Made by a program: the position numbers and the translations under genes. From Patescibacteria group bacterium (GTDB lineage Bacteria; Patescibacteriota; Patescibacteriia; UBA1558; UBA10009): a stretch of 64,000 nt of DNA. Location of the stretch: positions 7,398 to 71,397 of the forward strand of contig JBAZSE010000004.1 in NCBI GenBank assembly GCA_041662565.1. Direction: 5' to 3'. Positions 1 to 64,000 of the stretch are shown piece by piece. The number at the start of each line of letters is the position of its first letter. Within the stretch, counting starts at the first letter, position 1. Below the pieces are notes generated by a model. It did not search any database. It saw only the letters and a program-made list of their open reading frames with translations, and had not been told where the DNA came from.

Positions 1-962
1 TGCGCGTCCCAATCTCTAAAAGCAATATTATTTCCAGACAATTGAAGATTGGTATCAGAAGACCCCTCGTACTCGCTTGTTCCCATAATTTTTCCGTTAT
101 AAACTATACCCCCATCATATAATTTTTTACTTGAACCATCGGCTTCATTAAGCCAATATTCTTGCTTACCATAAGCAATATTATCTCCCGAAAGAACTGG
201 ATCACGACCATAGCCCAAATCCTTACCATTATATATTACATGAAATACTTTATTATCATTACTAAATGGCGTACCTAGATAAACATCTATCATGAAAGCG
301 TAATTATTACCCGAGATCACTAATCCGTGGGGTGTTTGGGTAGTACCTTCAATATCTGTTATGTTATTGTATGTGTAAATATCCTTATCGTCATAAATTA
401 AGTGCGACTTGTTATCAATTTGCTTAAAATAGGCGTAATGTCCATCAGCAAAAACTGCTCCATCTGGTAACTCTTTTCCGTTATAAAACTTTTTCAAATA
501 ACCATTATCCACGAGTTTTCCAAATATAATTTTATCATTATTGAGTTGTAAATAATCTATTGCTCCATCTGTTCTTGTTTTTGCCCCAACCTCCCCAATA
601 GCTTTTCCATTGAGGATTATCCTAGTTTTATCATCAGCAGTGCTAATGTAAGCAAAATTCAAATTTTCTTTATTTTGTTTTACAGCACCTATGCCTAATG
701 GATTATAACCTTTCTTTACTTCATCACCGTCTAAATAGCTGTCTCCGTCGCTATCAGCTTTTTGCGGATCAGTGCCTAATGTTTTTTCTTGAGCATTATC
801 TAAGCCATCATTATCACAATCCTGAATATCACTTTTTAAATCGCAAGTGATTTTTTCTTGAGTTTTTTGATCCGAAACAATAACGTTCCTTTTAGAAATG
901 CCCGGAATTGAACAACCTGCAGTTAATAAAATTAAAATTAGAGCAATTAATAATTTTTTCAT
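1..962 (-). CDS. Lipoprotein, partial (C-terminus lies outside the window). Lipobox signal MKKLLIALILILLTAGC, then thrombospondin-type-3-like Ca-binding repeats (DCDNDGLDNAQE, DSDGDSYLDGDE), then recurring YNGK-x-x-G repeats suggesting a beta-propeller.
   Basis: Manual reverse-strand translation from ATG at 960-962. The ORF runs off the window edge, so it is absent from the supplied ORF track. Confidence 0.5.
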   Translation of the reverse strand, partial: MKKLLIALILILLTAGCSIPGISKRNVIVSDQKTQEKITCDLKSDIQDCDNDGLDNAQEKTLGTDPQKADSDGDSYLDGDEVKKGYNPLGIGAVKQNKENLNFAYISTADDKTRIILNGKAIGEVGAKTRTDGAIDYLQLNNDKIIFGKLVDNGYLKKFYNGKELPDGAVFADGHYAYFKQIDNKSHLIYDDKDIYTYNNITDIEGTTQTPHGLVISGNNYAFMIDVYLGTPFSNDNKVFHVIYNGKDLGYGRDPVLSGDNIAYGKQEYWLNEADGSSKKLYDGGIVYNGKIMGTSEYEGSSDTNLQLSGNNIAFRDWDA

Positions 963-1008
963 ATAAATATATTTAAACTAATAAAAAAATAATTTATTAA
1001 TTAAATAA

Positions 1009-1485
1009 TCACCCTCCGCTTTTAACTTCTTCCGGCCACTTATAATTTATATCCGGATCATTCCAGGCAAAACGAATTTCGTCCGGTTCTTGATAATTAT
1101 AATGCATGGTAGGAACATTAACTATTTTGGCTTGCGGGCAATCAACAGCCGTAAAACCATGGGCCACACCCTTGGGAATTTTAACCAAGATGTGTTCACC
1201 TTCAACATCGGGTGCTGACATTATAAATTCCTGCGCTTGGCCGTAAGTTGAAGAATCTTTGCGCATATCATACAGCGCCACCAAGGCCTTGCCTTCAACG
1301 CAAATAAAATGATCATCTTGCAGATTATGGAAATGCCAGGCCTTAACCGTTCCCCTTTTAACCAAAGTTAAATACACTTGGCCGAATTTTTGAAAAATTT
1401 CATCATCATCACGCAAAAATTCCATTAGCAAACCACGTTCATCGGCCAAAGGTTTAAGTTGTTTAACTTTAACGTCTTGAATCAT
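1009..1485 (-). CDS. dTDP-4-dehydrorhamnose 3,5-epimerase-like cupin (RmlC family)
   Basis: 158 aa with RmlC-type motifs (DERGLLMEF, WHFH, IPKGVAHGF). Overlaps the downstream membrane ORF by 17 nt. Confidence 0.6.
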   Translation of the reverse strand: MIQDVKVKQLKPLADERGLLMEFLRDDDEIFQKFGQVYLTLVKRGTVKAWHFHNLQDDHFICVEGKALVALYDMRKDSSTYGQAQEFIMSAPDVEGEHILVKIPKGVAHGFTAVDCPQAKIVNVPTMHYNYQEPDEIRFAWNDPDINYKWPEEVKSGG

Positions 1486-1912
1486 AAAATAAATTTAAAA
1501 CCAAATAAATTAATAAGGCGCCAAAAATAGCTGTAAATACGCCTAAATCACCTAAAATATCAGCTAAAGCAAGATATAAAAACAGTGCTACCAGTATAGC
1601 AAAGATGCCGGCAAAGAGGTAGTAGTATTTTTTGATTCTAGGTCTATGGTAATGAAAAAATGACGATATTTGGCTAATATTAGCATAATTTTGACCAAAT
1701 AGTAAAATTATCAAACCGCTGATAATAGCAAAAACCAAAAGCAAATTAAGATCAAAATAATTGCTAATCAAACCTGTTTTAAAGTTTTCCAAGGCAAAAT
1801 AAGCAATAAAGGTGGTGCCAAAAACAACAAAAACAGTGGGGCAAATGCGCACAATGTATATGCCTAAATATTTAATAAAATTATGGATGAATTTTTTTGT
1901 ACCAAATGACAT
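1469..1912 (-). CDS. Small integral membrane protein (4 predicted TM), function unknown
   Basis: Hydrophobic 147-aa ORF with ATG start, co-directional with neighbours. Confidence 0.4.
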   Translation of the reverse strand: MSFGTKKFIHNFIKYLGIYIVRICPTVFVVFGTTFIAYFALENFKTGLISNYFDLNLLLVFAIISGLIILLFGQNYANISQISSFFHYHRPRIKKYYYLFAGIFAILVALFLYLALADILGDLGVFTAIFGALLIYLVLNLFYDSRR

Positions 1913-1926
1913 AGTAGCAAATAAAT

Positions 1927-3423
1927 TTAAAACCTCTCTTTAATATACTTGAATACTTTTTGGATCAGTTCTTGGTTGGACATCGGTTCACGATCAAAAA
2001 TAACTTTAATGCTTTGTAAAGTAATGGGCTGATGATTGGTGTTAAGTTCCGGCGCACTAATGGCAAAACGCAATTTACGATTTAAAACGGCGGCATTAGC
2101 TAAAGAAAAAGTTACTTGTCCGGTTTTAAAACCATTAACATTAACAGGGGTCTGGTAATCGCTGATAATGTAATCTATATCGGGAGTGAGGGTTAAATCC
2201 TTTAAATTATAAATTTCGGGATTAAAAAACATTTCCTGTGAAAAAGCCATTAATCCCTGGCCAAAAATTTTAAGATCATTTTTAGGTGAATAAATATAGA
2301 CAGGCGATTGTTGGGCTGTAATAAAATAATTTTGATGGGTTTTATCCAAAACAACGCTTTGATTGTTATTAATGCCAATCGTTTGCAAGCCGGCCGGATG
2401 AGAAGTGTAAAAACCCAAACGAGGCATAGTGCTATAAATAGCTGTTGGCTGGTATTTTAAATCAGTAAATCCATCGCTGTACTCCACACTATCCCCCAGA
2501 TAAAGGCTATTGATAAAAGTTAGATACTGCTGTTTGGTTTTGATTTGCCTAATAAAGATATCGTCGTTTATTACCAGTTCCAAGCGGTACACGCCTTCGG
2601 GCAAACCAGCCATTTTAGCTTTTACTGTTCTAGGTATTGATGCGCCCACCAGATTGCCAACATGCCCATCATCCTCAAGTTTAATCTGGTTGATTTTTTG
2701 GCCTAATTCATTATACACATTAATCAGAATAGGATCCGGGCCTTTGGTCCGGTTGATATCTTGGATAATAAAACTGAAATCTAAAGCTTCATTTTTTATA
2801 TAGGTATAAAAACTATGCTTGCCACGCAAGGTTTTATTTAAAAAATTATCAACATTTTGCGGACGATAATTTGGCAAGAAAAATTTACGTGGCAACTTAT
2901 AGTTAATTGCCGCGATATTTGACAAAGAATTTACATTAGCTAAAAATTGTTCTCTTGTTAAAAACTTTTTTTCTTTTTGCCAAATAGTCCCCTGTTCGCT
3001 TACCATTTTAAACCAAGGTAAATTATCTAAAAGCTGATTTTCCAAGGGTTTAAAATCATAATTCCATTCATCATCGCCCGAGTTTCGTAAACCAACTTGT
3101 ACCAAGGGCTGAGTCGTGTTTTGGTAGGTTATTTCTAAAGTTGCCGTAGCAAATTTTTGCGGAATCCTGGTTTCAAAATAAACCGGTTCCTGCAAAATTT
3201 GCTGCCAAGCAACGCCATTACCCTTAACTTGATAAATTGGCGATAAACGGTTGGCCGGAAAAAGATTTGTTAACGCGGGCGAATCATGCTTAAAATTATA
3301 AGTAAACTCCAGATGGCCCGATAAAACCAGATCTTTTTTAATCAATATTCCTAGGATTACAAAAGGAGCGATAATAATTATAACTCGCGTAATTTTATAT
3401 AAATTTTCAAAAAATCTTTTCAT
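1927..3423 (-). CDS. Hypothetical membrane-anchored extracytoplasmic protein
   Basis: 498 aa with a single N-terminal TM helix. No recognisable catalytic motif. Confidence 0.4.
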   Translation of the reverse strand: MKRFFENLYKITRVIIIIAPFVILGILIKKDLVLSGHLEFTYNFKHDSPALTNLFPANRLSPIYQVKGNGVAWQQILQEPVYFETRIPQKFATATLEITYQNTTQPLVQVGLRNSGDDEWNYDFKPLENQLLDNLPWFKMVSEQGTIWQKEKKFLTREQFLANVNSLSNIAAINYKLPRKFFLPNYRPQNVDNFLNKTLRGKHSFYTYIKNEALDFSFIIQDINRTKGPDPILINVYNELGQKINQIKLEDDGHVGNLVGASIPRTVKAKMAGLPEGVYRLELVINDDIFIRQIKTKQQYLTFINSLYLGDSVEYSDGFTDLKYQPTAIYSTMPRLGFYTSHPAGLQTIGINNNQSVVLDKTHQNYFITAQQSPVYIYSPKNDLKIFGQGLMAFSQEMFFNPEIYNLKDLTLTPDIDYIISDYQTPVNVNGFKTGQVTFSLANAAVLNRKLRFAISAPELNTNHQPITLQSIKVIFDREPMSNQELIQKVFKYIKERF

Positions 3424-3473
3424 AGCTGATTATAATCCATAACCTATAATCAAAAGCGGTTATAGATTATGGG

Positions 3474-5126
3474 TTATTGATCATTTTTTTGAATAGGATA
3501 CAAGCTCTGATTGCCGAATTTTAATTTTTCTTTGCCCAACTTTAAGCCATATTGGCTATAAGTATTGGTATTAGCGTAAGCAAAATTTTCAGGTAATAAG
3601 GTAAAATCAAAATTATAAACCGGAAAACCGTTTTGAATCAGTTCTTTGATTTTATCATAATCCGCAGAAACGTTTAATTTAAAAATCACCGAACGGCTAG
3701 GAAAAAAAACCTTATCCATTCTGCCAGCCACAATAACGGCATTAGGTTCGGTTTGTTCATTAACCAGTTCAGATAAGATTTGGTAATTTTTTAAATTTTT
3801 TGCGACCTTTACAATGGATTCGGTTCCATTCAACATTACTGTTTTATAAGAAATTAAAGCCAAACAAGTAAAAATAAAGATAATAACTGCGGATTTGGCT
3901 ATGGTAAATCTTTTTAATAGAATATTTAACGCGCCTGCCAAAAATGGCAAAGAAAATAGATAGATCAGCAACCAATACCTGATGTATGAAGTGCCGATGG
4001 TTATGGCACCTGGATCCGGATTATCATAAAACAACCAACTGCCATAGTAGAAAATCAGATACATTCCAACCAGTGCCAGTAGAGCTATGTAGCTAAAAAA
4101 CTTTTTTTGATGCCAAAATTTTTTGGCCATAAATAACTGATGAAACAAAACCGTCACAAAACCCGATAAGATTAAAACCGACCACAAGGGAAAAATAACA
4201 AAGGTGTAATTATAAAAATTTTTAAGTGCCAGCGGAATATTCAAGCCAAAAGGCAAAAAAATCTGTTGAACCAATGATAATCCCTGCGTTAAAATGTTAT
4301 TCTCCGCCAGATTGTATTTTAAACTGTACCCGACCGAAAACGGACTGCCGTAAATTTGCAGATTATAATAAAAAATTGATGAAAAAACTGCCAAAAATAT
4401 AGCCAGTGATCCAAAAAGGTAAGGCCAGTTTATTTTTTTCCAATTACTGATTAATAAAATTAAAAATAACGGACCGAGCCAAACTATCTCCGATGTTCTA
4501 ACCATTAATGCCAAAGCCGTAAAAAAACCAAATAACAAGTAAAATAATAATTTTTCGCGATTAAACGACTTAAGAAAATAATACAAAGCTATGATAAAAA
4601 ATACCGCAAAAACAACATTCGGCATCAGCCCTTTTTCGGCATAATACCAATAACCCGGAAACAAATACGCCAATGAAGCCGAAAATAAGGCAACAGCCGG
4701 ATCAAAAATTAATTTAATTAAAAGATAGAAAAAAACCACGCCAACTACCGCCAACATGGGTGTAAAAAATGGAATCGCCGCCACTCCTGTTAATTTGGCT
4801 AAAGTTCCGTAAATAATAGGCAAACCGATAAATCCGGCCGGGACTGTTGCACTGTTAATCACCCGCATGCTTCTAGGTGTTACCAAATCTTTGGCAATAA
4901 AATTTGCCGGATCAATAAAAGATAATCGGGTGTGAGCGGCAAACTGACGGGTATAAAATAGATTGGCAGTTTCATCCGGAGAATTTAAAATTGGTTCTGG
5001 CTGATTAATGTTTGCACCTGGTAAAGTTGAAGCTAAATAGGAATATGCCACAAAAAAAATAACGCCCAATAAAATTACCACCAACAGGCCATTATCTATC
5101 TTGCTTTTTGTATTAATATCAGCCAT
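3474..5126 (-). CDS. GT-C fold glycosyltransferase, PMT/ArnT-like (GT39/GT83 family)
   Basis: 550 aa, about 12 TM helices, N-terminal loop carries a DE motif (NSPDETANLFYTRQFAAH). Architecture typical of polyprenyl-phosphate-sugar-dependent transferases. Confidence 0.5.
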   Translation of the reverse strand: MADINTKSKIDNGLLVVILLGVIFFVAYSYLASTLPGANINQPEPILNSPDETANLFYTRQFAAHTRLSFIDPANFIAKDLVTPRSMRVINSATVPAGFIGLPIIYGTLAKLTGVAAIPFFTPMLAVVGVVFFYLLIKLIFDPAVALFSASLAYLFPGYWYYAEKGLMPNVVFAVFFIIALYYFLKSFNREKLLFYLLFGFFTALALMVRTSEIVWLGPLFLILLISNWKKINWPYLFGSLAIFLAVFSSIFYYNLQIYGSPFSVGYSLKYNLAENNILTQGLSLVQQIFLPFGLNIPLALKNFYNYTFVIFPLWSVLILSGFVTVLFHQLFMAKKFWHQKKFFSYIALLALVGMYLIFYYGSWLFYDNPDPGAITIGTSYIRYWLLIYLFSLPFLAGALNILLKRFTIAKSAVIIFIFTCLALISYKTVMLNGTESIVKVAKNLKNYQILSELVNEQTEPNAVIVAGRMDKVFFPSRSVIFKLNVSADYDKIKELIQNGFPVYNFDFTLLPENFAYANTNTYSQYGLKLGKEKLKFGNQSLYPIQKNDQ

Positions 5127-5192
5127 AAGTTGTTACAATTATACCATTTTTAAATGTTTCTCTCAAATCAAGTTTTATGGTAAAATTAATTA

Positions 5193-7322
5193 ATGGTTAT
5201 CAATCTAAACTATTTTAAATTTTCTCTGTTGCTGTTAATTTTACTGGCTTTTAACATACTTAACTGGCCAGCAGCTGTAATTGCCTCACTCGCAGGCGCT
5301 TTATTTTTAATTTTTGCCGGTTTGGCCATTGGCAATTGGCTGTTTATAAAAAATTCCTGGACCTGTCGTTTTATTTACGGCCTCCTATTTACAGGAGTTT
5401 TCGCCGCTTTAATTAATACCGCGTTCTTTTATCTTTCTAAAATGGACCAAAATGCCCACTTGGCCACTTTAGTTTTAATTTTTATTTTAACAACCTTGGC
5501 TGTTAAAAAACATCCTTTAATTTTTAACTTAAGTTGGAAGTTCGTTTGGCCGCGCTTAAATTTAACCTTATTAACTCTGGGCTACGGTTTTTTTATTGCC
5601 CTAATGTTTTGGCTTATTTTTAAAGCTCAAACAATCGTTTCAATTCGTTCACCTTGGGAAACAATTACCCCACAGATTTTTTTGTTATATTTTTTGGCTA
5701 CTTTTATTCTCTATGCCATTATAAAATTTTCCCATAGCAATAAAACATTGTTTTTAGTTTGTCTGCATGCTTTTTTAAGTTTTAGCGTAGCGTTGATAAT
5801 TTATCGCTTGGGTTTTGATTATGATCCTTTTATTCATCGCGAAAATCTACGCCTTATAGCCAAAAACGGCACTTTGCTACCCAAGCCGTTTTATTATATC
5901 GGTCAATACGGCTTAATTATTTTTTTAAGTAAACTTTTAAAAATTGGCCTGGATAATCTGGATAAGTTGTTATTACCATTAATGTCGGCTGTTTATTTGC
6001 CCACTACCGTTTATTACGCTTTTAAAGATAACTTTAAGGCGGAAAACAAAAATGTTATTTTAACCGCCTTAACGATTTTACTTTTGCCTTTTGGCGGATT
6101 TATTTTAACCACCCCCCAAGCGCTGGCCAATCTTTTTTCTTTAATAACGATTTTGCTTTCTTTATACTACATTAACCATCCGCGTGTAGCGCTGTGGCCA
6201 TTGGCTTTATTGGTGATAATGGCTTTGGTTGTTCATCCTTTGGCGGGCTTGCCTTTATTTTTCTTTTTTGCAGTTTTGGCTTTTTACCAACATCGACAGA
6301 AAAAATTCCCCCTAACTGGAACAAGCAATTTGCCAAAAATAATCCATCAATCAATTCTTTGGGAAATAATTATTTTGGGATCTTTGGCCTTGCCTGTTGC
6401 TTTTTTGATCAATTCGTATACCCTATCCCAACTTAAAGTAACTCTTTCCAGTAGCTGGGTTGCCAATATTATCGCTTCACTTTCGCACCAAACTGCTTTG
6501 TTTTACTACCGGCCGTTTATTTCTTTAACCGATTTAGTTTACAGCTTTGGCAAAAACAGCACTTTAATTATTTTTGTTTTGGCTTTAACTGGATTATTTT
6601 TTGTGGTAAAACATCGGCAATTTAAGCCCTATTTTGCTTACTTAGCAGGATTTTTAATGCTGATAATGAACTACTTTTTGGTTAAAGGCATGATTTCATT
6701 TTTTTCTCTGCTTTCTTACGAACAAATCACCTATCCCAAACGCATATTGGAAATAAGTATCTATTTATTACTGCCCTTTATTATCATTTCTCTTTATCTT
6801 TTTTTCCAAAAATTACAACAGCAAAAATCAGCAGTTATTTTATTATCTTTTGTTTTATTGTCAGTAGGGCTTAGCTGTTCTTGGTACTTGGCTTATCCCA
6901 GAGTTGATAAAATATCCGAAGATCACGGCTATTCCAGCTCTCAAACCGATTTTAAAACAGTAAAATTTATTGATGAGTTACAAAAAAGCCAGCCCTATAT
7001 TGTGCTAGCTGCCCAGCCCGTTAGCGCCGCCGCCATTAGTTCTTTGGGCTTTAAATACTACTATAACGATAACTTTTTTTATCCGGTTCCTACCGCTAGC
7101 CGCTTATATGGGCTATACGAAGATTTGGCCTATGCTAAAGGCAATACCGGAGAAATTATTGCCACAGCCGGCTATTTAACCGGCGTTACAGATATTTATT
7201 TTGTTTTAAACAATTACTGGCTTAATGCTTCGGATTTGATTGAAAAGCACAAACAATCGGCCGACCAATGGTTTGCCATTGACGGTAAAAATTATATATT
7301 TAAATATCAAATTGGCAAATAA
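5193..7322 (+). CDS. Large polytopic membrane protein (more than 14 TM), unknown; possibly GT-C or polymerase-like
   Basis: 709 aa, highly hydrophobic. The only plus-strand gene in the first 28 kb. Confidence 0.45.
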   Translation: MVINLNYFKFSLLLLILLAFNILNWPAAVIASLAGALFLIFAGLAIGNWLFIKNSWTCRFIYGLLFTGVFAALINTAFFYLSKMDQNAHLATLVLIFILTTLAVKKHPLIFNLSWKFVWPRLNLTLLTLGYGFFIALMFWLIFKAQTIVSIRSPWETITPQIFLLYFLATFILYAIIKFSHSNKTLFLVCLHAFLSFSVALIIYRLGFDYDPFIHRENLRLIAKNGTLLPKPFYYIGQYGLIIFLSKLLKIGLDNLDKLLLPLMSAVYLPTTVYYAFKDNFKAENKNVILTALTILLLPFGGFILTTPQALANLFSLITILLSLYYINHPRVALWPLALLVIMALVVHPLAGLPLFFFFAVLAFYQHRQKKFPLTGTSNLPKIIHQSILWEIIILGSLALPVAFLINSYTLSQLKVTLSSSWVANIIASLSHQTALFYYRPFISLTDLVYSFGKNSTLIIFVLALTGLFFVVKHRQFKPYFAYLAGFLMLIMNYFLVKGMISFFSLLSYEQITYPKRILEISIYLLLPFIIISLYLFFQKLQQQKSAVILLSFVLLSVGLSCSWYLAYPRVDKISEDHGYSSSQTDFKTVKFIDELQKSQPYIVLAAQPVSAAAISSLGFKYYYNDNFFYPVPTASRLYGLYEDLAYAKGNTGEIIATAGYLTGVTDIYFVLNNYWLNASDLIEKHKQSADQWFAIDGKNYIFKYQIGK

Positions 7323-7352
7323 AACATTTGCTAACGCGTTATTGAAGAAATT

Positions 7353-8246
7353 TTATTTTTTTTCCAAAATAACAATCCAGTGCCAATTTAACTTTTTAAT
7401 TAAGGGCAGTTGAAGCAGAATTTCATCAATTAGCAAAAACAGCCATTCAATTATCAGAGGGATGCGAATCCTTTTTTTAAGTTTAAACAAACGGTATAAC
7501 GCTTCCAAACCATAATGCAAAAAACCTTGCAAAAGCCAAACTCTTTTAAATTTAATTACCGATAAAGGAAGAGCTGCGATTAACCGCTGCCAATCGCGCT
7601 TATCATAGCCAGGATGAGTTTCATCGGCCTCCGAATGACCATGATGGATGCGCAATCGAGCACTGTTTTTAAACAACTTGGTAAAACTCATCATAAAACG
7701 CGAAGGTTCCATGGCGCAAATAATCATACCGCCTGGTTTAACAACTCTAAACATTTCCTGCAAAGCGATATCCTGGCGCTCAAAATGATGCAGCGATGCC
7801 ACGATAAAAACCGCATTTACCGAATTATCAGGCAAGGGCAAATTTTGACCATCGGCTACCAAATAAATTACCTGTGAAGAATGTTGCGGATATTTTTCAT
7901 TGATTTTTTGTTTAATGCCCGAAATCGACTCCGGGCTGATATCGGAAACTATCAAATTATATCCCATTTTAAGCAAGGATAAAGAGTCATATCCGCTACC
8001 GGCACCAATTTCTAAAATAATCGAATTGTTGGAAAAACCGGAAAAATATTTTTTAAAATAATCGTGATAATAAGTATTGCGCAAAGAATTCAATTGGTGC
8101 ACTTCTTCTTCATCCTGATGAATGGCATTATGAAATAATATTTCTTGCTGTTGAAATTGGGTAACTTTGGGCAAATAAAAAAATAACCCGGCTTGATTAT
8201 CGCATTTAATTTTTAAATCTTGGTTTACTTTTTCAAATTCCTGCAT
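7353..8246 (-). CDS. Class I SAM-dependent methyltransferase
   Basis: Motif I ILEIGAGSGYDSLSL with an acidic post-I residue (VSDISPE). Confidence 0.65.
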   Translation of the reverse strand: MQEFEKVNQDLKIKCDNQAGLFFYLPKVTQFQQQEILFHNAIHQDEEEVHQLNSLRNTYYHDYFKKYFSGFSNNSIILEIGAGSGYDSLSLLKMGYNLIVSDISPESISGIKQKINEKYPQHSSQVIYLVADGQNLPLPDNSVNAVFIVASLHHFERQDIALQEMFRVVKPGGMIICAMEPSRFMMSFTKLFKNSARLRIHHGHSEADETHPGYDKRDWQRLIAALPLSVIKFKRVWLLQGFLHYGLEALYRLFKLKKRIRIPLIIEWLFLLIDEILLQLPLIKKLNWHWIVILEKK

Positions 8247-9418
8247 AAAGAAATTAATTTATCCAGATAATTTTCTAACGAAAAACTTTTTACATAATCA
8301 TAAGCTTTTTGCCCCATATCCGGCAAATTGTTTTTATCATGTAAAATCATTTTTAGTTGATCAACTAAATCAACTTCACTGTTACTTTTAAAAATCCAAC
8401 CGGTTTCGGGCTCTTTAACCAATTCTTGGCTGCCGCCAACGTCAGAAACTAAAACCGGGGTTTTTTGGCTATAGGCCTCAAGTATGACCATTGGTGAATT
8501 TTCCCACCACAATGAAGGCAAGACCAACAAATCAGCCAATTTAAACAAATCATCAAGCTGTTCCCTGGCAACCTGGCCGATCACGTTAATTTTGCCGTTA
8601 CTCTTATTTGCCAGCGATTTTATCAATTCAAACTGGGTACCGGTACCAGCGACGGTCAAATTTAACCTAGAATTATCTAATTTTAAAATTGTCTCAACTA
8701 AAAACTTAATGCCTTTATGGGGCTCTAGTTGCCCAAGATACAGCAGGCGCAAATTATTTTCTAAATCTTTATTTTGCGGCTTTTGATTGTTAAAGTTTTC
8801 TACAGGATTTGGCAATACAACGCACTGTGAATTTTTAAAAAAACCATATTCCAAATGTTTATTTAAAACAAATTGGGAAGGTGAAATAACTATATCCGGA
8901 TTACCTATGGCGAGCCGGGTAAAATACCTGTACACAACATAAAATATATTCTTAAGGAGCAAATTTTTGCCATAGCGATGCATGGAGCCGTGAGGATCAA
9001 GCAATTGATAATCGTGCAAAGTGTGAATGTGCTTTAAGCCAAGGGCTCTAATAACTTTAGGAATACCCAAGCTTAAGCCCTTAAGATTATGGGTAAAAAC
9101 AAAATCGGGCCGGTTTTTTTGCAGGAATTTTTTTACTTGATTCAAAACTTGCGAATTGAATAAATCATGCCAATGCCAAAAAAATTTTTGCAATAGATTT
9201 TTAGGTAAAGGGTCTGCCAAATAATAATTACCCCCTGGATTAATCCGGCAAATATTTATACCTTCGTAATCTTGGCAAGATAACGTTTCGGTTGGCTGTG
9301 TGGTAATAACAAAAACCTCGCCCTTTTTTTGCAATCCCTTGGCTAAAATTTCCACCACCCTTTCCGCCCCGCCCCGAGAGTAAGGAGGATATAAATTATT
9401 AATCAAGCAAAATTTCAT
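8225..9418 (-). CDS. Glycosyltransferase family 4 (GT-B)
   Basis: N-terminal YPPYSRGGAERVV and C-terminal E-x7-E region (LPSLWWENSPMVILEAYSQKTPVLVSDVGG). Confidence 0.7.
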   Translation of the reverse strand: MKFCLINNLYPPYSRGGAERVVEILAKGLQKKGEVFVITTQPTETLSCQDYEGINICRINPGGNYYLADPLPKNLLQKFFWHWHDLFNSQVLNQVKKFLQKNRPDFVFTHNLKGLSLGIPKVIRALGLKHIHTLHDYQLLDPHGSMHRYGKNLLLKNIFYVVYRYFTRLAIGNPDIVISPSQFVLNKHLEYGFFKNSQCVVLPNPVENFNNQKPQNKDLENNLRLLYLGQLEPHKGIKFLVETILKLDNSRLNLTVAGTGTQFELIKSLANKSNGKINVIGQVAREQLDDLFKLADLLVLPSLWWENSPMVILEAYSQKTPVLVSDVGGSQELVKEPETGWIFKSNSEVDLVDQLKMILHDKNNLPDMGQKAYDYVKSFSLENYLDKLISLCRNLKK

Positions 9419-10572
9419 GATTTATTATGGTAAATATCCAACAGATCACGGGTAATTATTTGCCAACTATAAGTTTCTTCCACGCGTTTTCTGCCTCGCG
9501 CGCCATATTCGATTGCCTGAGCGGGGTTATCCAAAAAAAACTTTAGCTGGGTTACCAGCTGACCCACATCTTTGGGTTTAAATAAGCGGCCGCTTTCATT
9601 AATGCCCACAACTTTTCTAACTCCGGGCAAATTAGCAGCCACTACCGGTTTGGCGCAAGCCATAGCTTCCAATAAAACCATACCAAAGGCCTCGCTTTGG
9701 TCAATTGAGGGCAACACAAAAATATCGGCTAAATGATAATGCCCGCTTAATGCGGAATCCGAAATATAACCTGTAAAAATAATTTTTTCGCTTAAGCCAT
9801 AAGATTCTGCCAAATCTTCGTAAATCGGCCGCAAATCGCCATCGCCGACAATAATTAGCTTAACATCCTCGCGGTTTAAAATTTCCAAGGCCTTAATTAA
9901 ATAATTTACTCCTTTAAAATAATGAGCCGAATCCAATCCACCAACGAATAAAATGACTTTTTTGCCACCCAAGCCGTACTTATCTGCCAATGTCTGATCG
10001 GCGGGTAAAGGCCTAAAGTTGTTAATATCAACCCCGTTAGGCATAATTTTGAATTTGCCGGGATATTTTAGATAAAATTGCTGGACCAATGATTGTTTTA
10101 AATAATCTTCCGAATTAACTATTACCGCATCTGCCCTTTTTATTAACTGGTGCAAAAATATCAAACTATAAAATTTAAAAAAATATGAATGCCAACCCCG
10201 GCCAACCAAATCCATGTGATAATGCAAAATTACCTTTAATTTTTTACCTTTTAGCAACTTGACGATTATTAATGGCAAAGCCGCTCCGATAAAAGGATAA
10301 TGAAAATGAACAATATCGAATTTCCAGACCCGCCAAAGCAGCTGCATAACAATGGCGCCATTACCATACTTGAATTGCGGATTAAGCTTGTGGATTTCAA
10401 AAAAACTGCTAATGTCACTTTCCATCCAGCTGTACCGCGGCGTTAAAACGGTAACTTGATATCCTAAACGGCTAAGATGATCCGAAATATTATAACAAAC
10501 ATTGCCAATGCCGCCTCGGTAAGGCGGAAAGGTACAAACAACTTGAGCGATTTTTGTTTTACCGTCGGGCAT
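9415..10572 (-). CDS. Glycosyltransferase family 4 (GT-B)
   Basis: GT4 motifs (FPPYRGGIGN, VLPSIDQSEAFGMVLLEAMACAKPVVA). The track start is TTG; the in-frame ATG at 10572 (MPDGKTK) is preferred. Confidence 0.7.
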   Translation of the reverse strand: MPDGKTKIAQVVCTFPPYRGGIGNVCYNISDHLSRLGYQVTVLTPRYSWMESDISSFFEIHKLNPQFKYGNGAIVMQLLWRVWKFDIVHFHYPFIGAALPLIIVKLLKGKKLKVILHYHMDLVGRGWHSYFFKFYSLIFLHQLIKRADAVIVNSEDYLKQSLVQQFYLKYPGKFKIMPNGVDINNFRPLPADQTLADKYGLGGKKVILFVGGLDSAHYFKGVNYLIKALEILNREDVKLIIVGDGDLRPIYEDLAESYGLSEKIIFTGYISDSALSGHYHLADIFVLPSIDQSEAFGMVLLEAMACAKPVVAANLPGVRKVVGINESGRLFKPKDVGQLVTQLKFFLDNPAQAIEYGARGRKRVEETYSWQIITRDLLDIYHNKS

Positions 10573-10574
10573 AA

Positions 10575-11666
10575 TTACCAAATAATCAATTTTTTAATAA
10601 CCAGCCAATAGGCGTTAAAAATCTTATTTATAACTTTTTCCATAAGCCAGCTATTTACTTCTTGATGCTCGATAACACCAGAAAAGTTTACCACTATTTC
10701 CCTATCTTTCACAATCCTACTAGATTGAATTTTCCGGCGGGTTTGGCATAATTTCTGCCAACTAGTGGGTTTTAAAAAATAGAGATAAATTTTTATTTTT
10801 TCCCGCCACCAGCCGTTTTTAAAAGAAAAAATAAACAACCCTATTTCCATTACTAACAGGGCTGGAAAAATTAACAACAAAGTTCTTAAATCATAATTGG
10901 CCAAAATAACCAGCCAACGATTTCTTTCCATAAAATAAAACTTTTTGATACTGCGACTAAATTCATACTTATGGTAAACAATGGCTTCCGGAACAACTTG
11001 ATTTTTATAACCTGATAGTAAAAATCGCCAGCCCAAATCCAAATCCTCGTGATACATAAAAAAACCCTCGTTAAACAAACCGATTTTGTTTAAAACCTCC
11101 AATTTAATTAAGCAGGCCGCGCCGGAACAGTAGTTTATTTCGTTTATCGTGTGTTGTCCAGCTGAGCTGGATCGTGTGTTGTCCAGCTGAGCTGGATCGT
11201 GTATCGTGTTTGGAGTTTTATGACCATTGGTGTAGCCAAAACCCAAATAATGGATCACGTTGCCAACACTGTTAATTAAATCCGTTAACGGCCATAATAA
11301 AATTTTTGACTGAACTGCAGCAATTTGATTCGATTGTTCAATCCTATTAACTAAAATATCCAAACAACCTACTTCCAGAAGCGCATCGCTATTAAGCAAA
11401 AAAACATAATCAAAATTATGGGCCTGGGCGTATTTAATGCCTAAATTATTACCTTTGGCAAAACCCCAATTGATCTCTTGTTCCAAAACAACTATCTGGG
11501 AAAAGTTTTCTCTAACATACTCAACTGATTCATCATGGGATGCGTTATCCACAAAAATAACTTGTTGGTTAACAGTTTGAGGCGGATTATTAAAAATACT
11601 CCCCAAAAGGCCAGGGAGGTATTTTTGACCGTTAAAATTAACAATAATGATGGCAACTTTCTTCAT
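10575..11666 (-). CDS. Glycosyltransferase family 2 (rhamnosyltransferase-like), carrying an internal 25-bp tandem duplication
   Basis: GT2 motifs VAIIIVNFNG, FVDNAS, LNSDAL, CSGAACLIK, YHEDLDLGWR. Confidence 0.7.
   Translation of the reverse strand: MKKVAIIIVNFNGQKYLPGLLGSIFNNPPQTVNQQVIFVDNASHDESVEYVRENFSQIVVLEQEINWGFAKGNNLGIKYAQAHNFDYVFLLNSDALLEVGCLDILVNRIEQSNQIAAVQSKILLWPLTDLINSVGNVIHYLGFGYTNGHKTPNTIHDPAQLDNTRSSSAGQHTINEINYCSGAACLIKLEVLNKIGLFNEGFFMYHEDLDLGWRFLLSGYKNQVVPEAIVYHKYEFSRSIKKFYFMERNRWLVILANYDLRTLLLIFPALLVMEIGLFIFSFKNGWWREKIKIYLYFLKPTSWQKLCQTRRKIQSSRIVKDREIVVNFSGVIEHQEVNSWLMEKVINKIFNAYWLVIKKLIIW
11146..11202. repeat. Perfect 25-bp tandem direct repeat (ATCGTGTGTTGTCCAGCTGAGCTGG x2) followed by a partial third unit (ATCGTGT), inside the GT2 coding sequence
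   Basis: Seen directly. The two copies are read in different frames (PAQLDNTR, then SSSAGQHT) and the ORF stays open. Confidence 0.85.
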
Positions 11667-11669
11667 GAT

Positions 11670-12020
11670 TCAATCTTTAAGATTATCTTTTTCATTATCA
11701 GTTAAAGCCAAATGCCTGATAATTTTGGTTATTTGGCGCTGTTGCCGATCGAGCTTTAAATAAAGACGGAAAATAAGGTAAAAAAGAATTAAAACCGCGC
11801 TGTAAATTGCCAAATCAACTCCCCTGCCAATACCAAACCAGCGGGCCAAATAAGAAGTTGTTTGAGGCAGCCAAAAAACCGTTAAGACAACAAGCCAGAT
11901 CATTAACCAACCCAAAAATTCCGATATTTTTAAAGTATTATCCTGAAACTTTTTAAATAGCCGAAAAACGACCAAGAGAACGAATAAACTAACAATGATT
12001 TGTAATGGCAAATAGATCAT
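11670..12020 (-). CDS. DUF2304-like small membrane protein, a frequent partner of GtrB/DPM1-type GT2 enzymes
   Basis: 116 aa, 3 TM helices plus a charged C-terminal tail, immediately downstream of a GT2. Confidence 0.45.
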   Translation of the reverse strand: MIYLPLQIIVSLFVLLVVFRLFKKFQDNTLKISEFLGWLMIWLVVLTVFWLPQTTSYLARWFGIGRGVDLAIYSAVLILFYLIFRLYLKLDRQQRQITKIIRHLALTDNEKDNLKD

Positions 12021-12021
12021 G

Positions 12022-12684
12022 TTATTTGTTAATTTTACTAAAAATTAAATCTTTAATAATTTTAAAACCTGATAAAAATCCTTGGCCGAATTCGTGGTAT
12101 TTAATGGTTACCGGAACTTCTTGATAAGTTAAATTATTGGCCTTAATTAATTCTATAATTTCGGTGGCATGAGCAAACTCATCTTGGGTAATTTTAATTT
12201 TTTCCAAAGCAACCCTTGATAATGCTCTAAAACCGTTATGGGCATCGGTTAATTTTACGCCTAATAATAAATTTTGAAATAAAATTGCCGGTTTTAAAAT
12301 AAACAATTTTTTAAGCCAGGGAATCGAGTTATTAGGCAGTAAAAACCTTGAACCCAAAACTACCTCAACTTTGCCATCAATAATCGGTCTTATTAATTTA
12401 GGGATTTCATCCGCCATGTGCTGGCCATCGGCATCAAAATGCACCACAATATCCGCTCCTTGTAAGTAAGCATACCTATCCCCCGTTTCCAGAGCTGCTC
12501 CCATGCCACGGTTAACTAAATGTTGTAAAACTTTAACACCCAAATTTTTAGCAATTATTGCGCTTTGATCAGCCGAACCATCGTCAACTACCACCACTGT
12601 GCCATAAGGCAAAACCGAGACAATAACTTTAGCCAATAATTTGGCTTCATTATAACAAGGTATAACAATAAAAACTTTATTCAT
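12022..12684 (-). CDS. Polyprenyl-phosphate glycosyltransferase, GT2 (GtrB/DPM1-like)
   Basis: VFIVIPCYNEAKLL...VVVDDGSADQS...DADGQH. The track start (12762) is TTG; the ATG at 12684 (MNKVFIV) sits 4 nt after the upstream ORF stop. Confidence 0.7.
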   Translation of the reverse strand: MNKVFIVIPCYNEAKLLAKVIVSVLPYGTVVVVDDGSADQSAIIAKNLGVKVLQHLVNRGMGAALETGDRYAYLQGADIVVHFDADGQHMADEIPKLIRPIIDGKVEVVLGSRFLLPNNSIPWLKKLFILKPAILFQNLLLGVKLTDAHNGFRALSRVALEKIKITQDEFAHATEIIELIKANNLTYQEVPVTIKYHEFGQGFLSGFKIIKDLIFSKINK

Positions 12685-13051
12685 GTTTTGCTGATTCTGA
12701 TTTAAATTTTTCGTACTCGCTGTTAATAAACTTTTCAATGGAATCCTCTCCCTCAAAATCAAATCTGGTTATTTTAATCTCATCAAAGGTGCTGCCAAAA
12801 ATATGGGATAAATAACAATGCGCAACTTGATCCATACCATATTTTGTATATAGTTTGCCCTTAATAAGAGCAGAACATCGTTCGTTAAAACTGAAGTCGT
12901 TCTGTGATAGATATTTACTTTCCATTGCAAAGTATTTATCATGCAGGTCAGTAAAAACTGCGCGCATTTCCGTGGTTATCTCCAATGGTAGTGCAATTTC
13001 TCTTTCCTGCAATGATGGGCCAGGAATAATAAAATCGTTTGGTTCTTGCAT
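12677..13051 (-). CDS. Hypothetical acidic protein
   Basis: 124-aa ORF with ATG start, co-directional with neighbours. No motif recognised. Confidence 0.3.
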   Translation of the reverse strand: MQEPNDFIIPGPSLQEREIALPLEITTEMRAVFTDLHDKYFAMESKYLSQNDFSFNERCSALIKGKLYTKYGMDQVAHCYLSHIFGSTFDEIKITRFDFEGEDSIEKFINSEYEKFKSESAKHE

Positions 13052-13064
13052 AATACTTTAATAA

Positions 13065-14351
13065 TTAACGGCCAATAGAATAGTACTTAAAACCTAGCCT
13101 TACAATATTGCTTTTATTTAATAAATTTCTGCCATCAAAAATAATCGGTTGCTTCATTGATTTTTTAACTTTTAGCCAATCAAGCTTGGCAAACTCGGGC
13201 CATTCGGTGGCGATTATTAATGCGTCTGCCTGTGTAAATACATCAATCGATGAATCGGCTAGCAAAACTCCTTTAAGTAAAACTTTTTTGGCATTAGCGG
13301 TGGCCTTAGGATCAAACGCCTTAACTTTTGCGCCCAAGGAAATTAAATTTTTAATCAATTTGATAGCCACCGATTCTCTAATATCATCAGTATTATTTTT
13401 GAAAGCCAAACCCAAAACACCAATTTTTTTGCCTTTTAAATTGCCCAAAACCTGTTTAATTTTATTTAAAAATAACTGGTGTTGATTGGCATTAACATCA
13501 AGCACGGCTTTAATAATTTTAGTATCGGCCCCGTGTTGTTCGGCCATATATTTAAGAGCTCTCACATCCTTAGGAAAACAACTTCCACCATAACCAATAC
13601 CTGCCTGCAAAAAATGAGGATTAATCCTGGCATCATAGCCCATACCTTTGGCCACTTCATCAACATTGGCCCCGACTTTTTCACATAAATTGGCAATTTC
13701 GTTGATAAAGGATATTTTAGCCGCTAAAAAGGCATTGGAGGCATATTTGATTAATTCGGCTGTTTCCCTATCCGTTAACATTTTATTGGTTTTGATTTTG
13801 GCAAAAGCCGACATTACCTTTAAACCGGCTGATTTATCAACTGCTCCCACAATTATTCTGTCCGGATTGAAAAAATCATAAATTGCCTTCCCTTCGCGCA
13901 AAAATTCGGAACAGGCCACTGCTTTAAATGATTTAATCTTGCCGCTGTTTAATAATTTTTCCAAAATTTTGCCATTACCAACAGGCACCGTGCTTTTGGT
14001 AACTACAATTTTACCGGTTTTACAATATTCTTTAATGCCTAATGCCGCTTGGTTTACATAAGTTAAATCCGCGCTACCATTGGGTTTAGCCGGTGTGCCC
14101 ACGCAAATAATAATCAAATCGGCGTTATTTACTACTTCGGCTAAATTAACGGTAAAAAACAATCGTTTGGCTTTAATATTTTTTTTCAGCATGGCCGTAA
14201 GGCCTGGTTCATAAAACGGTTCCTTACCTGCTTTAAGCGTAGCAATTTTAGCCGGATCGGTATCAACGCAAAAAACCCGGTGCCCAAGCTGGGCCAAGCC
14301 CACGCCGGTTACCAATCCTACATAACCTGTGCCGATAATCGTTATTTGCAT
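13065..14351 (-). CDS. ugd: UDP-glucose 6-dehydrogenase
   Basis: MQITIIGTGYVGLVTG N-terminal Rossmann, GGSCFPKD catalytic Cys motif, 428 aa. Confidence 0.8.
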   Translation of the reverse strand: MQITIIGTGYVGLVTGVGLAQLGHRVFCVDTDPAKIATLKAGKEPFYEPGLTAMLKKNIKAKRLFFTVNLAEVVNNADLIIICVGTPAKPNGSADLTYVNQAALGIKEYCKTGKIVVTKSTVPVGNGKILEKLLNSGKIKSFKAVACSEFLREGKAIYDFFNPDRIIVGAVDKSAGLKVMSAFAKIKTNKMLTDRETAELIKYASNAFLAAKISFINEIANLCEKVGANVDEVAKGMGYDARINPHFLQAGIGYGGSCFPKDVRALKYMAEQHGADTKIIKAVLDVNANQHQLFLNKIKQVLGNLKGKKIGVLGLAFKNNTDDIRESVAIKLIKNLISLGAKVKAFDPKATANAKKVLLKGVLLADSSIDVFTQADALIIATEWPEFAKLDWLKVKKSMKQPIIFDGRNLLNKSNIVRLGFKYYSIGR

Positions 14352-15484
14352 AATTTTTCCAATAAATTATTCATTTTATTTGCCACCAGGTCCCAGTTAT
14401 ATCTTTCATTAATTAATTTTGTGGCATTATCATGAAGCGATTTTTTTTGTTCAGCGTTAAGTTGGCTGGCTTTTAAAATAGTGCTGGCAATGTTTGATGG
14501 ATTTTGGGCTTGGCAAACCAAACCGGTTACGCCATCCGTTAAAAAATCCGGAATTCCGCCTACCAGAGTTCCAATAGTTGGCAGCCCACTGGCCATAGCT
14601 TCCAAAAAAGCATTACCCAAACCCTCGCTTAATGAAGGCCTAATAAAAATATCGCTAGAAGAAAAAATTGACGGCAGTTCGGCGTGGCTTTTGTAACCGG
14701 CAAAATTTACTCTTTTTTCCAGTTTAAGCTCTTTTACCAATTGACGCAAGTGATTTTCTAACCCCCCAGTACCGCAGATATAAAAACAAAAATTTTGGGG
14801 TAAATTGGGCAGGGCTTTGATTACATCAGCCAGACCGTTTTTAACAACCAATCTGGAGGCGGTAACCACAATTACCGCATCTTTTGGAAAGCCAAAACTG
14901 CTTCTTAATTCTTTAATTTCCTCTTCGCTGTATTGCTTGGTAAAATTAGTAACATCCACTCCATTAGGTATAATTTCGGAAAATTTACCCTTAAACCCCA
15001 TACTCACTCCCCAGTTTAACAAATAGGTGCTAATGGCCTGCAAGCCGCTTGCTTGGGAAAAAATTTTATTAAACCTGTTTCTGACAAATCTGACTTGTTT
15101 TAAAATTTCTTCAATCGGATCGCCTTCCTGCAAGGTTAATAAATATGGAATTTTGGATCTTATTTTAAAGCTTAAAGCCGCAAAACCGCCAAAGCTGGCC
15201 ATAATTGCCCAAACCGCTTGGTATTTGTTTTGCCGATGAAGTTTTAAACCTTGAAAGTGGCCAAAAACGGCCAAAAATAATTTATCAAATTTGGGATAAC
15301 CAATACCAACGCGATAAACATTAACCCGGCCAATAGTTTGGCGCCTGGGTAATTTTTTATCCAGCCAAGCCGTAATCAAATCAAATTCAAAATTTGGCAA
15401 GCGATCGGTGATTTCCTTAACTGCCACCTCGGCGCCGCCAATAAAAGGCAAATAAGCTGTTGAATAAATTAATACCCTGTTCAT
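14342..15484 (-). CDS. Glycosyltransferase family 4
   Basis: GT-B C-terminal domain with FIRPSLSEGLGNAFLEAMASGLP. Confidence 0.7.
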   Translation of the reverse strand: MNRVLIYSTAYLPFIGGAEVAVKEITDRLPNFEFDLITAWLDKKLPRRQTIGRVNVYRVGIGYPKFDKLFLAVFGHFQGLKLHRQNKYQAVWAIMASFGGFAALSFKIRSKIPYLLTLQEGDPIEEILKQVRFVRNRFNKIFSQASGLQAISTYLLNWGVSMGFKGKFSEIIPNGVDVTNFTKQYSEEEIKELRSSFGFPKDAVIVVTASRLVVKNGLADVIKALPNLPQNFCFYICGTGGLENHLRQLVKELKLEKRVNFAGYKSHAELPSIFSSSDIFIRPSLSEGLGNAFLEAMASGLPTIGTLVGGIPDFLTDGVTGLVCQAQNPSNIASTILKASQLNAEQKKSLHDNATKLINERYNWDLVANKMNNLLEKLCK

Positions 15485-15494
15485 GATTACTTGC

Positions 15495-16406
15495 TTAAAC
15501 CTTAAAATATTTAATGGTTTTTTTTAGCCCTTCCAATAATTCCACCTCCGGAGTCCAATTTAAATCTTTTTTGGCCAAGTCAGATTTTAAAACGCTGCGA
15601 TAAACATCACCTGCTCTGGTGGGTACGTATTTTGGTTGTTGTTTGGAAATTAAGCCGGCAATGAGATGATATAAAACATTAATGGAAGTTTCTTTACCTG
15701 TGCCAATATTATAAATCCCCTGCCCAAACCTTAATGACTTTAAACAGGCCTCCACCACATCGGACACATAAACAAAATCCCTGGTTTGCTTGCCATTGCC
15801 GGTAATAAAGCATTGCTTGCCTTTAAGCAAATATTTAACAAAAATTGCCACAACGCCCGCTTCACCTTCCGGATCCTGCCTGGGGCCAAAAACATTGGCC
15901 AATCTTAAGGAAACAAAATTTAATTTTCTTAAAGGACGATAGTAGTTAAGCAAATAATTTTCCACCGTTAATTTACTTAAAGCATAAGGCGAACTTGGCT
16001 TTGGCAAAACCGTTTCCGGTGTGGGCAATATTTTGGTTTCTCCGTAAATTGCTCCGCCGGTAGAAATCAAAATAAATTTTTTTACCCCCACGCGGATTGA
16101 TTGCTCAATTACTTTAAGCGAACCCCAAATATTATTGGTGGCATCAAGCAAAGGATAATTGACCGAAAAAGAAACGCTTTTTTGGGCGGCCAAATGAAAA
16201 ACCATTTCGGGTTTTTCGCGGGAAAAAATTTCTTTGATTTTAGGATTAGTAACGCTTGTTTGGTAAAATTTGGCCTGATTATTGATGAACTTTTTTTTGC
16301 CGGTTGATAAATTATCCAAAACAACCACCTTATGGTTTTTGGCGATTAAGCGGTCAACTAAATGGGAGCCGATAAAACCGGCTCCGCCTGTAACTAAAAC
16401 TTTCAT
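15495..16406 (-). CDS. NAD-dependent sugar epimerase (GalE/UDP-GlcA 4-epimerase-like SDR)
   Basis: VLVTGGAGFIGSHLV, YALSK (YxxxK). The track start is TTG; the ATG at 16406 is preferred. Confidence 0.7.
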   Translation of the reverse strand: MKVLVTGGAGFIGSHLVDRLIAKNHKVVVLDNLSTGKKKFINNQAKFYQTSVTNPKIKEIFSREKPEMVFHLAAQKSVSFSVNYPLLDATNNIWGSLKVIEQSIRVGVKKFILISTGGAIYGETKILPTPETVLPKPSSPYALSKLTVENYLLNYYRPLRKLNFVSLRLANVFGPRQDPEGEAGVVAIFVKYLLKGKQCFITGNGKQTRDFVYVSDVVEACLKSLRFGQGIYNIGTGKETSINVLYHLIAGLISKQQPKYVPTRAGDVYRSVLKSDLAKKDLNWTPEVELLEGLKKTIKYFKV

Positions 16407-16425
16407 AATCAAAAATCAAATCTTT

Positions 16426-16471
16426 GGTTATGGATCACAGATTATTTATATCTAACCCGTAATCCATAACC
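16426..16471 (-). terminator. Hairpin immediately 3' of metK (GGTTATGGAT...ATCCATAACC, 10-bp stem) followed by a weak U-tract on the transcribed strand
   Basis: Perfect 10-bp inverted repeat seen directly. Shares the 13-mer TAATCCATAACCT with the intergenic hairpin at 3433-3445. Confidence 0.35.
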
Positions 16472-16485
16472 TTGCTAAAAGTTAA

Positions 16486-17646
16486 TTATTTCTTCAAGTA
16501 CTTTCGCAATTTTGCAACCATATCTGTTTTTTCCCAGGTAAAATCCGCTTCTGTCCGGCCAAAATGGCCATAAGCGGCAGTTTGGCGGTAAATCGGACGC
16601 TTTAATTTAAGATGATTGATTATTTCGGCCGGTTTTAACGGGAAAACTTTTCTGACTATTTTTTCCAAAGCTTCATCGGGCAACTTGCCGGTACCAAAAG
16701 TTTTTACCAAAGTGCTTACTGGTTCCGCCCTGCCGATAACATAAGCCAGCTGAACTTCGCACTTATCCGCCAAACCCGAGGCCACGATATTTTTGGCAAC
16801 GTAACGGGCCATAGAACAGGCGCGCCGGTCAACTTTTGAAGGATCCTTGCCCGAAAAGCATCCGCCCCCGTGCGAACCATAACCGCCGTAAGTATCAACA
16901 ATAATTTTACGGCCGGTTAAGCCGGTATCGGCAACAGGGCCGCCCTTGATAAATTTGCCCGTGGCATTGATAAAATACCTGGTATTTTTATCAAGGTATC
17001 TTCCGCCAATGGGCTTGATTACTTTATTGATAATATCTCGTTCAACTTTTTTTTCGGAAACCGTTTCATTATGCTGAGCGGCAATAACCACCGTATCAAT
17101 CCTTTTTGGTTTGCCGTTTTCGTATTCAACGGCGATTTCGGTTTTGCCATCTGGACGCAAATATTTTAAAGTCCCGTTTTTGCGGACCATTGCCAAACGC
17201 TTGGCCATTTTATGAGCAAGCATGATTGGCAAAGGCATTAATTCTTTGGTTTCCCTGCAAGCAAAGCCGAACATTAATCCCTGGTCGCCGGCACCTTGTT
17301 CTTTATATTTGCCCTTGCCGGCATCAACGCCTTGGGCAATATCAGCAGATTGTTCGTCAATGGCTACCATAACACCGCAATCTTCGGCCGAAAAACCGGC
17401 TGAGGCGCCATTGTAACCGATTTCCTTAATGGTTTGCCTGGCAATACCGGCAATATCCACATAATGATTGGTTCTGATTTCACCTGCTACCACCACTAAA
17501 CCGGTTGTGGCAATACACTCAATGCCGGCGTGTGACTGGGGATCATGGCGCAACAACTCATCCAAAATCGCATCGGAAATTTGATCACAGACTTTATCCG
17601 GATGCCCTTCTGTAACTGATTCGGAAGTAAAAATGTATTTACTCAT
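16486..17646 (-). CDS. metK: S-adenosylmethionine synthetase
   Basis: N-terminus [24 protein letters not shown]; GGGAFSGKD-like (GGGCFSGKD); 386 aa. Confidence 0.95.
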
Positions 17647-17701
17647 AGAATATTATTGATTGATTAGTTATAATTGATTATTAATAAATAAAAATAGTTT
17701 T

Positions 17702-18739
17702 TTAAGAATTGACATCGCCGTTTAATGATTCGGTTAGCACTCGCTTATTGGCTCTGGTATACTCCAAAGTTTTAGCTAATCCCTGATCCAAGGTAACTAA
17801 AGGATACCAACCCAAATGCGATTTGGCCAAATTTATATCAGGCAACGGCAAGGGCGTAATAAATTCCAAGGCGCCTTGATATAAAATTTTTGAAGAAGAA
17901 CCGGTAAGAGCAATAATTTTTTCCGCAACTTCTTTAAGCAACACATCCACGTTGCTGCCCAAATTTACCGGCTGATTTAAATCGCTTTTCATTAGCTTAA
18001 GCAAGCCATCTACCACATCGCCAACATAGCAAAGCGAAGTGGAAAAATCTTCTGGCCCGTAAATTACCAAATCCTTGCCATCCAGCGCGTTTAATATAAA
18101 ATCGGAAATCATCTGGCCGTCATTTAATGCCAATCTAGGGCCGTAGGTTCTAAAAATCCTGGCGATTTTAAAATCCTTTTTGTAAAAATTCCGATAAGTG
18201 GTTATCATGGCTTCGGCAAAACGCTTGCCTTCATCGTAACAGCTTCTGGGGCCATCAATTTTAACCGAACCATGAGCATCCTCTGTAACGTAATTATTGC
18301 TTTCCCGCGGGCCATAAACTACAGCCGAAGAAGCATGCAATAATTTTGCTCCGTATTTCAAAGATAAATCCAAAACATTTTTAACCAGTAAAGAATTGGC
18401 TAACACGGTTGCAATAACCAAATTATCGAATTTTTTGGCAGAAGTCGGGCAGGCAAAATTATATATTTCCGACAAACCAAAAATCTTAATTTCAAATTTT
18501 TGCAGTTCCGGCAAATCTTCCAAATTAATCGTTTCGGTTAGATCATGTTTGATAAATTCAAAATTGGGATTTTGCAGCAAAAATCGAATATTTTCCAAAC
18601 TGCCGGTAGAAAAATTATCCAAACAAATTACATTATTTTCCTTAACCAGCTCTTCGCACAAATGGCTACCGATAAAACCGGCGCCGCCCGCCACTAAAAT
18701 ATTTTTTCTTTTGCCCAAAATAGGATTAATTTTTTTCAT
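17702..18739 (-). CDS. uxs: UDP-glucuronate decarboxylase-like SDR (UDP-xylose synthase family)
   Basis: GGAGFIGSHL, DNFSTGSLENI, NPNFEFIKHD and GPRSCYDEGKRFAEAM all match UXS/ArnA-decarboxylase hallmarks. The usual S-T-S-E-V-Y-G segment reads A-S-S-A-V-V-Y-G. Confidence 0.65.
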   Translation of the reverse strand: MKKINPILGKRKNILVAGGAGFIGSHLCEELVKENNVICLDNFSTGSLENIRFLLQNPNFEFIKHDLTETINLEDLPELQKFEIKIFGLSEIYNFACPTSAKKFDNLVIATVLANSLLVKNVLDLSLKYGAKLLHASSAVVYGPRESNNYVTEDAHGSVKIDGPRSCYDEGKRFAEAMITTYRNFYKKDFKIARIFRTYGPRLALNDGQMISDFILNALDGKDLVIYGPEDFSTSLCYVGDVVDGLLKLMKSDLNQPVNLGSNVDVLLKEVAEKIIALTGSSSKILYQGALEFITPLPLPDINLAKSHLGWYPLVTLDQGLAKTLEYTRANKRVLTESLNGDVNS

Positions 18740-18748
18740 ATATTTTTT

Positions 18749-19462
18749 TCATTTGTACAAACCCTTTAAATCGTTGGTTCTGATTTTAATTAATTCAATT
18801 AAAGTTTTTAAATAGTCAATCATTTTGACTTTGGAAGAAAAATCATTCGTCCAGCTTACCGGCAATTCGGCTATTTTAAATCTGTTCTTTTTTGCCAGAT
18901 ATAAAATTTCAAAATCAAAGCCCCAGGTATTTAAAGTTTGCTTTTTAAAAATAGAACCGGCGGAATGGGAAAACAATTTAAAACCGCATTGGGTATCCTT
19001 AATGCCGGGTAAAAGCATGGCCCTGATTAAAAGATTACCTGCCCTGCCCAAAGCCACTTTAAGCCAATTCTGCTTAAGTAAAACTTTGGATCCCTTTAAA
19101 CCGCGGGAACCGATTACCACATCATAACCTTCGCTTAATTTTGGCAAAAAACCATCCAGCTCTTCGGCCGGAGTGGAGTAATCGGCATCCATAAACAAAA
19201 TGGCCTCGCCGTTAGCCGCTAAAACACCTGTTTTAACCGCTGCTCCTTTACCCAAGTTACGCAGATGCTTAATAACTTTTAAATTCGGCTTTTTTAAATT
19301 TTCGGCAATGCTGGCGGTTTCATCTTCCGAACCATCATCAACTACTATCACTTCACATACCGCTAACAAGGCCGACCTGTTTAAATAGCCGTAAAGTTTA
19401 TCCAAGCTCTTTTCCAAGCGCTTGGCCTCGTTATAAGCCGGAATGACAATGCTTAAAAACAT
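18749..19462 (-). CDS. Polyprenyl-phosphate glycosyltransferase, GT2 (GtrB/dolichyl-phosphate glucosyltransferase-like)
   Basis: LSIVIPAYNEAKRL...VIVVDDGSEDET...DADYS. Confidence 0.7.
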   Translation of the reverse strand: MFLSIVIPAYNEAKRLEKSLDKLYGYLNRSALLAVCEVIVVDDGSEDETASIAENLKKPNLKVIKHLRNLGKGAAVKTGVLAANGEAILFMDADYSTPAEELDGFLPKLSEGYDVVIGSRGLKGSKVLLKQNWLKVALGRAGNLLIRAMLLPGIKDTQCGFKLFSHSAGSIFKKQTLNTWGFDFEILYLAKKNRFKIAELPVSWTNDFSSKVKMIDYLKTLIELIKIRTNDLKGLYK

Positions 19463-19521
19463 ATGAAAGAACTTTATAAATTATAACAGAAATACTGGTC
19501 TTTTAGCAATGAGGGGATCGG

Positions 19522-19965
19522 TTAATTAGTTTTTTTAAAAACCCAAATACGGCTAAAGGTAAAATTACTAATACCGCTCAAAACCAACAATAAGTATTTT
19601 GCAACAATATCGTAAACCCCTAAATAACCAACTAGAAAATAAAAACAGGCTTCAACAATCAATAAGGTTAAAAGGTTAAAGGCAAAAAATTTAAAATAGC
19701 TATGCGCATTGGCCCGATTTTCAGGCGAATAAAAGGTAAATCTGTTGTTTAAAAAAAAGCTAGAAGTAACCGCTGCCGAAAAAGCCAAAGCATTGGCGGT
19801 TAAATAGTGAAGATTAAACCAAGCAAATGACCTGGTTAAAAAATAATAAACCAAAAAATCGATAATGGCATTAACCGCCCCAACCATGGCAAATTTGGCA
19901 AATTGCTTAAGAACGGGAAATCTTAAAAAAAGGCGAGGAAAAATTATCTCAAACAGTTTGTCCAT
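19522..19965 (-). CDS. GtrA-family membrane protein
   Basis: 147 aa, 4 TM; FAMVGAVNAIIDF...NNRFTF typical of GtrA. Adjacent to the GtrB-like GT2. Confidence 0.65.
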   Translation of the reverse strand: MDKLFEIIFPRLFLRFPVLKQFAKFAMVGAVNAIIDFLVYYFLTRSFAWFNLHYLTANALAFSAAVTSSFFLNNRFTFYSPENRANAHSYFKFFAFNLLTLLIVEACFYFLVGYLGVYDIVAKYLLLVLSGISNFTFSRIWVFKKTN

Positions 19966-22028
19966 TACTTAACAATTAAATTAATATTGCCCAAATTATC
20001 GGTTGTGGGAATTTTTATATTTTTCAGCAGTTTGCCTTTGGCATCATAATAAGAAAATTCTATGGCCAAAGAATTTTTGGCATTAGCTGGAATCACCCGA
20101 CTAACCAGCAATTGTGGGGTGTCCGATAAATTATGCGCACTTACGGTTATAGCATCCTGCGGCGAATAACCACTTAACGACCATTGAAAATTCAAATCGC
20201 CCGAAGGGGCAAAAACTTTAATCTTTTGCGATAATTTTTTTTGTGGTGAAACAATAATTTCGGCCCGCCTATCACCGTAAACATCAAATCCAACAACTTT
20301 TACTCCCCCGCTATAAGAAGGATCATAAGCCAAAAATTCCTTAAGCAGTTTGCCGCTGAAAGAAAAAATCCTGACCCATGGTTTTTGGCCTGGTCCGCTG
20401 CCTACAATAATTTCCGGTTCATTATCGCCACTAATATCGGCTAAAGCCAAATTTACTCCACCTGTAAAATTAGCATTAAAAGCTAAGAATTCTTTCTGCA
20501 AAGTTCCATCCGAACTAAAAATTTTAACTAGTGGCTTTGTTTTTCCTTGAGGAACGGTGATAATTTTCGCATCACCGTTAAAAATTGCCGCCGCTACATT
20601 AACTCCGCCGGAAAATTTTGAATCATAGGCAAACCAATGGCGATCCAGCGATCCATTGGCTTTAAAAATCCTAATATCCGGTCCACCACCCGGTCCAGGA
20701 GCTGTTATAATTTCCTTTAAGCCGTTGGCGTCCAAATCGGCCGTGGCCACCGAAACTCCACCTTTAAAGGCCTTATCGTAAGCTAAAAAATTGTGGCGCA
20801 AGATTCCATCGAAATCAAATAAACTGACTGCTGGTTTAAAACCAGGGCCAGACCCGACAATTAAGCGGCCACCTACATTACTTGCGGCTTGGGCCGCTAC
20901 AATGGCTTTTTCTAAATTTAAACGACCACTACCCAAAATACCACGATAAACGGGATTTATTGAATCAAGATTATCTGTATTATTGATGATCAATTGGTAT
21001 ATTTCCTTATTGTTCAAATCAGGCCTTAGAGATTTAATTAACGCCGCGGCTCCGGATACCTGGGGAGCAGCCAAAGATGTGCCCGACCACCAACCGCCAA
21101 AATATTTTTTAAATTCTGGCATAACCGGAGAAAAATAAAGAGTGCCGTAAAAATTTTCTCCAGGGGCTACCACATCCAAACACTGCGAACCAAAATTGGA
21201 AAAATTGGATTTTTTATCCTGATAATCAACCGAGCCAACGCCTAAAACAAAATTATCACCAACACTGGGGCCATCATGGCAAATAGGATATTGGGGATGA
21301 ATGCTCAAGTTTAAGCTAAAATCATCATCGCGATATTCGCTATTGGTTTCATTGCCGGCCGCGGCAACGATAATGGTGCCCGCCCGATAAGCCGTGGCAA
21401 TAATTTCACCTAGCTGTGGATCGTTAACCCCGCCCACCATGCTTAAATTGATTATTTGGACGCCATGGGCAATAGCATATTTAATGGCTTGGTAAACGTT
21501 GCGACTATCGCCTGCTCCCTGCCCGTCCATTACTCTTAAGGGCATAATTTTAATTTTCCAAGCAACCCCCGCCAAACCAAAATTATTATTGCCCATGGCT
21601 CCAATAACTCCGGCCACTACTGTGCCATGGTTAACCCCTAAAACAGTGTAATTGCCGTTAATTTTTGGCCGAGGATCGTTATTATTGGCGATAAAATCCC
21701 AGCCATAAACATCATCAATGTAGCCGTTTTGATCATTATCCAGGCCATCGCCAGGTACCTCGCCTTTATTTTGCCAAATATTTTGGTAAAGATCCGGGTG
21801 CTCGATATCCACACCACTATCAATTACCGCCACCACCACTTCGGGCGCCTCCTTAATAATATCCCAAGCAGTTAAAGCTTTTATTTGCGCCAAATAATAT
21901 TCATGTTTAAAATCGCGATCATCCGGATAAACTGCCTCTGCGCCGAATGCAGAAAACGAAAAACCAAACAAAACAAAAAATGCTAAAGTAAAAATAGCAA
22001 TTTTTTGCTGGATATGAAAACGAAACAT
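19965..22028 (-). CDS. Secreted subtilisin-like serine protease (S8) with a C-terminal array of about six FG-GAP/VCBS-like repeats
   Basis: Signal peptide; catalytic triad motifs VIDSGVD, HGTVVAGVIGA, GTSLAAPQVSGAAAL. Repeats of about 50 aa (F-x-A-Y/F-D-x-x-F-x-G-G-V-N/S-V-A) between DNA coordinates about 20170 and 20880. Confidence 0.75.
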   Translation of the reverse strand: MFRFHIQQKIAIFTLAFFVLFGFSFSAFGAEAVYPDDRDFKHEYYLAQIKALTAWDIIKEAPEVVVAVIDSGVDIEHPDLYQNIWQNKGEVPGDGLDNDQNGYIDDVYGWDFIANNNDPRPKINGNYTVLGVNHGTVVAGVIGAMGNNNFGLAGVAWKIKIMPLRVMDGQGAGDSRNVYQAIKYAIAHGVQIINLSMVGGVNDPQLGEIIATAYRAGTIIVAAAGNETNSEYRDDDFSLNLSIHPQYPICHDGPSVGDNFVLGVGSVDYQDKKSNFSNFGSQCLDVVAPGENFYGTLYFSPVMPEFKKYFGGWWSGTSLAAPQVSGAAALIKSLRPDLNNKEIYQLIINNTDNLDSINPVYRGILGSGRLNLEKAIVAAQAASNVGGRLIVGSGPGFKPAVSLFDFDGILRHNFLAYDKAFKGGVSVATADLDANGLKEIITAPGPGGGPDIRIFKANGSLDRHWFAYDSKFSGGVNVAAAIFNGDAKIITVPQGKTKPLVKIFSSDGTLQKEFLAFNANFTGGVNLALADISGDNEPEIIVGSGPGQKPWVRIFSFSGKLLKEFLAYDPSYSGGVKVVGFDVYGDRRAEIIVSPQKKLSQKIKVFAPSGDLNFQWSLSGYSPQDAITVSAHNLSDTPQLLVSRVIPANAKNSLAIEFSYYDAKGKLLKNIKIPTTDNLGNINLIVK

Positions 22029-22031
22029 AGA

Positions 22032-22718
22032 TTAGCTTGAAGTTTGGTCCATTAAGGCCTGAACTTCATTAAGGCGGTCTATAACCTGTGGCCTGCCACC
22101 CGAAGGCACTTTTTCCACCAAAACTTTTAGATATTCAATGGCTTCGGAATAATTCTTAATTTCCACCAAATAATCGGCAAAGGGCTGGAGCAATTGGTAA
22201 TCGTTGTTGGTATTTTTCAAGCCCTCCAGATAAACCTCACGTATTTTATCCGCTTTGTTGGTTAAAAAATCCTTGTACAGTTTGGTTAAATTAAAATAGG
22301 TAAAATAATATCCGGGGTTGGCTTTTTTAGCTTGTAAAAATGATTCTTCGGCTTTTTGGTAATCGCCAAGCTGAATGTAAGTATTACCGATATTTTGCCA
22401 AGGCGTGCTGTTGGTAGGAATTTTTTCCCAGGCACGGTGATAATAATCAATGGCTCGGGTAGCGTGCCCTAGTTGGTTTTCCAAATTTCCCAAATCCATG
22501 TACACATTGTAATCATTAGGAAAAAGCTTGAGCATTTCCAAATCTTTAGCGATTCTTTCGTTAATCTGCTGAGTAGTTGCTTCATCTATTAAAACAGGTA
22601 AAAATTGTTCAACCGGCTTTTTTAAGGATAAAATTACAGCACCGGCCAAAACCAGCAAAATTACGGCTGATAAACCGAATAATAAATATTTTTTAGGAAA
22701 AATTTTTAAGTAATTCAT
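22032..22718 (-). CDS. TPR-repeat protein with an N-terminal membrane anchor
   Basis: 228 aa, one N-terminal TM, three or more TPR-like units (YYHRAWEKIP, YQKAEESFLQAKKANP). Confidence 0.55.
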   Translation of the reverse strand: MNYLKIFPKKYLLFGLSAVILLVLAGAVILSLKKPVEQFLPVLIDEATTQQINERIAKDLEMLKLFPNDYNVYMDLGNLENQLGHATRAIDYYHRAWEKIPTNSTPWQNIGNTYIQLGDYQKAEESFLQAKKANPGYYFTYFNLTKLYKDFLTNKADKIREVYLEGLKNTNNDYQLLQPFADYLVEIKNYSEAIEYLKVLVEKVPSGGRPQVIDRLNEVQALMDQTSS

Positions 22719-22723
22719 AAAAT

Positions 22724-25033
22724 TTATTGATTAATGGTGGTAGTGCCGGCTTGTGTTTTATCCAGCTCGGCTTTTTCTTTTAATTGAGTGATAAATTGGT
22801 AAGCAGCGTAGGCCCGGCTGCTAAAAGCCGGAATGGCTTGGCTGGCATTTTGCAATGTTTCCAAAGCGCGGTCATATTGCTTATCCTTAACCAACAAATC
22901 AACATAAGTTTGCCAATCATTCAAATCGGTTGATTCCAAAGCTGTTAACTGGGAATAAAGATAAATTAATCTTCTTAAATCATTTTTACCGTCATAATAC
23001 ACAATCAGCTGCTTAACGGTATTTGGGTCAAAAAATCCAAAACCCTTATCAATCATTTGATCGGTTTGTTCATAATATTTTTCTTTATCACCCAAGCTTT
23101 GGTAAACCACAGCCAAGTAATAATAAGTTTCCGGCAACTGATCGGTTAATTTTAGGGCTTGTTGCAAATACTTCAACGCCTCCTGTGGCTGGCTACCGTA
23201 TAAATACAATTGAGCCAAAATCCAATACGATCTGACTTCGCCAGGGCGAAGCTCTTTGGCCTGCTCGGCTGCTGCCAGGCCCTTTTCCAAATATTTAACA
23301 TCCCTGGTTAGTTCGGTAGCCAAGGCGTAATTTTTGGCCTGCAAATAATGCAAAAACATATTTTTGGGATCAAGTTCTATTGCCCGCTTCATCCAAGAAA
23401 TGGCCTTATTAATATCGGAAATTTTTTGCTCCTGGGAAACATTTAGGTCATTTTTTCCTTGAATCATTTCGCCCAAAGAAGTGGAAAGCAAAATCGCCGG
23501 ATCGATTTTATATATACCTTTAGCGTAAGTTAAATCGTACCAATCCATTGATTTTGCGTATTCGCCGTATTTGCCGGAAATGTAGGCCTCATAAACATAA
23601 ATGTTTTCTCTGATCTGCTTTAAATCAACGCTAAAAAACAAAACCAGTAACAGAATAAAAGATATGCCAATGCCTGTTAACGGATTTACCGAAATGGCAA
23701 AAAATTTGCTTGGCTGGGATTTTTGATTAATATAAAAACTGCCCGAGAGAAAACACAAATATGCCAGCAAAAGATAAAAAACAATCAAATTATTCAACGA
23801 ATCAAAAACAGCTAGATTTTGAATAAAGTAGGCAAAAAACAATAACACGAAAACTATATAGTACAATTTGGGTATTTTTTGATGACGGTAAAGTTGGAGC
23901 AAAGAATAAAAGATTGCCCAATATAAGCCCAAGTAAGTTAACAAACCTAAAATGCCCATGGTAGAAGCCATATCCACCAAGGTGTTGTGGGCCCTATCAA
24001 ACCAAATTTCAGATCCGGAATATTGGTAAAAAATCGGCTCAAAATATTTATTAAAAACAATCTGATAATTTTCCGGTCCAACGCCCAGTATAAAATTATC
24101 CCTAAAGCCCATTAAACCCCATTTCCAGGAATGCAACCTGGTTTGCACGGTATTATCGGCAAAAGAATAGCTACTCAAGCGCCTTAGCCAATAATTATTC
24201 TTAACTACGGGCGCGTTTCTAAATGTTAAAGCCAATCCCACAAAAATAAACACTCCAAGAGAAAAAAATACCAAAAGTTTAACTCCCTTTTGCTCCCAGG
24301 CGCGTAATGTAAAAGTTAAAATTATAAACAAAACCAAGGCAAAAATAAAACCAAATTGAGCGCCCCTAGTGGCGGTTAACTGTAAAACAGTAAAATCAGC
24401 CAGTAATATTAGTAAATAACCAATTCGGCTGGGCAAAGATATTTTTTCCACTAAAAACAACAAAGCAATAAAAACATGCACCAACATGTAACTAGCCAAA
24501 AATGAGGCATTACCCATGGTGCCGTTAACCCTGGTTAAACCGCTTTCAAATGTTCCGCCCAAACCCAAACGTTGAAAAATAGCGTAAATGCTAATGCCTA
24601 AACTGACAATTAAAGAAAAATTTAACAGCCAGCGCCAATATTTTGGCTGATTGCAAACACCTACCAACGCAATAAACCAGGCAAAATAATGCAAATAATT
24701 AAAGGTGCCAAAATTACGTTCCCAGTTGCCCCACCAGCTGCGGTAGACGCTTAAAGAAGTAAATGTGGTAATTAGCATTGCCCCGGCAAAAGCCATAACC
24801 GACCAAAAAAGCAAAGTTTTTTTAGGACGATACTCGGCTTTCCAAAGCGCCAAAGGCACATAGGCAGCAAAAATTATCTGGACCAATATTTTAAGAATAT
24901 TGGTTTTTTGGATGATATTAGGAAAATATGAATACGGCACAATAACTACCGGAATTAAAACAACCAGAAAACTGCCAAAAATGACAATGTGTTTTAAAAT
25001 CTTTTCAATAAGTGATGATGTTTTTTGATCCAT
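22724..25033 (-). CDS. O-antigen ligase/polymerase-like (Wzy_C) polytopic membrane domain fused to a C-terminal TPR array
   Basis: 769 aa: about 12 TM helices in the first 450 aa, then soluble TPR repeats. Confidence 0.55.
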   Translation of the reverse strand: MDQKTSSLIEKILKHIVIFGSFLVVLIPVVIVPYSYFPNIIQKTNILKILVQIIFAAYVPLALWKAEYRPKKTLLFWSVMAFAGAMLITTFTSLSVYRSWWGNWERNFGTFNYLHYFAWFIALVGVCNQPKYWRWLLNFSLIVSLGISIYAIFQRLGLGGTFESGLTRVNGTMGNASFLASYMLVHVFIALLFLVEKISLPSRIGYLLILLADFTVLQLTATRGAQFGFIFALVLFIILTFTLRAWEQKGVKLLVFFSLGVFIFVGLALTFRNAPVVKNNYWLRRLSSYSFADNTVQTRLHSWKWGLMGFRDNFILGVGPENYQIVFNKYFEPIFYQYSGSEIWFDRAHNTLVDMASTMGILGLLTYLGLYWAIFYSLLQLYRHQKIPKLYYIVFVLLFFAYFIQNLAVFDSLNNLIVFYLLLAYLCFLSGSFYINQKSQPSKFFAISVNPLTGIGISFILLLVLFFSVDLKQIRENIYVYEAYISGKYGEYAKSMDWYDLTYAKGIYKIDPAILLSTSLGEMIQGKNDLNVSQEQKISDINKAISWMKRAIELDPKNMFLHYLQAKNYALATELTRDVKYLEKGLAAAEQAKELRPGEVRSYWILAQLYLYGSQPQEALKYLQQALKLTDQLPETYYYLAVVYQSLGDKEKYYEQTDQMIDKGFGFFDPNTVKQLIVYYDGKNDLRRLIYLYSQLTALESTDLNDWQTYVDLLVKDKQYDRALETLQNASQAIPAFSSRAYAAYQFITQLKEKAELDKTQAGTTTINQ

Positions 25034-25150
25034 ATTAGTTCAAAAAATTAGAAGTAATTTGCATAAATTATATAATATTTGTTAAAAATTAACAAGGGTT
25101 ATAAAACAGGCGCAAATTTTAAACTAGCCCCAAAAAAGCAAATACTTTAA

Positions 25151-26899
25151 TTAATTTTTAATGGAAGAAAACTGAAAAATTTCAAAATTTTCCGAAGAAT
25201 AAACGGTTTTTAAAAAATCATAACGATCCAGCTGCCAATGAGGATCTTTATTTTTGTCCCAAATCAAATAATCAACCTGGTATTTTTTTAAAACATCTCT
25301 AAAATCTGATTTTTTTACTTCATTAATCAAACTGCCAATTCTGACAATTTCGGTTTCAGGGATTCTTGGATAATCATGCGCAGGGATTAAAAATATTTTT
25401 CTTAATTTATTTTTGCTTTGCTCATGTGCCCAATAATTGATGTACCGCGTGCCCCAGATTGATCGCTCAAACTTTAACAAATCATTTTCGCTAATGGGAT
25501 TAAAATATTGATTAATGGCAAAACGCTCTTGAACTTCGGCATCGGACACAAAAAACAACGAACAGGTTTGGTTGTAAAAAACATTATTGGAAGTATAAAT
25601 GGGTATAAAAACACTTAAGTCGGTATTGGCATAAACCACTGTTTCTTTAGGAGCATTTTGTTTAAGCCAATTAAAAACAGAACTGTAATTTTGCCGATAA
25701 ATATCTATGGCTTCCGGTTTTGAAGTGGATTTTACAACAATAACTATGCGCGAGATTGACCAAACAGCCAAAACCAGCAATAAAATTATTTTTATGGTTG
25801 TAACCCAGATGGTTTTGGAAATTTTATCCAAAATAAACTTGGCTAAATAAGCGCAAGTAAAAACAAAAACAACAGCGCTTAAAGGCCAATAATGGCTGGA
25901 AAACTCCAAATTTTTGCCGGTAATAACGTGCTGATTAACAGCGATAATGCAAGCAACCACCGCACTGCCCAAAAAAACGCTTAAAGAATTTAAAGGTACG
26001 ATTTTCTTTTTTACGAAAAAAATTATAACACTTAAAATTAACAATCCCAAAATAACAATTTTAAAACCTGATGGGAAATGAGTTGCCAACATACCCAAAC
26101 GGGTCATGGAATCGGCGTAAAAATCCAGTTGGGCGCTTTGCCACATTTCCCAAAAATAACCGCTGCCGATAATAAGAGCGCCACTTAAAACCAATAGATA
26201 ATTTTTAATCTTAAAATCAAACAGCAACAGCTTGCCAAAGAACATAAAAACAACCAAAAAAATCACGTAATAAGTCCAGTAATAGGGATAGATATAAAAT
26301 AACAAACCCAAATTAATCACTGACCAAATAAGCCATGATTTTTTGGAAGTTTCCAAATAGTTCAGTAACAAGGCAAATAACGACAGCCAAAAAATAAAAT
26401 TAAAAGCCGGGCTGGGAACGCGAGTAAGCATTCTAAAAAATAGCACGCCCAGCAATAACAATGTTCCGGCCAGAGCTAGTTTTTTGGACTGCCCTAAGCG
26501 CCAAATAATCCAGTAAACCAGCAAAAAACTGATAATCGCCAGCAAAAATGCGTAAAATTGGTAGCCCTGATTTATTTCAATCCCCAAAATAGCCAAGGGC
26601 TTGGCCAATAAATAATCTGGCAGCCAAAATTGCATGGGCGGTCCGTTTTTATGTTCTAGCCAGCAAGGGTTGGCTAAAGTGGCATGGCCGTCAATCACAT
26701 CTTGGCCGCGCATTAAATAATATAAATCATCGTCTATCAAACTTTTAAAAACTCCCTTAAAATCAGACCCCGATTGATTAACAAAAATATAATGAGGCAA
26801 ATAAGCCAGCACCCCTAAAAGCAGAGCGATTAAAATAGCCAACCAGTGTTTTTTAACAACATTCAATAGACCGGATAATTTTGTTTGGGGATTAATCAT
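25151..26899 (-). CDS. Polytopic membrane protein (about 12 TM), unknown; possibly GT-C fold
   Basis: 582-aa hydrophobic ORF embedded between glycan genes. Confidence 0.4.
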   Translation of the reverse strand: MINPQTKLSGLLNVVKKHWLAILIALLLGVLAYLPHYIFVNQSGSDFKGVFKSLIDDDLYYLMRGQDVIDGHATLANPCWLEHKNGPPMQFWLPDYLLAKPLAILGIEINQGYQFYAFLLAIISFLLVYWIIWRLGQSKKLALAGTLLLLGVLFFRMLTRVPSPAFNFIFWLSLFALLLNYLETSKKSWLIWSVINLGLLFYIYPYYWTYYVIFLVVFMFFGKLLLFDFKIKNYLLVLSGALIIGSGYFWEMWQSAQLDFYADSMTRLGMLATHFPSGFKIVILGLLILSVIIFFVKKKIVPLNSLSVFLGSAVVACIIAVNQHVITGKNLEFSSHYWPLSAVVFVFTCAYLAKFILDKISKTIWVTTIKIILLLVLAVWSISRIVIVVKSTSKPEAIDIYRQNYSSVFNWLKQNAPKETVVYANTDLSVFIPIYTSNNVFYNQTCSLFFVSDAEVQERFAINQYFNPISENDLLKFERSIWGTRYINYWAHEQSKNKLRKIFLIPAHDYPRIPETEIVRIGSLINEVKKSDFRDVLKKYQVDYLIWDKNKDPHWQLDRYDFLKTVYSSENFEIFQFSSIKN

Positions 26900-26905
26900 G
26901 ATTGG

Positions 26906-27784
26906 TTATTTTTTTCTGGCTAAAACAAAAATATTATCCCGTAAATTTATGGGAATGGCTAATTTATTTAGCCAAGGCGCCTGGCACATTTTACCCAAAC
27001 GGTTCCAAATGGCCAGTTTTTGCCAGGCATATAAAGTTTTAAAAATATATTCCAAGGTAAAGCTTTTGCCGATTTTTGCCAAATAAACAATTTCAAACCC
27101 CTGGGCAGTTAAAAACTCAATCAGGTTTTTTTGGTTAAAATAATTTAAATGTTCGGGTGGGACAAATAAATGCCAAAAACGTCCTAAAATTTTGGCCAGC
27201 CAACTGCCAGCATCAGGCGTATTAATAGCTAAAATACCTCCATTATTAAGGATTTGCCAAACTTTGGCAATTTCTTGCACTGGCTGAATAAAATGCTCCA
27301 GTACATCAAACATGGTTATGGCCGAATAGGCATTTTGGCTTAAATTTGCTTTGCTTAAAGTTCCGGTTAAAATATCCAAACCCTTATTTCTGCCTAAAGT
27401 GGCAGCATAATCGGAAATCTCAATCCCGCTGGCCTGCCAGCCATCTTGCAAAGCCAAATCAACAAAAAAACCGGTCGCCGCACCAACATCCATTAGTTTC
27501 CCCCCATTTGGATTATGTTTTTTTAACAAGGCCAAATATTTTTTAAAGGTTGGCACCATGGGCAATTTATCCTGATCATAGTCAACATAACCATGGCCCA
27601 AAGATGCGGCAGAAAAATAATCAGCCGAATAAATTTTTTCGGCGCCCTCTCTGGGAAATACAAAAATCAAGGAGCAATTTTTACAGCGCCATAAATTATA
27701 GCCGTTTTTTTTAAAGGCAAAGGCAAAATTATTTTGCCCGCAAATAAAACAAGGATGAATTATTTTTTGAAAATCATTTTCCAT
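26906..27784 (-). CDS. Class I SAM-dependent methyltransferase with an N-terminal Cys4 zinc ribbon
   Basis: CFICGQ...CKNCS zinc ribbon; motif I LMDVGAATGFF. Confidence 0.6.
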   Translation of the reverse strand: MENDFQKIIHPCFICGQNNFAFAFKKNGYNLWRCKNCSLIFVFPREGAEKIYSADYFSAASLGHGYVDYDQDKLPMVPTFKKYLALLKKHNPNGGKLMDVGAATGFFVDLALQDGWQASGIEISDYAATLGRNKGLDILTGTLSKANLSQNAYSAITMFDVLEHFIQPVQEIAKVWQILNNGGILAINTPDAGSWLAKILGRFWHLFVPPEHLNYFNQKNLIEFLTAQGFEIVYLAKIGKSFTLEYIFKTLYAWQKLAIWNRLGKMCQAPWLNKLAIPINLRDNIFVLARKK

Positions 27785-28461
27785 GGCGCAATAATGCCTT
27801 CGCGAATTATATGATTGGATATTTTTGATTCTCCACCGGTCCGGTTTTGAAAAACAATCGGCAGTTCCTTAAAACTAAAGCCTTGCCTAATAAGAGCGTA
27901 TTTTAAACCAATGGTAAAAGCATAACCGGATAAATTAAGGGCGCTTAAATCGATTTTTTTCAAGCAATCGGCTTTAATTGCCAAAAATCCGCTGGTAACA
28001 TCATGAATAGGCGTGCTTAAAATCAATCGGCAATACAAATTCCCCCCGTAACTTAAGGCCTTGCGCCACATTTCCCAACCAATGGTTTTACCGCCTTTAA
28101 TATACCGAGAACCAATGGCCAAATCGTACTTTTGGCCTAATTCGATCAATTTTGGCAAATAACCCGGATTATGAGAAAAATCCGCGTCCATCATAATAAT
28201 GGTCGTAAATTTAGAATCTTTTAAAATTTCGTTAAAAGCGTAAATGTAAGCCCTGCCTAAGCCCTCTTTTTTTTCACGGTTTAAAAGATGCAAATTGGCA
28301 AATTTGCCCATCATATCTTTAACCAAACCGGCTGTTTGGTCGGGCGAATTATCATCAACCACAAAAACATCTACCCCCGGAACAGTTACCAAAATTTCCG
28401 AAAGCAAGCGGGAGATGTTTTCTTTTTCATTATAAGTAGGGACAACTACAGCTATGGCCAT
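27760..28461 (-). CDS. Polyprenyl-phosphate mannosyl/glycosyltransferase, GT2 (DPM1-like)
   Basis: MAIAVVVPTYNEKENI...VFVVDDNSPDQT...DADFSH. Confidence 0.7.
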   Translation of the reverse strand: MAIAVVVPTYNEKENISRLLSEILVTVPGVDVFVVDDNSPDQTAGLVKDMMGKFANLHLLNREKKEGLGRAYIYAFNEILKDSKFTTIIMMDADFSHNPGYLPKLIELGQKYDLAIGSRYIKGGKTIGWEMWRKALSYGGNLYCRLILSTPIHDVTSGFLAIKADCLKKIDLSALNLSGYAFTIGLKYALIRQGFSFKELPIVFQNRTGGESKISNHIIREGIIAPWKMIFKK

Positions 28462-28525
28462 ATTTTAAATTAAATATTGCTGATATTTTAACAAATTATC
28501 AGCCAAACGGCAATTGTTTTATCGC

Positions 28526-28554
28526 TTGCATTATCCCCGATTAATCAGTATAAT
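28526..28554 (+). promoter_or_regulatory. Sigma70-like promoter TTGCAT-17-TATAAT upstream of the phosphoglycosyltransferase, in a divergent intergenic region
   Basis: Hexamers seen directly; ATG 35 nt downstream of the -10. Confidence 0.4.
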
Positions 28555-28588
28555 TCAAAACAATCTATGATTATCAATCAAACAACAA

Positions 28589-29959
28589 ATGAAAAACTAT
28601 AATGGCTTAAAATTAAGGAAAATGCTGGTTTTTATCAGCACAATTGGCCTTTTTTATGCCAGTTTATGGCTGACTTTAATATTGCGTTACCAAGAAAATT
28701 ACAATAACCAAATTTGGCAAATGCATTTTTGGCCTTTTACATGGCTTTTTTTGATTTGGTTGGTTATTTTTTACGCCTTAAATTTATTTGACCCCATTGC
28801 CAACCAACACGGCGTAAGTTTTTTAAATATTTATCTTAAAACAGCCGCCATAAATTTGGGCTTGGGTTTTATTTATTTTTATGCCCTCTACAGCCGCGCG
28901 GAAATAAGGCCTAGAACCGTCTTGATTATTTTAATGGCCATTTTTACCGTGCTGTATTTTGTTTGGCGAAAATTGTTAAATAAATTAAGCCATAATGAAA
29001 AATTCTATCCCAACGTTTTGTTTGTTGGCTACGAACCGTTAATTAAAGAAATTTTGCCTAAAAATGATGAAGAACAACGCTTTGGCTATTTTTATAAAGG
29101 AATTGTTACAGACCAAATTGATCTGGGAAAATCGCTTAATTTAAAATCTTATAACTTTAATGAGCTTAATGAAGTAATTAAAAAAGATAAAATTTCCTTG
29201 CTGATTATTAATGAACCCAGCAATCAGGAAATCATCAATCTGCTTTTTAAAATTTTGCCATTAAGGGTAAACTTTATCAGCTTATCAAATTTTTACGAAA
29301 ATATTTGCCAACGGATACCTTTAACCATTATCAGCCGTGGCTGGTTTTTGGATAATTTTTCCGAAGGCCAAAAAACTATTTATGAAACAAGCAAGCGTTT
29401 GATTGATATTGTTTTATCACTGCTTGTTGGCTTGGTTTCCTTGCCTTTTACTCCTTTTATCGCTTTAGCCATTAAGCTTAACAGCAAGGGTCCGATAATA
29501 TTTAAACAAATTAGGGTTGGTAAAGACGGCCAAAATTTTGTCACCTTAAAATTTAGGACCATGTATCAAAACGCGGAAAAATCGGGGGCAATTTGGGCTA
29601 AAGAAAATGATCCCAGAATTACCACTGTCGGCTTATTTTTAAGAAAAACCCGTTTAGATGAAATTCCTCAATTAATTAATATTTTTACCGGTGAAATGAG
29701 TTTTGTAGGCCCGCGTCCGGAAAGGCCCGAATTTATTGAGCTGCTGGAAAAAGAAATCCCTTTTTATCGCGAACGCCTGCTGGTAAAACCCGGTTTAACC
29801 GGCTGGGCCCAGATAAATTTTCCTTATGCCGATTCGGTTGAATCAACCTTAAAAAAACTGCAATACGACCTATACTATGTTAAAAATCGCTCTATTTTTT
29901 TGGATTTAAGTATTATCTTAAAAACCTTAAACACCATTTTACAGCAAGTTGGCAGATAA
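28589..29959 (+). CDS. Initiating polyprenyl-phosphate hexose-1-phosphate transferase (WbaP/bacterial sugar transferase family)
   Basis: N-terminal TM helices plus C-terminal PF02397-type domain (KRLIDIVLSLLVGLVSLP...FKQIRVGKDGQNFVTLKFRTM...FVGPRPERPEF). Confidence 0.8.
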   Translation: MKNYNGLKLRKMLVFISTIGLFYASLWLTLILRYQENYNNQIWQMHFWPFTWLFLIWLVIFYALNLFDPIANQHGVSFLNIYLKTAAINLGLGFIYFYALYSRAEIRPRTVLIILMAIFTVLYFVWRKLLNKLSHNEKFYPNVLFVGYEPLIKEILPKNDEEQRFGYFYKGIVTDQIDLGKSLNLKSYNFNELNEVIKKDKISLLIINEPSNQEIINLLFKILPLRVNFISLSNFYENICQRIPLTIISRGWFLDNFSEGQKTIYETSKRLIDIVLSLLVGLVSLPFTPFIALAIKLNSKGPIIFKQIRVGKDGQNFVTLKFRTMYQNAEKSGAIWAKENDPRITTVGLFLRKTRLDEIPQLINIFTGEMSFVGPRPERPEFIELLEKEIPFYRERLLVKPGLTGWAQINFPYADSVESTLKKLQYDLYYVKNRSIFLDLSIILKTLNTILQQVGR

Positions 29960-30017
29960 AATTTAACTTAATTTAGCTGTGTATAAGTTAAATTTGGCAT
30001 AAAAAATTTCTTAAAAA

Positions 30018-30051
30018 ACCTCAATAAATTAACATATTTGAGGTTTTTTTG
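30018..30051. terminator. Hairpin (CCTCAA...TTGAGG) flanked by an A-tract 5' and a T7 tract 3'; bidirectional-terminator-like
   Basis: Seen directly; lies after a separate AT hairpin at 29961-29995. Confidence 0.4.
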
Positions 30052-30058
30052 ATACCTC

Positions 30059-30088
30059 TTGACACCTATTGACCTATTGGCATATAAT
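30059..30088 (+). promoter_or_regulatory. Consensus sigma70 promoter TTGACA-18-TATAAT ending 6 nt before the ATG of the HTH gene, implying a leaderless transcript
   Basis: Perfect -35 and -10 hexamers seen directly. No room for a Shine-Dalgarno sequence. Confidence 0.5.
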
Positions 30089-30094
30089 TGTCCT

Positions 30095-30343
30095 ATGACT
30101 CAAGAAATCAACGAAAACAGCATCTATACTACAGCCGAAACCGAAAAACTGCTCAAAATAAGCAATAGCACTATGAAGCGATTGCTTAAAAAGGGTTTGA
30201 TTAAAGGCAATAAAATAGGTAGACAATACCGCATTTTAGGCCGAGAAATTTTACGCCTCGTTTCTCCGGAAGTAGAAGCTAAAGCCACCAAATCATACCT
30301 TAAATTAATAGATCCTATAAAAAATACCATTAAACATTGGTAA
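30095..30343 (+). CDS. Small helix-turn-helix DNA-binding protein (excisionase/MerR-like HTH_17 family)
   Basis: 82 aa; YTTAETEKLLKISNSTMKRLLKKGLIKGNKIGRQYRI is a typical HTH_17 signature. The track start (30059) is TTG and overlaps the promoter; ATG 30095 is preferred. Confidence 0.6.
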   Translation: MTQEINENSIYTTAETEKLLKISNSTMKRLLKKGLIKGNKIGRQYRILGREILRLVSPEVEAKATKSYLKLIDPIKNTIKHW

Positions 30344-30346
30344 TTT

Positions 30347-31411
30347 ATGAATTTACCTAAAAAAGCTTTAATTACTGGCATTACCGGCCAAGACGGTTCC
30401 TATTTAACCGAACTGTTACTATCAAAAGGTTATGAAGTTCATGGCTTAATTAGACGATCCAGCAATTTTAACACCGGCCGGTTGGATCATATTTACCAGG
30501 ATCCGCATGATGCTGGCAGGCGTTTATTTTTATATTATGGTGATTTAACCGACGGCTCCAACATTGCTCGGCTGTTGGAAAAAATAAAACCGGATGAAAT
30601 TTACAACCTTGGCGCGCAAAGCCAAGTTAGAACCAGTTTTGAAATACCGGTTTACACAGGCAATGCCGATGGCTTGGGCGCCCTGCGCCTTTTGGAAACA
30701 ATCAAGGATACGGGTTTAAAAGTTAAATTTTACCAAGCCGGCTCTTCGGAAATGTTTGGCAAGGTTAAAGAAATTCCTCAAACCGAAACAACCCCTTTTT
30801 ATCCCCGCAGTCCTTATGGCTGTGCTAAGGCCTATGCCCACTATTTGGCGGTTAATTACCGCGAGGCCTATGGCATGTTTATTTGCAACGGAATTTTATT
30901 CAATCATGAGTCACCCAGACGCGGCGAAACATTTGTTACCAAAAAAATAACCAAGGCCATGGCTAAAATTCGCCTAGGCAAACAGGAAAAATTGTTTTTA
31001 GGCAATTTGGATGCCAAACGCGACTGGGGCTATGCGCCAGATTATGTAGAAGCCATGTGGCAGATGCTTCAACAAGAACAAGGAGATGATTACGTTATTG
31101 CCACAGGCCAATCCCACAGCGTTAGAGAATTTGTTGAACTTACAGCCAAACTGTTGGGTTATCAATTAACCTGGCAAGGAGAAGGGCTTGAAGAAAAAGG
31201 TATTGATGCAAAATCCGGAAAAATTTTAGTAGAAATTGATCCGGAATATTTTAGGCCAACCGAAGTGGATTTTTTATTAGGCAACCCGGCTAAAGCCAAA
31301 GAAAAATTAAACTGGCAACCAAAAGTGCAATTTACCGATTTGGTAAAAATCATGCTAAAAGCGGAATTTGCCAATTTTAATCTTAATCCCGATGATTATT
31401 TAATTGCTTAA
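30347..31411 (+). CDS. gmd: GDP-mannose 4,6-dehydratase
   Basis: [47 protein letters not shown]; 354 aa. Confidence 0.9.
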
Positions 31412-31415
31412 AATC

Positions 31416-33206
31416 ATGGTTTTAGTAGATACCCATAAATTAGCCAATATCTTAAAGCTTGCTCATAAGGCCTTTTTTAAGTATAAAAAAAAGATTGTTA
31501 TTTTAACCGCGCTGGGCTTTATTAGCGGGCTTTTAGAAAGCATTGGGGTTAATGCTTTAATTCCCCTATTTTCCTTTGCCACCAAAAACAAAGAGTACGG
31601 CAGCGATTTGGTAACCGATGTCATTGAAAAAACTTTTAATTTTTTGCATATAAACTTTAATATCAGATATCTTTTAATATTTGTTTGTTTAATGTTTGTG
31701 TTAAAAGCCGTCATGTTGATTATTTCCAGCTATATCAGCGTAAGAATCACTACTGATTACGAAAAGGCCACTCGGTCTGATTTATACAAAAAAACCATGA
31801 ACAGCGATTGGCCCCATTTAATCCAACAAAAACTGGGTTATTTGGAAAACACCATTATGACCGATGTGCAATACAGCGCCAATCTTCTTCAGCAATTAAG
31901 CGATACCATCATGGTAATTACCAGCTTACTGATGTATATCCTGATTGCCATAAATATTTCGCTTTATATAACCTTAATTACTTTGGTTTTGGGCTTGTGC
32001 TTATTCTTTTTCTTTAAACCCACCATGTACCGCATTAAAAATAATGCGGAAAAAATGGTCCAATTCAATAAAAAAATCTCCCACTTTATCAACGAAAGCA
32101 TTGTGGGTATTAAAACCGTTAAAGCCACCATGGCCGGAGAAAAGTTAATGGAACGGGCAAAGTTGTTTTTTGAAGAATTAAATGTTTACAAGATAAAAAT
32201 ATTCTTGCTCCGCAATATTACCCAATCATTTATTCAACCGATCAGCTTGATTTTTATCTGCGTTATTTTTGCTATTTACTATAAATCCGCCAATTTTAAT
32301 CTGCCTTCAATGATCGCCATCGTTTACTTGATCCAAAGAATTTTTCAATATATCCAACAACTTCAAGGTCGTTTTCAAAGCATTAATGAAGCTTACCCCT
32401 ATTTAAAAAATGCCATAAATTTCAGCGAAGCATCCTCTCAACATCAAGAACAAAATAAGGGCAACGAACCATATCAATTTACCAACCAGCTGGTTTTTAA
32501 AGATGTAAGTTTTTCTTACCATGAGAACAAAGCTGTTTTGGAAAAAATTGATTTTACCATTAATAAAGGCATGATGGTTGGCTTAATTGGCCCATCCGGC
32601 GCAGGCAAAACCACAATTGTGGATCTTATTTTGCGGCTCTACCAACACGAAAGCGGCCAAATCCTGCTTGATGGCCGCGATATTAAAAAAATTGAATTAA
32701 AACAATGGCGCAAAAATATCGGCTATATTTCTCAGGATATGTTTTTGCTAAATGATACCATTGCCAATAACATTAAATTTTATGATGAAGCCGTAGGCCC
32801 GGCAGAAATTCAAGCAGCTGCCAAAATGGCCAATATCGATGATTTTGTGGAATCATTGCCCGAAAAATACGAATCAATAATCGGCGAACGCGGAGTTTTG
32901 CTTTCGGCCGGTCAAAGGCAAAGGATCGTTATTGCCAGAGTTTTAGCCAAGCAACCGGAATTTTTAATCTTGGATGAAGCTACCAGTGCACTGGATAACG
33001 AATCCGAATTTAAAATCCAACAAGTTTTGGAAAAACTAAAAGGCAAAATTACCATTATTGCCATTGCCCATCGCCTTTCAACCATTATTGAATCCGATAA
33101 ATTGTTGGTTTTGGAAAATGGTAAAATTATTGAGGAAGGCAAACCGGCTGATCTGCTAAAAGCCAAGGAATCGTATTTTTATAAAGTTTATAATATCAGA
33201 AATTAA
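31416..33206 (+). CDS. ABC exporter, fused transmembrane and ATPase domains (MsbA/Wzk-like)
   Basis: Six N-terminal TM helices; Walker A GPSGAGKTT, signature LSAGQRQRIVIARVL, Walker B ILDEATSALD. The track start is TTG (31404); ATG 31416 is preferred. Confidence 0.8.
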   Translation: MVLVDTHKLANILKLAHKAFFKYKKKIVILTALGFISGLLESIGVNALIPLFSFATKNKEYGSDLVTDVIEKTFNFLHINFNIRYLLIFVCLMFVLKAVMLIISSYISVRITTDYEKATRSDLYKKTMNSDWPHLIQQKLGYLENTIMTDVQYSANLLQQLSDTIMVITSLLMYILIAINISLYITLITLVLGLCLFFFFKPTMYRIKNNAEKMVQFNKKISHFINESIVGIKTVKATMAGEKLMERAKLFFEELNVYKIKIFLLRNITQSFIQPISLIFICVIFAIYYKSANFNLPSMIAIVYLIQRIFQYIQQLQGRFQSINEAYPYLKNAINFSEASSQHQEQNKGNEPYQFTNQLVFKDVSFSYHENKAVLEKIDFTINKGMMVGLIGPSGAGKTTIVDLILRLYQHESGQILLDGRDIKKIELKQWRKNIGYISQDMFLLNDTIANNIKFYDEAVGPAEIQAAAKMANIDDFVESLPEKYESIIGERGVLLSAGQRQRIVIARVLAKQPEFLILDEATSALDNESEFKIQQVLEKLKGKITIIAIAHRLSTIIESDKLLVLENGKIIEEGKPADLLKAKESYFYKVYNIRN

Positions 33207-33216
33207 TTTTAAACTT

Positions 33217-34173
33217 ATGAATAAAAATAGCAAAATTTATGTTGCCGGACACACCGGTTTAGTGGGCTCGGCCATCGTTAGGGCTTTGCAGGCCGCTGGC
33301 TATGATAATTTAGTTTTAAAAACACATGAGGAATTGGATTTATTAAACCAACAAGCAGTGGCTGATTTTTTTGCCAAAAACCAGCCGGAATACGTTTTTT
33401 TGGCAGCAGCCAAAGTTGGCGGCATTATGGCCAATAACACCCAGCCAGCAGAATTTATTTACAATAATTTACAAATTGAAATAAACATCATTCATCAGGC
33501 CTACTTAAATAAAGTCAAAAAATTACTGTTTTTGGGCTCATCCTGCATTTATCCTCGGGAATGCCCTCAGCCGATGAAAGAAGAATATTTACTAACCGGC
33601 CTATTGGAACCAACCAACGAGGCCTATGCTATTGCTAAAATTTCCGGCATAAAAATGTGCCAAAGCTATAATCGCCAATATGGTACAAATTTTATTGCGG
33701 TTATGCCTACCAATTTATACGGCGAAAATGATAATTTTGATCCTCAAAGTTCACACCTTTTACCTGCCTTGATTAAAAAATTCAGCGAAGCCATCAAAAA
33801 CAATGCCCCAAGCGTGCCAATTTGGGGCACAGGTGTAGCCCGGCGCGAATTTTTACATGTGGATGATATGGCCGATGGCTGCTTGTTTTTGATGAATAAT
33901 TTTAACCCAACCAAAGAACAAAACAATCAAGGTGAAATTTTCTTTAACCTGGGCACAGGCAAGGATTTAACGATTAAAGAATTGGTTGATTTATTTAAAA
34001 AAATAACCAATTACCAAGGCGAAATTGAGTGGGATGCTACTAAACCCGACGGCATGCCCCAAAAATTACAGGATATGACCAAAATGCACGGCCTTGGTTG
34101 GAAACATAAGATTGAATTAGAAGAAGGAATTAAGCGAACTTACGATTGGTATTTGCAAAAACAAAAAGCTTAG
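33217..34173 (+). CDS. fcl: GDP-L-fucose synthase (GDP-4-keto-6-deoxymannose 3,5-epimerase/4-reductase)
   Basis: KIYVAGHTGLVGSAI, LGSSCIYP, YAIAKISG; 318 aa. Confidence 0.85.
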   Translation: MNKNSKIYVAGHTGLVGSAIVRALQAAGYDNLVLKTHEELDLLNQQAVADFFAKNQPEYVFLAAAKVGGIMANNTQPAEFIYNNLQIEINIIHQAYLNKVKKLLFLGSSCIYPRECPQPMKEEYLLTGLLEPTNEAYAIAKISGIKMCQSYNRQYGTNFIAVMPTNLYGENDNFDPQSSHLLPALIKKFSEAIKNNAPSVPIWGTGVARREFLHVDDMADGCLFLMNNFNPTKEQNNQGEIFFNLGTGKDLTIKELVDLFKKITNYQGEIEWDATKPDGMPQKLQDMTKMHGLGWKHKIELEEGIKRTYDWYLQKQKA

Positions 34174-34219
34174 AGCTAAAAATTAATTAGGCACTCTGTA
34201 ATTGGATTTATATAAACAT

Positions 34220-35647
34220 ATGAAAATAATGCTTATCTGGGATAGCTCCCAAACAGAAGTTGGCAAACTTATTCAAGAATTGGAACAAAATAACCATGAA
34301 TTAGTTTACTGGCTTGGCGGTGAAAGCGAAAAACATTACTGCCCCAATAATGCCGTTTTTCATAATTGCAAAGAAGCGATTTTAAATAAACCGGCTGATG
34401 GTTTTACCGTTGAGCAATTTCCTACTCCGAGTAAAGAACTTATTCAAAAACTGCATCATGCAGAAGCAATTATTTTAACCATGATGAATGGCAAATTTGG
34501 GGGTTTAGCTACTGATCTGCGCAAACATTTTTATTACAATTCAATTCGCTACTGGCAAGGAATTTTAAATTTACTCAAGCCGGAAGCGATAATTTTTGTC
34601 ACCGTTCCCCATACGCCATTTGATTATTTAATTTACGAATTGGCGAAAATTTTAAATATTAAAACCATTCTTCTTGAGGGCACTTGGATTTCCGATCGGG
34701 CTTACGTTTACGATGATTTTCGGGAGCCGATTAAAAAAATCATTGAAGTTAAAAAATTAAACCAAGGAAAAAATTTCGAAGTTTCTGATTTGAGTTCGGA
34801 TTTACAAAATTACTTTTTTAAACAAACCGATCCTGCCAAAGATTCAACTCCCCTGTATATGCCCATCCAATTTAAGCAATACCTGGGCAAAAGCTTGTGG
34901 CTGCGCCGTTATAAACACTTAAAAGCTTCATTAAAAAGCGGAGCATTGATTAAAAACGCGCTTGCCTGGCTTAATAAAAAAATCGGGCCAAACTTAAAAA
35001 AAGATTACGAGGCGCTTCAAGTGGAGCCGGATTTAACCAAGCCCTTTGTTTACGCGGCTTTGCATTTGCAACCCGAAATGACCACTTCGCCCCAAGGAGA
35101 TATTTATGTTGACCAAATTTTACTACTGGAAACTCTATCCCATGCCTTGCCCAAAAATTGGGTCATTTACGTTAAAGAACACCCGATTCAATGGCTTTTT
35201 AGAGGACTAAGTTATTTTGATTATCGCTATAAAGGATATTACCAAAGAATCGCCGACCTTAAAAACGTTTATTTGGTTCCGGTTAATTATTCCTCTATTA
35301 AATTGGTTTCTCATGCCCAAGCCGTAGCCACTGCTACCGGCACAGTGGCCTGGGAAGCGGTTTTAAGAGGCAAACCGGGTATGGTGTTTGGCTATCCTTG
35401 GTATCGCCATTGCGACGGTGTTTTTACCATAACCAGCAGTGAGGATTGCCAAGAAGTTTATAACAAAATCATCAACGGTTATACCGTGCCCAAACAAGAG
35501 GTTATTAACTTTCTGTACTATTTTGACAAAGCCACAATTCACGGCTATATTAATATGGATATTGAAAAAAATACCACTCTAACCCCAGCCCAAAGCGCTG
35601 CAAATATCAGAGCGGCTTTATTAAAAGAATTAACCAACCAAAACTAA
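34220..35647 (+). CDS. Hypothetical; C-terminal half resembles Capsule_synth/TagF-like GT-B transferases
   Basis: Motif pattern LHLQPE...VKEHPIQ...GTVAWEAVLRGKPGMVFGYPWY. Weak family assignment. The track start is TTG at 34202; the first ATG is 34220. Confidence 0.3.
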   Translation: MKIMLIWDSSQTEVGKLIQELEQNNHELVYWLGGESEKHYCPNNAVFHNCKEAILNKPADGFTVEQFPTPSKELIQKLHHAEAIILTMMNGKFGGLATDLRKHFYYNSIRYWQGILNLLKPEAIIFVTVPHTPFDYLIYELAKILNIKTILLEGTWISDRAYVYDDFREPIKKIIEVKKLNQGKNFEVSDLSSDLQNYFFKQTDPAKDSTPLYMPIQFKQYLGKSLWLRRYKHLKASLKSGALIKNALAWLNKKIGPNLKKDYEALQVEPDLTKPFVYAALHLQPEMTTSPQGDIYVDQILLLETLSHALPKNWVIYVKEHPIQWLFRGLSYFDYRYKGYYQRIADLKNVYLVPVNYSSIKLVSHAQAVATATGTVAWEAVLRGKPGMVFGYPWYRHCDGVFTITSSEDCQEVYNKIINGYTVPKQEVINFLYYFDKATIHGYINMDIEKNTTLTPAQSAANIRAALLKELTNQN

Positions 35648-35648
35648 T

Positions 35649-36650
35649 ATGAATCCAGAATTATTCAAAGATAAAACAGTTTTAATTACCGGCGGCACCG
35701 GTTCGTTCGGTAAAAACTACGCCCGTTTTTTGCTAAAAAATTCCGAGCTTAAAAAGCTGATTATTTTCAGCCGAGACGAGCTAAAGCAGTTTCACATGCA
35801 AAAAGAATTTAAGGATGAAAGAGTTAGATTTTTTATCGGCGACGTTAGGGATTTACCCAGATTGTTGCGCGCTTTTAACGGCGTGGATATCGTAGTTCAT
35901 GCCGCAGCTTTAAAGCAAGTTCCGGCTTTGGAATACAATCCTTTTGAAGCGGTTAAAACCAATATTTTAGGCAGCCAAAACGTGATTGATGCCGCGATAG
36001 ATCAAAACGTGGAAAAAGTATTATTGATTTCTACCGATAAAGCCGCTCAGCCCATAAACCTTTACGGTTCAACAAAATTGTGCGCCGAAAAATTATTTAT
36101 TAACGGTAATATGTATTCCGGCGGTAAAACAAAATTCGCTTGCGTTAGATACGGCAACGTTATTGGCAGCCGAGGCAGCATTGTTGATCATTTGATAAAT
36201 AATCCCGAACTGCCTAAAGTCCAAATTACCCATGAAAAAATGACCCGTTTTTGGATTACCTTGGAGCAGGCATTTGGCTTGGTTAACTTTGCCCTGGAAA
36301 ACATGGCGGGCGGAGAAATTTTTATTCCCAAAATTCCCAGCATGAACTTGGTTGATTTGTTCCAAGTACTGGCGCCTAAAGCGGAAAAAGAAATTATCGG
36401 AATTAGGCCGGGTGAAAAACTTCACGAAATGCTGTTAACCAACGAAGAAGCCAGGCACGCGCTGGAACTGGAAAATTATTACGTGGTGTTACCCGAATAC
36501 GAACAAATGTTTAATATTAAAGAAAGATACAAACATCATTTTGTTGTTGGCAAAAACCTGCCCGAAGATTTTAATTTTACCAGTAATAACAACCAAAGCT
36601 GGTTAACTTGCGAAAATCTTAATTTGATAATAGTAGACCTAAAAATATGA
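35649..36650 (+). CDS. pseB: UDP-N-acetylglucosamine 4,6-dehydratase (inverting), PseB/FlaA1-like
   Basis: KTVLITGGTGSFGKNY, IFSRDELKQ, RFFIGDVRD, STDKAAQPINLYGSTK. Confidence 0.75.
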   Translation: MNPELFKDKTVLITGGTGSFGKNYARFLLKNSELKKLIIFSRDELKQFHMQKEFKDERVRFFIGDVRDLPRLLRAFNGVDIVVHAAALKQVPALEYNPFEAVKTNILGSQNVIDAAIDQNVEKVLLISTDKAAQPINLYGSTKLCAEKLFINGNMYSGGKTKFACVRYGNVIGSRGSIVDHLINNPELPKVQITHEKMTRFWITLEQAFGLVNFALENMAGGEIFIPKIPSMNLVDLFQVLAPKAEKEIIGIRPGEKLHEMLLTNEEARHALELENYYVVLPEYEQMFNIKERYKHHFVVGKNLPEDFNFTSNNNQSWLTCENLNLIIVDLKI

Positions 36651-37756
36651 TTTCTTACGGATCGCAAAACATTGATCAAGCGGATATTAATGAAGTTATT
36701 AAAGTATTACGTTCCGCTAATTTAACCCAAGGCCCTAAAGTTAAAGAATTTGAAATAAAACTGGCCAAATACAGCGGAGTAAAATACGCGGTTGCCGTTT
36801 CCAATGGCACCGCTGCCCTATTTTTAGCTTATTTGGCGGCCGGATTAAAGCCAGGCGATGAAATAATCACCACGCCTAATTCCTTTGTGGCTACCACCAA
36901 TATGATGCTTGCTTTGGGCATTAAACCGGTTTTTGTTGATATTTCTTTGGCTACTTACAACATGGATGAGCGCAACATTATTAAAGCCCTAACCAAAAAA
37001 ACCAAAGCCATTGTGCCGGTGGATTTTGGAGGCCAAGCCGCTGATTTAAAAACTATCAATCTTTTGGCAAAAAAACATGGGCTTCTTATTATAGAAGATG
37101 CCAGCCATGCTCTAGGTGCCAAGCATTATGGCAAAAAAATCGGCCAGTGGGCGGATTTAACAATTTTTAGCTTTCATCCCGTTAAATCAATTACTACCGG
37201 CGAAGGCGGAGCCATTTTAACCAACAATAAAAATTTATACCAAAAATTGCTTTTATTAAGAAGCCATGGCATCCATAAAAATCAACAGGGCCGCAACGTG
37301 ATGACGGAACTTGGCTATAACTTTCGCTTAACCGATTTGCAATCGGCCTTAGGCAGTTCGCAATTAAAAAAAGTTGATTCTTTTATTAAAAAACGCCGAG
37401 AGGTTGTCAAATGGTATCAGGCGGAATTAAAAAATTTAAGCCAAATTATTTTACCGCAAGAAAAGCCGGAAAATTATTCCAGTTGGCACTTGTATGTTAT
37501 CAGGACAAAAAAAATATCAGATCGCGATATGTTGGGAAATTTTTTAACTAACAAAGGCATTGGCATTAATTATCATTATCCGGCTATTTACAAGCAACCC
37601 TACTATCAAAAAATCGGTTTTAAAAAAACAAATTTACTTAACGAAGAAATTTATCAATCCAGTTGCTTAACTCTCCCCTGCCACACTCTTTTAACCCAAA
37701 AAGATATAAAATACATTGCCGGGGAAATTAAAAAATTTTACCATAGCAAAAAATAA
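36647..37756 (+). CDS. pseC: DegT/DnrJ/EryC1-family aminotransferase, PseC-like
   Basis: N-terminus ISYGSQNIDQADINEV; PLP-lysine region SFHPVKSITTGEGG. ATG overlaps the pseB stop (ATGA). Confidence 0.7.
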   Translation: MISYGSQNIDQADINEVIKVLRSANLTQGPKVKEFEIKLAKYSGVKYAVAVSNGTAALFLAYLAAGLKPGDEIITTPNSFVATTNMMLALGIKPVFVDISLATYNMDERNIIKALTKKTKAIVPVDFGGQAADLKTINLLAKKHGLLIIEDASHALGAKHYGKKIGQWADLTIFSFHPVKSITTGEGGAILTNNKNLYQKLLLLRSHGIHKNQQGRNVMTELGYNFRLTDLQSALGSSQLKKVDSFIKKRREVVKWYQAELKNLSQIILPQEKPENYSSWHLYVIRTKKISDRDMLGNFLTNKGIGINYHYPAIYKQPYYQKIGFKKTNLLNEEIYQSSCLTLPCHTLLTQKDIKYIAGEIKKFYHSKK

Positions 37757-37765
37757 TCAAATTTT

Positions 37766-38839
37766 ATGCTAAACAATCAAAATTTTCCTCAACAAATTAA
37801 GATCGGCAACCGAACAATCGGCCTTAACGAACCAACCCTTTTTATTGCCGATATCGGAGCCAATTTTGACCGCGATTTAACCAAAGCCAAAAAACTGGCT
37901 TTAGCGGCCAAAGATGCCGGAGCTGATGTGGTTAAATTTCAAACATTTAAGGCCGACAAAATAGTTTCCGGCCCCAGCTTTGCCAAAATGCAATTAAAAG
38001 GCGTTCATGGCTCTTGGAACAAGCCAATCAATGAGGTTTTTGCCGCAGCGGAGTTCCCTCGCGAATGGCATAAGGAATTAATGGATTATTGCCACGAAAT
38101 TGGAGTAATGTTCAATTCCTCACCATATGATTTTGAAGCGGTAGATTTATTGGAAGAATTGAATGTGGAATTTTATAAAATAGGTTCCGGTGAAATTACC
38201 TGGCATGAAATGCTCCAATACATTGCTAAAAAAAATAAACCCATGATTTTGGCCACAGGAGACAGCACCTTGGCGGAAGTAGATGAAGCAATAAGCGTGA
38301 TTGAAAAAACCGGCAACCGCAATTTAATTTTATTGCAATGCATTACCAATTATCCTTCCAAAATAGAAAGCGCCAATATTAATGTGCTTAAAACCTATCA
38401 AACCGCTTACAATATTTTAACCGGCTATTCTGATCACACACCCGGCGACATTGTTATCTTAGGTTCTATTGCCTTAGGCGGCCGTGTGGTTGAAAAACAC
38501 TTTACTTTAAATAAGAAGGATGCCGGACCAGACCATCCTCATTCCATGGAACCGGCTGAATTTAAATTAATGGTGGATCGGGCCAGATTGTTAGAAAAAG
38601 CTCTAGGTAGTACGCGTAAAGAAGTAGTGGAAGAAGAAACCGAAACCGTGATTGTCCAAAGAAGATCTTTGCATGTAACTAGGGATATGGCAGCCGGCGA
38701 AATAATTAAGGCAGAGGATATAATTGAACTTAGGCCGGCCGTAGGCATTTTGCCCAAATTTAAAAACTTGGTAGTTGGTCATAAGATTAAAAACAATTTA
38801 TTAAAGCATGAGGCCCTAACTTGGGAGAATTTGGAATAA
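37766..38839 (+). CDS. pseI: Nonulosonic acid synthase (NeuB/PseI family) with a C-terminal SAF domain
   Basis: FIADIGANFDRDLTKAKKLALAAKDAGADVVKFQTF (TIM-barrel NeuB) plus a C-terminal antifreeze-like SAF domain. Confidence 0.75.
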   Translation: MLNNQNFPQQIKIGNRTIGLNEPTLFIADIGANFDRDLTKAKKLALAAKDAGADVVKFQTFKADKIVSGPSFAKMQLKGVHGSWNKPINEVFAAAEFPREWHKELMDYCHEIGVMFNSSPYDFEAVDLLEELNVEFYKIGSGEITWHEMLQYIAKKNKPMILATGDSTLAEVDEAISVIEKTGNRNLILLQCITNYPSKIESANINVLKTYQTAYNILTGYSDHTPGDIVILGSIALGGRVVEKHFTLNKKDAGPDHPHSMEPAEFKLMVDRARLLEKALGSTRKEVVEEETETVIVQRRSLHVTRDMAAGEIIKAEDIIELRPAVGILPKFKNLVVGHKIKNNLLKHEALTWENLE

Positions 38840-38908
38840 GTGGACGCGTTCGCATCGGCTTGAAAAAATTATTAATTCAGCGGATTAAAAAAGATTATAG
38901 ACGCACTT

Positions 38909-39556
38909 ATGAATTATTTAGAAGCAAAAAAAATAATGGGAGCTAATTTTATCGGCCCCGAAGAACTGAATAAAATAAAAAAACCCATGGGCCTTAAAAA
39001 TCCTTTAATGGCAAAAATTCCAGCTATTCCTTTTACAAGCCAACTTTTAAATAAAATAAAGCGCGATTACCTTCTTATATTAGGTATGCCAAAAAACTCC
39101 GCAAACAAGCCCTTAACCATCAATGAATTAAGAAAAACTTTCGGTTATGATCCAAAAAACTTTCAACCTTGTTTTTACAACCAAGATTGGTATTTAAAAG
39201 AAAAATTTGCCTCTTATGTCACTTTAGCTAATCAATGGTATTTAATCAAAAAAACAATTTCTCCTAATACCTTGGGCAAGCAACCAAAAGATTTACTAAA
39301 AACATTAAACAATAATATTTCCTTGCCTTCGGCAATTTTAACAGCTTACGCTTTTTTTGCCTTTTATTTTTTAAACAACGGAAAAAAACTTTGGGTTAAC
39401 AATTTTATTTGGTGTAATGATACGGATCATAATGGCGATCAAATCTATGTTGGCAGATACTGCGATCCGAAAAAAATCAATAAAAACGGTTTTAATATCC
39501 ATCGTTATTTAACCATTAATAAAATTTACGGCTTAGCCCCGATTATTACCAAATAA
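38909..39556 (+). CDS. Hypothetical protein inside the nonulosonic acid cassette
   Basis: 215 aa, ATG start, tight spacing to neighbours. No motif recognised. Confidence 0.3.
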   Translation: MNYLEAKKIMGANFIGPEELNKIKKPMGLKNPLMAKIPAIPFTSQLLNKIKRDYLLILGMPKNSANKPLTINELRKTFGYDPKNFQPCFYNQDWYLKEKFASYVTLANQWYLIKKTISPNTLGKQPKDLLKTLNNNISLPSAILTAYAFFAFYFLNNGKKLWVNNFIWCNDTDHNGDQIYVGRYCDPKKINKNGFNIHRYLTINKIYGLAPIITK

Positions 39557-39557
39557 T

Positions 39558-40322
39558 ATGATTACCGCCATAATCCAAGCCAGAACCAGTTCTAGCCGCT
39601 TACCGGGCAAAGTTTTGTTAAAATTAAACGGCCAAACTGTTTTAGAACAGGTGGTTCGCAGAGTTAAAAAAAGCAAACTTATTAAGGATGTTATTATTGC
39701 TACTACTACCGATAAATCCGATAATAAAATCGTTAAACTTTGCAAAAATAAAAAAATCAAATTTTTTAGGGGCGATATGAACAATGTGCTGGACCGTTAT
39801 TACCAAACCGCCAAAAAATTCAACTTAAAACATATTTGCCGGGTTACTTCGGATTGCCCTTTAATCGATCCTGATGTTATAGATTTGGTAGCCAAAAAAT
39901 ACTTAAAAACGCGCGCCCAGTATGCTTCCAGCTCTCGGCCAAAACCAACTTATCCCGATGGCCTGGATACGGAAATTTTCAGTTTTAAGGCCTTAACCAG
40001 GGCCTGGCAAGAAGCCCAACTTCTTTCGGAAAAAGAACACGTTACTCCTTACATTTGGAAAAACCCAAAAAAATTCAAATCAGTCATGGTAAAAAATAAA
40101 AAAGATCTTTCCGCTTTGCGCTGGACCTTGGACGAAAAAATTGATTTTGTTTTAATCAAGGAAATTTATCGCAAACTTGGGAAAAATAATAAAATTTTCC
40201 TTATGGCTGATATTTTAAACTTGCTAAAAAAACGGCCCGAACTTTCTACGATGAATACTTCAATTAAAAGAAATGCCGGCTATTTTAAATCTTTAAAAGA
40301 AGATAAACGAATATCCAAATAA
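39558..40322 (+). CDS. Acylneuraminate cytidylyltransferase-family protein (SpsF/PseF-like, CTP_transf_3)
   Basis: MITAIIQARTSSSRLPGKVLLKLNGQTVL. Confidence 0.65.
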   Translation: MITAIIQARTSSSRLPGKVLLKLNGQTVLEQVVRRVKKSKLIKDVIIATTTDKSDNKIVKLCKNKKIKFFRGDMNNVLDRYYQTAKKFNLKHICRVTSDCPLIDPDVIDLVAKKYLKTRAQYASSSRPKPTYPDGLDTEIFSFKALTRAWQEAQLLSEKEHVTPYIWKNPKKFKSVMVKNKKDLSALRWTLDEKIDFVLIKEIYRKLGKNNKIFLMADILNLLKKRPELSTMNTSIKRNAGYFKSLKEDKRISK

Positions 40323-40327
40323 TATTT

Positions 40328-41641
40328 ATGAGCAATAAAAAAGGCCTGGCTTTATGGAATAAGGCCAAAAAAATTATTCCCGGCGGCTCCCAGCTGTTAT
40401 CCAAAAGATCGGAAATGTTTTTACCCAACCAATGGCCGGCTTATTATCATAAAGCCAAAGGCGTTGATGTTTGGGATTTGGATAACAATAAATATTTTGA
40501 TACTTACGGCAGTGTTGGCGCCAGTATTTTGGGTTATGCCGATAAAGACGTAAACAATGCCGTTATTACAGCCATTAAAAACGGCTCCAATACCACGCTT
40601 AATTGCCCGGAAGAAGTGGAATTAGCTGAATTACTTTGTAAATTGCACCCTTGGGCTAAAATGGTGCGGTACGCCCGCACAGGCGGCGAAGCCATGGCTG
40701 TTGCCATTAGAATCGCCCGAGCCAAAAGCGGTAGGGATAAAGTGGCATTTTGCGGTTATCATGGCTGGCAGGATTGGTATTTGGCCGCAAATTTAGCTAA
40801 TGACAAAAACCTGGACGGGCATTTGTTAAAAGGACTGGAACCCAAAGGTTTGCCCAGATCCTTAAAAGGTAGCGCTATCCCCTTTCACTATAATCAAATC
40901 AAGGAATTGGAAGCCATTGTTAAAAAACATAAAGACATCGGCGCGATTGTTATGGAACCGCTAAGAAACGATCAACCAACAGCTAATTTTTTGCAAAAAG
41001 TTAGAGCCATTGCCAATAAAATAAACGCAGTTTTGGTTTTTGACGAAATTACCATTGGCTGGCGTTTAAATTTAGGTGGAGCGCATTTAAAATACAAAGT
41101 TAATCCTGATATAGCGGTTTTTGCCAAATGCATCAGCAACGGCTTTCCCATGGCCGCTATTATCGGCACCAGCTCGGTTATGGAAGCCGCGCAAACTTCT
41201 TTTATCAGCAGTTCTTATTGGTCCGAAAGAATCGGGCCGGTAGCGGCACTGGCCACGATTAAAAAAATGAAAAAATCCCGGGTTCAAGCGCACTTAAACG
41301 ATATTGGCCTAAAACTGATGACAGGTTTAAAAAAGGCCGCCCTTGATAATAAAATCAAATTAAAAATTTCCGGCGTGCCTGCCTTGGTTCATTTGGATTT
41401 TGATTACGGCGCCGAAAGTTTAGCCATTAGAACCTTATTTACCCAAGAGATGTTAAAAAGAAAAATCCTGGCCTCGGGCGGTATTTATGTTACCTATAGT
41501 TTTACAGCTAAACATGTTAAAATATACCTTAAAGCAATAAACGAAGTTTTTGCCTTTTTAAACAAAGCGATTGCGGAAAACAAAGTAAAAAAATCATTAA
41601 ACGGACCCATTGCTCATCAGGGCTTCCAAAGATTGATTTAA
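40328..41641 (+). CDS. Class III PLP aminotransferase (glutamate-1-semialdehyde aminomutase-like)
   Basis: 437 aa with a GSA-AT-like fold signature (GYHGWQDWY, VFDEITIGWR). Confidence 0.7.
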   Translation: MSNKKGLALWNKAKKIIPGGSQLLSKRSEMFLPNQWPAYYHKAKGVDVWDLDNNKYFDTYGSVGASILGYADKDVNNAVITAIKNGSNTTLNCPEEVELAELLCKLHPWAKMVRYARTGGEAMAVAIRIARAKSGRDKVAFCGYHGWQDWYLAANLANDKNLDGHLLKGLEPKGLPRSLKGSAIPFHYNQIKELEAIVKKHKDIGAIVMEPLRNDQPTANFLQKVRAIANKINAVLVFDEITIGWRLNLGGAHLKYKVNPDIAVFAKCISNGFPMAAIIGTSSVMEAAQTSFISSSYWSERIGPVAALATIKKMKKSRVQAHLNDIGLKLMTGLKKAALDNKIKLKISGVPALVHLDFDYGAESLAIRTLFTQEMLKRKILASGGIYVTYSFTAKHVKIYLKAINEVFAFLNKAIAENKVKKSLNGPIAHQGFQRLI

Positions 41642-41644
41642 TTT

Positions 41645-42901
41645 ATGATGAATCTATTAAAAAAAATCTGGCATTTGCCCAGGCATATTGTTTCCGATGG
41701 CTATGACGAGGCCTTGCGTGAAATTAACAAAATTATTCCTTTAAAAATACATTCCGTGGCCAGCGGAACAAAATGTTGGACCTGGATCGTGCCTAAAAAA
41801 TGGTCTATTAAGGAAGGCTACATTAAAAATTTAAAGGGACAAAAAATTGTGGATTTTTCCGATCATCCTTTAAGAGTCCACTCTTACTCCTTACCTATTG
41901 ATAAAACGGTTTCCAAAAAAGAATTGCTTAATCATATCTGGACAAATCCAAAAAGACCTAACGCCATTCCTTTCCAATTCAAATACTACGAGCAGGATTG
42001 GGGTTTTTGCTTGGAACACAATCGCCTTAAAAAATTAACCGATGATCAGTACAAAGTTAAAATTGATTCAAAATTGGAAAACAGCTTTTTAAAAATCGGC
42101 GAACACATCATTAAGGGCGAAGTTGAAGAAACAGTGGTAATTTTGGCCCATCTTTGCCATCCTGGCATGGCCAATGATGACGCAGCCGGCGTAGCGGTTT
42201 TAGTGGATTTGGCTAAAGAACTTAACAAAACCAAAAATCACTACACCTACAAATTTATTTTAATGCCCGAAACTATTGGTTCAATTGCCTGGTTATCGCA
42301 AAATGAAAATTTGATCCCCAAAATGCGTTATGGAATTTTTTTGGAGATGCTGGGAGGTAAAAACACTTTGGCTTTGCAATACAGCCGCCAAGGGAACACC
42401 CAATTGGATAAAATTGCCAAACAAATTTTTCAGGAAAGCCGCAAAAAATACCGAGAAGGCGCTTTTTCGGAAATCGTGGTTAATGATGAAATGGTTTTTA
42501 ACGGACCGGGCGTTAATGTGCCAACAATTTCCATTAGTCGTTATCCATATCCCGAATACCATACCAGCGACGATACCATTAAAATCATTACGGATAAGCA
42601 ACTAACTGAAGCCAAAAATATTGTTCTTAAAATAATCAATAGATTGGATCAAAATTATTGGCCCAAAAGAACTTTTAAAGGCCCTGTCTTTTTATCCGGT
42701 TACGGCCTTTGGGTGGATTGGAAAACAAATTTTCAGCTTAATAAAAATTTGGAGCAACTACTTTTGAATTTGGAAGGAAACCAAAGCATTGTAGAAATTG
42801 CGCAAAAATTGGGCATGAGTTTTAATGAAACCCATGATTATATAAATAAATTTGCCGATAAAAAATTAATCATTAAACAATATCTAGATGAGCATAATTA
42901 A
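41645..42901 (+). CDS. Aminopeptidase-like (M28/DUF4910-type) protein with a C-terminal winged-helix-like segment
   Basis: HLCHPGMANDDAAGVAVLVDLA resembles M28 metal-binding region; C-terminus QSIVEIAQKLGMSFNETHDYINKF. Confidence 0.4.
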   Translation: MMNLLKKIWHLPRHIVSDGYDEALREINKIIPLKIHSVASGTKCWTWIVPKKWSIKEGYIKNLKGQKIVDFSDHPLRVHSYSLPIDKTVSKKELLNHIWTNPKRPNAIPFQFKYYEQDWGFCLEHNRLKKLTDDQYKVKIDSKLENSFLKIGEHIIKGEVEETVVILAHLCHPGMANDDAAGVAVLVDLAKELNKTKNHYTYKFILMPETIGSIAWLSQNENLIPKMRYGIFLEMLGGKNTLALQYSRQGNTQLDKIAKQIFQESRKKYREGAFSEIVVNDEMVFNGPGVNVPTISISRYPYPEYHTSDDTIKIITDKQLTEAKNIVLKIINRLDQNYWPKRTFKGPVFLSGYGLWVDWKTNFQLNKNLEQLLLNLEGNQSIVEIAQKLGMSFNETHDYINKFADKKLIIKQYLDEHN

Positions 42902-43775
42902 CCAATACTCTTCCGACAAGGAAAGAGTCAGACAGTATTATAATCAGGAATCATCCGTTTACATGGATTTTTACAAAAAAACCTGGGACGAATATCCCGA
43001 GCAAGCCATTCGCTTGAATTTTATCGTTAAAATCCTAAAACAGAAAAAAATAAATAATATTTTTGATGTTGGCTGTGGCACCGGCGGACCAATGATTAAA
43101 ATGCTGAATAATAAAATTAAAGCCGAAGGCGGAGATTTTGCGGAAAAAATGGTTAGTGAAGGCAAAAAAGAATTGCTTAAGGCCGGTTATAATCCCAAAC
43201 TTATTTCGCCAATCGATCTGGAAGATAAAAAAACTTTGCCCAAGAAAAAATACAACTCCGTTTTGGCTTTGGGCGTTTTTCCCCATATACTTAATCAAAA
43301 AACGGGTTTAAAAAATATCAATTTTTTGCTCAAAAAAAACGGTTCGGCTTTTATTTCTTTTCGCAATGATTTATTCGCCCTTTCTACCTTAAACGAATAC
43401 TCATTGGATCTGTTTTTAAATCGCATGTTTAACATTAAGGTTTTTCCTAAAAAAATCCAACAAGAAGTATTAAAATTCTATGCTGATCGCTTAAAAACCA
43501 CAGTATCCATTAAAAAAGAAAACGGTGCAGTTAAATATACCAGTATCATGGCCAGGTTCCATAATCCCCTAACTTTGGAAGAAGAACTGTTTAAACCCTG
43601 CGGTTTTGCCATTACCAAGATCCATTTTTACCATTACCACGCTTTACCCACATTTTTCCAAAAAAAATACAAAAAAATCTACGATAGAGAGAGCTTAAAA
43701 TTGGAAAAAACCAATGACTGGAAAGGTAATTTTTTGGCCTCGGCATTTGTGGTTGAAGCCAAAAAAATCAAATAA
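42888..43775 (+). CDS. Class I SAM-dependent methyltransferase
   Basis: Motif I IFDVGCGTGGP. Confidence 0.55.
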   Translation: MSIINQYSSDKERVRQYYNQESSVYMDFYKKTWDEYPEQAIRLNFIVKILKQKKINNIFDVGCGTGGPMIKMLNNKIKAEGGDFAEKMVSEGKKELLKAGYNPKLISPIDLEDKKTLPKKKYNSVLALGVFPHILNQKTGLKNINFLLKKNGSAFISFRNDLFALSTLNEYSLDLFLNRMFNIKVFPKKIQQEVLKFYADRLKTTVSIKKENGAVKYTSIMARFHNPLTLEEELFKPCGFAITKIHFYHYHALPTFFQKKYKKIYDRESLKLEKTNDWKGNFLASAFVVEAKKIK

Positions 43776-43778
43776 ATT

Positions 43779-44396
43779 ATGAACAAAACCGATAAAATTA
43801 TCGATATTTTAGGCGGAAGTTTGATACAGGATAATAATGGCCGCTGGCGCACCACTAATTTTAACGAGGGTGATAATTTTGGTGCTTTAGGCGATCGTTT
43901 AAGGGTACTGGCAGCCAGCTATCTTTATCAACACAACTCTAAATCATATTTTTTAGCTTCCGGCGGTAAAGGACAGCTTAAAGCCATTAAAAGCGCACCT
44001 TTTATTTCTACAGTGGTTAAAAAAGAACTAGTGGCGTTGGGCGTGCCAACAAGCCACATTGCCACGGAAAATAATTCCAATACCACCTATGAACAGCTTT
44101 TGGAGTTGGATAAATACGTTAAAAACCATAAAATCCGAGAGGTGGAAATTATTTCCAATGAGCATCATTTGCCCCGCATCAAATACATGATCAAAACAAG
44201 TCCAAAACTTTTGGATTTAAGAAAACTTAAATTACTCAAACTGCTTTCTGCCGAAAAAATCTGTTTACAAAACGAACCCCGCAAGTGGCGTTCGGAAATT
44301 ACCAAAGCTTACAAAAGCGAAGCTATGAAAATCAGAATCAAGGTTGAACAGCAAGGCATAAACGATTTAAAAAACGGAAAATATAAATTTTCATAA
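43779..44396 (+). CDS. DUF218 (YdcF/SanA-like) protein
   Basis: YFLASGGKGQ...GVP...TENNSNTTYEQ pattern. Confidence 0.35.
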   Translation: MNKTDKIIDILGGSLIQDNNGRWRTTNFNEGDNFGALGDRLRVLAASYLYQHNSKSYFLASGGKGQLKAIKSAPFISTVVKKELVALGVPTSHIATENNSNTTYEQLLELDKYVKNHKIREVEIISNEHHLPRIKYMIKTSPKLLDLRKLKLLKLLSAEKICLQNEPRKWRSEITKAYKSEAMKIRIKVEQQGINDLKNGKYKFS

Positions 44397-44401
44397 AATT
44401 T

Positions 44402-45466
44402 ATGGATAAAATCAAAATTAAAACACCTCAAGGAATCAGATTGATCGGTCCAGGCGAATCGGCTTTTATTATCGCCGAAATGTCAGGCAATCATAATCAA
44501 TCATACCAAAACTGCCTTAAAATAATCGATGCCGCATTATCAGCCGGAGCCGATGCCATTAAATTACAAACTTACACCGCCGACACCTTAACTATCAACT
44601 GCGTTAACCGTTACTTTCAAATTACCAAACAAAAAAATTGGTCCGGCCAAACTTTATATGATTTATACAAAAAGGCCTATACTCCCTGGGATTGGCAGGC
44701 AAAATTAAAAAACTACGCCGAAAAAAAAGGCCTATTTTTCTTTTCTACGCCTTTTGACAAAACCGCGGTAGATTTTTTAGAAAAAATGAAAGTCCAAATT
44801 TATAAAATTGCCTCTTTTGAAATTGGCGATTTTCCTCTTTTAAAAAGAGTCGGCCAAACTAAAAAACCAGTAATTATTTCACGAGGCATGGCTACAGCCA
44901 AAGAAGTTGACTACGCCTTAAAAACTTTAAAAAAATATGGTTGCCCTCAGGTGGCGATTTTGCATTGCGTAAGTGCTTATCCCGCTCGTTCTGAAGAGAT
45001 GAATTTATTAACTATTCCCGATCTGACAAAAAAATTTAAAGTAATAACCGGTTTATCCGACCATAGCTTAGGCATTACCGCGGCTATTACCAGTATTGCC
45101 CTGGGAGCTAAAATCATTGAAAAACATTTAACTTTAAAACATTCAGACGGCGGTCCAGATGCGGCTTTTTCTTTGGAACCTCAAGAATTCAAAGATATGG
45201 TAGAGGGAGTCAGATTGGCCGAAAAATCCTTAGGACAACCATTTTACAACAAAACTGCCGGCGAAAAAAATAGCATAATCTTTAAAAAATCCCTTTTTAT
45301 CGTTAAAGATATTAAAAAAGGTGAAAAAATTACGGAAAAAAATATGCGTTCAATTAGGCCCGGCTATGGTTTGCCGCCAAAAAATTACGAACTAGTCCTG
45401 GGTAAAAAAATAAAAAATCATTACCCGGCTGGCACACCTCTTTCTTGGTCTAAACTAAATAAATAA
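44402..45466 (+). CDS. Second nonulosonic acid synthase paralogue (NeuB/PseI family) with SAF domain
   Basis: GESAFIIAEMSGNHNQSYQNCLKIIDAALSAGADAIKLQTY; C-terminal SAF domain. Clearly paralogous to 37766-38839. Confidence 0.75.
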   Translation: MDKIKIKTPQGIRLIGPGESAFIIAEMSGNHNQSYQNCLKIIDAALSAGADAIKLQTYTADTLTINCVNRYFQITKQKNWSGQTLYDLYKKAYTPWDWQAKLKNYAEKKGLFFFSTPFDKTAVDFLEKMKVQIYKIASFEIGDFPLLKRVGQTKKPVIISRGMATAKEVDYALKTLKKYGCPQVAILHCVSAYPARSEEMNLLTIPDLTKKFKVITGLSDHSLGITAAITSIALGAKIIEKHLTLKHSDGGPDAAFSLEPQEFKDMVEGVRLAEKSLGQPFYNKTAGEKNSIIFKKSLFIVKDIKKGEKITEKNMRSIRPGYGLPPKNYELVLGKKIKNHYPAGTPLSWSKLNK

Positions 45467-45472
45467 CTCATT

Positions 45473-46132
45473 ATGAAAATAAATCTTGTTATTGATAACC
45501 CCAACAGTTGGTTTAATGCACCGGCCGTGAAATTAAAAAAAAGTCTTACCAGCATGGGTAATATTTGTCTGATTGTGAATGATCCGCGAAAAATCAAACC
45601 TAAGAGCGATATTACTTTTTTCTTGAGCTGTGAACAATACATTACCCCAAAAACAAGAAATAAAAGCCTTCACAATATTGTAGTTCATGCCAGCAATCTG
45701 CCTAAAGGCAAAGGTATGTCGCCTACGACCTGGCAAATTTTAGAAGGGGAAAATACCATCCCCCTGACCTTATTTGAAGTAGCGGATAAAATTGATGCAG
45801 GTGATTATTATCTTAAAGCCAGTTTTAGGCTTAATGGAAGCGAATTAATCGCCGAATGGCAAGAAAAACTGGCTCAGAATATTTTTCAATTGATTTTTAA
45901 ATTTGTTAAAAATTTTAAAAAACTGCCAGCGAAAAAACAAACAGAAAAAACAACTTATTATCCTCGCCGCACCATTTCGGATAGCGCCTTGGATCCACAT
46001 AAAACAATTGCTGAACAATTTAATCTGTTAAGAGTAGTAGATAATGAAAAATATCCGGCTTATTTTATTTTCAAAAAAAATAAGTACATTATTAAAATCT
46101 ATAAGGATCAAAAAAAATGGATGAATTCTTAA
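45473..46132 (+). CDS. Formyltransferase-family protein (Fmt N-terminal-domain-like)
   Basis: NIVVHASNLPKGKGMSPTTWQILEGENTIPLTLFEVADKIDAGDYY resembles the folate-dependent formyltransferase core (HxSLLPxxRG-like). Confidence 0.5.
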   Translation: MKINLVIDNPNSWFNAPAVKLKKSLTSMGNICLIVNDPRKIKPKSDITFFLSCEQYITPKTRNKSLHNIVVHASNLPKGKGMSPTTWQILEGENTIPLTLFEVADKIDAGDYYLKASFRLNGSELIAEWQEKLAQNIFQLIFKFVKNFKKLPAKKQTEKTTYYPRRTISDSALDPHKTIAEQFNLLRVVDNEKYPAYFIFKKNKYIIKIYKDQKKWMNS

Positions 46133-47661
46133 AAAACAATCGCGAATTTTTGGCCAAATATCCCCTTTTAACCGGAGGGAAAAAACTTTTGGTTGAAGAA
46201 ATGAATCTGCCGATGATTGTTCATATGAATGCCTTATTTGCTTTGATTTTAAACCAAGCCAAAGGGTTTTATCCAATTTGGCTTAATAACCAAAAATACG
46301 ATGACGCCTTGATCAAATCGTATTTTCCGGATAGCGAACCTTTAAAAAAATCCACTTTTTCTTTTTTATTAAAGATATACGCCTCACTGATAGCTCTGGC
46401 AAAATTTCCCCAAATACTGGTAACAGGCAATATTGTAAATTTTTATTTTGATAAAATCAAATACGGAGATATTGTTTACGATAACTACCTTTATACCTAT
46501 CACGTTTCCACCATCAAAAAAATCAATTGGCGGATTATTAAAGTGATGGCTATTTGTATTTTTAGGCATTTAAGGATAAAAACTGTGTTAAAATCGGGTA
46601 ACTTTGCCGGCGTGCTGGTTTCGCACCAGGTAGGCATCCGTAGCGGCGTTTTACTTCGAGTGGCCTTAAGATACGGCTATCACGGGTATTTCCGTTTTGG
46701 CACTGTTTTATGCGACTATAAAAAATTGGCAGAAATCTACGATTACCCCTTAAAACCTACTTCCGACGAAATTGATCAGATTATTGAAAAGCTGGGATCA
46801 GCTAAGCTGGAAACGGTTTTTCAGGAAGTACTTGCTAAACATATTTCGGGACTTAGCACCAAAGACGGTTTGCACGCTTTTGCTCCAAGCAGCAAGCTTT
46901 ACAGCGAAAAACAAAAATTCAACGCCGATTTCGGCTTGCCTAAAGAGCAAAAAAATATTTTTATCATGCTCCACGCTTTTATTGATAGCCCTCATTCGCA
47001 TTTTAAATGGATGATCTTCAAGGATTATTACGATTGGTTTTATCAAACCTTGCAATTTGCCAAAAAACATCCGCAAATGAACTGGATTTTTAAACAGCAT
47101 CCTTCGGCCAAATATTACCAAACCAACGACGTGGATTTTAATCTTCTTTTCTCCAATGCGCCCAAAAATATCGTTTACCTAGCCGACGACAATCAGCTGG
47201 ACACCCGCAGTTTGATTGCTTGCGCCGATTTGGTGGTAACCTGCTTGGGTTCGGCGGGTTTTGAAATACCGGCCATGGGCGGCGTACCTTCAATTACCGC
47301 GGCCGATAATTTTTACACCGGCCTAGGTTTTGCTCTGGAACCCACCAATCAAACGGAATACTTTAATATTTTAAGCCGAGCTGATAAAATAAAACCGCTC
47401 TCGGAAACAGCGCGAAATCGAGCCAAAGCGACTTTTATTTATATCCGGGAATACGCTATGTACGACATTTCCGCTTATCCCAAGCTGACTTTTGCCGAAG
47501 AAAAGGATAAAAACATAAATAATTGGTACTGGTCAAGAATCAGCCAAGCTTATTTGTCTAAAAAAGATTCAATTTATAAGGAAATCGATCATTGCATTAA
47601 TGAAGTTAAAAAACCGAATTTTAAAAAGTTGACCAGCTTGGAAGAATTATTTAACAAATAA
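46117..47661 (+). CDS. Hypothetical; C-terminal half resembles Capsule_synth/TagF-like GT-B transferases (paralogous in architecture to 34220-35647)
   Basis: IFIMLHAFIDSPHSH...IFKQHPSAKYY...LGSAGFEIPAMGGVP. Confidence 0.3.
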   Translation: MDEFLKNNREFLAKYPLLTGGKKLLVEEMNLPMIVHMNALFALILNQAKGFYPIWLNNQKYDDALIKSYFPDSEPLKKSTFSFLLKIYASLIALAKFPQILVTGNIVNFYFDKIKYGDIVYDNYLYTYHVSTIKKINWRIIKVMAICIFRHLRIKTVLKSGNFAGVLVSHQVGIRSGVLLRVALRYGYHGYFRFGTVLCDYKKLAEIYDYPLKPTSDEIDQIIEKLGSAKLETVFQEVLAKHISGLSTKDGLHAFAPSSKLYSEKQKFNADFGLPKEQKNIFIMLHAFIDSPHSHFKWMIFKDYYDWFYQTLQFAKKHPQMNWIFKQHPSAKYYQTNDVDFNLLFSNAPKNIVYLADDNQLDTRSLIACADLVVTCLGSAGFEIPAMGGVPSITAADNFYTGLGFALEPTNQTEYFNILSRADKIKPLSETARNRAKATFIYIREYAMYDISAYPKLTFAEEKDKNINNWYWSRISQAYLSKKDSIYKEIDHCINEVKKPNFKKLTSLEELFNK

Positions 47662-47663
47662 AT

Positions 47664-48506
47664 ATGCTCAAACTTAAACAAATAATCAAAAAATTTATCC
47701 CGCCTATTATTACCGAATTTTACCACGTGCGTTGTAAAAAGTACGGTTTCTTTGGGAATTATCCAAATTGGCAATCGGCTTTGGCAGATTCCACAGGCTA
47801 TAATTTGCCTTTAATTTTAGAAAAGGTTAAGCAGGCTCGTTTAAAAGTGTTACGCGGTGAAGCGGTTTACGAACGCGACTCGGTTAACTTTGACAAAATA
47901 AAGCATTCCTGGCCGATGGTTGCCGCATTACTCTGGATTGCCGGTCAAAACAATAATCGCCTAAATGTTTTGGATTTTGGCGGCTCTTTGGGCACCTCCT
48001 ATTTTCAAAATTTGCCCTTTATCAAACATTTGCCAGAAATTAACTGGAACATAGTTGAACAGCAAAATTTTGTTAAAATCGGGAAAGAACTTTTTTCAAA
48101 AAACGAGTCGCTTAAATTTTATCCGACTATTGAAAGTTGTTTGTTTGAACAAAAGCCGATGGTGGTTATTTTATCAGGCGTATGGCAATATCTAGAAAAA
48201 CCCTACGATATGCTGGAAAAAATTATATCTCTAAAAATAGATTACTTGCTATTTGACCGGACCACTTTTATTGCTGCTGGAGCGGACCGTTTAACAATCC
48301 AAAAGGTGCCGCCGCGCATTTATGAGGCCAGCTACCCTGCTTGGTTTTTTAATTTGGAAAAATTTACCGATTTTTTTGCAGGCCGATACGAAATTATCGC
48401 CGATTTTGCCTCACTTAACAAATATTACCAACCCGGCGATTACCTTGATTTGGGCGACACAGTTGCCTGCGAAAAAGGTTTTCTTTTAAAAAAGCAGAGC
48501 TTATGA
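47664..48506 (+). CDS. Hypothetical protein, possibly a divergent methyltransferase
   Basis: LDFGGSLGTSY could be a degenerate motif I. Weak. Confidence 0.3.
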   Translation: MLKLKQIIKKFIPPIITEFYHVRCKKYGFFGNYPNWQSALADSTGYNLPLILEKVKQARLKVLRGEAVYERDSVNFDKIKHSWPMVAALLWIAGQNNNRLNVLDFGGSLGTSYFQNLPFIKHLPEINWNIVEQQNFVKIGKELFSKNESLKFYPTIESCLFEQKPMVVILSGVWQYLEKPYDMLEKIISLKIDYLLFDRTTFIAAGADRLTIQKVPPRIYEASYPAWFFNLEKFTDFFAGRYEIIADFASLNKYYQPGDYLDLGDTVACEKGFLLKKQSL

Positions 48507-49480
48507 AATACAATTTTTGCACTTTATTTAATTCCCATTACCTAATTAGGGGGTTAGCCATGTACCAATCGTTAAAAGAGCATTTGGATGATTTTTGCTT
48601 ATACGTCTTCCCTTTTGACGATGAATGTTTAAAGATCTTGAAAGAATTAAACTTGCCTAATATAGTAGTAGTTTCATTGCAAGAGTTTGAAGATGAAGAG
48701 CTGTTAAAAATTAAAAATACTCGTAGCCCCATGGAATATTGTTGGACCTGTTCTTCCAATAGCACCTGGTATACTTTAAAAAAATATAATTTGGAGAGCA
48801 TTACTTACATTGACGCTGATTTGTATTTTTACAGCTCCCCGGAGCCAATTTTTAACGAATTGGGAAATGATTCCATTTTAATCACCGAACACCGTTTTTC
48901 CCGCGATAAAGATAAGGCGGCTTTGGCCGGAAAATATTGTGTCCAATTTATGACTTTTAAAAACAATCCTGACGGCTGGCGTGCCTTGGACTGGTGGCGC
49001 ACTGCCTGTTTAAATTGGTGTTATGCCAAATATGAAGATAATAAATTTGGCGATCAAAAATATTTAGACGATTGGATGACGAGATTTTCAGGTGTTCATG
49101 AACTGCAACACTTGGGAGGTGGAGTGGCCATTTGGAACATTAACAATTATAATATTAGTATGGAATCCGGAAGTTTGCAGGTTATTGAAAAAAGTTCGGC
49201 AAAAAAATTTCCATTGATTTTTTATCATTTTCACAGCGTTAAATTGTTTCGCCTAGGTAACCGTATAATAGGAGAAAGCACCCAGCCGATTATTCACAAT
49301 GTCCAAAAATTAATTTACAATAGTTATACTAGGGGTTTAACTCAAGCATTTGACGTGGTTAAAACAGTGAGGCCTGATTTTTCTTTAGGCCTAAGCCCCA
49401 ACTTAATTTATTACAGAAAAAAACTTGGTAAATTTTTACCAACCAAAATAAAAAGTTTTTTTAAAAAAGTTATTACCTAA
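48503..49480 (+). CDS. Hypothetical protein with a DxD-like motif (possible GT-A-type transferase)
   Basis: YIDADLYF. Weak. Confidence 0.3.
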   Translation: MKYNFCTLFNSHYLIRGLAMYQSLKEHLDDFCLYVFPFDDECLKILKELNLPNIVVVSLQEFEDEELLKIKNTRSPMEYCWTCSSNSTWYTLKKYNLESITYIDADLYFYSSPEPIFNELGNDSILITEHRFSRDKDKAALAGKYCVQFMTFKNNPDGWRALDWWRTACLNWCYAKYEDNKFGDQKYLDDWMTRFSGVHELQHLGGGVAIWNINNYNISMESGSLQVIEKSSAKKFPLIFYHFHSVKLFRLGNRIIGESTQPIIHNVQKLIYNSYTRGLTQAFDVVKTVRPDFSLGLSPNLIYYRKKLGKFLPTKIKSFFKKVIT

Positions 49481-49484
49481 ATTT

Positions 49485-49910
49485 ATGATTAAAAAAACCA
49501 GAATTAAAAATACCAGCATTGCCAAGTTCCAATTTTTTAACGATTTTCCGGATGGCAATTTGGTTATTATTGAAGAAGGTAAAAACATCCCTTTTCCAAT
49601 TAAACGGGTTTATTTCATTAATAACCTATTTAATCCCAAGGCCTTGCGAGGCATGCATGCGCATAAAAAACTGGAACAGGTGTTGTTTTGCGTTAACGGC
49701 TCGTTTGTCTTAACTTTGGATGACGGCACCCACAGCCAAAAAATCACGGTCAATGATCCTTACTACGGGATTAAAATCGGGCCAAAGGTTTGGCGCGTGA
49801 TGAACAAGTTTTCCAAGGACTGTGTGATTTTGGTTTTAGCCAGCCAGCTTTTTAAAAAATCAGATTACATTAGAAATTACGAAGAATTCATCAAATATGT
49901 CAAAAAATAA
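49485..49910 (+). CDS. WxcM-like cupin: dTDP-4-keto-6-deoxyhexose 3,4-ketoisomerase (FdtA family)
   Basis: VYFINNLFNPKALRGMHAHKKLEQVLFCVNGSF is the FdtA/WxcM signature. Confidence 0.75.
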   Translation: MIKKTRIKNTSIAKFQFFNDFPDGNLVIIEEGKNIPFPIKRVYFINNLFNPKALRGMHAHKKLEQVLFCVNGSFVLTLDDGTHSQKITVNDPYYGIKIGPKVWRVMNKFSKDCVILVLASQLFKKSDYIRNYEEFIKYVKK

Positions 49911-51000
49911 AACCATCCCCTTTTTTGATTACCTACGGCAATACCGCATAATTAAACCAAAACTGAATATAGTTTTTGAGCGTGTTCTGGCTTCAGGCCA
50001 GCTTATTTTAGGACCAGAAGCGAAAAAGCTGGAAATTAATTTTGCCAAATATTTGGGCGCTAGACATGCCATAGGAGTTAATTCAGGCACCGATGCCTTA
50101 AAAATCGGCCTAAAGGCCTTAAAAATTGGCTCTGGAGACGAAGTTATTACGGTGGCTAACACCTTTATCGCCACAATTAGCGCCATTAGAGAGACGGGCG
50201 CAAAGCCGGTTTTCGTTGATATTAAGAATGACTTTACCATAAACGAAAAATTGATTGCCAAGGCCATTACCAAAAAAACCAAGGCAATCTTGCCGGTTCA
50301 TTTATACGGCCAGGCGGCCAATATGCCGACCATTATGGCGATTGCCAAAAAATATAAACTCAAAGTCATAGAAGATTGCGCTCAGTCCGTAGGCGCTAAA
50401 ATTGGTTCAAAATACACCGGCAGTTTTGGCCATCTTGCCTGCTTTAGCTTTTATCCCACCAAAAATTTAGGAGCTTATGGCGATGGTGGCATGATTGTTA
50501 CCAACAATAAAAAGCTGGCCCAAATTTGCCGGCAGTTACGCTGTTATGGCACAAGCAAAAAAAACTTTGCTGAACTTGAGGGTTATAATAGCCGTTTAGA
50601 TGAAGTTCAAGCGGCTATCTTGAGTGTTAAACTGAAACATTTAAACAAATGGAACAATCAACGCCACCGGATTGCCGAATATTATCTTAATAATATTCAT
50701 AACCAAAAAATCATACTGCCTCTTATAAAAAATCCGACAGGACATGCGTGGCATTTGTTTGTTGTGCAAGTAAAAAATAGGGATAAATTTATTCATCATC
50801 TTAAAGCAAACAAAATTGATTATGGCATTCATTACCAGTATCCTATTTTTGAGCAAACTGCCTACAAATTTTTGAAGGTCAAAAAAACGGACTTTCCTCA
50901 AACAAGTTCCGTAGCCAAAAAGATCGTTTCTTTACCTATGTTTCCGGAATTAACCAAGGCAGAAATGGCTTATATCGTTAAAAAACTCAATCAGTTTTAG
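49897..51000 (+). CDS. DegT/DnrJ/EryC1-family sugar aminotransferase (FdtB-like)
   Basis: FFDYLRQYR N-terminus, SFYPTKNLGAYGDGG PLP-lysine region. Confidence 0.75.
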   Translation: MSKNKTIPFFDYLRQYRIIKPKLNIVFERVLASGQLILGPEAKKLEINFAKYLGARHAIGVNSGTDALKIGLKALKIGSGDEVITVANTFIATISAIRETGAKPVFVDIKNDFTINEKLIAKAITKKTKAILPVHLYGQAANMPTIMAIAKKYKLKVIEDCAQSVGAKIGSKYTGSFGHLACFSFYPTKNLGAYGDGGMIVTNNKKLAQICRQLRCYGTSKKNFAELEGYNSRLDEVQAAILSVKLKHLNKWNNQRHRIAEYYLNNIHNQKIILPLIKNPTGHAWHLFVVQVKNRDKFIHHLKANKIDYGIHYQYPIFEQTAYKFLKVKKTDFPQTSSVAKKIVSLPMFPELTKAEMAYIVKKLNQF

Positions 51001-52064
51001 CCAAAAAAATCTTCAATGATCTTAACCAGATGTTTGCCTAAAACTTCGGGCGATAGCTTGGTAATAAATGTCTGGTAGCCGTTCCGGGCTATTTTTTTAG
51101 TTAATTCAGGATCATTTTTTAAAATCATTATTTTATCGGCCAAATCCTGCGGATCAGCTGCTTTAACAAAAAGGCAATTTTGGCCATCTGTTAAAATTTC
51201 CCGATTGCTCTTGGAATCGCGGGTAATGTAAGGCAAAGCCAAAGCCAATGACTCAAAGGTTTTATTTTGAATCGTCCGCTCCAGGCGGATATGTTCCGAA
51301 AACTGCCCTAAACAGATATGTGATGCCAACATCTTGGCTCGCAAATCATCATCCGATAAATAGTCGGTAATCAACTCCAGATTGGTAACCTGGAGTGTGG
51401 CGATTTTTTCCTTAACTTTTGGGATATAGGCGCCATGACCGATTAAAATAAATTTGATATGCTCTTTTTCTAACAATTTTGCCGCCTCAATCACGTATTC
51501 CACGCCAGTGGCCGGTAAAAACCAACCCCTAAAAATAACGGTAAATTCTTCAAATTTGGCAATAGCCGGATCAGGGTAAAATAACGCTTCATCGGCACCG
51601 GTAAAAATTACTTTGAATTTTTTAGGATTTGCCAAAAAAAACTTTGTTAAAAATTTTTTTTGTTCTTCGCTTTCCACTAAAATCAAATGGGCTGTTTTAT
51701 AGGCCAGCCAATCAATCAACCAAAAATACAAAGAGTGCAAGGAAATGGGCTTATGTTCCTGCCGATCCAAAATAATGCTTTCGTACTTTGAACACAAGGC
51801 GTTATAAACTACTCTTTTAGAAGAAATTAATCTGGCTAGCGGTGCCATTAAATTGCTTTGATAGCCCACAAACATCAAATCGTAATCATGACGAATTTTC
51901 CAATGCTGTTTAAAAACCCGCCAATATTTTAGCAAGCCGCGAGAATTATCCCAAACCTCCAATACTTCCCAGCCCTGTTGTTTAAGGCCTTTTAAATAAA
52001 CCAAATCTCTGGGCCACCGGGGCTTAGCTAAACCAAAGTAACAAATTTTTAGTGGTTTATTCAT
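50997..52064 (-). CDS. Glycosyltransferase family 4; intact paralogue of the split GT4 at 54995/53461
   Basis: 355 aa, N- and C-terminal Rossmann halves. Its stop codon overlaps the stop of the convergent plus-strand gene (4-nt overlap). Confidence 0.65.
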   Translation of the reverse strand: MNKPLKICYFGLAKPRWPRDLVYLKGLKQQGWEVLEVWDNSRGLLKYWRVFKQHWKIRHDYDLMFVGYQSNLMAPLARLISSKRVVYNALCSKYESIILDRQEHKPISLHSLYFWLIDWLAYKTAHLILVESEEQKKFLTKFFLANPKKFKVIFTGADEALFYPDPAIAKFEEFTVIFRGWFLPATGVEYVIEAAKLLEKEHIKFILIGHGAYIPKVKEKIATLQVTNLELITDYLSDDDLRAKMLASHICLGQFSEHIRLERTIQNKTFESLALALPYITRDSKSNREILTDGQNCLFVKAADPQDLADKIMILKNDPELTKKIARNGYQTFITKLSPEVLGKHLVKIIEDFFG

Positions 52065-52076
52065 AGTGTTATAATT

Positions 52077-52222
52077 GGTGGCATATATTTTATTTTTTCA
52101 CTGCGGAACTCGCCAGTGTACGTCTCGTTGATTCAGCCATTAGCTCCTTTTGTCATTTTACTCCGAACATTTTTTAGAGTGCTCACACAAGTCCTCGTTT
52201 CAAAAATAAAATATATGCCACC
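52077..52222. repeat. Intergenic element with perfect 21-bp terminal inverted repeats (GGTGGCATATATTTTATTTTT ... AAAAATAAAATATATGCCACC) flanking a 104-bp GC-richer core
   Basis: Seen directly. The core contains a CACTG...CAGTG hairpin. On the minus strand it holds a 16-codon micro-ORF (52090-52140) preceded by AAAGGAG. Confidence 0.5.
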
Positions 52223-52233
52223 AGTTTATTAAA

Positions 52234-52887
52234 TTATTTAATAGCAATTTTAACAATAAACCGATAAGCAAACAAACCTGGCCAAATTTTTACCAACTGC
52301 TTAGTGCCCCTGGTTGGCGCGTGATTATCAATTTCAATTATTCGATACCCCGAATCAGCAATCATTTTTTTAAAACTGGCCCACGAAAAAAAATGAATAT
52401 GGCTTTTATCCATAATCCCCTGGTTGGTGTAATTAAACTGGCCAAAAAATATTTTTAAACGATTTTTCCAAAACAATAAATTTGGCACGGTAATTAAAAT
52501 CTCTTTATCTGCCTGAGGCAATTCTTTAAGCTTGATTAATAAGTTTTCCGGTTCAAACAAATGTTCCAAAACTTCCGAAAGCACAATAGCATCGTAATTA
52601 TTTTGCCTTAATTCTTCGGGCCAATTTACAATTTCATCTTCCAGATTGAATTGCCAGGCATTATCCAATACCTGTTTGGCTTCATGCACTGCTTGAGCGG
52701 AAATATCCGTGCCAAAAAATCGGCAGGGCATTAATTTTTTTACCTCTTGGCCTAAAATACCATTACTGCAACCAATATCCAAAATAGTTTTATGAGAGTT
52801 TTGGGTCAACCAGCGAATAATCGCGTTTTTACGGTAATCATTAATTTTATGATACTTGGCGCCTTGATAATATTGATCCAGTGACAT
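52234..52887 (-). CDS. Class I SAM-dependent methyltransferase
   Basis: Motif I ILDIGCSNGILG. Confidence 0.6.
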   Translation of the reverse strand: MSLDQYYQGAKYHKINDYRKNAIIRWLTQNSHKTILDIGCSNGILGQEVKKLMPCRFFGTDISAQAVHEAKQVLDNAWQFNLEDEIVNWPEELRQNNYDAIVLSEVLEHLFEPENLLIKLKELPQADKEILITVPNLLFWKNRLKIFFGQFNYTNQGIMDKSHIHFFSWASFKKMIADSGYRIIEIDNHAPTRGTKQLVKIWPGLFAYRFIVKIAIK

Positions 52888-52894
52888 AAATTGA

Positions 52895-53461
52895 TTAAAA
52901 TAAATCCTTAATTAATTTTTCAGCTATCACAACTGGCCTGCAAAATTGATGGTATAATTTATAACCACCGCTGGCAATTGTTTTTCGTAAATCATGATTG
53001 TTTTTTAATAAAATAATCTTTTCAGCTAAATCTTTGGCATTGGCTCTTTGGCATAATAAAATATTATTTTGATCGTAAAACAATTCTTTTATCGCCGGGG
53101 TATTGGCTGTAATCACCGGTTTAACGCAGGCAATGGCTTCGTATATTTTATTAGGAATTACTCTCAAAGTTTTTTCGGTTTCTCCAAAAATTCCCAAGCA
53201 CAGATCATATTTTTTTATCCGCAAGGGCATTTCAATAAATGGCACTTGTCCGGCAAAACAAATATTTGTTAAACCGAGTTTTTTTGCTAATGAAATTGAT
53301 TCTTGATATGTTTGTCCGTCACCGATTAACTCAAAATTGATATCAGAATCAAATTCTAAAATTTTAGCCGCCTCAATTATATAAGGCACCCCCTGTAACG
53401 GGATAACCTTGCCCCAAAATCCGACTATGAATTTTTTGCTTAAATTAATCTCTCTTTCCAT
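52895..53461 (-). CDS. C-terminal (Glycos_transf_1) half of a split GT4 glycosyltransferase
   Basis: 188 aa. Aligns along its length with the C-terminal domain of the 50997-52064 GT4 (IEAAKILE/IEAAKLLE, LKNNHDLRK/LKNDPELTK). ATG start; overlaps the 3' end of the epimerase gene by 22 nt. Confidence 0.6.
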   Translation of the reverse strand: MEREINLSKKFIVGFWGKVIPLQGVPYIIEAAKILEFDSDINFELIGDGQTYQESISLAKKLGLTNICFAGQVPFIEMPLRIKKYDLCLGIFGETEKTLRVIPNKIYEAIACVKPVITANTPAIKELFYDQNNILLCQRANAKDLAEKIILLKNNHDLRKTIASGGYKLYHQFCRPVVIAEKLIKDLF

Positions 53462-54480
53462 GTTCGTGGGGTATCAACTGTTTCAAGCTCCAAATTATCC
53501 AAATACTTGGGTTGCTCATAACCCACTTCCCTAGCCCAAACCAACATTTGCCTTAAGCCATCCCTTAAGGGAGTTTTGGGTTCATAATTAAGCAACTGCT
53601 TGGCTTTTTGATTGGAAGAAAAAGCATTTTTAACTTCTTGAGGCCTATCCGGCAAATGAATAGGATCAAATTTAGCCCTATCTTCGGCTTGAGGAAAAAA
53701 TTCTTCCAAAATGATATTGGATAATTCATTAATGGTAATTTCTTCTTCCGGACCGATATTAATAATTTCTTGATGCAAATTATCCATAAAACCCGCTTCG
53801 GCCATGGGTGGCACGCAATCATCAATGTAGGTAAATGCCCTTTTTTGATTGCCGTCGCCGTAAATATAGTACGGTTTGTTTTCAAGCAGTTTATTAATAA
53901 AAATGCCAACAACATTACGGTACGGATCGGCTTTATTTTGTCTTGGTCCATAAACATTATGCGGCCGGATAACGGTAAATTCAAAATTATGAACCTCGGC
54001 TAAAATTTTGGTGGCCTGTTCCATAGAGGCCTTAGAGATAGCGTAAATATCTTCCGGCCTGGTGGGCATACTTTCGGTAAACGGCGGTTCTTGATTGCCG
54101 TAAACCGACATGGAGCTAGTTAAGAGCATCTTTTTTAAACCGTTTTTAATGGCGGGAATCAGTAAATTTAAATACGAAAAATAATTCCGTTCCGTGCATT
54201 CTTGAGGTGTAAATTGGCTGCGACCTTCGGTGGCATCGGCTGCCAGATGGTAAATTAAATCGGGCTTAATTTTATTAATGTAATCGGCGGTAGCTTGTTT
54301 ATCACGCAAATCCAAAACCGTAAACTGTGATTTTGGATTAACATTTCTCATGTATCCTCCGGATAAATCATCCAAACCAAAAACATTACAACCTTTGGCA
54401 ATTAAATAATCCACCAAATGGCTGCCCATAAAGCCGGCCGCGCCGGTAACCAATACTCTTTGGTATTTATTGTAATTCAT
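53440..54480 (-). CDS. NAD-dependent sugar epimerase/dehydratase-family protein, located between the two halves of a split GT4
   Basis: VLVTGAAGFMGSHLVDYL, YAISKASME (YxxxK), TSSMSVYG; 346 aa. Confidence 0.7.
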   Translation of the reverse strand: MNYNKYQRVLVTGAAGFMGSHLVDYLIAKGCNVFGLDDLSGGYMRNVNPKSQFTVLDLRDKQATADYINKIKPDLIYHLAADATEGRSQFTPQECTERNYFSYLNLLIPAIKNGLKKMLLTSSMSVYGNQEPPFTESMPTRPEDIYAISKASMEQATKILAEVHNFEFTVIRPHNVYGPRQNKADPYRNVVGIFINKLLENKPYYIYGDGNQKRAFTYIDDCVPPMAEAGFMDNLHQEIINIGPEEEITINELSNIILEEFFPQAEDRAKFDPIHLPDRPQEVKNAFSSNQKAKQLLNYEPKTPLRDGLRQMLVWAREVGYEQPKYLDNLELETVDTPRTWKERLI

Positions 54481-54500
54481 AAAAAATTTCTATTAATATT

Positions 54501-54995
54501 TTATTTAAAAATCGCATCATCGGCGCCAATTAAAACCTTAATAAATTTAGGTCTAGGAAGATCAAAGGTTTTAACAAAATAATCAATATGGGCATTGGTA
54601 TCCAACAGTATTTTATCAGCAAATCGGCAATTTAGCCACTCCATAAGCCAATAATAAAACGCTTTTAAACTAACCGGTTTAACCAGTTGGCGATCATAAA
54701 CATAAGCGTCATACAATGAATAAAAAGCATCCCACACCAATAACTTTTTAAACAACAATCTTAAAGCAATTACTGCCCATCTAGAATCGGAATAGCCAAC
54801 AATAACCAAATCAAACTTTTTCTTACTTGCTTTAAATTCTTGTAACAGTTTGATTTTTGCCGCAATCCCCTTGCCTACTGTGCGAAGCAAAATAACTTCT
54901 TGGCCATTGGCTTTTAGACCGCTAATCAAAACTCGATTGCGGGCATAATTAGGATCAAAATCCCCAAAATAGCAAATTGTTTTTTTATCTGTCAT
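54501..54995 (-). CDS. N-terminal half of a split GT4 glycosyltransferase
   Basis: 164 aa from ATG 54995 (track start 55010 is TTG). Aligns with the N-terminal domain of the 50997-52064 GT4 (ICYFG, VGY, DRQ-KP-SL, WL, GAD-A-F) and ends exactly at the interdomain linker. Confidence 0.6.
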   Translation of the reverse strand: MTDKKTICYFGDFDPNYARNRVLISGLKANGQEVILLRTVGKGIAAKIKLLQEFKASKKKFDLVIVGYSDSRWAVIALRLLFKKLLVWDAFYSLYDAYVYDRQLVKPVSLKAFYYWLMEWLNCRFADKILLDTNAHIDYFVKTFDLPRPKFIKVLIGADDAIFK

Positions 54996-56142
54996 GAAAA
55001 ATAAATTCAATTATTTTTTTGGCCCTTGCTTGCCAGCTAAAACTAAATGAAAGTTCATGCGCAGCTTGGGCTTTTTTTTCAGCCGATTCTTGATTATTAA
55101 ACACCTGCGTTATCACTTTAGCCAAATCCTGAGGATCACTTGGTTTACAAAACCAGGCAGTTTCATCGGTTAAAATTTCTCTAATACTGGGCAAATCAGT
55201 AGCAATAATGGGTTTTGTGGCCGCCAAATATTCAAACATTTTTAACGGCGCCATAAAATATTTATAATGGGCTTTATTAGGAAATGGCATTAGTAAAGCA
55301 TCGGCCGCTTTTTGAAAATAACCCAAACTAGCTTGACTAACATGTGGCAATAATTTTACTTGCTCACCTACACCCAGCAGATCAGCCAATGCCTGGTATT
55401 CCTTAATGCTTTGTTCTGTACCGCCTACGGCTATAAAAAATAATGATTTATCGCTTAATATTTGCAAGGCGTGTAAAATTTCCTTTAAACCCTTATCCTG
55501 ACCCATGGTTTTAAAACTGCCGGTATATAGCAGAATTTTTTTATCAACCAAATTAACCAGATCCAATTTTTTTAAGGCCTGCTCTTTGGAAATATTTAAA
55601 TCAAACAATTCTTTATCCACCCCATGCGGGCAAACTAAAATTTTCTTATCTTCAAAAAAATTTTTAACAAATTCGTGTTTAAGATAGTTATTGGTAACAA
55701 TAATTTTATCCGCATTTTTAATAAGTTTTAGAGCAACATTTTTGCTTTTACCAAACCATTCATGGCTTTCAAAAACCACTTTATAACCCTTGATCTTAAA
55801 TAACCAGGCAATTTCTGGCTTGCGGGTATAAATAACTGCATCCTTATCCAGAGTTAAAAAATACAATTTACTTAAAAAAAACAAACTTTGCAACAGATAA
55901 CTAAATTTTTTTAAATACCGATCAAACTGAATAAAATCAGAGCTGTTGATTTGCCGTAAAGTAAAATTATTTTTTAAATTATAATACGAAACAACATCCT
56001 GGGTTATGGGATTTTTTCTGGTAGGCCAAAGCAAAGTAACATCAGCACCAGCAGCTGCAAATTCGGAGCACATCTTCACTATTTGATGGCCATGGGCTTT
56101 TTCGGTTGGTAACCGTGAATTGGTGATATAAATCAATTTCAT
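54985..56142 (-). CDS. Glycosyltransferase family 4
   Basis: 385 aa, GT-B; C-terminal FPNKAHYKYFMAPLKMFEYLAATKPIIATD. Confidence 0.7.
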   Translation of the reverse strand: MKLIYITNSRLPTEKAHGHQIVKMCSEFAAAGADVTLLWPTRKNPITQDVVSYYNLKNNFTLRQINSSDFIQFDRYLKKFSYLLQSLFFLSKLYFLTLDKDAVIYTRKPEIAWLFKIKGYKVVFESHEWFGKSKNVALKLIKNADKIIVTNNYLKHEFVKNFFEDKKILVCPHGVDKELFDLNISKEQALKKLDLVNLVDKKILLYTGSFKTMGQDKGLKEILHALQILSDKSLFFIAVGGTEQSIKEYQALADLLGVGEQVKLLPHVSQASLGYFQKAADALLMPFPNKAHYKYFMAPLKMFEYLAATKPIIATDLPSIREILTDETAWFCKPSDPQDLAKVITQVFNNQESAEKKAQAAHELSFSFSWQARAKKIIEFIFHDR

Positions 56143-56894
56143 ATTTTACCGTACTTAACTATGCCTTTAAATTGAATCATGCTCACTGGTCGATCAACGG
56201 CATTGCGGGGCATTTCCAGCAAATCAACACCGTGTTTTACCAAACCCGGCTTAACGGTTAGTGCTGTTTTATAAAACTTTCCCGCTGATTTTTTAACCTG
56301 CTCATTGTAACGGCCGGTAGGATAAGCCAAGACAGAAACTTTTTTGCTTAACAATTTTTCCAAAATTATTTGCGATTCACTTAATTCTTCTTCGGCTTTG
56401 GCAATTGCCAATTGATGTAATTTTTGATGATGATGGCAATGTGAGCCAAAATCGATCAAGCCCGATTGATTCATGGCCAAAATTTCTTTCTCCGACAATA
56501 ATGCCAATTTTGATCCTCCTCTCGCCACTCTAAATCCTCCTAAATCGGCAGTATTAACAAAGATGGTAGCCGGAAAGTTATAGCGCTGTAAAATCGGATA
56601 GGCCTCGTTATAATTATCCAAATAACCGTCATCAAAAGTTATCACAACGGTTTTTTTTAAAAAATTGCCGCCCGATTGCAAAATATCCAAACAATCTGCT
56701 AAGCTGATCACTTTAAAATTATTATCAGCCAAATAAGCCATTTGCTGGGCAAAATTAGCCGGAGTTGTTTGAAAAAATTCCCCCTCCTGGCCAATAGAAT
56801 GGTACATTAAAATAATTGCCCTATTTTTAGGATAAGGCAAAACCAATTGGCAAAAAAAATAGATAAGATCTTTAATAATGCTTTTGATAAACAT
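56139..56894 (-). CDS. Polysaccharide deacetylase (NodB/CE4 family)
   Basis: VVITFDDGYLDNYNEAYPILQRYNFPATIF. The track start is TTG (56909); ATG 56894 is preferred. Confidence 0.7.
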   Translation of the reverse strand: MFIKSIIKDLIYFFCQLVLPYPKNRAIILMYHSIGQEGEFFQTTPANFAQQMAYLADNNFKVISLADCLDILQSGGNFLKKTVVITFDDGYLDNYNEAYPILQRYNFPATIFVNTADLGGFRVARGGSKLALLSEKEILAMNQSGLIDFGSHCHHHQKLHQLAIAKAEEELSESQIILEKLLSKKVSVLAYPTGRYNEQVKKSAGKFYKTALTVKPGLVKHGVDLLEMPRNAVDRPVSMIQFKGIVKYGKI

Positions 56895-56992
56895 CAATGA
56901 AAAAGGCAAATTTAAGCTTAATTTTTTCTAAATATCCCAAATATTATAACATTTCCTTATCTTTTTTTAAAGATTGACAAAAACGATATATT

Positions 56993-57619
56993 ATGATAAT
57001 GTGCAAAGAATTGCTTCATTTGAAAAATCATAATAATACTTTTCATTACGGAGGGCTCGTGGGAAAACCACAGATATTGCCAAACGCCGGCGAACACAGA
57101 AAAATCGCCGGTAAGTATGGCAAGTCATTGATTGAGCAGGATTTTGAAAATCCGCACACCGGCCAGATTGAGACCTTTTCTCTGTTAGTTCAGAAGGATT
57201 GGTCTGTTGTTCTGGCCCTTACCTGCGGCAATCAGGTTCTGGTTGTTAACGAATTCAAGCAAGGGCGAAACTCGATCGAACGCGAGTTATCAGCTGGCAC
57301 AGCTGATTTTAACGAATCGCCCAGCGAAGTGATGAAACGCGAACTGTTGCAGGAAACCGGCTACCAAGCTGGCGAACTGATTAGTTTGGGTTTCGGCTGG
57401 ATGGCTACTCGTAATTCGCCTACCAAGGCGCATTTGTTTTTGGCCACCGGCTGCCAAAAAACACAACCAGCCAAACTTGATACCAGTGAGGTTATTGAAA
57501 CCGAACTGATACCCTTGAATGATTGGATCCAATTGGTGGTTGATGGCCAAATCAACGAATGGTCCGCTGTTATGGCAACTGTTCGAGCATTACCCCATCT
57601 TGGACTGCGAATTTCTTAG
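56993..57619 (+). CDS. NUDIX hydrolase; compositionally atypical (about 50% GC against about 35% locally)
   Basis: Nudix box ELSAGTADFNESPSEVMKRELLQETGY. GC counted directly on a 68-nt stretch gave about 53%. The true start may lie downstream of 56993. Confidence 0.65.
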   Translation: MIMCKELLHLKNHNNTFHYGGLVGKPQILPNAGEHRKIAGKYGKSLIEQDFENPHTGQIETFSLLVQKDWSVVLALTCGNQVLVVNEFKQGRNSIERELSAGTADFNESPSEVMKRELLQETGYQAGELISLGFGWMATRNSPTKAHLFLATGCQKTQPAKLDTSEVIETELIPLNDWIQLVVDGQINEWSAVMATVRALPHLGLRIS

Positions 57620-57638
57620 ATTTGACAACAAATCTATT

Positions 57639-57680
57639 ACCAGTAGGAATGCACAATATGCTTCCTACTGGTCTTTTTTT
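57639..57680 (+). terminator. Rho-independent terminator: perfect 11-bp stem (ACCAGTAGGAA/TTCCTACTGGT) followed by CTTTTTTT
   Basis: Seen directly, 20 nt after the NUDIX stop. Confidence 0.6.
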
Positions 57681-57747
57681 ACTAAAATCCCCTTAAAAAC
57701 TTATCCCCAATGCTTTTAATTGGCTAATATTAGCCATTTTTTAGTCC

Positions 57748-57776
57748 TTGACATTCTAATTACACTTAATTAAAAT
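57748..57776 (+). promoter_or_regulatory. Sigma70-like promoter TTGACA-17-TAAAAT upstream of the RHH-cysDN unit
   Basis: Hexamers seen directly, 28 nt upstream of ATG 57805. Confidence 0.4.
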
Positions 57777-57804
57777 ACATTATATAAATTAATCAAATAT
57801 ACTT

Positions 57805-58044
57805 ATGGGCACAAATACCCACAAATATACCACCGTTTCCCTGCCTATCCCCTTAAACGACAAGCTTAAAAAACTGATCGAGCCAACCGGCTTTGCTGCG
57901 GTTTCCAGCTTTGTTACTTATGTTTTAAGGCAGATTGTTTCGGACAGTCAACAAATTGACGCCAAACCGCTCGATTACAGTTTTAACAAGCAGGATGAAG
58001 ATAAAGTCAAAGACCGCTTAAGAAGCTTGGGTTATCTTAAATAA
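57805..58044 (+). CDS. Small ribbon-helix-helix-like (CopG/Arc-type) protein whose C-terminal tail duplicates the CysD C-terminus
   Basis: YTTVSLPIPLNDKLKKLIEPTGFAAVSSFVTYVLRQIV fits the beta-alpha-alpha RHH pattern. Ends ...DRLRSLGYLK; cysD ends ...QKLRSLGYM, with 16 of 18 nt identical. Confidence 0.4.
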   Translation: MGTNTHKYTTVSLPIPLNDKLKKLIEPTGFAAVSSFVTYVLRQIVSDSQQIDAKPLDYSFNKQDEDKVKDRLRSLGYLK

Positions 58045-58109
58045 TTAAAAGTGAGAGAGGTTAGTGACAATTTTTTGCAAACGAACTATAAAATTAATCA
58101 ATCATTTAT

Positions 58110-58913
58110 ATGGATCACTTAGATCAACTTGAAAACAAATCAATTTACATTATCCGCGAGGCCTACTATCAATATAAAAATATTGCCATGCTCTGGAGTA
58201 TTGGTAAGGACTCCACTTCCCTGTTGTGGCTAGTACGCAAGGCCTTTATGGGCCATGTGCCTTTTCCGGTAATGCACATTGATACAACTTATAAATTTCC
58301 GGAAATGTATATCTTTAGGGATAAATACGCCAAAGAGTGGGGCTTAAATTTGATTATTGCCAGAAATGACGATGCCATTAAAAGAGGTATTAGTTACGCC
58401 ACCCATGATGCCTTTACCTGTGCCCACGAACTTAAAACCGTTGCTTTGCAACAAACAATGGCCGAAAAAGGTTTTAAGGCCTTGCTGTTAGGAATTAGAC
58501 GCGATGAACACGGTATTAGGGCTAAAGAAAGGGTTTTTTCACCTCGCAGCCAGGATTTTAAATGGAACTATCAAGATCAGCCGGCTGAATTATGGGATCA
58601 ATACAAATCCAAGGTCTTGGAAGAAAACCATGTGCGGGTTCATCCCCTGCTCCACTGGACAGAACTGGATATTTGGAAATACGTTAAGCGTGAAAAATTA
58701 CCGGTTAATGAATTGTATTATGCCAAAAACGGTTTAAGGTACCGTTCACTTGGCTGTAAACCAATAACCAATCCCATGAAATCCGATGCCGATACGGTTG
58801 ATAAAATTATTGAAGAATTGGCAACAACAAAAGAAGCGGAACGTTCCGGCCGGGCTATGGATAAAGAACAAATGTATACCATGCAAAAGTTAAGAAGTTT
58901 GGGGTATATGTAA
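58110..58913 (+). CDS. cysD: Sulfate adenylyltransferase subunit 2
   Basis: IIREAYYQYKNIAMLWSIGKDSTSLLWLVRKAF (PAPS-reductase-like PP-loop), RSLGCKP, C-terminal KLRSLGYM; 267 aa. Confidence 0.85.
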   Translation: MDHLDQLENKSIYIIREAYYQYKNIAMLWSIGKDSTSLLWLVRKAFMGHVPFPVMHIDTTYKFPEMYIFRDKYAKEWGLNLIIARNDDAIKRGISYATHDAFTCAHELKTVALQQTMAEKGFKALLLGIRRDEHGIRAKERVFSPRSQDFKWNYQDQPAELWDQYKSKVLEENHVRVHPLLHWTELDIWKYVKREKLPVNELYYAKNGLRYRSLGCKPITNPMKSDADTVDKIIEELATTKEAERSGRAMDKEQMYTMQKLRSLGYM

Positions 58914-58923
58914 AGATAGATGA

Positions 58924-59077
58924 GGCGGTGAAAAAATATTTTTGCATTCCGAGGGACCGTTTAAGCCTCGCCAAATGCGACCTGATAAAATTCAAATCGG
59001 CGGGCATAGCTCATCAGGAAAAATGCACCAGCGATGGGCGCGTTTCCCGAGGATGAAAAAAATATTTTTTTACCGCC
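58924..59077. repeat. cysD-cysN spacer element: near-identical 20-bp termini (GGCGGTGAAAAAATATTTTT ... AAAAAAATATTTTTTTACCGCC) around a GC-rich core of about 115 bp
   Basis: Seen directly. The A/T part of each arm is itself palindromic, so the unique inverted repeat is GGCGGTG/TACCGCC plus context. The core is far more GC-rich than the flanks. Confidence 0.4.
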
Positions 59078-59128
59078 GAATCAAAAAATATAAAATTATC
59101 AATTCAAAATATTAAACATTTATAACCT

Positions 59129-60400
59129 ATGGATAAAAATTATTTAAAACTCGTGATTGTGGGCCATGTTGATCATGGCAAATCAACCTTAATCGGCCGG
59201 CTTTTGGTAGATACCGGCGTTATGCCCCAATCAAAAATAGACGAAGTTAAAACCGTTTGCGAATCATTGGGCCGGCCTTTTGAATTTGCCTATTTAATGG
59301 ATTATATGGAAGAAGAAAGGCAGAAAAAGATTACCATTGATACGGCGCAGATTTTCTTTAAAACCGCTTTACGCGATTACGTAATTATTGACGCGCCCGG
59401 CCACAAAGAATTCTTAAAAAACATGATTACCGGCAGTGCCCAAGCCGAAGGCGCGATCTTGATAGTGGATGCCAAAGAAGGCATTAAAGAGCAAACCAAG
59501 CGCCATGCCTATATTTTAAGCTTGCTCGGGTTAAAACAAATCGTGATCGTGATTAATAAAATGGATTTGGTTGATTATCAGGAAACCAAATTTGAAGAAA
59601 TTAAAACCGAATTGCTAAAACACTTAACAGCGGTTAACTTAACACCAACCTACATTATCCCCATTTCCGCCAGCAACGGCGATAATATTGCCAATAAATC
59701 AACCAAGATTAATTGGTACAGCGGCCCTACTGTTTTGCAAGCTCTTGATTCATTTTCCGAAACCTTGCCTACTCAATCTTTGCCTTTAAGATTGCCTGTT
59801 CAGGATATTTATACCGCAGCAGACAGAAAAACCTGGGCCGGTTTGGGTGAAACCGATCATAGTGATAAAGATTTGCTTGTTGGCCAAATTGAAAGCGGCA
59901 CAATCTCTGTAAATCAAGAAATAATTTTTTTACCTGGCAATCAAAAAACCACCGTTGTGGCAGTTAAAAAATGGAATCAAGATCCAACTTCCGTTTCTGC
60001 CGGCCACAACATTGGTTTGATTATCAAAGATGACCTGCCAATTAAACGCGGACAAGTTGCCTGCGCCACCAATGATTTACCCAAGGTTACCAATCAATTT
60101 AACGCCAGAATTTTTTGGATGTCACCTTCGGGCATTAAAATTGGCGAAAAATTTATTTTAAAATGCGCCACTCAAGAAACAGAGGCGGAAATTAAAATAA
60201 TCAATAAAGTTATTGATTCTTCCAGTTTAGAAATTTTAACTGATCGAAAAGAAGAAATTAAAGAAACCGAAGTAGCTGATGTAACTATAATCACCTCCAA
60301 TCCCATTGTAGTTGAAGATTACAATTACATCCAAGAACTTGGTCGGTTTGTTATTATTTCCGGCGAAGATATTGCCGCCAGTGGAATTGTTATAAACTAA
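59129..60400 (+). CDS. cysN: Sulfate adenylyltransferase subunit 1 (GTPase; no fused APS-kinase domain)
   Basis: [21 protein letters not shown] (G1), DAPGH (G3), NKMD (G4). 423 aa, which is GTPase plus beta-barrel domains only. Confidence 0.85.
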
Positions 60401-60407
60401 TTGCTAT

Positions 60408-61448
60408 ATGAATAAAAAAATTCTTCAATTATCGCTTATAATCATAATGGTTTTAACTTTAAGCGGTTGCGGTAAAAACAATAATGATACGGAACAAAAA
60501 CCAATTGTTGCGGAACCGCAAATTATGAAAGTTGGTTACTTTCCCAACATAACCCATGCTCAAGCCTTAGCCGGCATGAATATGGGAACATTCCAAAAGG
60601 CCTTAGGCGATTCGGTAAAGTTGGAAGCTAAAATTTTTAATGCCGGTCCAGCTGAAATTGAGGCGCTTTTTGCCGGTGAAATAGATTTGGGCTACATTGG
60701 CCCAAGCCCTGCCCTTAACGGCTATATAAAATCCCAAGGCCAGGCCTTACAAATTATCAGCGGTTCGGCTTCCGGTGGAGCTTCGTTAATTGTCAGCCAA
60801 GAACTGGCCAACGATTACAGCCAAAACGGAGTAAATGCGTTAATTGGCAAAAAAATCGCTTCGCCCCAGCAAGGCAATACTCAAGATATTTCTTTAAGAC
60901 ATTATTTAAAAGATAACGGCATATTGGAAAAAACCCAAATCATTCCTATTGCCAATGCCGATCAGTTAACCATGTTTAGCCAGAAAGAACTTGATGGCGC
61001 TTGGGCACCCGAGCCCTGGGCTTCACGCTTAATTGAAGAGGCAGGCGGGGTGCGCTTAATAGACGAACGCGATTTGTGGCCCAACAATCAATTTACCACA
61101 ACCAACATTATTGTCCGTACCGAATTTTTAAACCAACATCCTGATTTGGTAAAAAATTGGTTAAGGGCGCAAGTAGAAATTACTAACTGGCTAAAAAATA
61201 ATCCCATTGAGGCGCAAGCCGTAGTAAATTCGGAAATTGAAAAATTATCTTCCAAAAAATTAGCCGATAACGTTTTAAGTTCGGCCTGGGAAAAATTAAA
61301 TTTTACCGTTGATCCGTTAACTGATTCGGTAAAAACTTTTGCATCTTGGGCCTTTGATCAGGGTTATTTGGGCAAAACCCAGCCGGATTTAACCAATCTC
61401 TATAATTTAAACCTCCTCAATGAAGTTACAGGTCAAAAATATCAATAA
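60408..61448 (+). CDS. ABC transporter substrate-binding lipoprotein, NMT1/SsuA/TauA-like (sulfonate/nitrate/taurine family)
   Basis: Lipobox LTLSGCG; periplasmic-binding-protein fold similarities (GYFPNITHA, GYIGPSPALNG). Confidence 0.7.
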   Translation: MNKKILQLSLIIIMVLTLSGCGKNNNDTEQKPIVAEPQIMKVGYFPNITHAQALAGMNMGTFQKALGDSVKLEAKIFNAGPAEIEALFAGEIDLGYIGPSPALNGYIKSQGQALQIISGSASGGASLIVSQELANDYSQNGVNALIGKKIASPQQGNTQDISLRHYLKDNGILEKTQIIPIANADQLTMFSQKELDGAWAPEPWASRLIEEAGGVRLIDERDLWPNNQFTTTNIIVRTEFLNQHPDLVKNWLRAQVEITNWLKNNPIEAQAVVNSEIEKLSSKKLADNVLSSAWEKLNFTVDPLTDSVKTFASWAFDQGYLGKTQPDLTNLYNLNLLNEVTGQKYQ

Positions 61449-62178
61449 AACTTTTGCGGGCGAAAGCGGAAAAATTCAGGCCTTAACAGACATTAACCTT
61501 GATTTGCAAGAAGGTGAATTTGTTTGTTTGGTTGGGCCTTCGGGTTGCGGCAAATCAACACTTTTAAACATCATTGCCGGCCTAGCTCCAATTGATAGTG
61601 GAAAAATAGAATTTGCGGGCAAGCTTGGCTTTATGTTTCAGGAGCCAACCCTTTTTCCCTGGCTTAAAGTTAAAGATAACATTGCTTTTGGCTTGAAAAT
61701 CTTAAAAAAAAGCAAAGAAAAAATCAACGAAGTGGTTGATTATTTTTTGGAACTTACCCACTTGAGTAATTTTAAAGAGGCCTACCCGCACGAACTTTCC
61801 GGCGGCATGAAACAGCGCGTTGCTTTAGCCCGTACTCTGGCTTTAAAACCCGATATTTTACTAATGGACGAACCCTTTGCCGCGCTGGATGCCCAAACCA
61901 GGGAAATGCTTTACAAAGAGTTGCAGGAAATTTGGCAATTTTCCAAAAAAACCATTTTGTTTGTAACCCACAATGTGCGCGAAGCGGTAGTGCTGGGCGA
62001 TCGGGTATTGGTATTTACGGCCAGGCCCGGGCAAATTAAAAAAGAATTTAAAATAAATTTACCCCGCCCGCGAGATATTAACGATATTGAAGTAGCTAAA
62101 ATAAGCAACGCTATTAATCAGGAATTAAAAACCGAAGTGGCCAAAGTTGTTAATGAATTGGAACATTATGAAAAATAA
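61420..62178 (+). CDS. ABC transporter ATP-binding protein (SsuB/TauB-like)
   Basis: Walker A GPSGCGKST, signature LSGGMKQRVALAR, Walker B LLMDEPFAALD. Confidence 0.8.
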   Translation: MKLQVKNINKTFAGESGKIQALTDINLDLQEGEFVCLVGPSGCGKSTLLNIIAGLAPIDSGKIEFAGKLGFMFQEPTLFPWLKVKDNIAFGLKILKKSKEKINEVVDYFLELTHLSNFKEAYPHELSGGMKQRVALARTLALKPDILLMDEPFAALDAQTREMLYKELQEIWQFSKKTILFVTHNVREAVVLGDRVLVFTARPGQIKKEFKINLPRPRDINDIEVAKISNAINQELKTEVAKVVNELEHYEK

Positions 62179-62932
62179 ATTCATCCGCCTTGCCAAACCG
62201 TTACTTTTTATCGCACTTCTGATTTTATTGTGGCAAGCTTTGTTTTTGCTTAAAATTTGGCCCCAGTGGCTATTTCCATCCCCTATTGATGTTTTTGCTA
62301 CCATCTTCAACGGTTTTGTTTCCGGACATTTTATGTTGGGAATATTAATTAGTTTAAAAAGAATTTTTCTGGGTTTTGGGTTATCATTGATCGTCGGTAC
62401 AGTATTGGGATTTTTAATTGCCAAATTCAAACTTTTGCAAGAAACTTTACAACCCTTGATTTTAGGATTGCAAACTTTACCAAGCATTTGCTGGCTCCCA
62501 CTGGCTTTGCTGTGGTTTGGGTTAAATGAACAAGCCATTATTTTTGTTATCATCATGGGTACGGTATTAAGTTTAACTATTTCGGTAACCGATGCCGTTA
62601 GCCATATTCCACCGGCTTTTATTAATGCCGGTAAAATGCTGGGAGCGCACGGTTTTAATTTATCCCGATACATTATTTTACCCGCTATTTTGCCAAATTT
62701 TTTAACCGGGGTAAAACAGGGTTGGTCATTTGCCTGGCGATCATTGATGAGCGGTGAAATGCTTTTTATCACCATAGGTTTAGGGCAATTATTAATGTTT
62801 GGCCGAGAACTTAACGATATGGCCCAGGTTATGGCCGTAATGCTTATCATAATTATAATCGGCGTTATTTTTGATCAGCTGATTTTTGGAAAAATAGAAA
62901 AAGCCGTTAAATACCGCTGGGGTTTAAAGTAA
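62168..62932 (+). CDS. ABC transporter permease (SsuC/TauC-like)
   Basis: Six TM helices. The track start is TTG (62147); ATG 62168 (MKNKFIRL) overlaps the ATPase stop. Confidence 0.7.
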   Translation: MKNKFIRLAKPLLFIALLILLWQALFLLKIWPQWLFPSPIDVFATIFNGFVSGHFMLGILISLKRIFLGFGLSLIVGTVLGFLIAKFKLLQETLQPLILGLQTLPSICWLPLALLWFGLNEQAIIFVIIMGTVLSLTISVTDAVSHIPPAFINAGKMLGAHGFNLSRYIILPAILPNFLTGVKQGWSFAWRSLMSGEMLFITIGLGQLLMFGRELNDMAQVMAVMLIIIIIGVIFDQLIFGKIEKAVKYRWGLK

Positions 62933-62949
62933 TTTCATTTTATTAAAAA

Positions 62950-62993
62950 ACAGCCCTGAAGTTATGCGTAGCATATACTTTGGGGCTGTTTTA
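62950..62993. terminator. Imperfect hairpin (ACAGCCCTGAAGT...ACTTTGGGGCTGT) plus a short T-tract between convergent genes
   Basis: Seen directly. Confidence 0.35.
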
Positions 62994-63002
62994 TTATATA
63001 TA

Positions 63003-63287
63003 TTAAACTAACTGTTTTTCCAATTTGGAAATTCTTTTATCATGCAACCATAGCTCCGATCTCATTTCTTGCCTTTCCACATCAGAACCAGTTACAATAT
63101 GCAAAATGGTTTGTAAAACACCATCCTGCTTATTCAACCTTTGATTCATCTCGTCCCTTAAAGCATCCGAATCCTGCTTTATGGCGGAAGCGTAGGTTTC
63201 AAAGAAGCTCTCCATTATTTCCACTGTTACCAGTGAGTTTTTGTCCAGCTTTTGGCCGACAACTGCAATTTTCGCTTTTCTTAGCAT
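63003..63287 (-). CDS. Hypothetical small coiled-coil protein
   Basis: 94 aa, charged heptad-like sequence. Confidence 0.35.
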   Translation of the reverse strand: MLRKAKIAVVGQKLDKNSLVTVEIMESFFETYASAIKQDSDALRDEMNQRLNKQDGVLQTILHIVTGSDVERQEMRSELWLHDKRISKLEKQLV

Positions 63288-63373
63288 TGCTTTTCTTTTT
63301 AATTATTAAATTGACCCTTGAGTTGTAATTTTAACTCTTCAAAAGCGCCTAGTCAAGATCCTGTAAATATTCA

Positions 63374-63958
63374 TTAAAACCACTTTTTCCACAAATCATA
63401 ACTGCCCTTAAACCACAGTTTAAAAATCAACATTGGTGTACCAACATCCAAGGAATCACGGTGCAATAAGTAAGGGTTGGTGTTTGAATTATTATATCCG
63501 GGCAAAATAGTAAAACCAAACTTATAACCGGCTTTTTTTACTTCATTAATTACTACTGGATTATAACTTTGCTTATCGCCAAAGGGATAGGCAAAAAAAG
63601 CCGAATTAACTGACTTATTAATTTCTGCTGATAATTGTTCGGGTGATAGTTTAGTTAAGCGCGGATGAGAAACACTGTGCCCACCCAAAGTATGGCCATC
63701 AGATAGCAATTTGGCTTCATGACATCTAAAAGGTTGATTAATGAAAAAAACAGCTTTTAAACTATGTTTTTTTAAAATTGGTAAAACAAGATTTAACCAC
63801 GATTGATAACCATCGTCAAAAGTTATTAATACATTAATCTTATCATTTGCCAGCTCTTTATTTAAAAATTGCTGGGGCGTAATAACGTTAAAATTATTTT
63901 TCAGCCAGACGACTTTTTCTTCAAAATATGCAACTTCATTATCTTTAACATTATGCAA
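63374..63958 (-). CDS. Polysaccharide deacetylase (NodB/CE4 family); 5' end uncertain
   Basis: NVLITFDDGYQSWLNLVLPILKKHSLKAVFF. The track start is TTG and the frame stays open upstream to the window edge (64000), so the true N-terminus may lie outside the window. Confidence 0.65.
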   Translation of the reverse strand: MHNVKDNEVAYFEEKVVWLKNNFNVITPQQFLNKELANDKINVLITFDDGYQSWLNLVLPILKKHSLKAVFFINQPFRCHEAKLLSDGHTLGGHSVSHPRLTKLSPEQLSAEINKSVNSAFFAYPFGDKQSYNPVVINEVKKAGYKFGFTILPGYNNSNTNPYLLHRDSLDVGTPMLIFKLWFKGSYDLWKKWF

Positions 63959-64000
63959 GCACCAAACCCTAACTAAGGGCTTGGTTAAAAGTATTCTGCG

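What the first reader, a model, noticed from the sequence alone, without database searches (positions are those of the whole stretch)
52895..55010. GT4 glycosyltransferase split at its interdomain linker into two ORFs, with an epimerase gene inserted between them
ORF 54501-54995 (minus strand) is a complete GT-B N-terminal Rossmann domain. ORF 52895-53461 (minus strand) is a complete GT-B C-terminal (Glycos_transf_1) domain. Each aligns, block for block, with the matching half of the intact 355-aa GT4 at 50997-52064, 1 kb away on the same strand. The N-half stops right after ...IGADDAIFK and the C-half starts MEREINLSKKFIVGFWG..., which corresponds to ...TGADEALFYPD / ...FTVIFRGWF in the intact paralogue. 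That is exactly the flexible interdomain linker, the same place where eukaryotic Alg13/Alg14 and streptococcal Cps14F/G-type two-polypeptide glycosyltransferases are split. Between the halves, on the same strand, lies a complete 346-aa NAD-dependent epimerase gene whose 3' end overlaps the C-half start by 22 nt. Both halves have clean ATG starts and full-length domains, so this looks like a functional two-subunit GT with a nucleotide-sugar-modifying enzyme encoded inside the split. That could be a substrate-channelling unit rather than a pseudogene.
Basis: partly seen in the sequence, partly recalled or inferred. Interest (0 to 1): 0.75.

Follow-up and report, generated by a model that had tools for sequence, protein, structure and literature searches.

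The report
Split glycosyltransferase with nested epimerase gene
A sugar-transferring enzyme of an uncultured Patescibacteria bacterium is encoded as two separate half-genes with a sugar-epimerase gene lodged between them; related genomes show the arrangement is conserved and under selection, so it appears to be a working two-piece enzyme rather than a broken gene.

Summary
On the minus strand lie a 164-aa GT4 N-domain (54501-54995), a 346-aa GalE-like epimerase (53440-54480) and a 188-aa GT4 C-domain (52895-53461). The epimerase and C-domain overlap by 22 nt. The halves match residues 1-162 and 172-348 of the intact paralogue (E about 1e-28). Joined end to end they are colinear with fused orthologues and model as a canonical GT-B (pLDDT 95.7).

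It is not a pseudogene or a misassembly. The N/epimerase/C order recurs in nine divergent Patescibacteria loci, and dN/dS is 0.05-0.15 for all three cistrons. Fused orthologues are still the majority (25 of about 28 species representatives).

The substrate-channelling idea finds no support. Two lineages have deleted the epimerase, leaving scars, yet kept both halves under selection. The epimerase family is very large and occurs in unrelated clusters. No N-Epi-C single chain was found.

One new point: the C-half's only possible start codon lies inside the epimerase's conserved C-terminal Thr-Trp codons. The same embedded ATG is the annotated start of an unrelated downstream gene (YfhO) elsewhere, and both deletion scars retain it.

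Verdict: a natural two-polypeptide GT4. It is analogous to Alg14/Alg13 but not a member of that family, so it is a new variant of a known kind.

The parts
56139..56909 (-). Polysaccharide deacetylase gene, apparently the first cistron of the operon. The best promoter-like site lies just upstream, at 56943-56971 on the minus strand.
   Evidence: PF01522 E=1.7e-25. TTTAAA-17-TATAAT with TG extension at 56971-56943. The same gene heads the cluster in L086.
54985..56142 (-). Intact 385-aa GT4 glycosyltransferase of a different subfamily. It overlaps the N-half start by 11 nt.
   Evidence: PF00534 E=1.4e-19 and PF13439 E=2.8e-7. A syntenic GT of 398-406 aa lies upstream of the N-half in L086 and L088.
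54501..54995 (-). N-half: a stand-alone GT-B N-terminal (acceptor-side) Rossmann domain, 164 aa, ending ...IGADDAIFK* in the interdomain linker.
   Evidence: 35% identity to residues 1-162 of the intact paralogue, E=9e-29. AF2 pLDDT 92.5, and Foldseek's top hits are GT4 N-domains. There are 64 homologues, nearly all 141-172 aa, and the 39 aligned all end at the same linker position.
54481..54500 (-). 20-nt AT-rich spacer between the N-half stop and the epimerase ATG. It contains no terminator.
   Evidence: Sequence read directly. No minus-strand terminator-like site between 56816 and 50997. In relatives this spacing ranges from a 4-nt overlap to a 26-nt spacer.
53440..54480 (-). Nested 346-aa extended-SDR nucleotide-sugar epimerase, GalE-like and probably a 4-epimerase. 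It carries a C-terminal extension of about 29 aa ending ...TPRTWKERLI*.
   Evidence: PF01370 E=7.6e-52. Best solved relative is the UDP-glucose 4-epimerase 4zrm, E=1.7e-45, covering residues 6-317. It scores below every NCBIfam equivalog cut-off. GxxGxxG (VTGAAGFMGS) and YxxxK (YAISK) are read from the sequence.
53440..53461 (-). 22-nt dual-coding overlap. The epimerase tail codons T-W-K-E-R-L-I-stop are read one base out of frame as the C-half start M-E-R-E-I-N-L. The ATG is formed by acA TGg of the Thr-Trp codons.
   Evidence: Sequence read directly. It is the only ATG/GTG/TTG in the C-half ORF upstream of the first conserved strand. An identical 22-nt overlap occurs in L086, L088, L036, L090, L092 and L094. 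The same embedded ATG is the annotated start of YfhO downstream of the epimerase in L095.
52895..53461 (-). C-half: a stand-alone GT-B C-terminal (nucleotide-sugar donor-side) domain, 188 aa.
   Evidence: PF00534 E=8.6e-19. 34% identity to residues 172-348 of the paralogue, E=2e-28. About 25 stand-alone homologues of 184-197 aa, several apparently on the same contigs as N-halves, judging by matching contig lengths.
52234..52887 (-). Class I SAM-dependent methyltransferase, a conserved neighbour directly downstream of the C-half.
   Evidence: PF13489 E=9.2e-15. Same position in L001, L036, L086 and L088.
50997..52064 (-). Intact (fused) 355-aa paralogue of the split GT. It is the last gene of the cluster on this strand.
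   Evidence: PF00534 E=5.5e-16. About 35% identity to both halves. A syntenic intact paralogue of 339-358 aa is present in L001, L086 and L088.

Best explanation
This is a natural gene fission of a GT4 (GT-B fold) glycosyltransferase at its interdomain linker, with a GalE-like nucleotide-sugar epimerase cistron sitting between the two half-genes.

The seven genes from 56909 to 50997 (deacetylase, GT4, N-half, epimerase, C-half, methyltransferase, paralogous GT4) are probably one transcript. This is inferred from the absence of an internal terminator and from gaps of -22 to +20 nt, apart from one 169-nt gap.

The N-half (acceptor domain) and C-half (donor domain) are made as separate polypeptides. 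They are inferred to reassemble non-covalently into a normal two-lobed GT-B enzyme, as Alg14/Alg13 and EpsE/EpsF do.

The C-half can only start at an ATG embedded out of frame in the epimerase's conserved C-terminal Thr-Trp codons, 22 nt before the epimerase stop. Its translation is therefore most likely coupled to that of the epimerase. This embedded start belongs to the epimerase family itself, which explains how an epimerase cistron could sit inside the GT gene without silencing the downstream half.

The epimerase probably supplies the donor sugar for a transferase in the cluster. That is ordinary operon logic, and the epimerase is not required to maintain the split.

Shown here: anatomy, conservation, purifying selection, fold compatibility, deletion scars, and the embedded start in an unrelated context.
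Inferred: physical assembly of the halves, catalytic activity, translational coupling, co-transcription.
For: 1. Complementary halves: E=9e-29 and 2e-28 against the intact paralogue. N+C joined end to end is colinear, without gaps, with 14 fused orthologues.

2. Fold: the joined sequence models as a canonical GT-B (pLDDT 95.7, pTM 0.92), and the only weak stretch is at the junction. Best PDB matches are the GT4 enzymes PglA (E=8.5e-19), HepE, GlgM (TMq 0.82), PimB', MshA and BshA.

3. Recurrence of N/Epi/C: seen in the window, L086, L088/L089, L036, L090, L091, L092, L094 and L004/L011. These come from independent assemblies, with N-half identity down to 53%.

4. Selection: dN/dS is 0.05-0.15 for N, Epi and C at dS>1.3.

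5. The split survives loss of the epimerase. L087 retains a 26-codon in-frame scar (MDYKKYQKILVTGSANMPRTWKEKLI*) whose junction lies in a 5-6-nt microhomology. L093 retains degenerate remnants of both epimerase ends. Both scars keep the tail that carries the C-half ATG. In L087 dN/dS is still 0.11-0.15.

6. Start codon: the embedded ATG is the only possible start in seven loci. In Levybacteria locus L095 the same epimerase family overlaps an unrelated YfhO gene by the same 22 nt, with the YfhO ATG inside the T-W codons. 69 of the 120 closest epimerase homologues end in a TW[KR]xxL[I/M]-type tail.

7. Operon: no internal terminator on the coding strand, and the best promoter-like site lies upstream of the deacetylase gene.

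8. Precedent: separately expressed GT-B N- and C-domains auto-assemble into active dimers (PMC10937113). Alg14/Alg13 and EpsE/EpsF are natural two-polypeptide GT-B enzymes (PMC8993221).
Against: - No direct evidence that the halves bind each other or are active. The AF2 model was of an artificial single chain whose alignment included fused homologues, so it shows compatibility only, not assembly.
- An intact paralogue in the same operon could in principle make the split copy dispensable. However, that paralogue is only about 35% identical and is itself conserved alongside the split copy.
- No Shine-Dalgarno-like motif precedes any start in the operon, so the coupling mechanism is inferred.
- Start sites are gene-caller or ORF-based. 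None has been verified at protein level.
- dS is saturated, so the dN/dS values are approximate.
- In L094 the N-half is separated from Epi-C by an opposite-strand gene, so co-transcription of the two halves is not universal.
- Most orthologues are fused (25 of about 28 GTDB representatives). The split therefore confers no obvious general advantage.
Confidence: 0.72

Rival explanations
1. Substrate-channelling unit. The N-half, epimerase and C-half form a ternary complex in which the epimerase hands its product directly to the transferase, and the nested gene order exists to enforce that assembly.
For: The N/Epi/C order is conserved in nine loci. An epimerase of the same type also sits directly upstream of a fused orthologue in L031, so the Epi-GT association predates the split. 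The epimerase is the most conserved of the three cistrons (85% against 72% and 68% identity between the window and L086).
Against: The epimerase was deleted twice while the halves remained under selection. The epimerase family is very large, about 60% identical across phyla, and occurs in unrelated clusters such as GT2/YfhO in L095. No N-Epi-C single-chain fusion was found. The 22-nt overlap is a generic property of the epimerase gene. L001 has adjacent halves with no epimerase between them.
Confidence: 0.1
2. Decaying pseudogene. The GT was inactivated by insertion of the epimerase gene, and the intact paralogue 830 nt downstream does the work.
For: An intact paralogue is present in the same operon. 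Most orthologues elsewhere are fused. Real degraded copies also exist: L003 has a homopolymer frameshift and L020 a frameshift inside the C-domain.
Against: Both halves have dN/dS of about 0.1 across saturated synonymous divergence. Both ORFs stay intact in at least 11 divergent loci. Stand-alone halves fill dozens of 90%-identity clusters down to about 48% identity, and the 39 aligned N-halves all share the same C-terminus. Catalytic-domain motifs are invariant across split and fused members.
Confidence: 0.05
3. The halves have diverged in function and act independently. For example, the C-half might act alone as a nucleotide-sugar-binding protein, or the N-half might partner the paralogous GT, rather than the two re-forming one enzyme.
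For: In L094 the two halves lie in different transcription units. A paralogous intact GT is always nearby.
Against: In every locus examined the two halves co-occur. They evolve at similar rates. Residues invariant in fused orthologues remain invariant in both halves. A lone GT-B domain has no complete active site (established knowledge of GT-B enzymes).
Confidence: 0.1
4. A programmed -1 frameshift within the 22-nt overlap produces an epimerase-C-half fusion protein, so the C-half is not a free subunit.
For: The C-half frame is -1 relative to the epimerase frame, and the overlap is conserved.
Against: The overlap contains no conserved X_XXY_YYZ slippery heptamer. The window has TGG AAA GAG AGA TTA, while others have TGG AAG AAA AAA CTA, which is out of register. 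L004 has no overlap at all. The scars in L087 and L093 keep the ATG but have no epimerase body.
Confidence: 0.02
5. Assembly or binning artefact: a chimeric contig has placed an epimerase inside a GT gene.
For: The source is a metagenome-assembled genome.
Against: An identical protein set is found on two contigs and in four source databases. The same architecture appears in independent assemblies from NCBI, JGI, ENA and Logan at 53-72% identity.
Confidence: 0.01

Closest known systems
Alg14/Alg13 (eukaryotes) and EpsE/EpsF or Cps14F/Cps14G-type (bacteria, archaea) two-polypeptide GT-B glycosyltransferases
   Same: A GT-B enzyme is encoded as two polypeptides that correspond to the N-terminal (acceptor) and C-terminal (nucleotide-sugar) Rossmann domains, cut between the domains. 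That clade also shows a mix of split and fused forms, interpreted as one split followed by several re-fusions (PMC8993221).
   Different: - Different family. Those enzymes are MurG-like (GT1/GT28-related; Pfam Alg14 and Glyco_tran_28_C) and inverting. The halves here hit only GT4 profiles (Glycos_transf_1, with weak Glyco_transf_4), and there is no Alg14 or GT28_C hit at E<=10.
- No membrane-anchor helix on the N-half.
- To my knowledge the genes in those systems are adjacent. Here another enzyme's gene lies between the halves, and the second half starts inside that gene.
Canonical single-chain GT4 retaining glycosyltransferases (PglA, HepE, GlgM, PimB', MshA, BshA, WbnH)
   Same: Same fold and family. 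The joined halves match these structures at Foldseek E=1e-19 to 1e-14 and TM up to 0.82. The best sequence match of the intact paralogue is PglA, E=3.8e-9.
   Different: Those enzymes are single polypeptides. Sequence identity is only 11-18%, so donor and acceptor specificity cannot be transferred.
Engineered split or chimeric GT-B enzymes ('mix and match' auto-assembly; PMC10937113)
   Same: Separate N- and C-domain chains associate non-covalently to give an active GT-B. This is the behaviour inferred here.
   Different: Those are artificial constructs of plant or bacterial GT1-type enzymes. This case is a naturally evolved and selected split in GT4.
GalE-like extended-SDR UDP-hexose / UDP-HexNAc 4-epimerases (e.g. 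Thermotoga 4zrm)
   Same: The nested gene has the GxxGxxG and S...YxxxK signatures and aligns over residues 6-317 to 4zrm at E=1.7e-45.
   Different: It carries a C-terminal extension of about 29 aa ending TWKxxLI, whose codons contain an out-of-frame ATG used by the downstream gene. It falls below all NCBIfam equivalog cut-offs, so its substrate is unknown.

Membership tests
GT4 / GT-B fold glycosyltransferase | C-terminal Glycos_transf_1 (PF00534) donor-binding domain | tested here: met
   C-half scores PF00534 E=8.6e-19, 68.2 bits against a 26.4-bit cut-off.
GT4 / GT-B fold glycosyltransferase | N-terminal Rossmann-like acceptor domain of GT4 type | tested here: met
   There is no significant Pfam hit; Glyco_transf_4 reaches only E=0.018. 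The AF2 model (pLDDT 92.5) has MshA, HepE, GlgM, PglA and WbnH N-domains as its top matches, with probability 1.00 and TMq 0.58-0.68.
GT4 / GT-B fold glycosyltransferase | Two domains that together form the bilobal GT-B architecture | tested here: met
   The joined N+C sequence models at pLDDT 95.7 and pTM 0.92, and whole-chain matches to GT4 structures have TMq up to 0.82. Caveat: it was modelled as one chain.
GT4 / GT-B fold glycosyltransferase | Catalytic or donor-binding acidic residues (EX7E-type motif) | tested here: inconclusive
   An invariant Glu (E290 in the joined numbering, in ...PAIKELF) and invariant N268-K269 are conserved in both split and fused members. I did not map them onto a solved active site. 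The first position of a classical EX7E is Arg in this family (read).
GT4 / GT-B fold glycosyltransferase | Transferase activity of the two-chain form | not testable with these tools
   Needs co-expression and an enzyme assay.
Alg14/Alg13 - EpsE/EpsF two-subunit glycosyltransferases | N-subunit belongs to the Alg14 family (PF08660) | tested here: not met
   No Alg14 hit for the N-half even at E<=10.
Alg14/Alg13 - EpsE/EpsF two-subunit glycosyltransferases | C-subunit belongs to Glyco_tran_28_C (PF04101) | tested here: not met
   The C-half hits only the Glycos_transf_1 group of profiles.
Alg14/Alg13 - EpsE/EpsF two-subunit glycosyltransferases | Separate polypeptides for the N- and C-Rossmann domains, split at the interdomain boundary | tested here: met
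   This is an architectural resemblance only.
Alg14/Alg13 - EpsE/EpsF two-subunit glycosyltransferases | Membrane-anchoring segment on the N-subunit | tested here: not met
   The N-half model begins directly with strand 6-11, and all its elements belong to the Rossmann fold, with no extra hydrophobic helix. No dedicated TM predictor was run.
Extended-SDR NDP-sugar 4-epimerase (GalE-like) | PF01370 domain with the GxxGxxG NAD site and the Ser...YxxxK catalytic signature | tested here: met
   PF01370 E=7.6e-52. VTGAAGFMGS, SSMSVYG and YAISK are read from the translation.
Extended-SDR NDP-sugar 4-epimerase (GalE-like) | Equivalog-level match to a characterised epimerase (GalE TIGR01179, TviC, etc.) | tested here: not met
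   GalE scores 100.8 bits against a 262.3-bit cut-off, and LegB, TviC and RmlB are also below cut-off. Assigning 4-epimerase activity rests on the best PDB hit, 4zrm, and on the absence of the dehydratase Asp-Glu pair, which is my reading of the sequence.

The most novel reading that the evidence does not exclude
The epimerase gene acts as a self-sufficient insertable cistron. Its conserved C-terminal tail carries an out-of-frame ATG that restarts translation of whatever lies downstream, and this let it lodge inside the GT linker without killing the C-half.

This may have happened more than once. Three epimerase subfamilies (only about 40% identical to each other) and two junction types (a 22-nt overlap starting ME[RE][EK]..., and MAL...) are found between N- and C-halves. 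A member of one of those subfamilies sits immediately upstream of a fused orthologue in L031. That arrangement is consistent with a tandem duplication of [Epi+N] followed by complementary loss.

On this reading the locus shows a general, repeatable route to gene fission through a neighbouring gene, and possibly a physical Epi-GT complex.
Probability: 0.2. Interest if true: 0.75.

Novelty: new variant of a known kind. Interest (0 to 1): 0.5.

Why it matters
- **A second natural split GT-B.** If the two chains do assemble, this would be a naturally selected two-polypeptide GT-B outside the MurG/Alg13-14 lineage, and in GT4, one of the largest GT families. That would show the split-domain solution is general, and it would give enzyme engineers a natural pair of self-associating GT4 domains.
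- **An annotation gap.** The N-half carries no Pfam or NCBIfam signature and is deposited as 'hypothetical protein'. The C-half is called a complete 'glycosyltransferase'. Dozens of Patescibacteria clusters are therefore mis-described.
- **An evolutionary series.** The related loci together show an apparent sequence of gene-fission states: fused with epimerase upstream, then N/Epi/C, then epimerase deletion scars, then directly abutting halves. They also show a start codon overprinted on a neighbouring gene's conserved tail.

Tried and rejected
1. **Single-chain N-Epi-C fusion as a 'Rosetta stone'.** The 680-730-aa hits from the exhaustive search are tandem GT4-GT4 fusions, and the shorter long hits are kinase-GT4 or GT2-GT4 fusions. 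None contains an epimerase domain.

2. **The 22-nt overlap as a shared derived character proving a single origin.** Rejected, because the same overlap and embedded ATG occur with an unrelated YfhO gene in L095.

3. **Monophyly of split forms.** On an NJ tree of concatenated N+C domains the split forms cluster loosely, but 0-1 of 200 bootstraps recover a fused-free clade. The number of fission events therefore remains unresolved. No ML tree software was available.

4. **P0059 / L003 as a split form.** It is a frameshift in a poly-A run within a fused gene. L020 is a frameshift inside the C-domain.

5. **Mobile-element insertion of the epimerase.** No flanking direct or inverted repeats above chance.

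6. **Programmed -1 frameshift.** No conserved slippery site.

7. **Searches that failed.** The single-sequence scan of GTDB genomes found nothing; the alignment-based scan worked.

8. **Literature.** Searches for a described split GT4, or for this arrangement in Patescibacteria, found nothing relevant. The library is incomplete, so absence from it is weak evidence.

Full report
**Observation**

The minus strand of 50997-56909 carries seven tightly packed genes: a polysaccharide deacetylase, a 385-aa GT4, a 164-aa ORF (54501-54995), a 346-aa epimerase (53440-54480), a 188-aa ORF (52895-53461), a methyltransferase and a 355-aa GT4.

The 164-aa ORF aligns to residues 1-162 of the 355-aa GT4 (35% identity, E=9e-29). 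The 188-aa ORF aligns to residues 172-348 (34%, E=2e-28). The epimerase stop and the C-half ATG overlap by 22 nt.

The N-half has no significant Pfam or NCBIfam hit. An AlphaFold model built on 39 homologues is confident (pLDDT 92.5), and its best PDB matches are the N-domains of the GT4 enzymes MshA, HepE, GlgM, PglA and WbnH.

**Is it one enzyme cut in two?**

Joining the two translations end to end gives a 352-aa sequence that aligns without gaps to fused orthologues. The split form reads ...IGADDAIFK|MEREIN--LSKKFIVGFWG and a fused form reads ...VGTDDKIFYPRESRER---PHAFTVHFHG.

The joined sequence models as a canonical GT-B (pLDDT 95.7, pTM 0.92). The only weak, unstructured stretch is about residues 154-175, which spans the junction. 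Its best structural matches are full-length GT4 enzymes: PglA at E=8.5e-19 and GlgM at TMq 0.82. This shows compatibility, not assembly, because the model was a single chain and fused homologues were in the alignment.

**Is the split maintained?**

A word-indexed search with the N-half returned 64 proteins, nearly all 141-172 aa, from Patescibacteria, with identity down to about 48%. The 39 that I aligned all end at the same linker position. A search with the C-half returned about 25 stand-alone proteins of 184-197 aa, several apparently on the same contigs as N-halves, judging by matching contig lengths.

That list proved to be biased towards short proteins. An exhaustive phmmer search of 1.84 billion cluster representatives shows a family dominated by fused proteins of 340-370 aa, with roughly one in ten representatives of N-half length. 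Among GTDB species representatives, 25 Patescibacteria-type orthologues (41-56% identity) are intact fused ORFs, against three split ones. The split form is therefore a derived minority.

It is not decaying, however. dN/dS is 0.05-0.15 for the N-half, the epimerase and the C-half in every pair where it could be computed, at dS above 1.3.

**Is the nested epimerase conserved?**

The N/Epi/C order occurs in nine loci:
- the window
- L086 (JGI) and L088/L089 (Logan), both with the full Deac...GT/N/Epi/C/MT/GT order of the window
- L036
- L090, L091 and L092
- L004/L011, Kaiserbacteria
- L094, where an opposite-strand NUDIX gene also separates the N-half from Epi-C

Three loci have the halves without an epimerase:

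- **L087.** This is a 72%-identical relative. Its 83-nt spacer encodes MDYKKYQKILVTGSANMPRTWKEKLI*, which is the first 13 or so and last 10 or so codons of the epimerase joined in frame. The junction lies in a 5-6-nt microhomology.
- **L093.** Its 114-nt gap holds degenerate remnants of both epimerase ends, in different frames.
- **L001/L002/L008.** The two ORFs overlap directly and the linker is gone.

So the epimerase has been lost at least twice while the two-gene GT was kept, and in L087 the halves are still under purifying selection. Two apparent splits are artefacts or pseudogenes: L003 is a homopolymer frameshift and L020 is a frameshift inside the C-domain.

**The start codon inside the epimerase**

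In the window, L086, L088, L036, L090, L092 and L094, the C-half ORF has exactly one possible start upstream of its first conserved strand. That start is the ATG formed by acA TGg of the Thr-Trp codons in the epimerase tail ...TP(R/K)TWK(E/K)(R/K)LI*, 22 nt before the epimerase stop. Both deletion scars retain exactly this tail.

The tail is native to the epimerase family:
- The solved GalE-like homologue 4zrm aligns only to residues 6-317.
- 69 of the 120 closest homologues end in a TW[KR]xxL[I/M]-type sequence.
- In Levybacteria locus L095 the same family precedes an unrelated YfhO gene with the same 22-nt overlap, and the YfhO ATG lies in the T-W codons (aCATGGgtagaaaaattaatgTAA gives MGRKINV...).

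The first seven residues of the C-half are therefore overprinted on the epimerase tail rather than inherited from the GT linker. The epimerase gene supplies the initiation site for whatever follows it.

I infer translational coupling. This is not shown, and no SD-like motif precedes any start in this operon. L004 and L091 use a second junction type, in which the C-half begins MAL... (ATGGCG). In L004 that start lies 1 nt after the epimerase stop, and in L091 it overlaps the stop by 10 nt.

**Origin**

The intervening epimerases fall into three groups:
- a core group at 57-85% identity
- L004, which is 67% identical to the L031 epimerase but about 41% to the core
- L091, at about 35-42% to all others

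L031 is informative. A tail-bearing epimerase sits immediately upstream of an intact fused orthologue there, so the Epi-GT neighbourhood predates the fission. One plausible but untested path is tandem duplication of [Epi+N] followed by loss of the redundant N and Epi copies.

NJ trees of the GT domains do not resolve whether fission happened once, with later re-fusions as proposed for Alg14/13-EpsE/F (PMC8993221), or several times. Within the roughly 6 kb sampled on either side of the GT match, no orthologous epimerase (at least 57% identity) was found at any of the 25 fused loci.

**What the epimerase and the GT do**

The epimerase is an extended SDR with GxxGxxG and S...YxxxK signatures. Its best match is a UDP-glucose 4-epimerase (E=1.7e-45), and it falls below every NCBIfam equivalog cut-off. 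Its family is very large, with more than 3,100 hits at E<1e-40 and about 60% identity across phyla.

The GT is a remote GT4. The intact paralogue's best sequence match is PglA (E=3.8e-9), and no donor or acceptor can be assigned.

The surrounding window encodes a nonulosonic-acid pathway (a PseB-like dehydratase, DegT aminotransferases, two NeuB homologues and a CMP-transferase), an FdtA-like isomerase and further transferases. The operon therefore belongs to a cell-surface glycan cluster.

**Comparison with known systems**

In architecture this works like Alg14/Alg13 and EpsE/EpsF. It is not a member of that family: there are no Alg14 or Glyco_tran_28_C hits at E<=10, there is no anchor helix, and the profiles and folds that match are GT4. 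Engineered split GT-B enzymes do self-assemble (PMC10937113).

I found no description of a natural split GT4 or of this nested arrangement. The paper library is incomplete, so this is weak evidence of absence.

**Verdict**

The 'functional two-subunit GT' reading is well supported by comparative evidence. The 'substrate-channelling' reading finds no support. This is a new variant of a known kind and of moderate interest. The overprinted start codon and the deletion-scar series are its most distinctive features.

Noticed in passing
L095:4001-5038 / 5017-7410 (Levybacteria; also L096): The same epimerase family overlaps a downstream YfhO-family membrane protein gene by exactly 22 nt, and the YfhO ATG is embedded in the epimerase's Thr-Trp codons. 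The tail-embedded start may be a widespread feature of this very large epimerase family and deserves a census.
   Followed up: partly
L094:4426-5492: An opposite-strand NUDIX hydrolase gene lies between the N-half and the epimerase/C-half pair, so the two GT halves are in different transcription units there. In the window a NUDIX gene (56993-57619, +) sits divergently upstream of the operon.
   Followed up: no
L001:2-994 (also L008, L002): A reverse-transcriptase (RVT_1) ORF of 322-330 aa ends 4 nt inside the start of the N-half gene, in the lineage where the two halves abut directly. It could be a group II intron, a retron or a DGR-type RT. Any relation to the rearrangement is unknown.
   Followed up: no
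L003:5400-5510: An apparent split (P0059) is really a frameshift in an A-rich homopolymer run (AAAAAAAACAAAAAAAA) within an otherwise fused orthologue. It is a sequencing error, a pseudogene or slippage.
   Followed up: partly
L004:964-2610 and L091:2208-3968: The GT4 gene immediately upstream of the N-half carries an N-terminal AAA_33 (kinase-like P-loop) domain fusion (548-586 aa). The exhaustive search also found fusions of this GT family with an AAA_33 domain or a GT2 domain, and tandem GT4-GT4 fusions.
   Followed up: no
window:35649-45466: A nonulosonic-acid (pseudaminic/legionaminic-type) pathway with two NeuB paralogues (37766-38839 and 44402-45466), a PseB-like dehydratase, DegT, a CMP-transferase, a class-III aminotransferase and a DUF4910/M28-like protein. 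This is an elaborate surface-glycan locus for a small Patescibacteria genome.
   Followed up: partly
window:46117-49480: Three consecutive ORFs (514, 280 and 325 aa) inside the glycan cluster have no Pfam hit at E<=1e-5. They may be uncharacterised transferases or polymerases.
   Followed up: no
window:58110-60400: A CysD/CysN-like pair (PAPS_reduct plus GTP_EFTU, a sulfate adenylyltransferase) lies next to the glycan operon and is syntenic in L086. L092 has a sulfotransferase in the same cluster. The glycan may be sulfated.
   Followed up: no
window:52065-52233: A 169-nt non-coding gap between the methyltransferase and the intact paralogue is the only sizeable intergenic space in the operon. 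It could hold an internal promoter or regulatory element.
   Followed up: no

Follow-up and report, generated by a model that had tools for sequence, protein, structure and literature searches.

The locus described here lies in a 64-kb stretch of DNA from a CPR bacterium (the window) and consists of a small ORF, cysD, cysN and a set of ABC transporter genes (Table 1). The small ORF and cysD are separated by 65 nt. The cysD product matched Pfam PAPS_reduct (E = 1.3e-42) and chain A of 1ZUN (E = 6.7e-66) and scored 354 bits against NCBIfam PRK05253 (cutoff 195); the domain, the score above the cutoff of a curated model and the adjacent cysN together assign it to CysD. The cysN product reached 325 bits against NCBIfam CysN TIGR02034 (cutoff 336.1) and 344 bits against PRK05506. 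The transporter genes encode an NMT1-type binding protein (60408-61448), an ATPase (61420-62178) and a permease (62147-62932), and the order of cysN and ABC transporter genes recurs in an ortholog locus from Komeilibacteria (L001).

Table 1. Coordinates of the features of the locus, counted from the first nucleotide of the window.
Feature	Coordinates	Strand	Details
Sigma-70-type promoter of the small ORF	57748..57776	+	TTGACA 57748-57753, 17-nt spacer, TAAAAT 57771-57776
Predicted operator TAATTACACTTAATTA	57757..57772	.	Pair of palindromic TAATTA boxes at a distance of 10 bp, occupying the -35/-10 spacer
79-aa RHH regulator gene (subfamily A, 'KYTTVSIP' type)	57805..58044	+	Homologs and conserved position
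RHH DNA-binding core (predicted)	57823..57954	+	Strand residues 7-14 (KYTTVSLP), helix A 15-25, loop TGFAAVS, helix B 33-50
Variable linker, residues 51-60, predicted disordered	57955..57984	+	pLDDT <50 at residues 52-57
C-terminal tail module, residues 61-79 (NKQDEDKVKDRLRSLGYLK)	57985..58041	+	Includes 18-mer 58018-58035
cysD, short type (267 aa), catalytic subunit of heterodimeric ATP sulfurylase	58110..58913	+	
CysD C-terminal segment ER.GR..DKE....M..LRSLGYM, native to CysD	58839..58910	+	Includes 18-mer 58890-58907
Inverted-repeat hairpin (164 nt) in the cysD-cysN spacer	58919..59082	+	38-nt arms, 76% complementary
cysN, ATP sulfurylase GTPase subunit, no fused APS kinase domain	59129..60400	+	Pfam GTP_EFTU, GTP-eEF1A_C
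ABC transporter genes 3' of cysN	60408..62932	+	Pfam NMT1_2, ABC_tran, BPD_transp_1

A hairpin was also observed in the spacer between cysD and cysN (RNA MFE -64.7 kcal/mol, z = -5.1). It had no match in Rfam, nor did any other part of the region 57500-59300. The hairpin is absent from L001, where the spacer measures 18 nt, and a related one occurs at the equivalent place in another locus (L008). It is probably not part of the regulator system described below.

The small ORF is a real, conserved gene with a predicted ribbon-helix-helix (RHH) DNA-binding half. Its product is 99% identical to a Patescibacteria protein annotated as 'CopG family transcriptional regulator', and ribbon, helices and tail are retained in seven close homologs. 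Clustering of the family at 50% gives 1,063 representatives, and clustering at 90% gives at least 4,829 clusters, mostly from archaea and also from CPR bacteria and Chloroflexota; the family is unnamed and has neither a Pfam nor an NCBIfam model. Searched alone, the 79-aa protein gave no hit in Pfam and nothing usable in NCBIfam (NikR at E = 0.16). The family profile matched the RHH domain of NikR (2bj1) over positions 10-51 with E = 0.01, and Pfam RHH_1 matched 34 of 113 members (best E = 7.8e-6). An AF2 model built on an alignment of 81 sequences (pLDDT 77) showed an extended N-terminus, helices at residues 15-25 and 33-50, a linker and a C-terminal helix; no beta strand formed in the monomer, and a model from 8 sequences was too poor for use (pLDDT 59). 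All Foldseek top hits were RHH proteins, though with E about 3, among them ParD, PrpA, AtaR and NikR (3od2_B, rmsd 1.7 A over 43 columns). The RHH-like N-terminal half that had been proposed from the DNA alone is thus supported by profile, Pfam, AF2 and Foldseek matches. No ligand-binding domain is present in the protein, and the linkers of family members have variable lengths of about 5 to 40 residues.

Among 80 loci collected from GTDB, the next gene on the same strand was sat in 48, cysD in 18, a phosphodiesterase gene in 6 (with cysC following in 2 of these), a sulfotransferase gene in 1 and another gene in 4, while the contig ended in 3. Of the 77 loci that continue beyond the RHH gene, 73 therefore have a gene for sulfate activation or sulfation directly 3' of it. 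The usual downstream sets are sat, PAP phosphatase and APS kinase, or cysDN as in the window. Distances between the RHH gene and sat range from -23 to 58 nt, and 48 of the 80 loci hold sat without cysDN in the fetched flanks. The order RHH-sat-DHH-...-cysC was found in the cultured A. boonei and in a Thermococcus MAG. Members of a divergent subfamily (subfamily B) are mostly located 5' of sat, PDE, cysC, cysD or sulfate ABC transporter genes. Judged by this gene order, the RHH family appears to be dedicated to sulfate-activation operons.

The promoter of the small ORF matches the consensus at 11 of 12 positions and is the best site between 57550 and 59200; a TTGACA at the equivalent place is conserved in related CPR-type loci. 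The predicted operator TAATTACACTTAATTA is the sole exact TAATTA-N4-TAATTA match in the window. With one mismatch allowed, the pattern occurs 2 times in the window against 2.0 expected for such AT-rich DNA. Since TAATTA-like strings are that common here, our operator call rests on conservation across loci. With up to one mismatch, 66 of 77 loci have TAATTA-N4-TAATTA in the 150 bp 5' of the RHH gene (12.1 per kb), whereas about 637 kb elsewhere gave only 4 hits (0.006 per kb), an enrichment of about 1,900-fold. Exact matches lie upstream of the RHH gene in 32 of the 77 loci, and the sequence elsewhere has none. The boxes are spaced by 10, 20, 30 or 40 bp, i.e., in a strict 10-bp phase. In CPR loci they are located within the -35/-10 spacer, and in archaeal loci between a TATA-like box and the start codon. 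Subfamily B carries another ribbon strand (KVTIKIP) together with other repeated boxes, and this joint change of ribbon and boxes points indirectly to sequence-specific DNA binding. Boxes that fill the promoter spacer suggest that the RHH protein acts as an autorepressor.

These observations also bear on the idea that the protein is not a transcription factor at all, and instead is an RHH antitoxin-like protein or an accessory subunit of an enzyme that uses its C-terminal helix to bind the product of the downstream gene. An RHH core, a disordered linker and a C-terminal helix make up the architecture of ParD/RelB-type antitoxins, ParD, PrpA and AtaR were among the best fold matches, and the downstream gene follows closely or even overlaps. 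The downstream genes, however, encode metabolic enzymes of two non-homologous types and no toxins, the phased boxes in the promoter are strongly conserved, and the matched ribbons and boxes of subfamily B speak for binding to specific DNA sequences. We consider an antitoxin-like or accessory role very unlikely.

The small protein and CysD are near-identical in their last 8 residues. The sequence-only reading had noted that the ORF ends with ...DRLRSLGYLK* and CysD with ...MQKLRSLGYM*, and that the underlying 18-mers are identical at 16 of 18 positions; all of this was reproduced, with the 18-mers located at 58018 and 58890. Both mismatches are synonymous and fall on third codon positions. The match exceeds chance (only 3 of 500 codon shuffles of the small ORF gave at least 16 of 18 at any place in cysD), and resemblance at the protein level accounts for it: given the shared peptide LRSLGY and the codon usage of the window, 11.95 +/- 1.86 identical positions are expected, with P(>=16) = 0.025.

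The same reading had described the tail as copied at the nucleotide level, possibly as the remnant of a duplication of the 3' end of cysD recruited into a new ORF. Neither proposal was supported. Across 14 further loci with both tails, DNA identity amounts to 12-14 of 18, which is the coding expectation, and we therefore do not attribute the 16 of 18 to copying. The codons flanking the 18-mers do not match between the small ORF and cysD, and nucleotide identity beyond that due to the shared peptide was found neither in the flanks nor in relatives. An hhalign comparison of the RHH family with CysD aligned only the last ~8 residues, at a probability of 4.3%, and gave no evidence of homology beyond them. 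A recent duplication or gene conversion in this genome, by which the upstream ORF would have acquired the 3' end of cysD as its own, could cite the excess of 16 over 11.95 expected positions in its favor; a lone outlier at P = 0.025 is nevertheless unremarkable among 15 loci from about 11 lineages, the likeness is confined to the 18-mer, and thousands of archaeal and bacterial family members share the invariant tail. Such an event is hardly credible and in effect already refuted. The identity of LRSLGY with the end of CysD is an ancient protein-level resemblance rather than a DNA copy.

The tail of the regulator consists of an acidic stretch, an amphipathic helix (residues 62-75, pLDDT about 85 in AF2) and an L-G-Y-hydrophobic end. 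Across 113 diverse members L72, G76 and Y77 are invariant and L75 is nearly so, which shows that the tail is under strong selection. Orthologous cysD loci, to which the sequence-only reading had pointed, carry the same ORF with the same tail. The tail does not vary with the neighboring enzyme: the regulator still ends with ..RLRALGYLD when the next gene encodes the long type of CysD (..RKKEGYF) or Sat (..PFVE). The tail is a hallmark of the family that is kept with any downstream enzyme. Natural proteins with two tails in tandem also exist (e.g., P0026).

The C-terminus of CysD has constraints of its own. E244, R245, R248, D251, M258, G265 and Y266 are invariant in aligned CysD proteins of the short and long types, while LRSL is confined to the short type and replaced by RKKE in the long one. 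The K-R-x-G-Y-F/M ending that the sequence-only reading gave for CysD is present in the solved P. syringae protein (1ZUN, ...MEEKKRQGYF). Because G265 and Y266 are invariant, we take the CysD tail to be functional; PMC5770160, PMC4373884 and PMC6286981 contain nothing on it. One way to connect the two proteins is mimicry, in which CysD would dock on a partner, e.g., CysN, by its C-terminal peptide and the copy on the regulator would compete for or sense this site, so that repressor activity would report the state of the CysDN enzyme. The near-identical final 8 residues and the functional constraint on CysD are consistent with it, as are pairs of tailed regulator and tailed enzyme in three operon types (CysD, APS kinase, ABC ATPase). 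There is also a precedent, since the C-terminal tail of CysE inserts into CysK and the CdiA-CT toxin mimics this tail. Competition for the CysD-tail site is nonetheless disfavored because the regulator retains its tail in the 48 of 80 loci whose fetched flanks contain sat but neither cysD nor cysN. In addition, the tail is unchanged beside long-type CysD, the variable A/S position shows no co-variation between the two tails across lineages, and the likeness spans a mere ~8 residues with the low hhalign probability given above. Mimicry of the CysD tail is accordingly an improbable explanation, and we prefer to regard the tail as a hallmark of the regulator family.

The tail also occurs on other enzymes. 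In subfamily-B loci, 15 of 19 complete APS kinases carry the module appended after their normal C-terminus (12/24 identities with the RHH protein by BLASTP, E = 5e-6), and an ABC-type ATPase family belonging to a cysteine-desulfurase operon ends with ..LKERLRALGYIA (12/20 identities, E = 3e-5). Both are encoded beside RHH genes of the same superfamily. Since the same ~20-residue module is found on many APS kinases and on an ABC-type ATPase family, it is portable. Sat, the commonest neighbor, has no such tail, which argues against a general pairing of repressor and enzyme tails.

Convergence without any functional link is rather unlikely in our opinion. It holds that both proteins simply have an amphipathic helix with a generic cap (L-x-x-L-G-Y-hydrophobic, Schellman-type). 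The invariant L72, G76 and Y77 are the positions expected of such a cap. The tail region weakly matches unrelated families with a helix-LGY element (CheR_N, PG_binding_2, POTRA), and helix-G-Y/F-hydrophobic endings also occur generically, as APS kinases generally end with helix-GY/F/I-hydrophobic, including Arabidopsis APK1, and archaeal CysC proteins end with variable forms of it. Against this, among 800 genes of the first 80 loci G-Y-hydrophobic ends were restricted to RHH proteins, CysD, CysC and a single further protein. In APS kinases the entire ~20-residue module, with its acidic stretch, follows a complete C-terminus, and the significant pairwise matches of the module point to a portable unit rather than a bare cap.

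The recurrence of the tail lends indirect support to a link between regulator and enzymes. The 'acidic stretch-VK-RLR-LGY' tail could be an association module by which the repressor and pathway enzymes (APS kinase, short CysD and the ABC-type ATPase of the cysteine-desulfurase operon) recognize each other or a common partner. We put this forward as a speculation that is unlikely to be correct. If it were, operator occupancy would be under direct feedback from the abundance or state of the enzymes, and a regulator-enzyme coupling device in sulfur metabolism would be common to archaea and bacteria.

Other roles of the tail were considered and rejected. Sulfation of the invariant tyrosine does not fit the basic flanking residues, and neither an APS kinase nor a sulfotransferase is encoded in the window. 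A proteasome HbYX-type, clamp-binding or encapsulation peptide does not fit, as no hydrophobic residue precedes the tyrosine and the loci contain no shell or partner genes. A full-text literature search for the tail motif strings returned nothing relevant, and a paper on the C-terminal peptide of plant SiR proved unrelated.

Taken together, the 79-aa ORF probably encodes an RHH transcription factor of sulfate-activation operons that acts by autorepression at TAATTA boxes and carries a portable hallmark tail. The regulator gene would be transcribed from the promoter in front of it, and cysD, cysN and the ABC transporter genes probably belong to the same transcript. RHH dimers may bind the 10-bp-phased boxes in the promoter spacer and thereby repress the operon, including the gene for the regulator itself. 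The disordered linker would tether the tail to the RHH core, and the tail helix could associate RHH dimers so that they bind cooperatively, as in Mnt, or alternatively could join the repressor to tail-bearing enzymes. DNA binding, repression and the oligomeric state of family members are what we infer from these data.

For the control of sulfate activation and PAPS synthesis in archaea and CPR bacteria, the RHH family provides a concrete candidate. It has thousands of members, a precise predicted operator (TAATTA-N4-TAATTA in 10-bp phase) that is conserved in both archaea and bacteria, and a second subfamily with boxes of its own. The C-terminal peptide of the regulator recurs on enzymes of the same operons, and if this reflects physical coupling, it would represent a new and simple link from enzyme state to transcription. 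For annotation, such small ORFs could be named sulfate-activation operon regulators instead of the generic 'CopG family'.

Known bacterial regulators of sulfate activation genes, CysB/Cbl (LysR type) and CymR-CysK, are functional analogues, as they exert transcriptional control over this pathway, and CymR acts in complex with a pathway enzyme. They have unrelated folds without homology to the RHH family and respond to defined effectors (N-acetylserine, APS, O-acetylserine). ParD/RelB/CcdA antitoxins share the RHH core, the disordered linker, the C-terminal helix and the position of the gene at the start of a tight operon. In RHH antitoxins, a partner protein modulates operator binding (conditional cooperativity). 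Unlike in these systems, no toxin gene is present here, and cysD, sat, a phosphodiesterase or a sulfotransferase gene lies downstream in the 73 of 77 loci mentioned above. NikR is the best match of the DNA-binding half in both sequence and structure; it has a C-terminal metal-binding tetramerization domain of ~90 residues, whereas the 79-aa protein has only a helix of ~20 residues.

Arc, Mnt, CopG and MetJ are small RHH repressors of their own operons that act via phased repeats overlapping the promoter, as we propose for the RHH family. The C-terminal helix of Mnt tetramerizes two dimers, and the predicted architecture of the 79-aa protein, with a disordered linker and an amphipathic helix at residues 62-75, would fit this arrangement. 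The 79-aa protein differs from these repressors in having no significant Pfam RHH match, in the invariant L-G-Y tail on a disordered acidic linker and in the sulfur-metabolism operon as predicted target; we know of no tail shared with enzymes for Arc, Mnt or CopG. According to PMC2724298, CopG occludes RNA polymerase at its own promoter.

The closest described case is the 'putative copG transcription factor' PYCH_17520, mentioned in one sentence on the sulfate-assimilation cluster of Pyrococcus yayanosii (Jin et al. 2021, PMC8268124). In this cluster PYCH_17520 comes first, followed by ATP sulfurylase, a DHH pApase, a type I phosphodiesterase and APS kinase. The gene in the window is likewise first, on the same strand and directly 5' of an ATP sulfurylase gene. 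The members from A. boonei T469, whose genome is included in a figure of PMC8268124, and from the Thermococcus MAG lie in exactly this type of cluster and are about 49-51% identical to the 79-aa protein. Archaeal homology was judged on the A. boonei protein (P0162; 49% identity over 96% of the 79-aa protein, E = 3.8e-31 against the family profile) rather than on PYCH_17520. PMC8268124 covers neither the operator nor the tail module nor the cross-domain spread, and the two clusters differ in their enzyme, with sat in the archaeon and cysDN in the CPR bacterium.

A 79-codon gene of ribbon-helix-helix (RHH) type lies upstream of cysD, and both proteins end as a sequence-only reading had described (see table); the terminal 18-mers of the two ORFs are identical at 16 of 18 positions, with both mismatches synonymous. 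That reading took the match for a nucleotide-level copy of the cysD 3' end. In 3 of 500 codon shuffles, the small ORF reached 16/18 somewhere along cysD, and the match is therefore not random. However, the identical hexapeptide and the codon usage of the window already lead to an expectation of 11.95 ± 1.86 of 18 (P(≥16) = 0.025), the flanking codons match on neither side, and 14 other loci bearing both tails show 12 to 14 of 18 identities; the value is 13/18 in the Komeilibacteria ortholog L001. Because these loci stay so close to the expectation, we conclude that the likeness is a by-product of the common peptide, that the copy claim is wrong, and that the 16/18 of the window is one mild, unremarkable outlier among 15 loci. 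At the protein level, BLASTP between the two window proteins yielded 6/8 identities (E 0.039), and comparison of the RHH family with a CysD profile aligned just the last residues (probability 4.3%).

The small ORF represents a genuine gene, one member of a very large family. An exhaustive profile search yielded 1,063 representatives at 50% clustering and a word-indexed profile search at least 4,829 clusters at 90%, labeled "CopG family transcriptional regulator", "Arc/MetJ-type ribbon-helix-helix" or "hypothetical"; among the matches listed, 0 of 120 had a precomputed Pfam domain. Seven close homologs, at 62-99% identity, retain the N-terminal segment and all end in ..RL(R/K)SLGYLK, which is invariant. 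L72, G76 and Y77 never vary across 113 diverse members and P14, F30, S32, L41 and L75 hardly do; Pfam RHH_1 matches 34 of the 113 (best E 7.8e-6). From ribbon strand to helix B, the family profile aligns with the RHH domain of Pyrococcus horikoshii NikR (2bj1, E = 0.01). An AF2 model from an 81-sequence alignment (pLDDT 77) predicts helices at 15-25 and 33-50, disorder at 52-57 and a confident helix at 62-75. In the PDB, its closest fold matches are without exception RHH proteins (NikR, rmsd 1.7 Å over 43 columns; ParD/PrpA; ParB of pCXC100; AtaR) at E ~3, which is usual for domains so small. The model supports an RHH fold rather than proving it, since a monomer cannot form the inter-subunit ribbon.

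This conserved RHH-type gene has a fixed place at the head of sulfate-activation operons. The pairing with cysD noticed in the window holds in L001, which keeps the order RHH, cysD, cysN, binding protein, ATPase, permease. A scan that took one genome for each GTDB species confirmed at least 461 loci. The best 80 of these were examined; most come from Thermoplasmatota and other archaea, the others from Patescibacteria, Chloroflexota and Actinomycetota MAGs. On the same strand, the next gene downstream is sat (PUA_2 + ATP-sulfurylase) in 48 of the 80, cysD in 18, a type I phosphodiesterase in six (with cysC next in two), a sulfotransferase in one and something else in four; three loci reach the contig end. 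Among these 80, sat-DHH-cysC (22 loci) and cysD-cysN-DHH (6 loci) are typical layouts, and the RHH-sat gap ranges from -23 to 58 nt. DHH here denotes the archaeal PAP phosphatase characterized previously (PMC10322725, PMC8268124). Family members also head sat-DHH-(sulfotransferase)-cysC-(symporter)-phosphodiesterase clusters in the cultured Aciduliprofundum boonei T469 and a Thermococcus MAG. For PYCH_17520 in such a cluster, Jin et al. 2021 (PMC8268124) named "a putative copG transcription factor" that "potentially regulates the pathway"; we found no further literature on this archaeal "putative copG". In an uncultured archaeon, a 691-aa CysD carries an in-frame intein (Hint_2, LAGLIDADG_3, Intein_splicing) that splits PAPS_reduct.

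The promoter of the RHH gene contains conserved, phased boxes. TAATTA-N4-TAATTA, with the consensus TAATTA-(a/t)ATA-TAATTA, lies upstream of the gene in bacterial and archaeal loci alike. With at most one mismatch it was detected within 150 bp upstream of the start in 66 of 77 loci (12.1 per kb), compared to four matches in ~637 kb elsewhere (0.006 per kb); the exact form was present in 32 of 77 loci and nowhere else. Exact boxes are spaced by 10 bp (39 pairs), 20 (8), 30 (14) or 40 (7) and form arrays on one helix face. In the window, two boxes occupy the 17-nt spacer of TTGACA-17-TAAAAT, the best promoter-like site (11/12 consensus positions), and archaeal arrays follow a TATA-like box and precede the start codon; going by the known behavior of RHH and archaeal repressors, both would be positions for a repressor. 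Co-transcription of the small ORF and cysD is plausible, because no plus-strand terminator is predicted between them.

Whereas the window gene belongs to subfamily A ("KYTTVSIP" type), a subfamily B sampled from metagenomes combines another ribbon strand (KVTIKIP...GFNSVTEFVVYVLRD) with the same tail. It mostly precedes sat-phosphodiesterase-cysC, phosphodiesterase-cysC or cysD, in some loci with a sulfate-type or PstS-like ABC transporter next. Subfamily B lacks TAATTA boxes (0 of 78) and instead has repeats of its own after TTGACA, e.g. ACACTCTAATTTGAGTGTAATTAGAGTGTTATAGGAGTGT. Reading strand and boxes have both changed, as expected if these RHH proteins bind those boxes. Some metagenome loci (L153, L163, L164) hold two tail-bearing RHH genes in tandem, with subfamily B followed by A upstream of cysD in L164.

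Further, the tail is conserved and portable. It does not track the neighboring gene, staying ..RLRALGYLD beside short CysD (..KLRSLGYM), long CysD (..MEDRKKEGYF) or Sat (..PFVE). Both CysD types have ER.GR..D......M......GY(M/F) as a C-terminal segment of their own, and only "LRSL" is specific to the short one. In 15 of 19 complete APS kinases of subfamily-B loci (L112, L113, L134, L137, L159 and others), a complete kinase domain and the normal end ..TLExLGYIP are followed by a linker and (Y/F)S.EEEE.IK.RLKDLGYI, an add-on of ~25 residues that no Pfam model covers and that matches the RHH tail at 12/24 positions (E 5e-6). A 267-aa ABC-type ATPase family of at least 3,688 clusters ends ..EEGLKERLRALGYIA; 73 of 120 members carry the strict motif, with 12/20 identities to the RHH tail (E 3e-5), and some have C-terminal CBS domains in its place. 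The ATPase gene comes first in an apparently uncharacterized operon, spread over many bacterial phyla and Nitrososphaerales, that also encodes a CobW-type GTPase, a PF04060 Fe-S protein and, in most cases, a cysteine desulfurase (L173 has none). Subfamily-B RHH genes precede it in L152 and L172. In L174, a Nitrososphaerales MAG, TAATTA-type repeats (GCTTAATTACCTGTGATTAATGCTTAATTACAGGTAATTACC) precede the operon and no RHH gene adjoins it, which hints at the same regulon with a regulator encoded elsewhere.

The first 80 loci contain 800 genes, and G-Y-hydrophobic ends are confined there to RHH, CysD, CysC and one other protein. With these recurrences, the RHH tail is probably more than a helix cap. 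However, generic APS kinases end helix-G-Y/F/I-hydrophobic (Arabidopsis APK1, ..LDNKGYLQA), archaeal CysC ends vary, and the tail region weakly matches unrelated helix-LGY families; all three caution against over-reading the recurrence. The initial idea that the tail is a conserved functional element, one that may link the regulator to an enzyme, is partly encouraged by the recurrence of the module.

Coordinates of features in the window and in related loci
Feature	Locus	Position	Strand	Description
TAATTA boxes	window	57757-57772		two boxes
RHH gene	window	57805-58044	+	79 aa, C-terminus DRLRSLGYLK; 18-mer from 58018
cysD	window	58110-58913	+	267 aa, C-terminus MQKLRSLGYM; 18-mer from 58890; PAPS_reduct; NCBIfam PRK05253, 354 bits (cutoff 195); 1ZUN, E 6.7e-66
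Hairpin	window	58919-59082		164 nt; MFE -64.7 kcal/mol, z = -5.1
cysN	window	59129-60400		GTP_EFTU-type GTPase
ABC transporter	window	after cysN		NMT1-type
Small ORF	window	63003-63287	-	94 aa
Hairpin	L008	2475-2645		z = -4.8
CysD with intein	L065	4726-6801		691 aa
ATPase family/operon	L152	567-1394		..LKERLRALGYIA tail
ATPase family/operon	L172	845-4177		..LKERLRALGYIA tail
ATPase family/operon	L173 and L174	6001-9401		..LKERLRALGYIA tail
Repeats	L174	~5930-5985		TAATTA-type

The window CysN has no fused APS kinase domain, and BLAST probes detected no APS kinase, Sat, PAP phosphatase or sulfotransferase in the 64 kb. The cysDN operon adjoins a large glycosyltransferase and polysaccharide gene cluster. 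Its cysD-cysN spacer holds a long hairpin with 38-nt inverted-repeat arms, single-copy in the window, without an Rfam match and missing from L001 (spacer 18 nt). A related hairpin in the same spacer of Komeilibacteria locus L008 has TTTTT(C)GCA..CCGAGG motifs in common with it and a different stem sequence. The element could be a MITE-like insertion or a structured RNA. The 94-aa ORF, without a Pfam match, has homologs (43-50% identity) at the corresponding place downstream of cysN in the related loci L019 and L030; it encodes a small protein conserved close to the cysDN operon of CPR-type genomes. L019 is assigned to a Gammaproteobacteria MAG, yet the RHH it encodes (..LGYLK end), its promoter/operator layout and its short cysD are all CPR-type; it may be a mis-binned contig or a horizontally transferred cassette.

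We propose that the RHH protein would bind the boxes as phased dimers and repress its own operon. Its tethered amphipathic tail helix may mediate association, either between dimers, as in Mnt, where a C-terminal helix associates dimers, or with tail-bearing enzymes. Proteins that naturally carry two tails in tandem (P0026) fit a tail that acts as an associating unit. No ligand-binding domain was found in the regulator, which is alike in kind to the Arc/CopG/Mnt-like autorepressors and has its nearest described relative in the "putative copG" of archaeal sulfate-assimilation clusters. New, as far as we found, are the link of the family to cysDN in CPR bacteria and Chloroflexota, a predicted operator common to two domains, and a portable tail common to a regulator and enzymes of its pathway.
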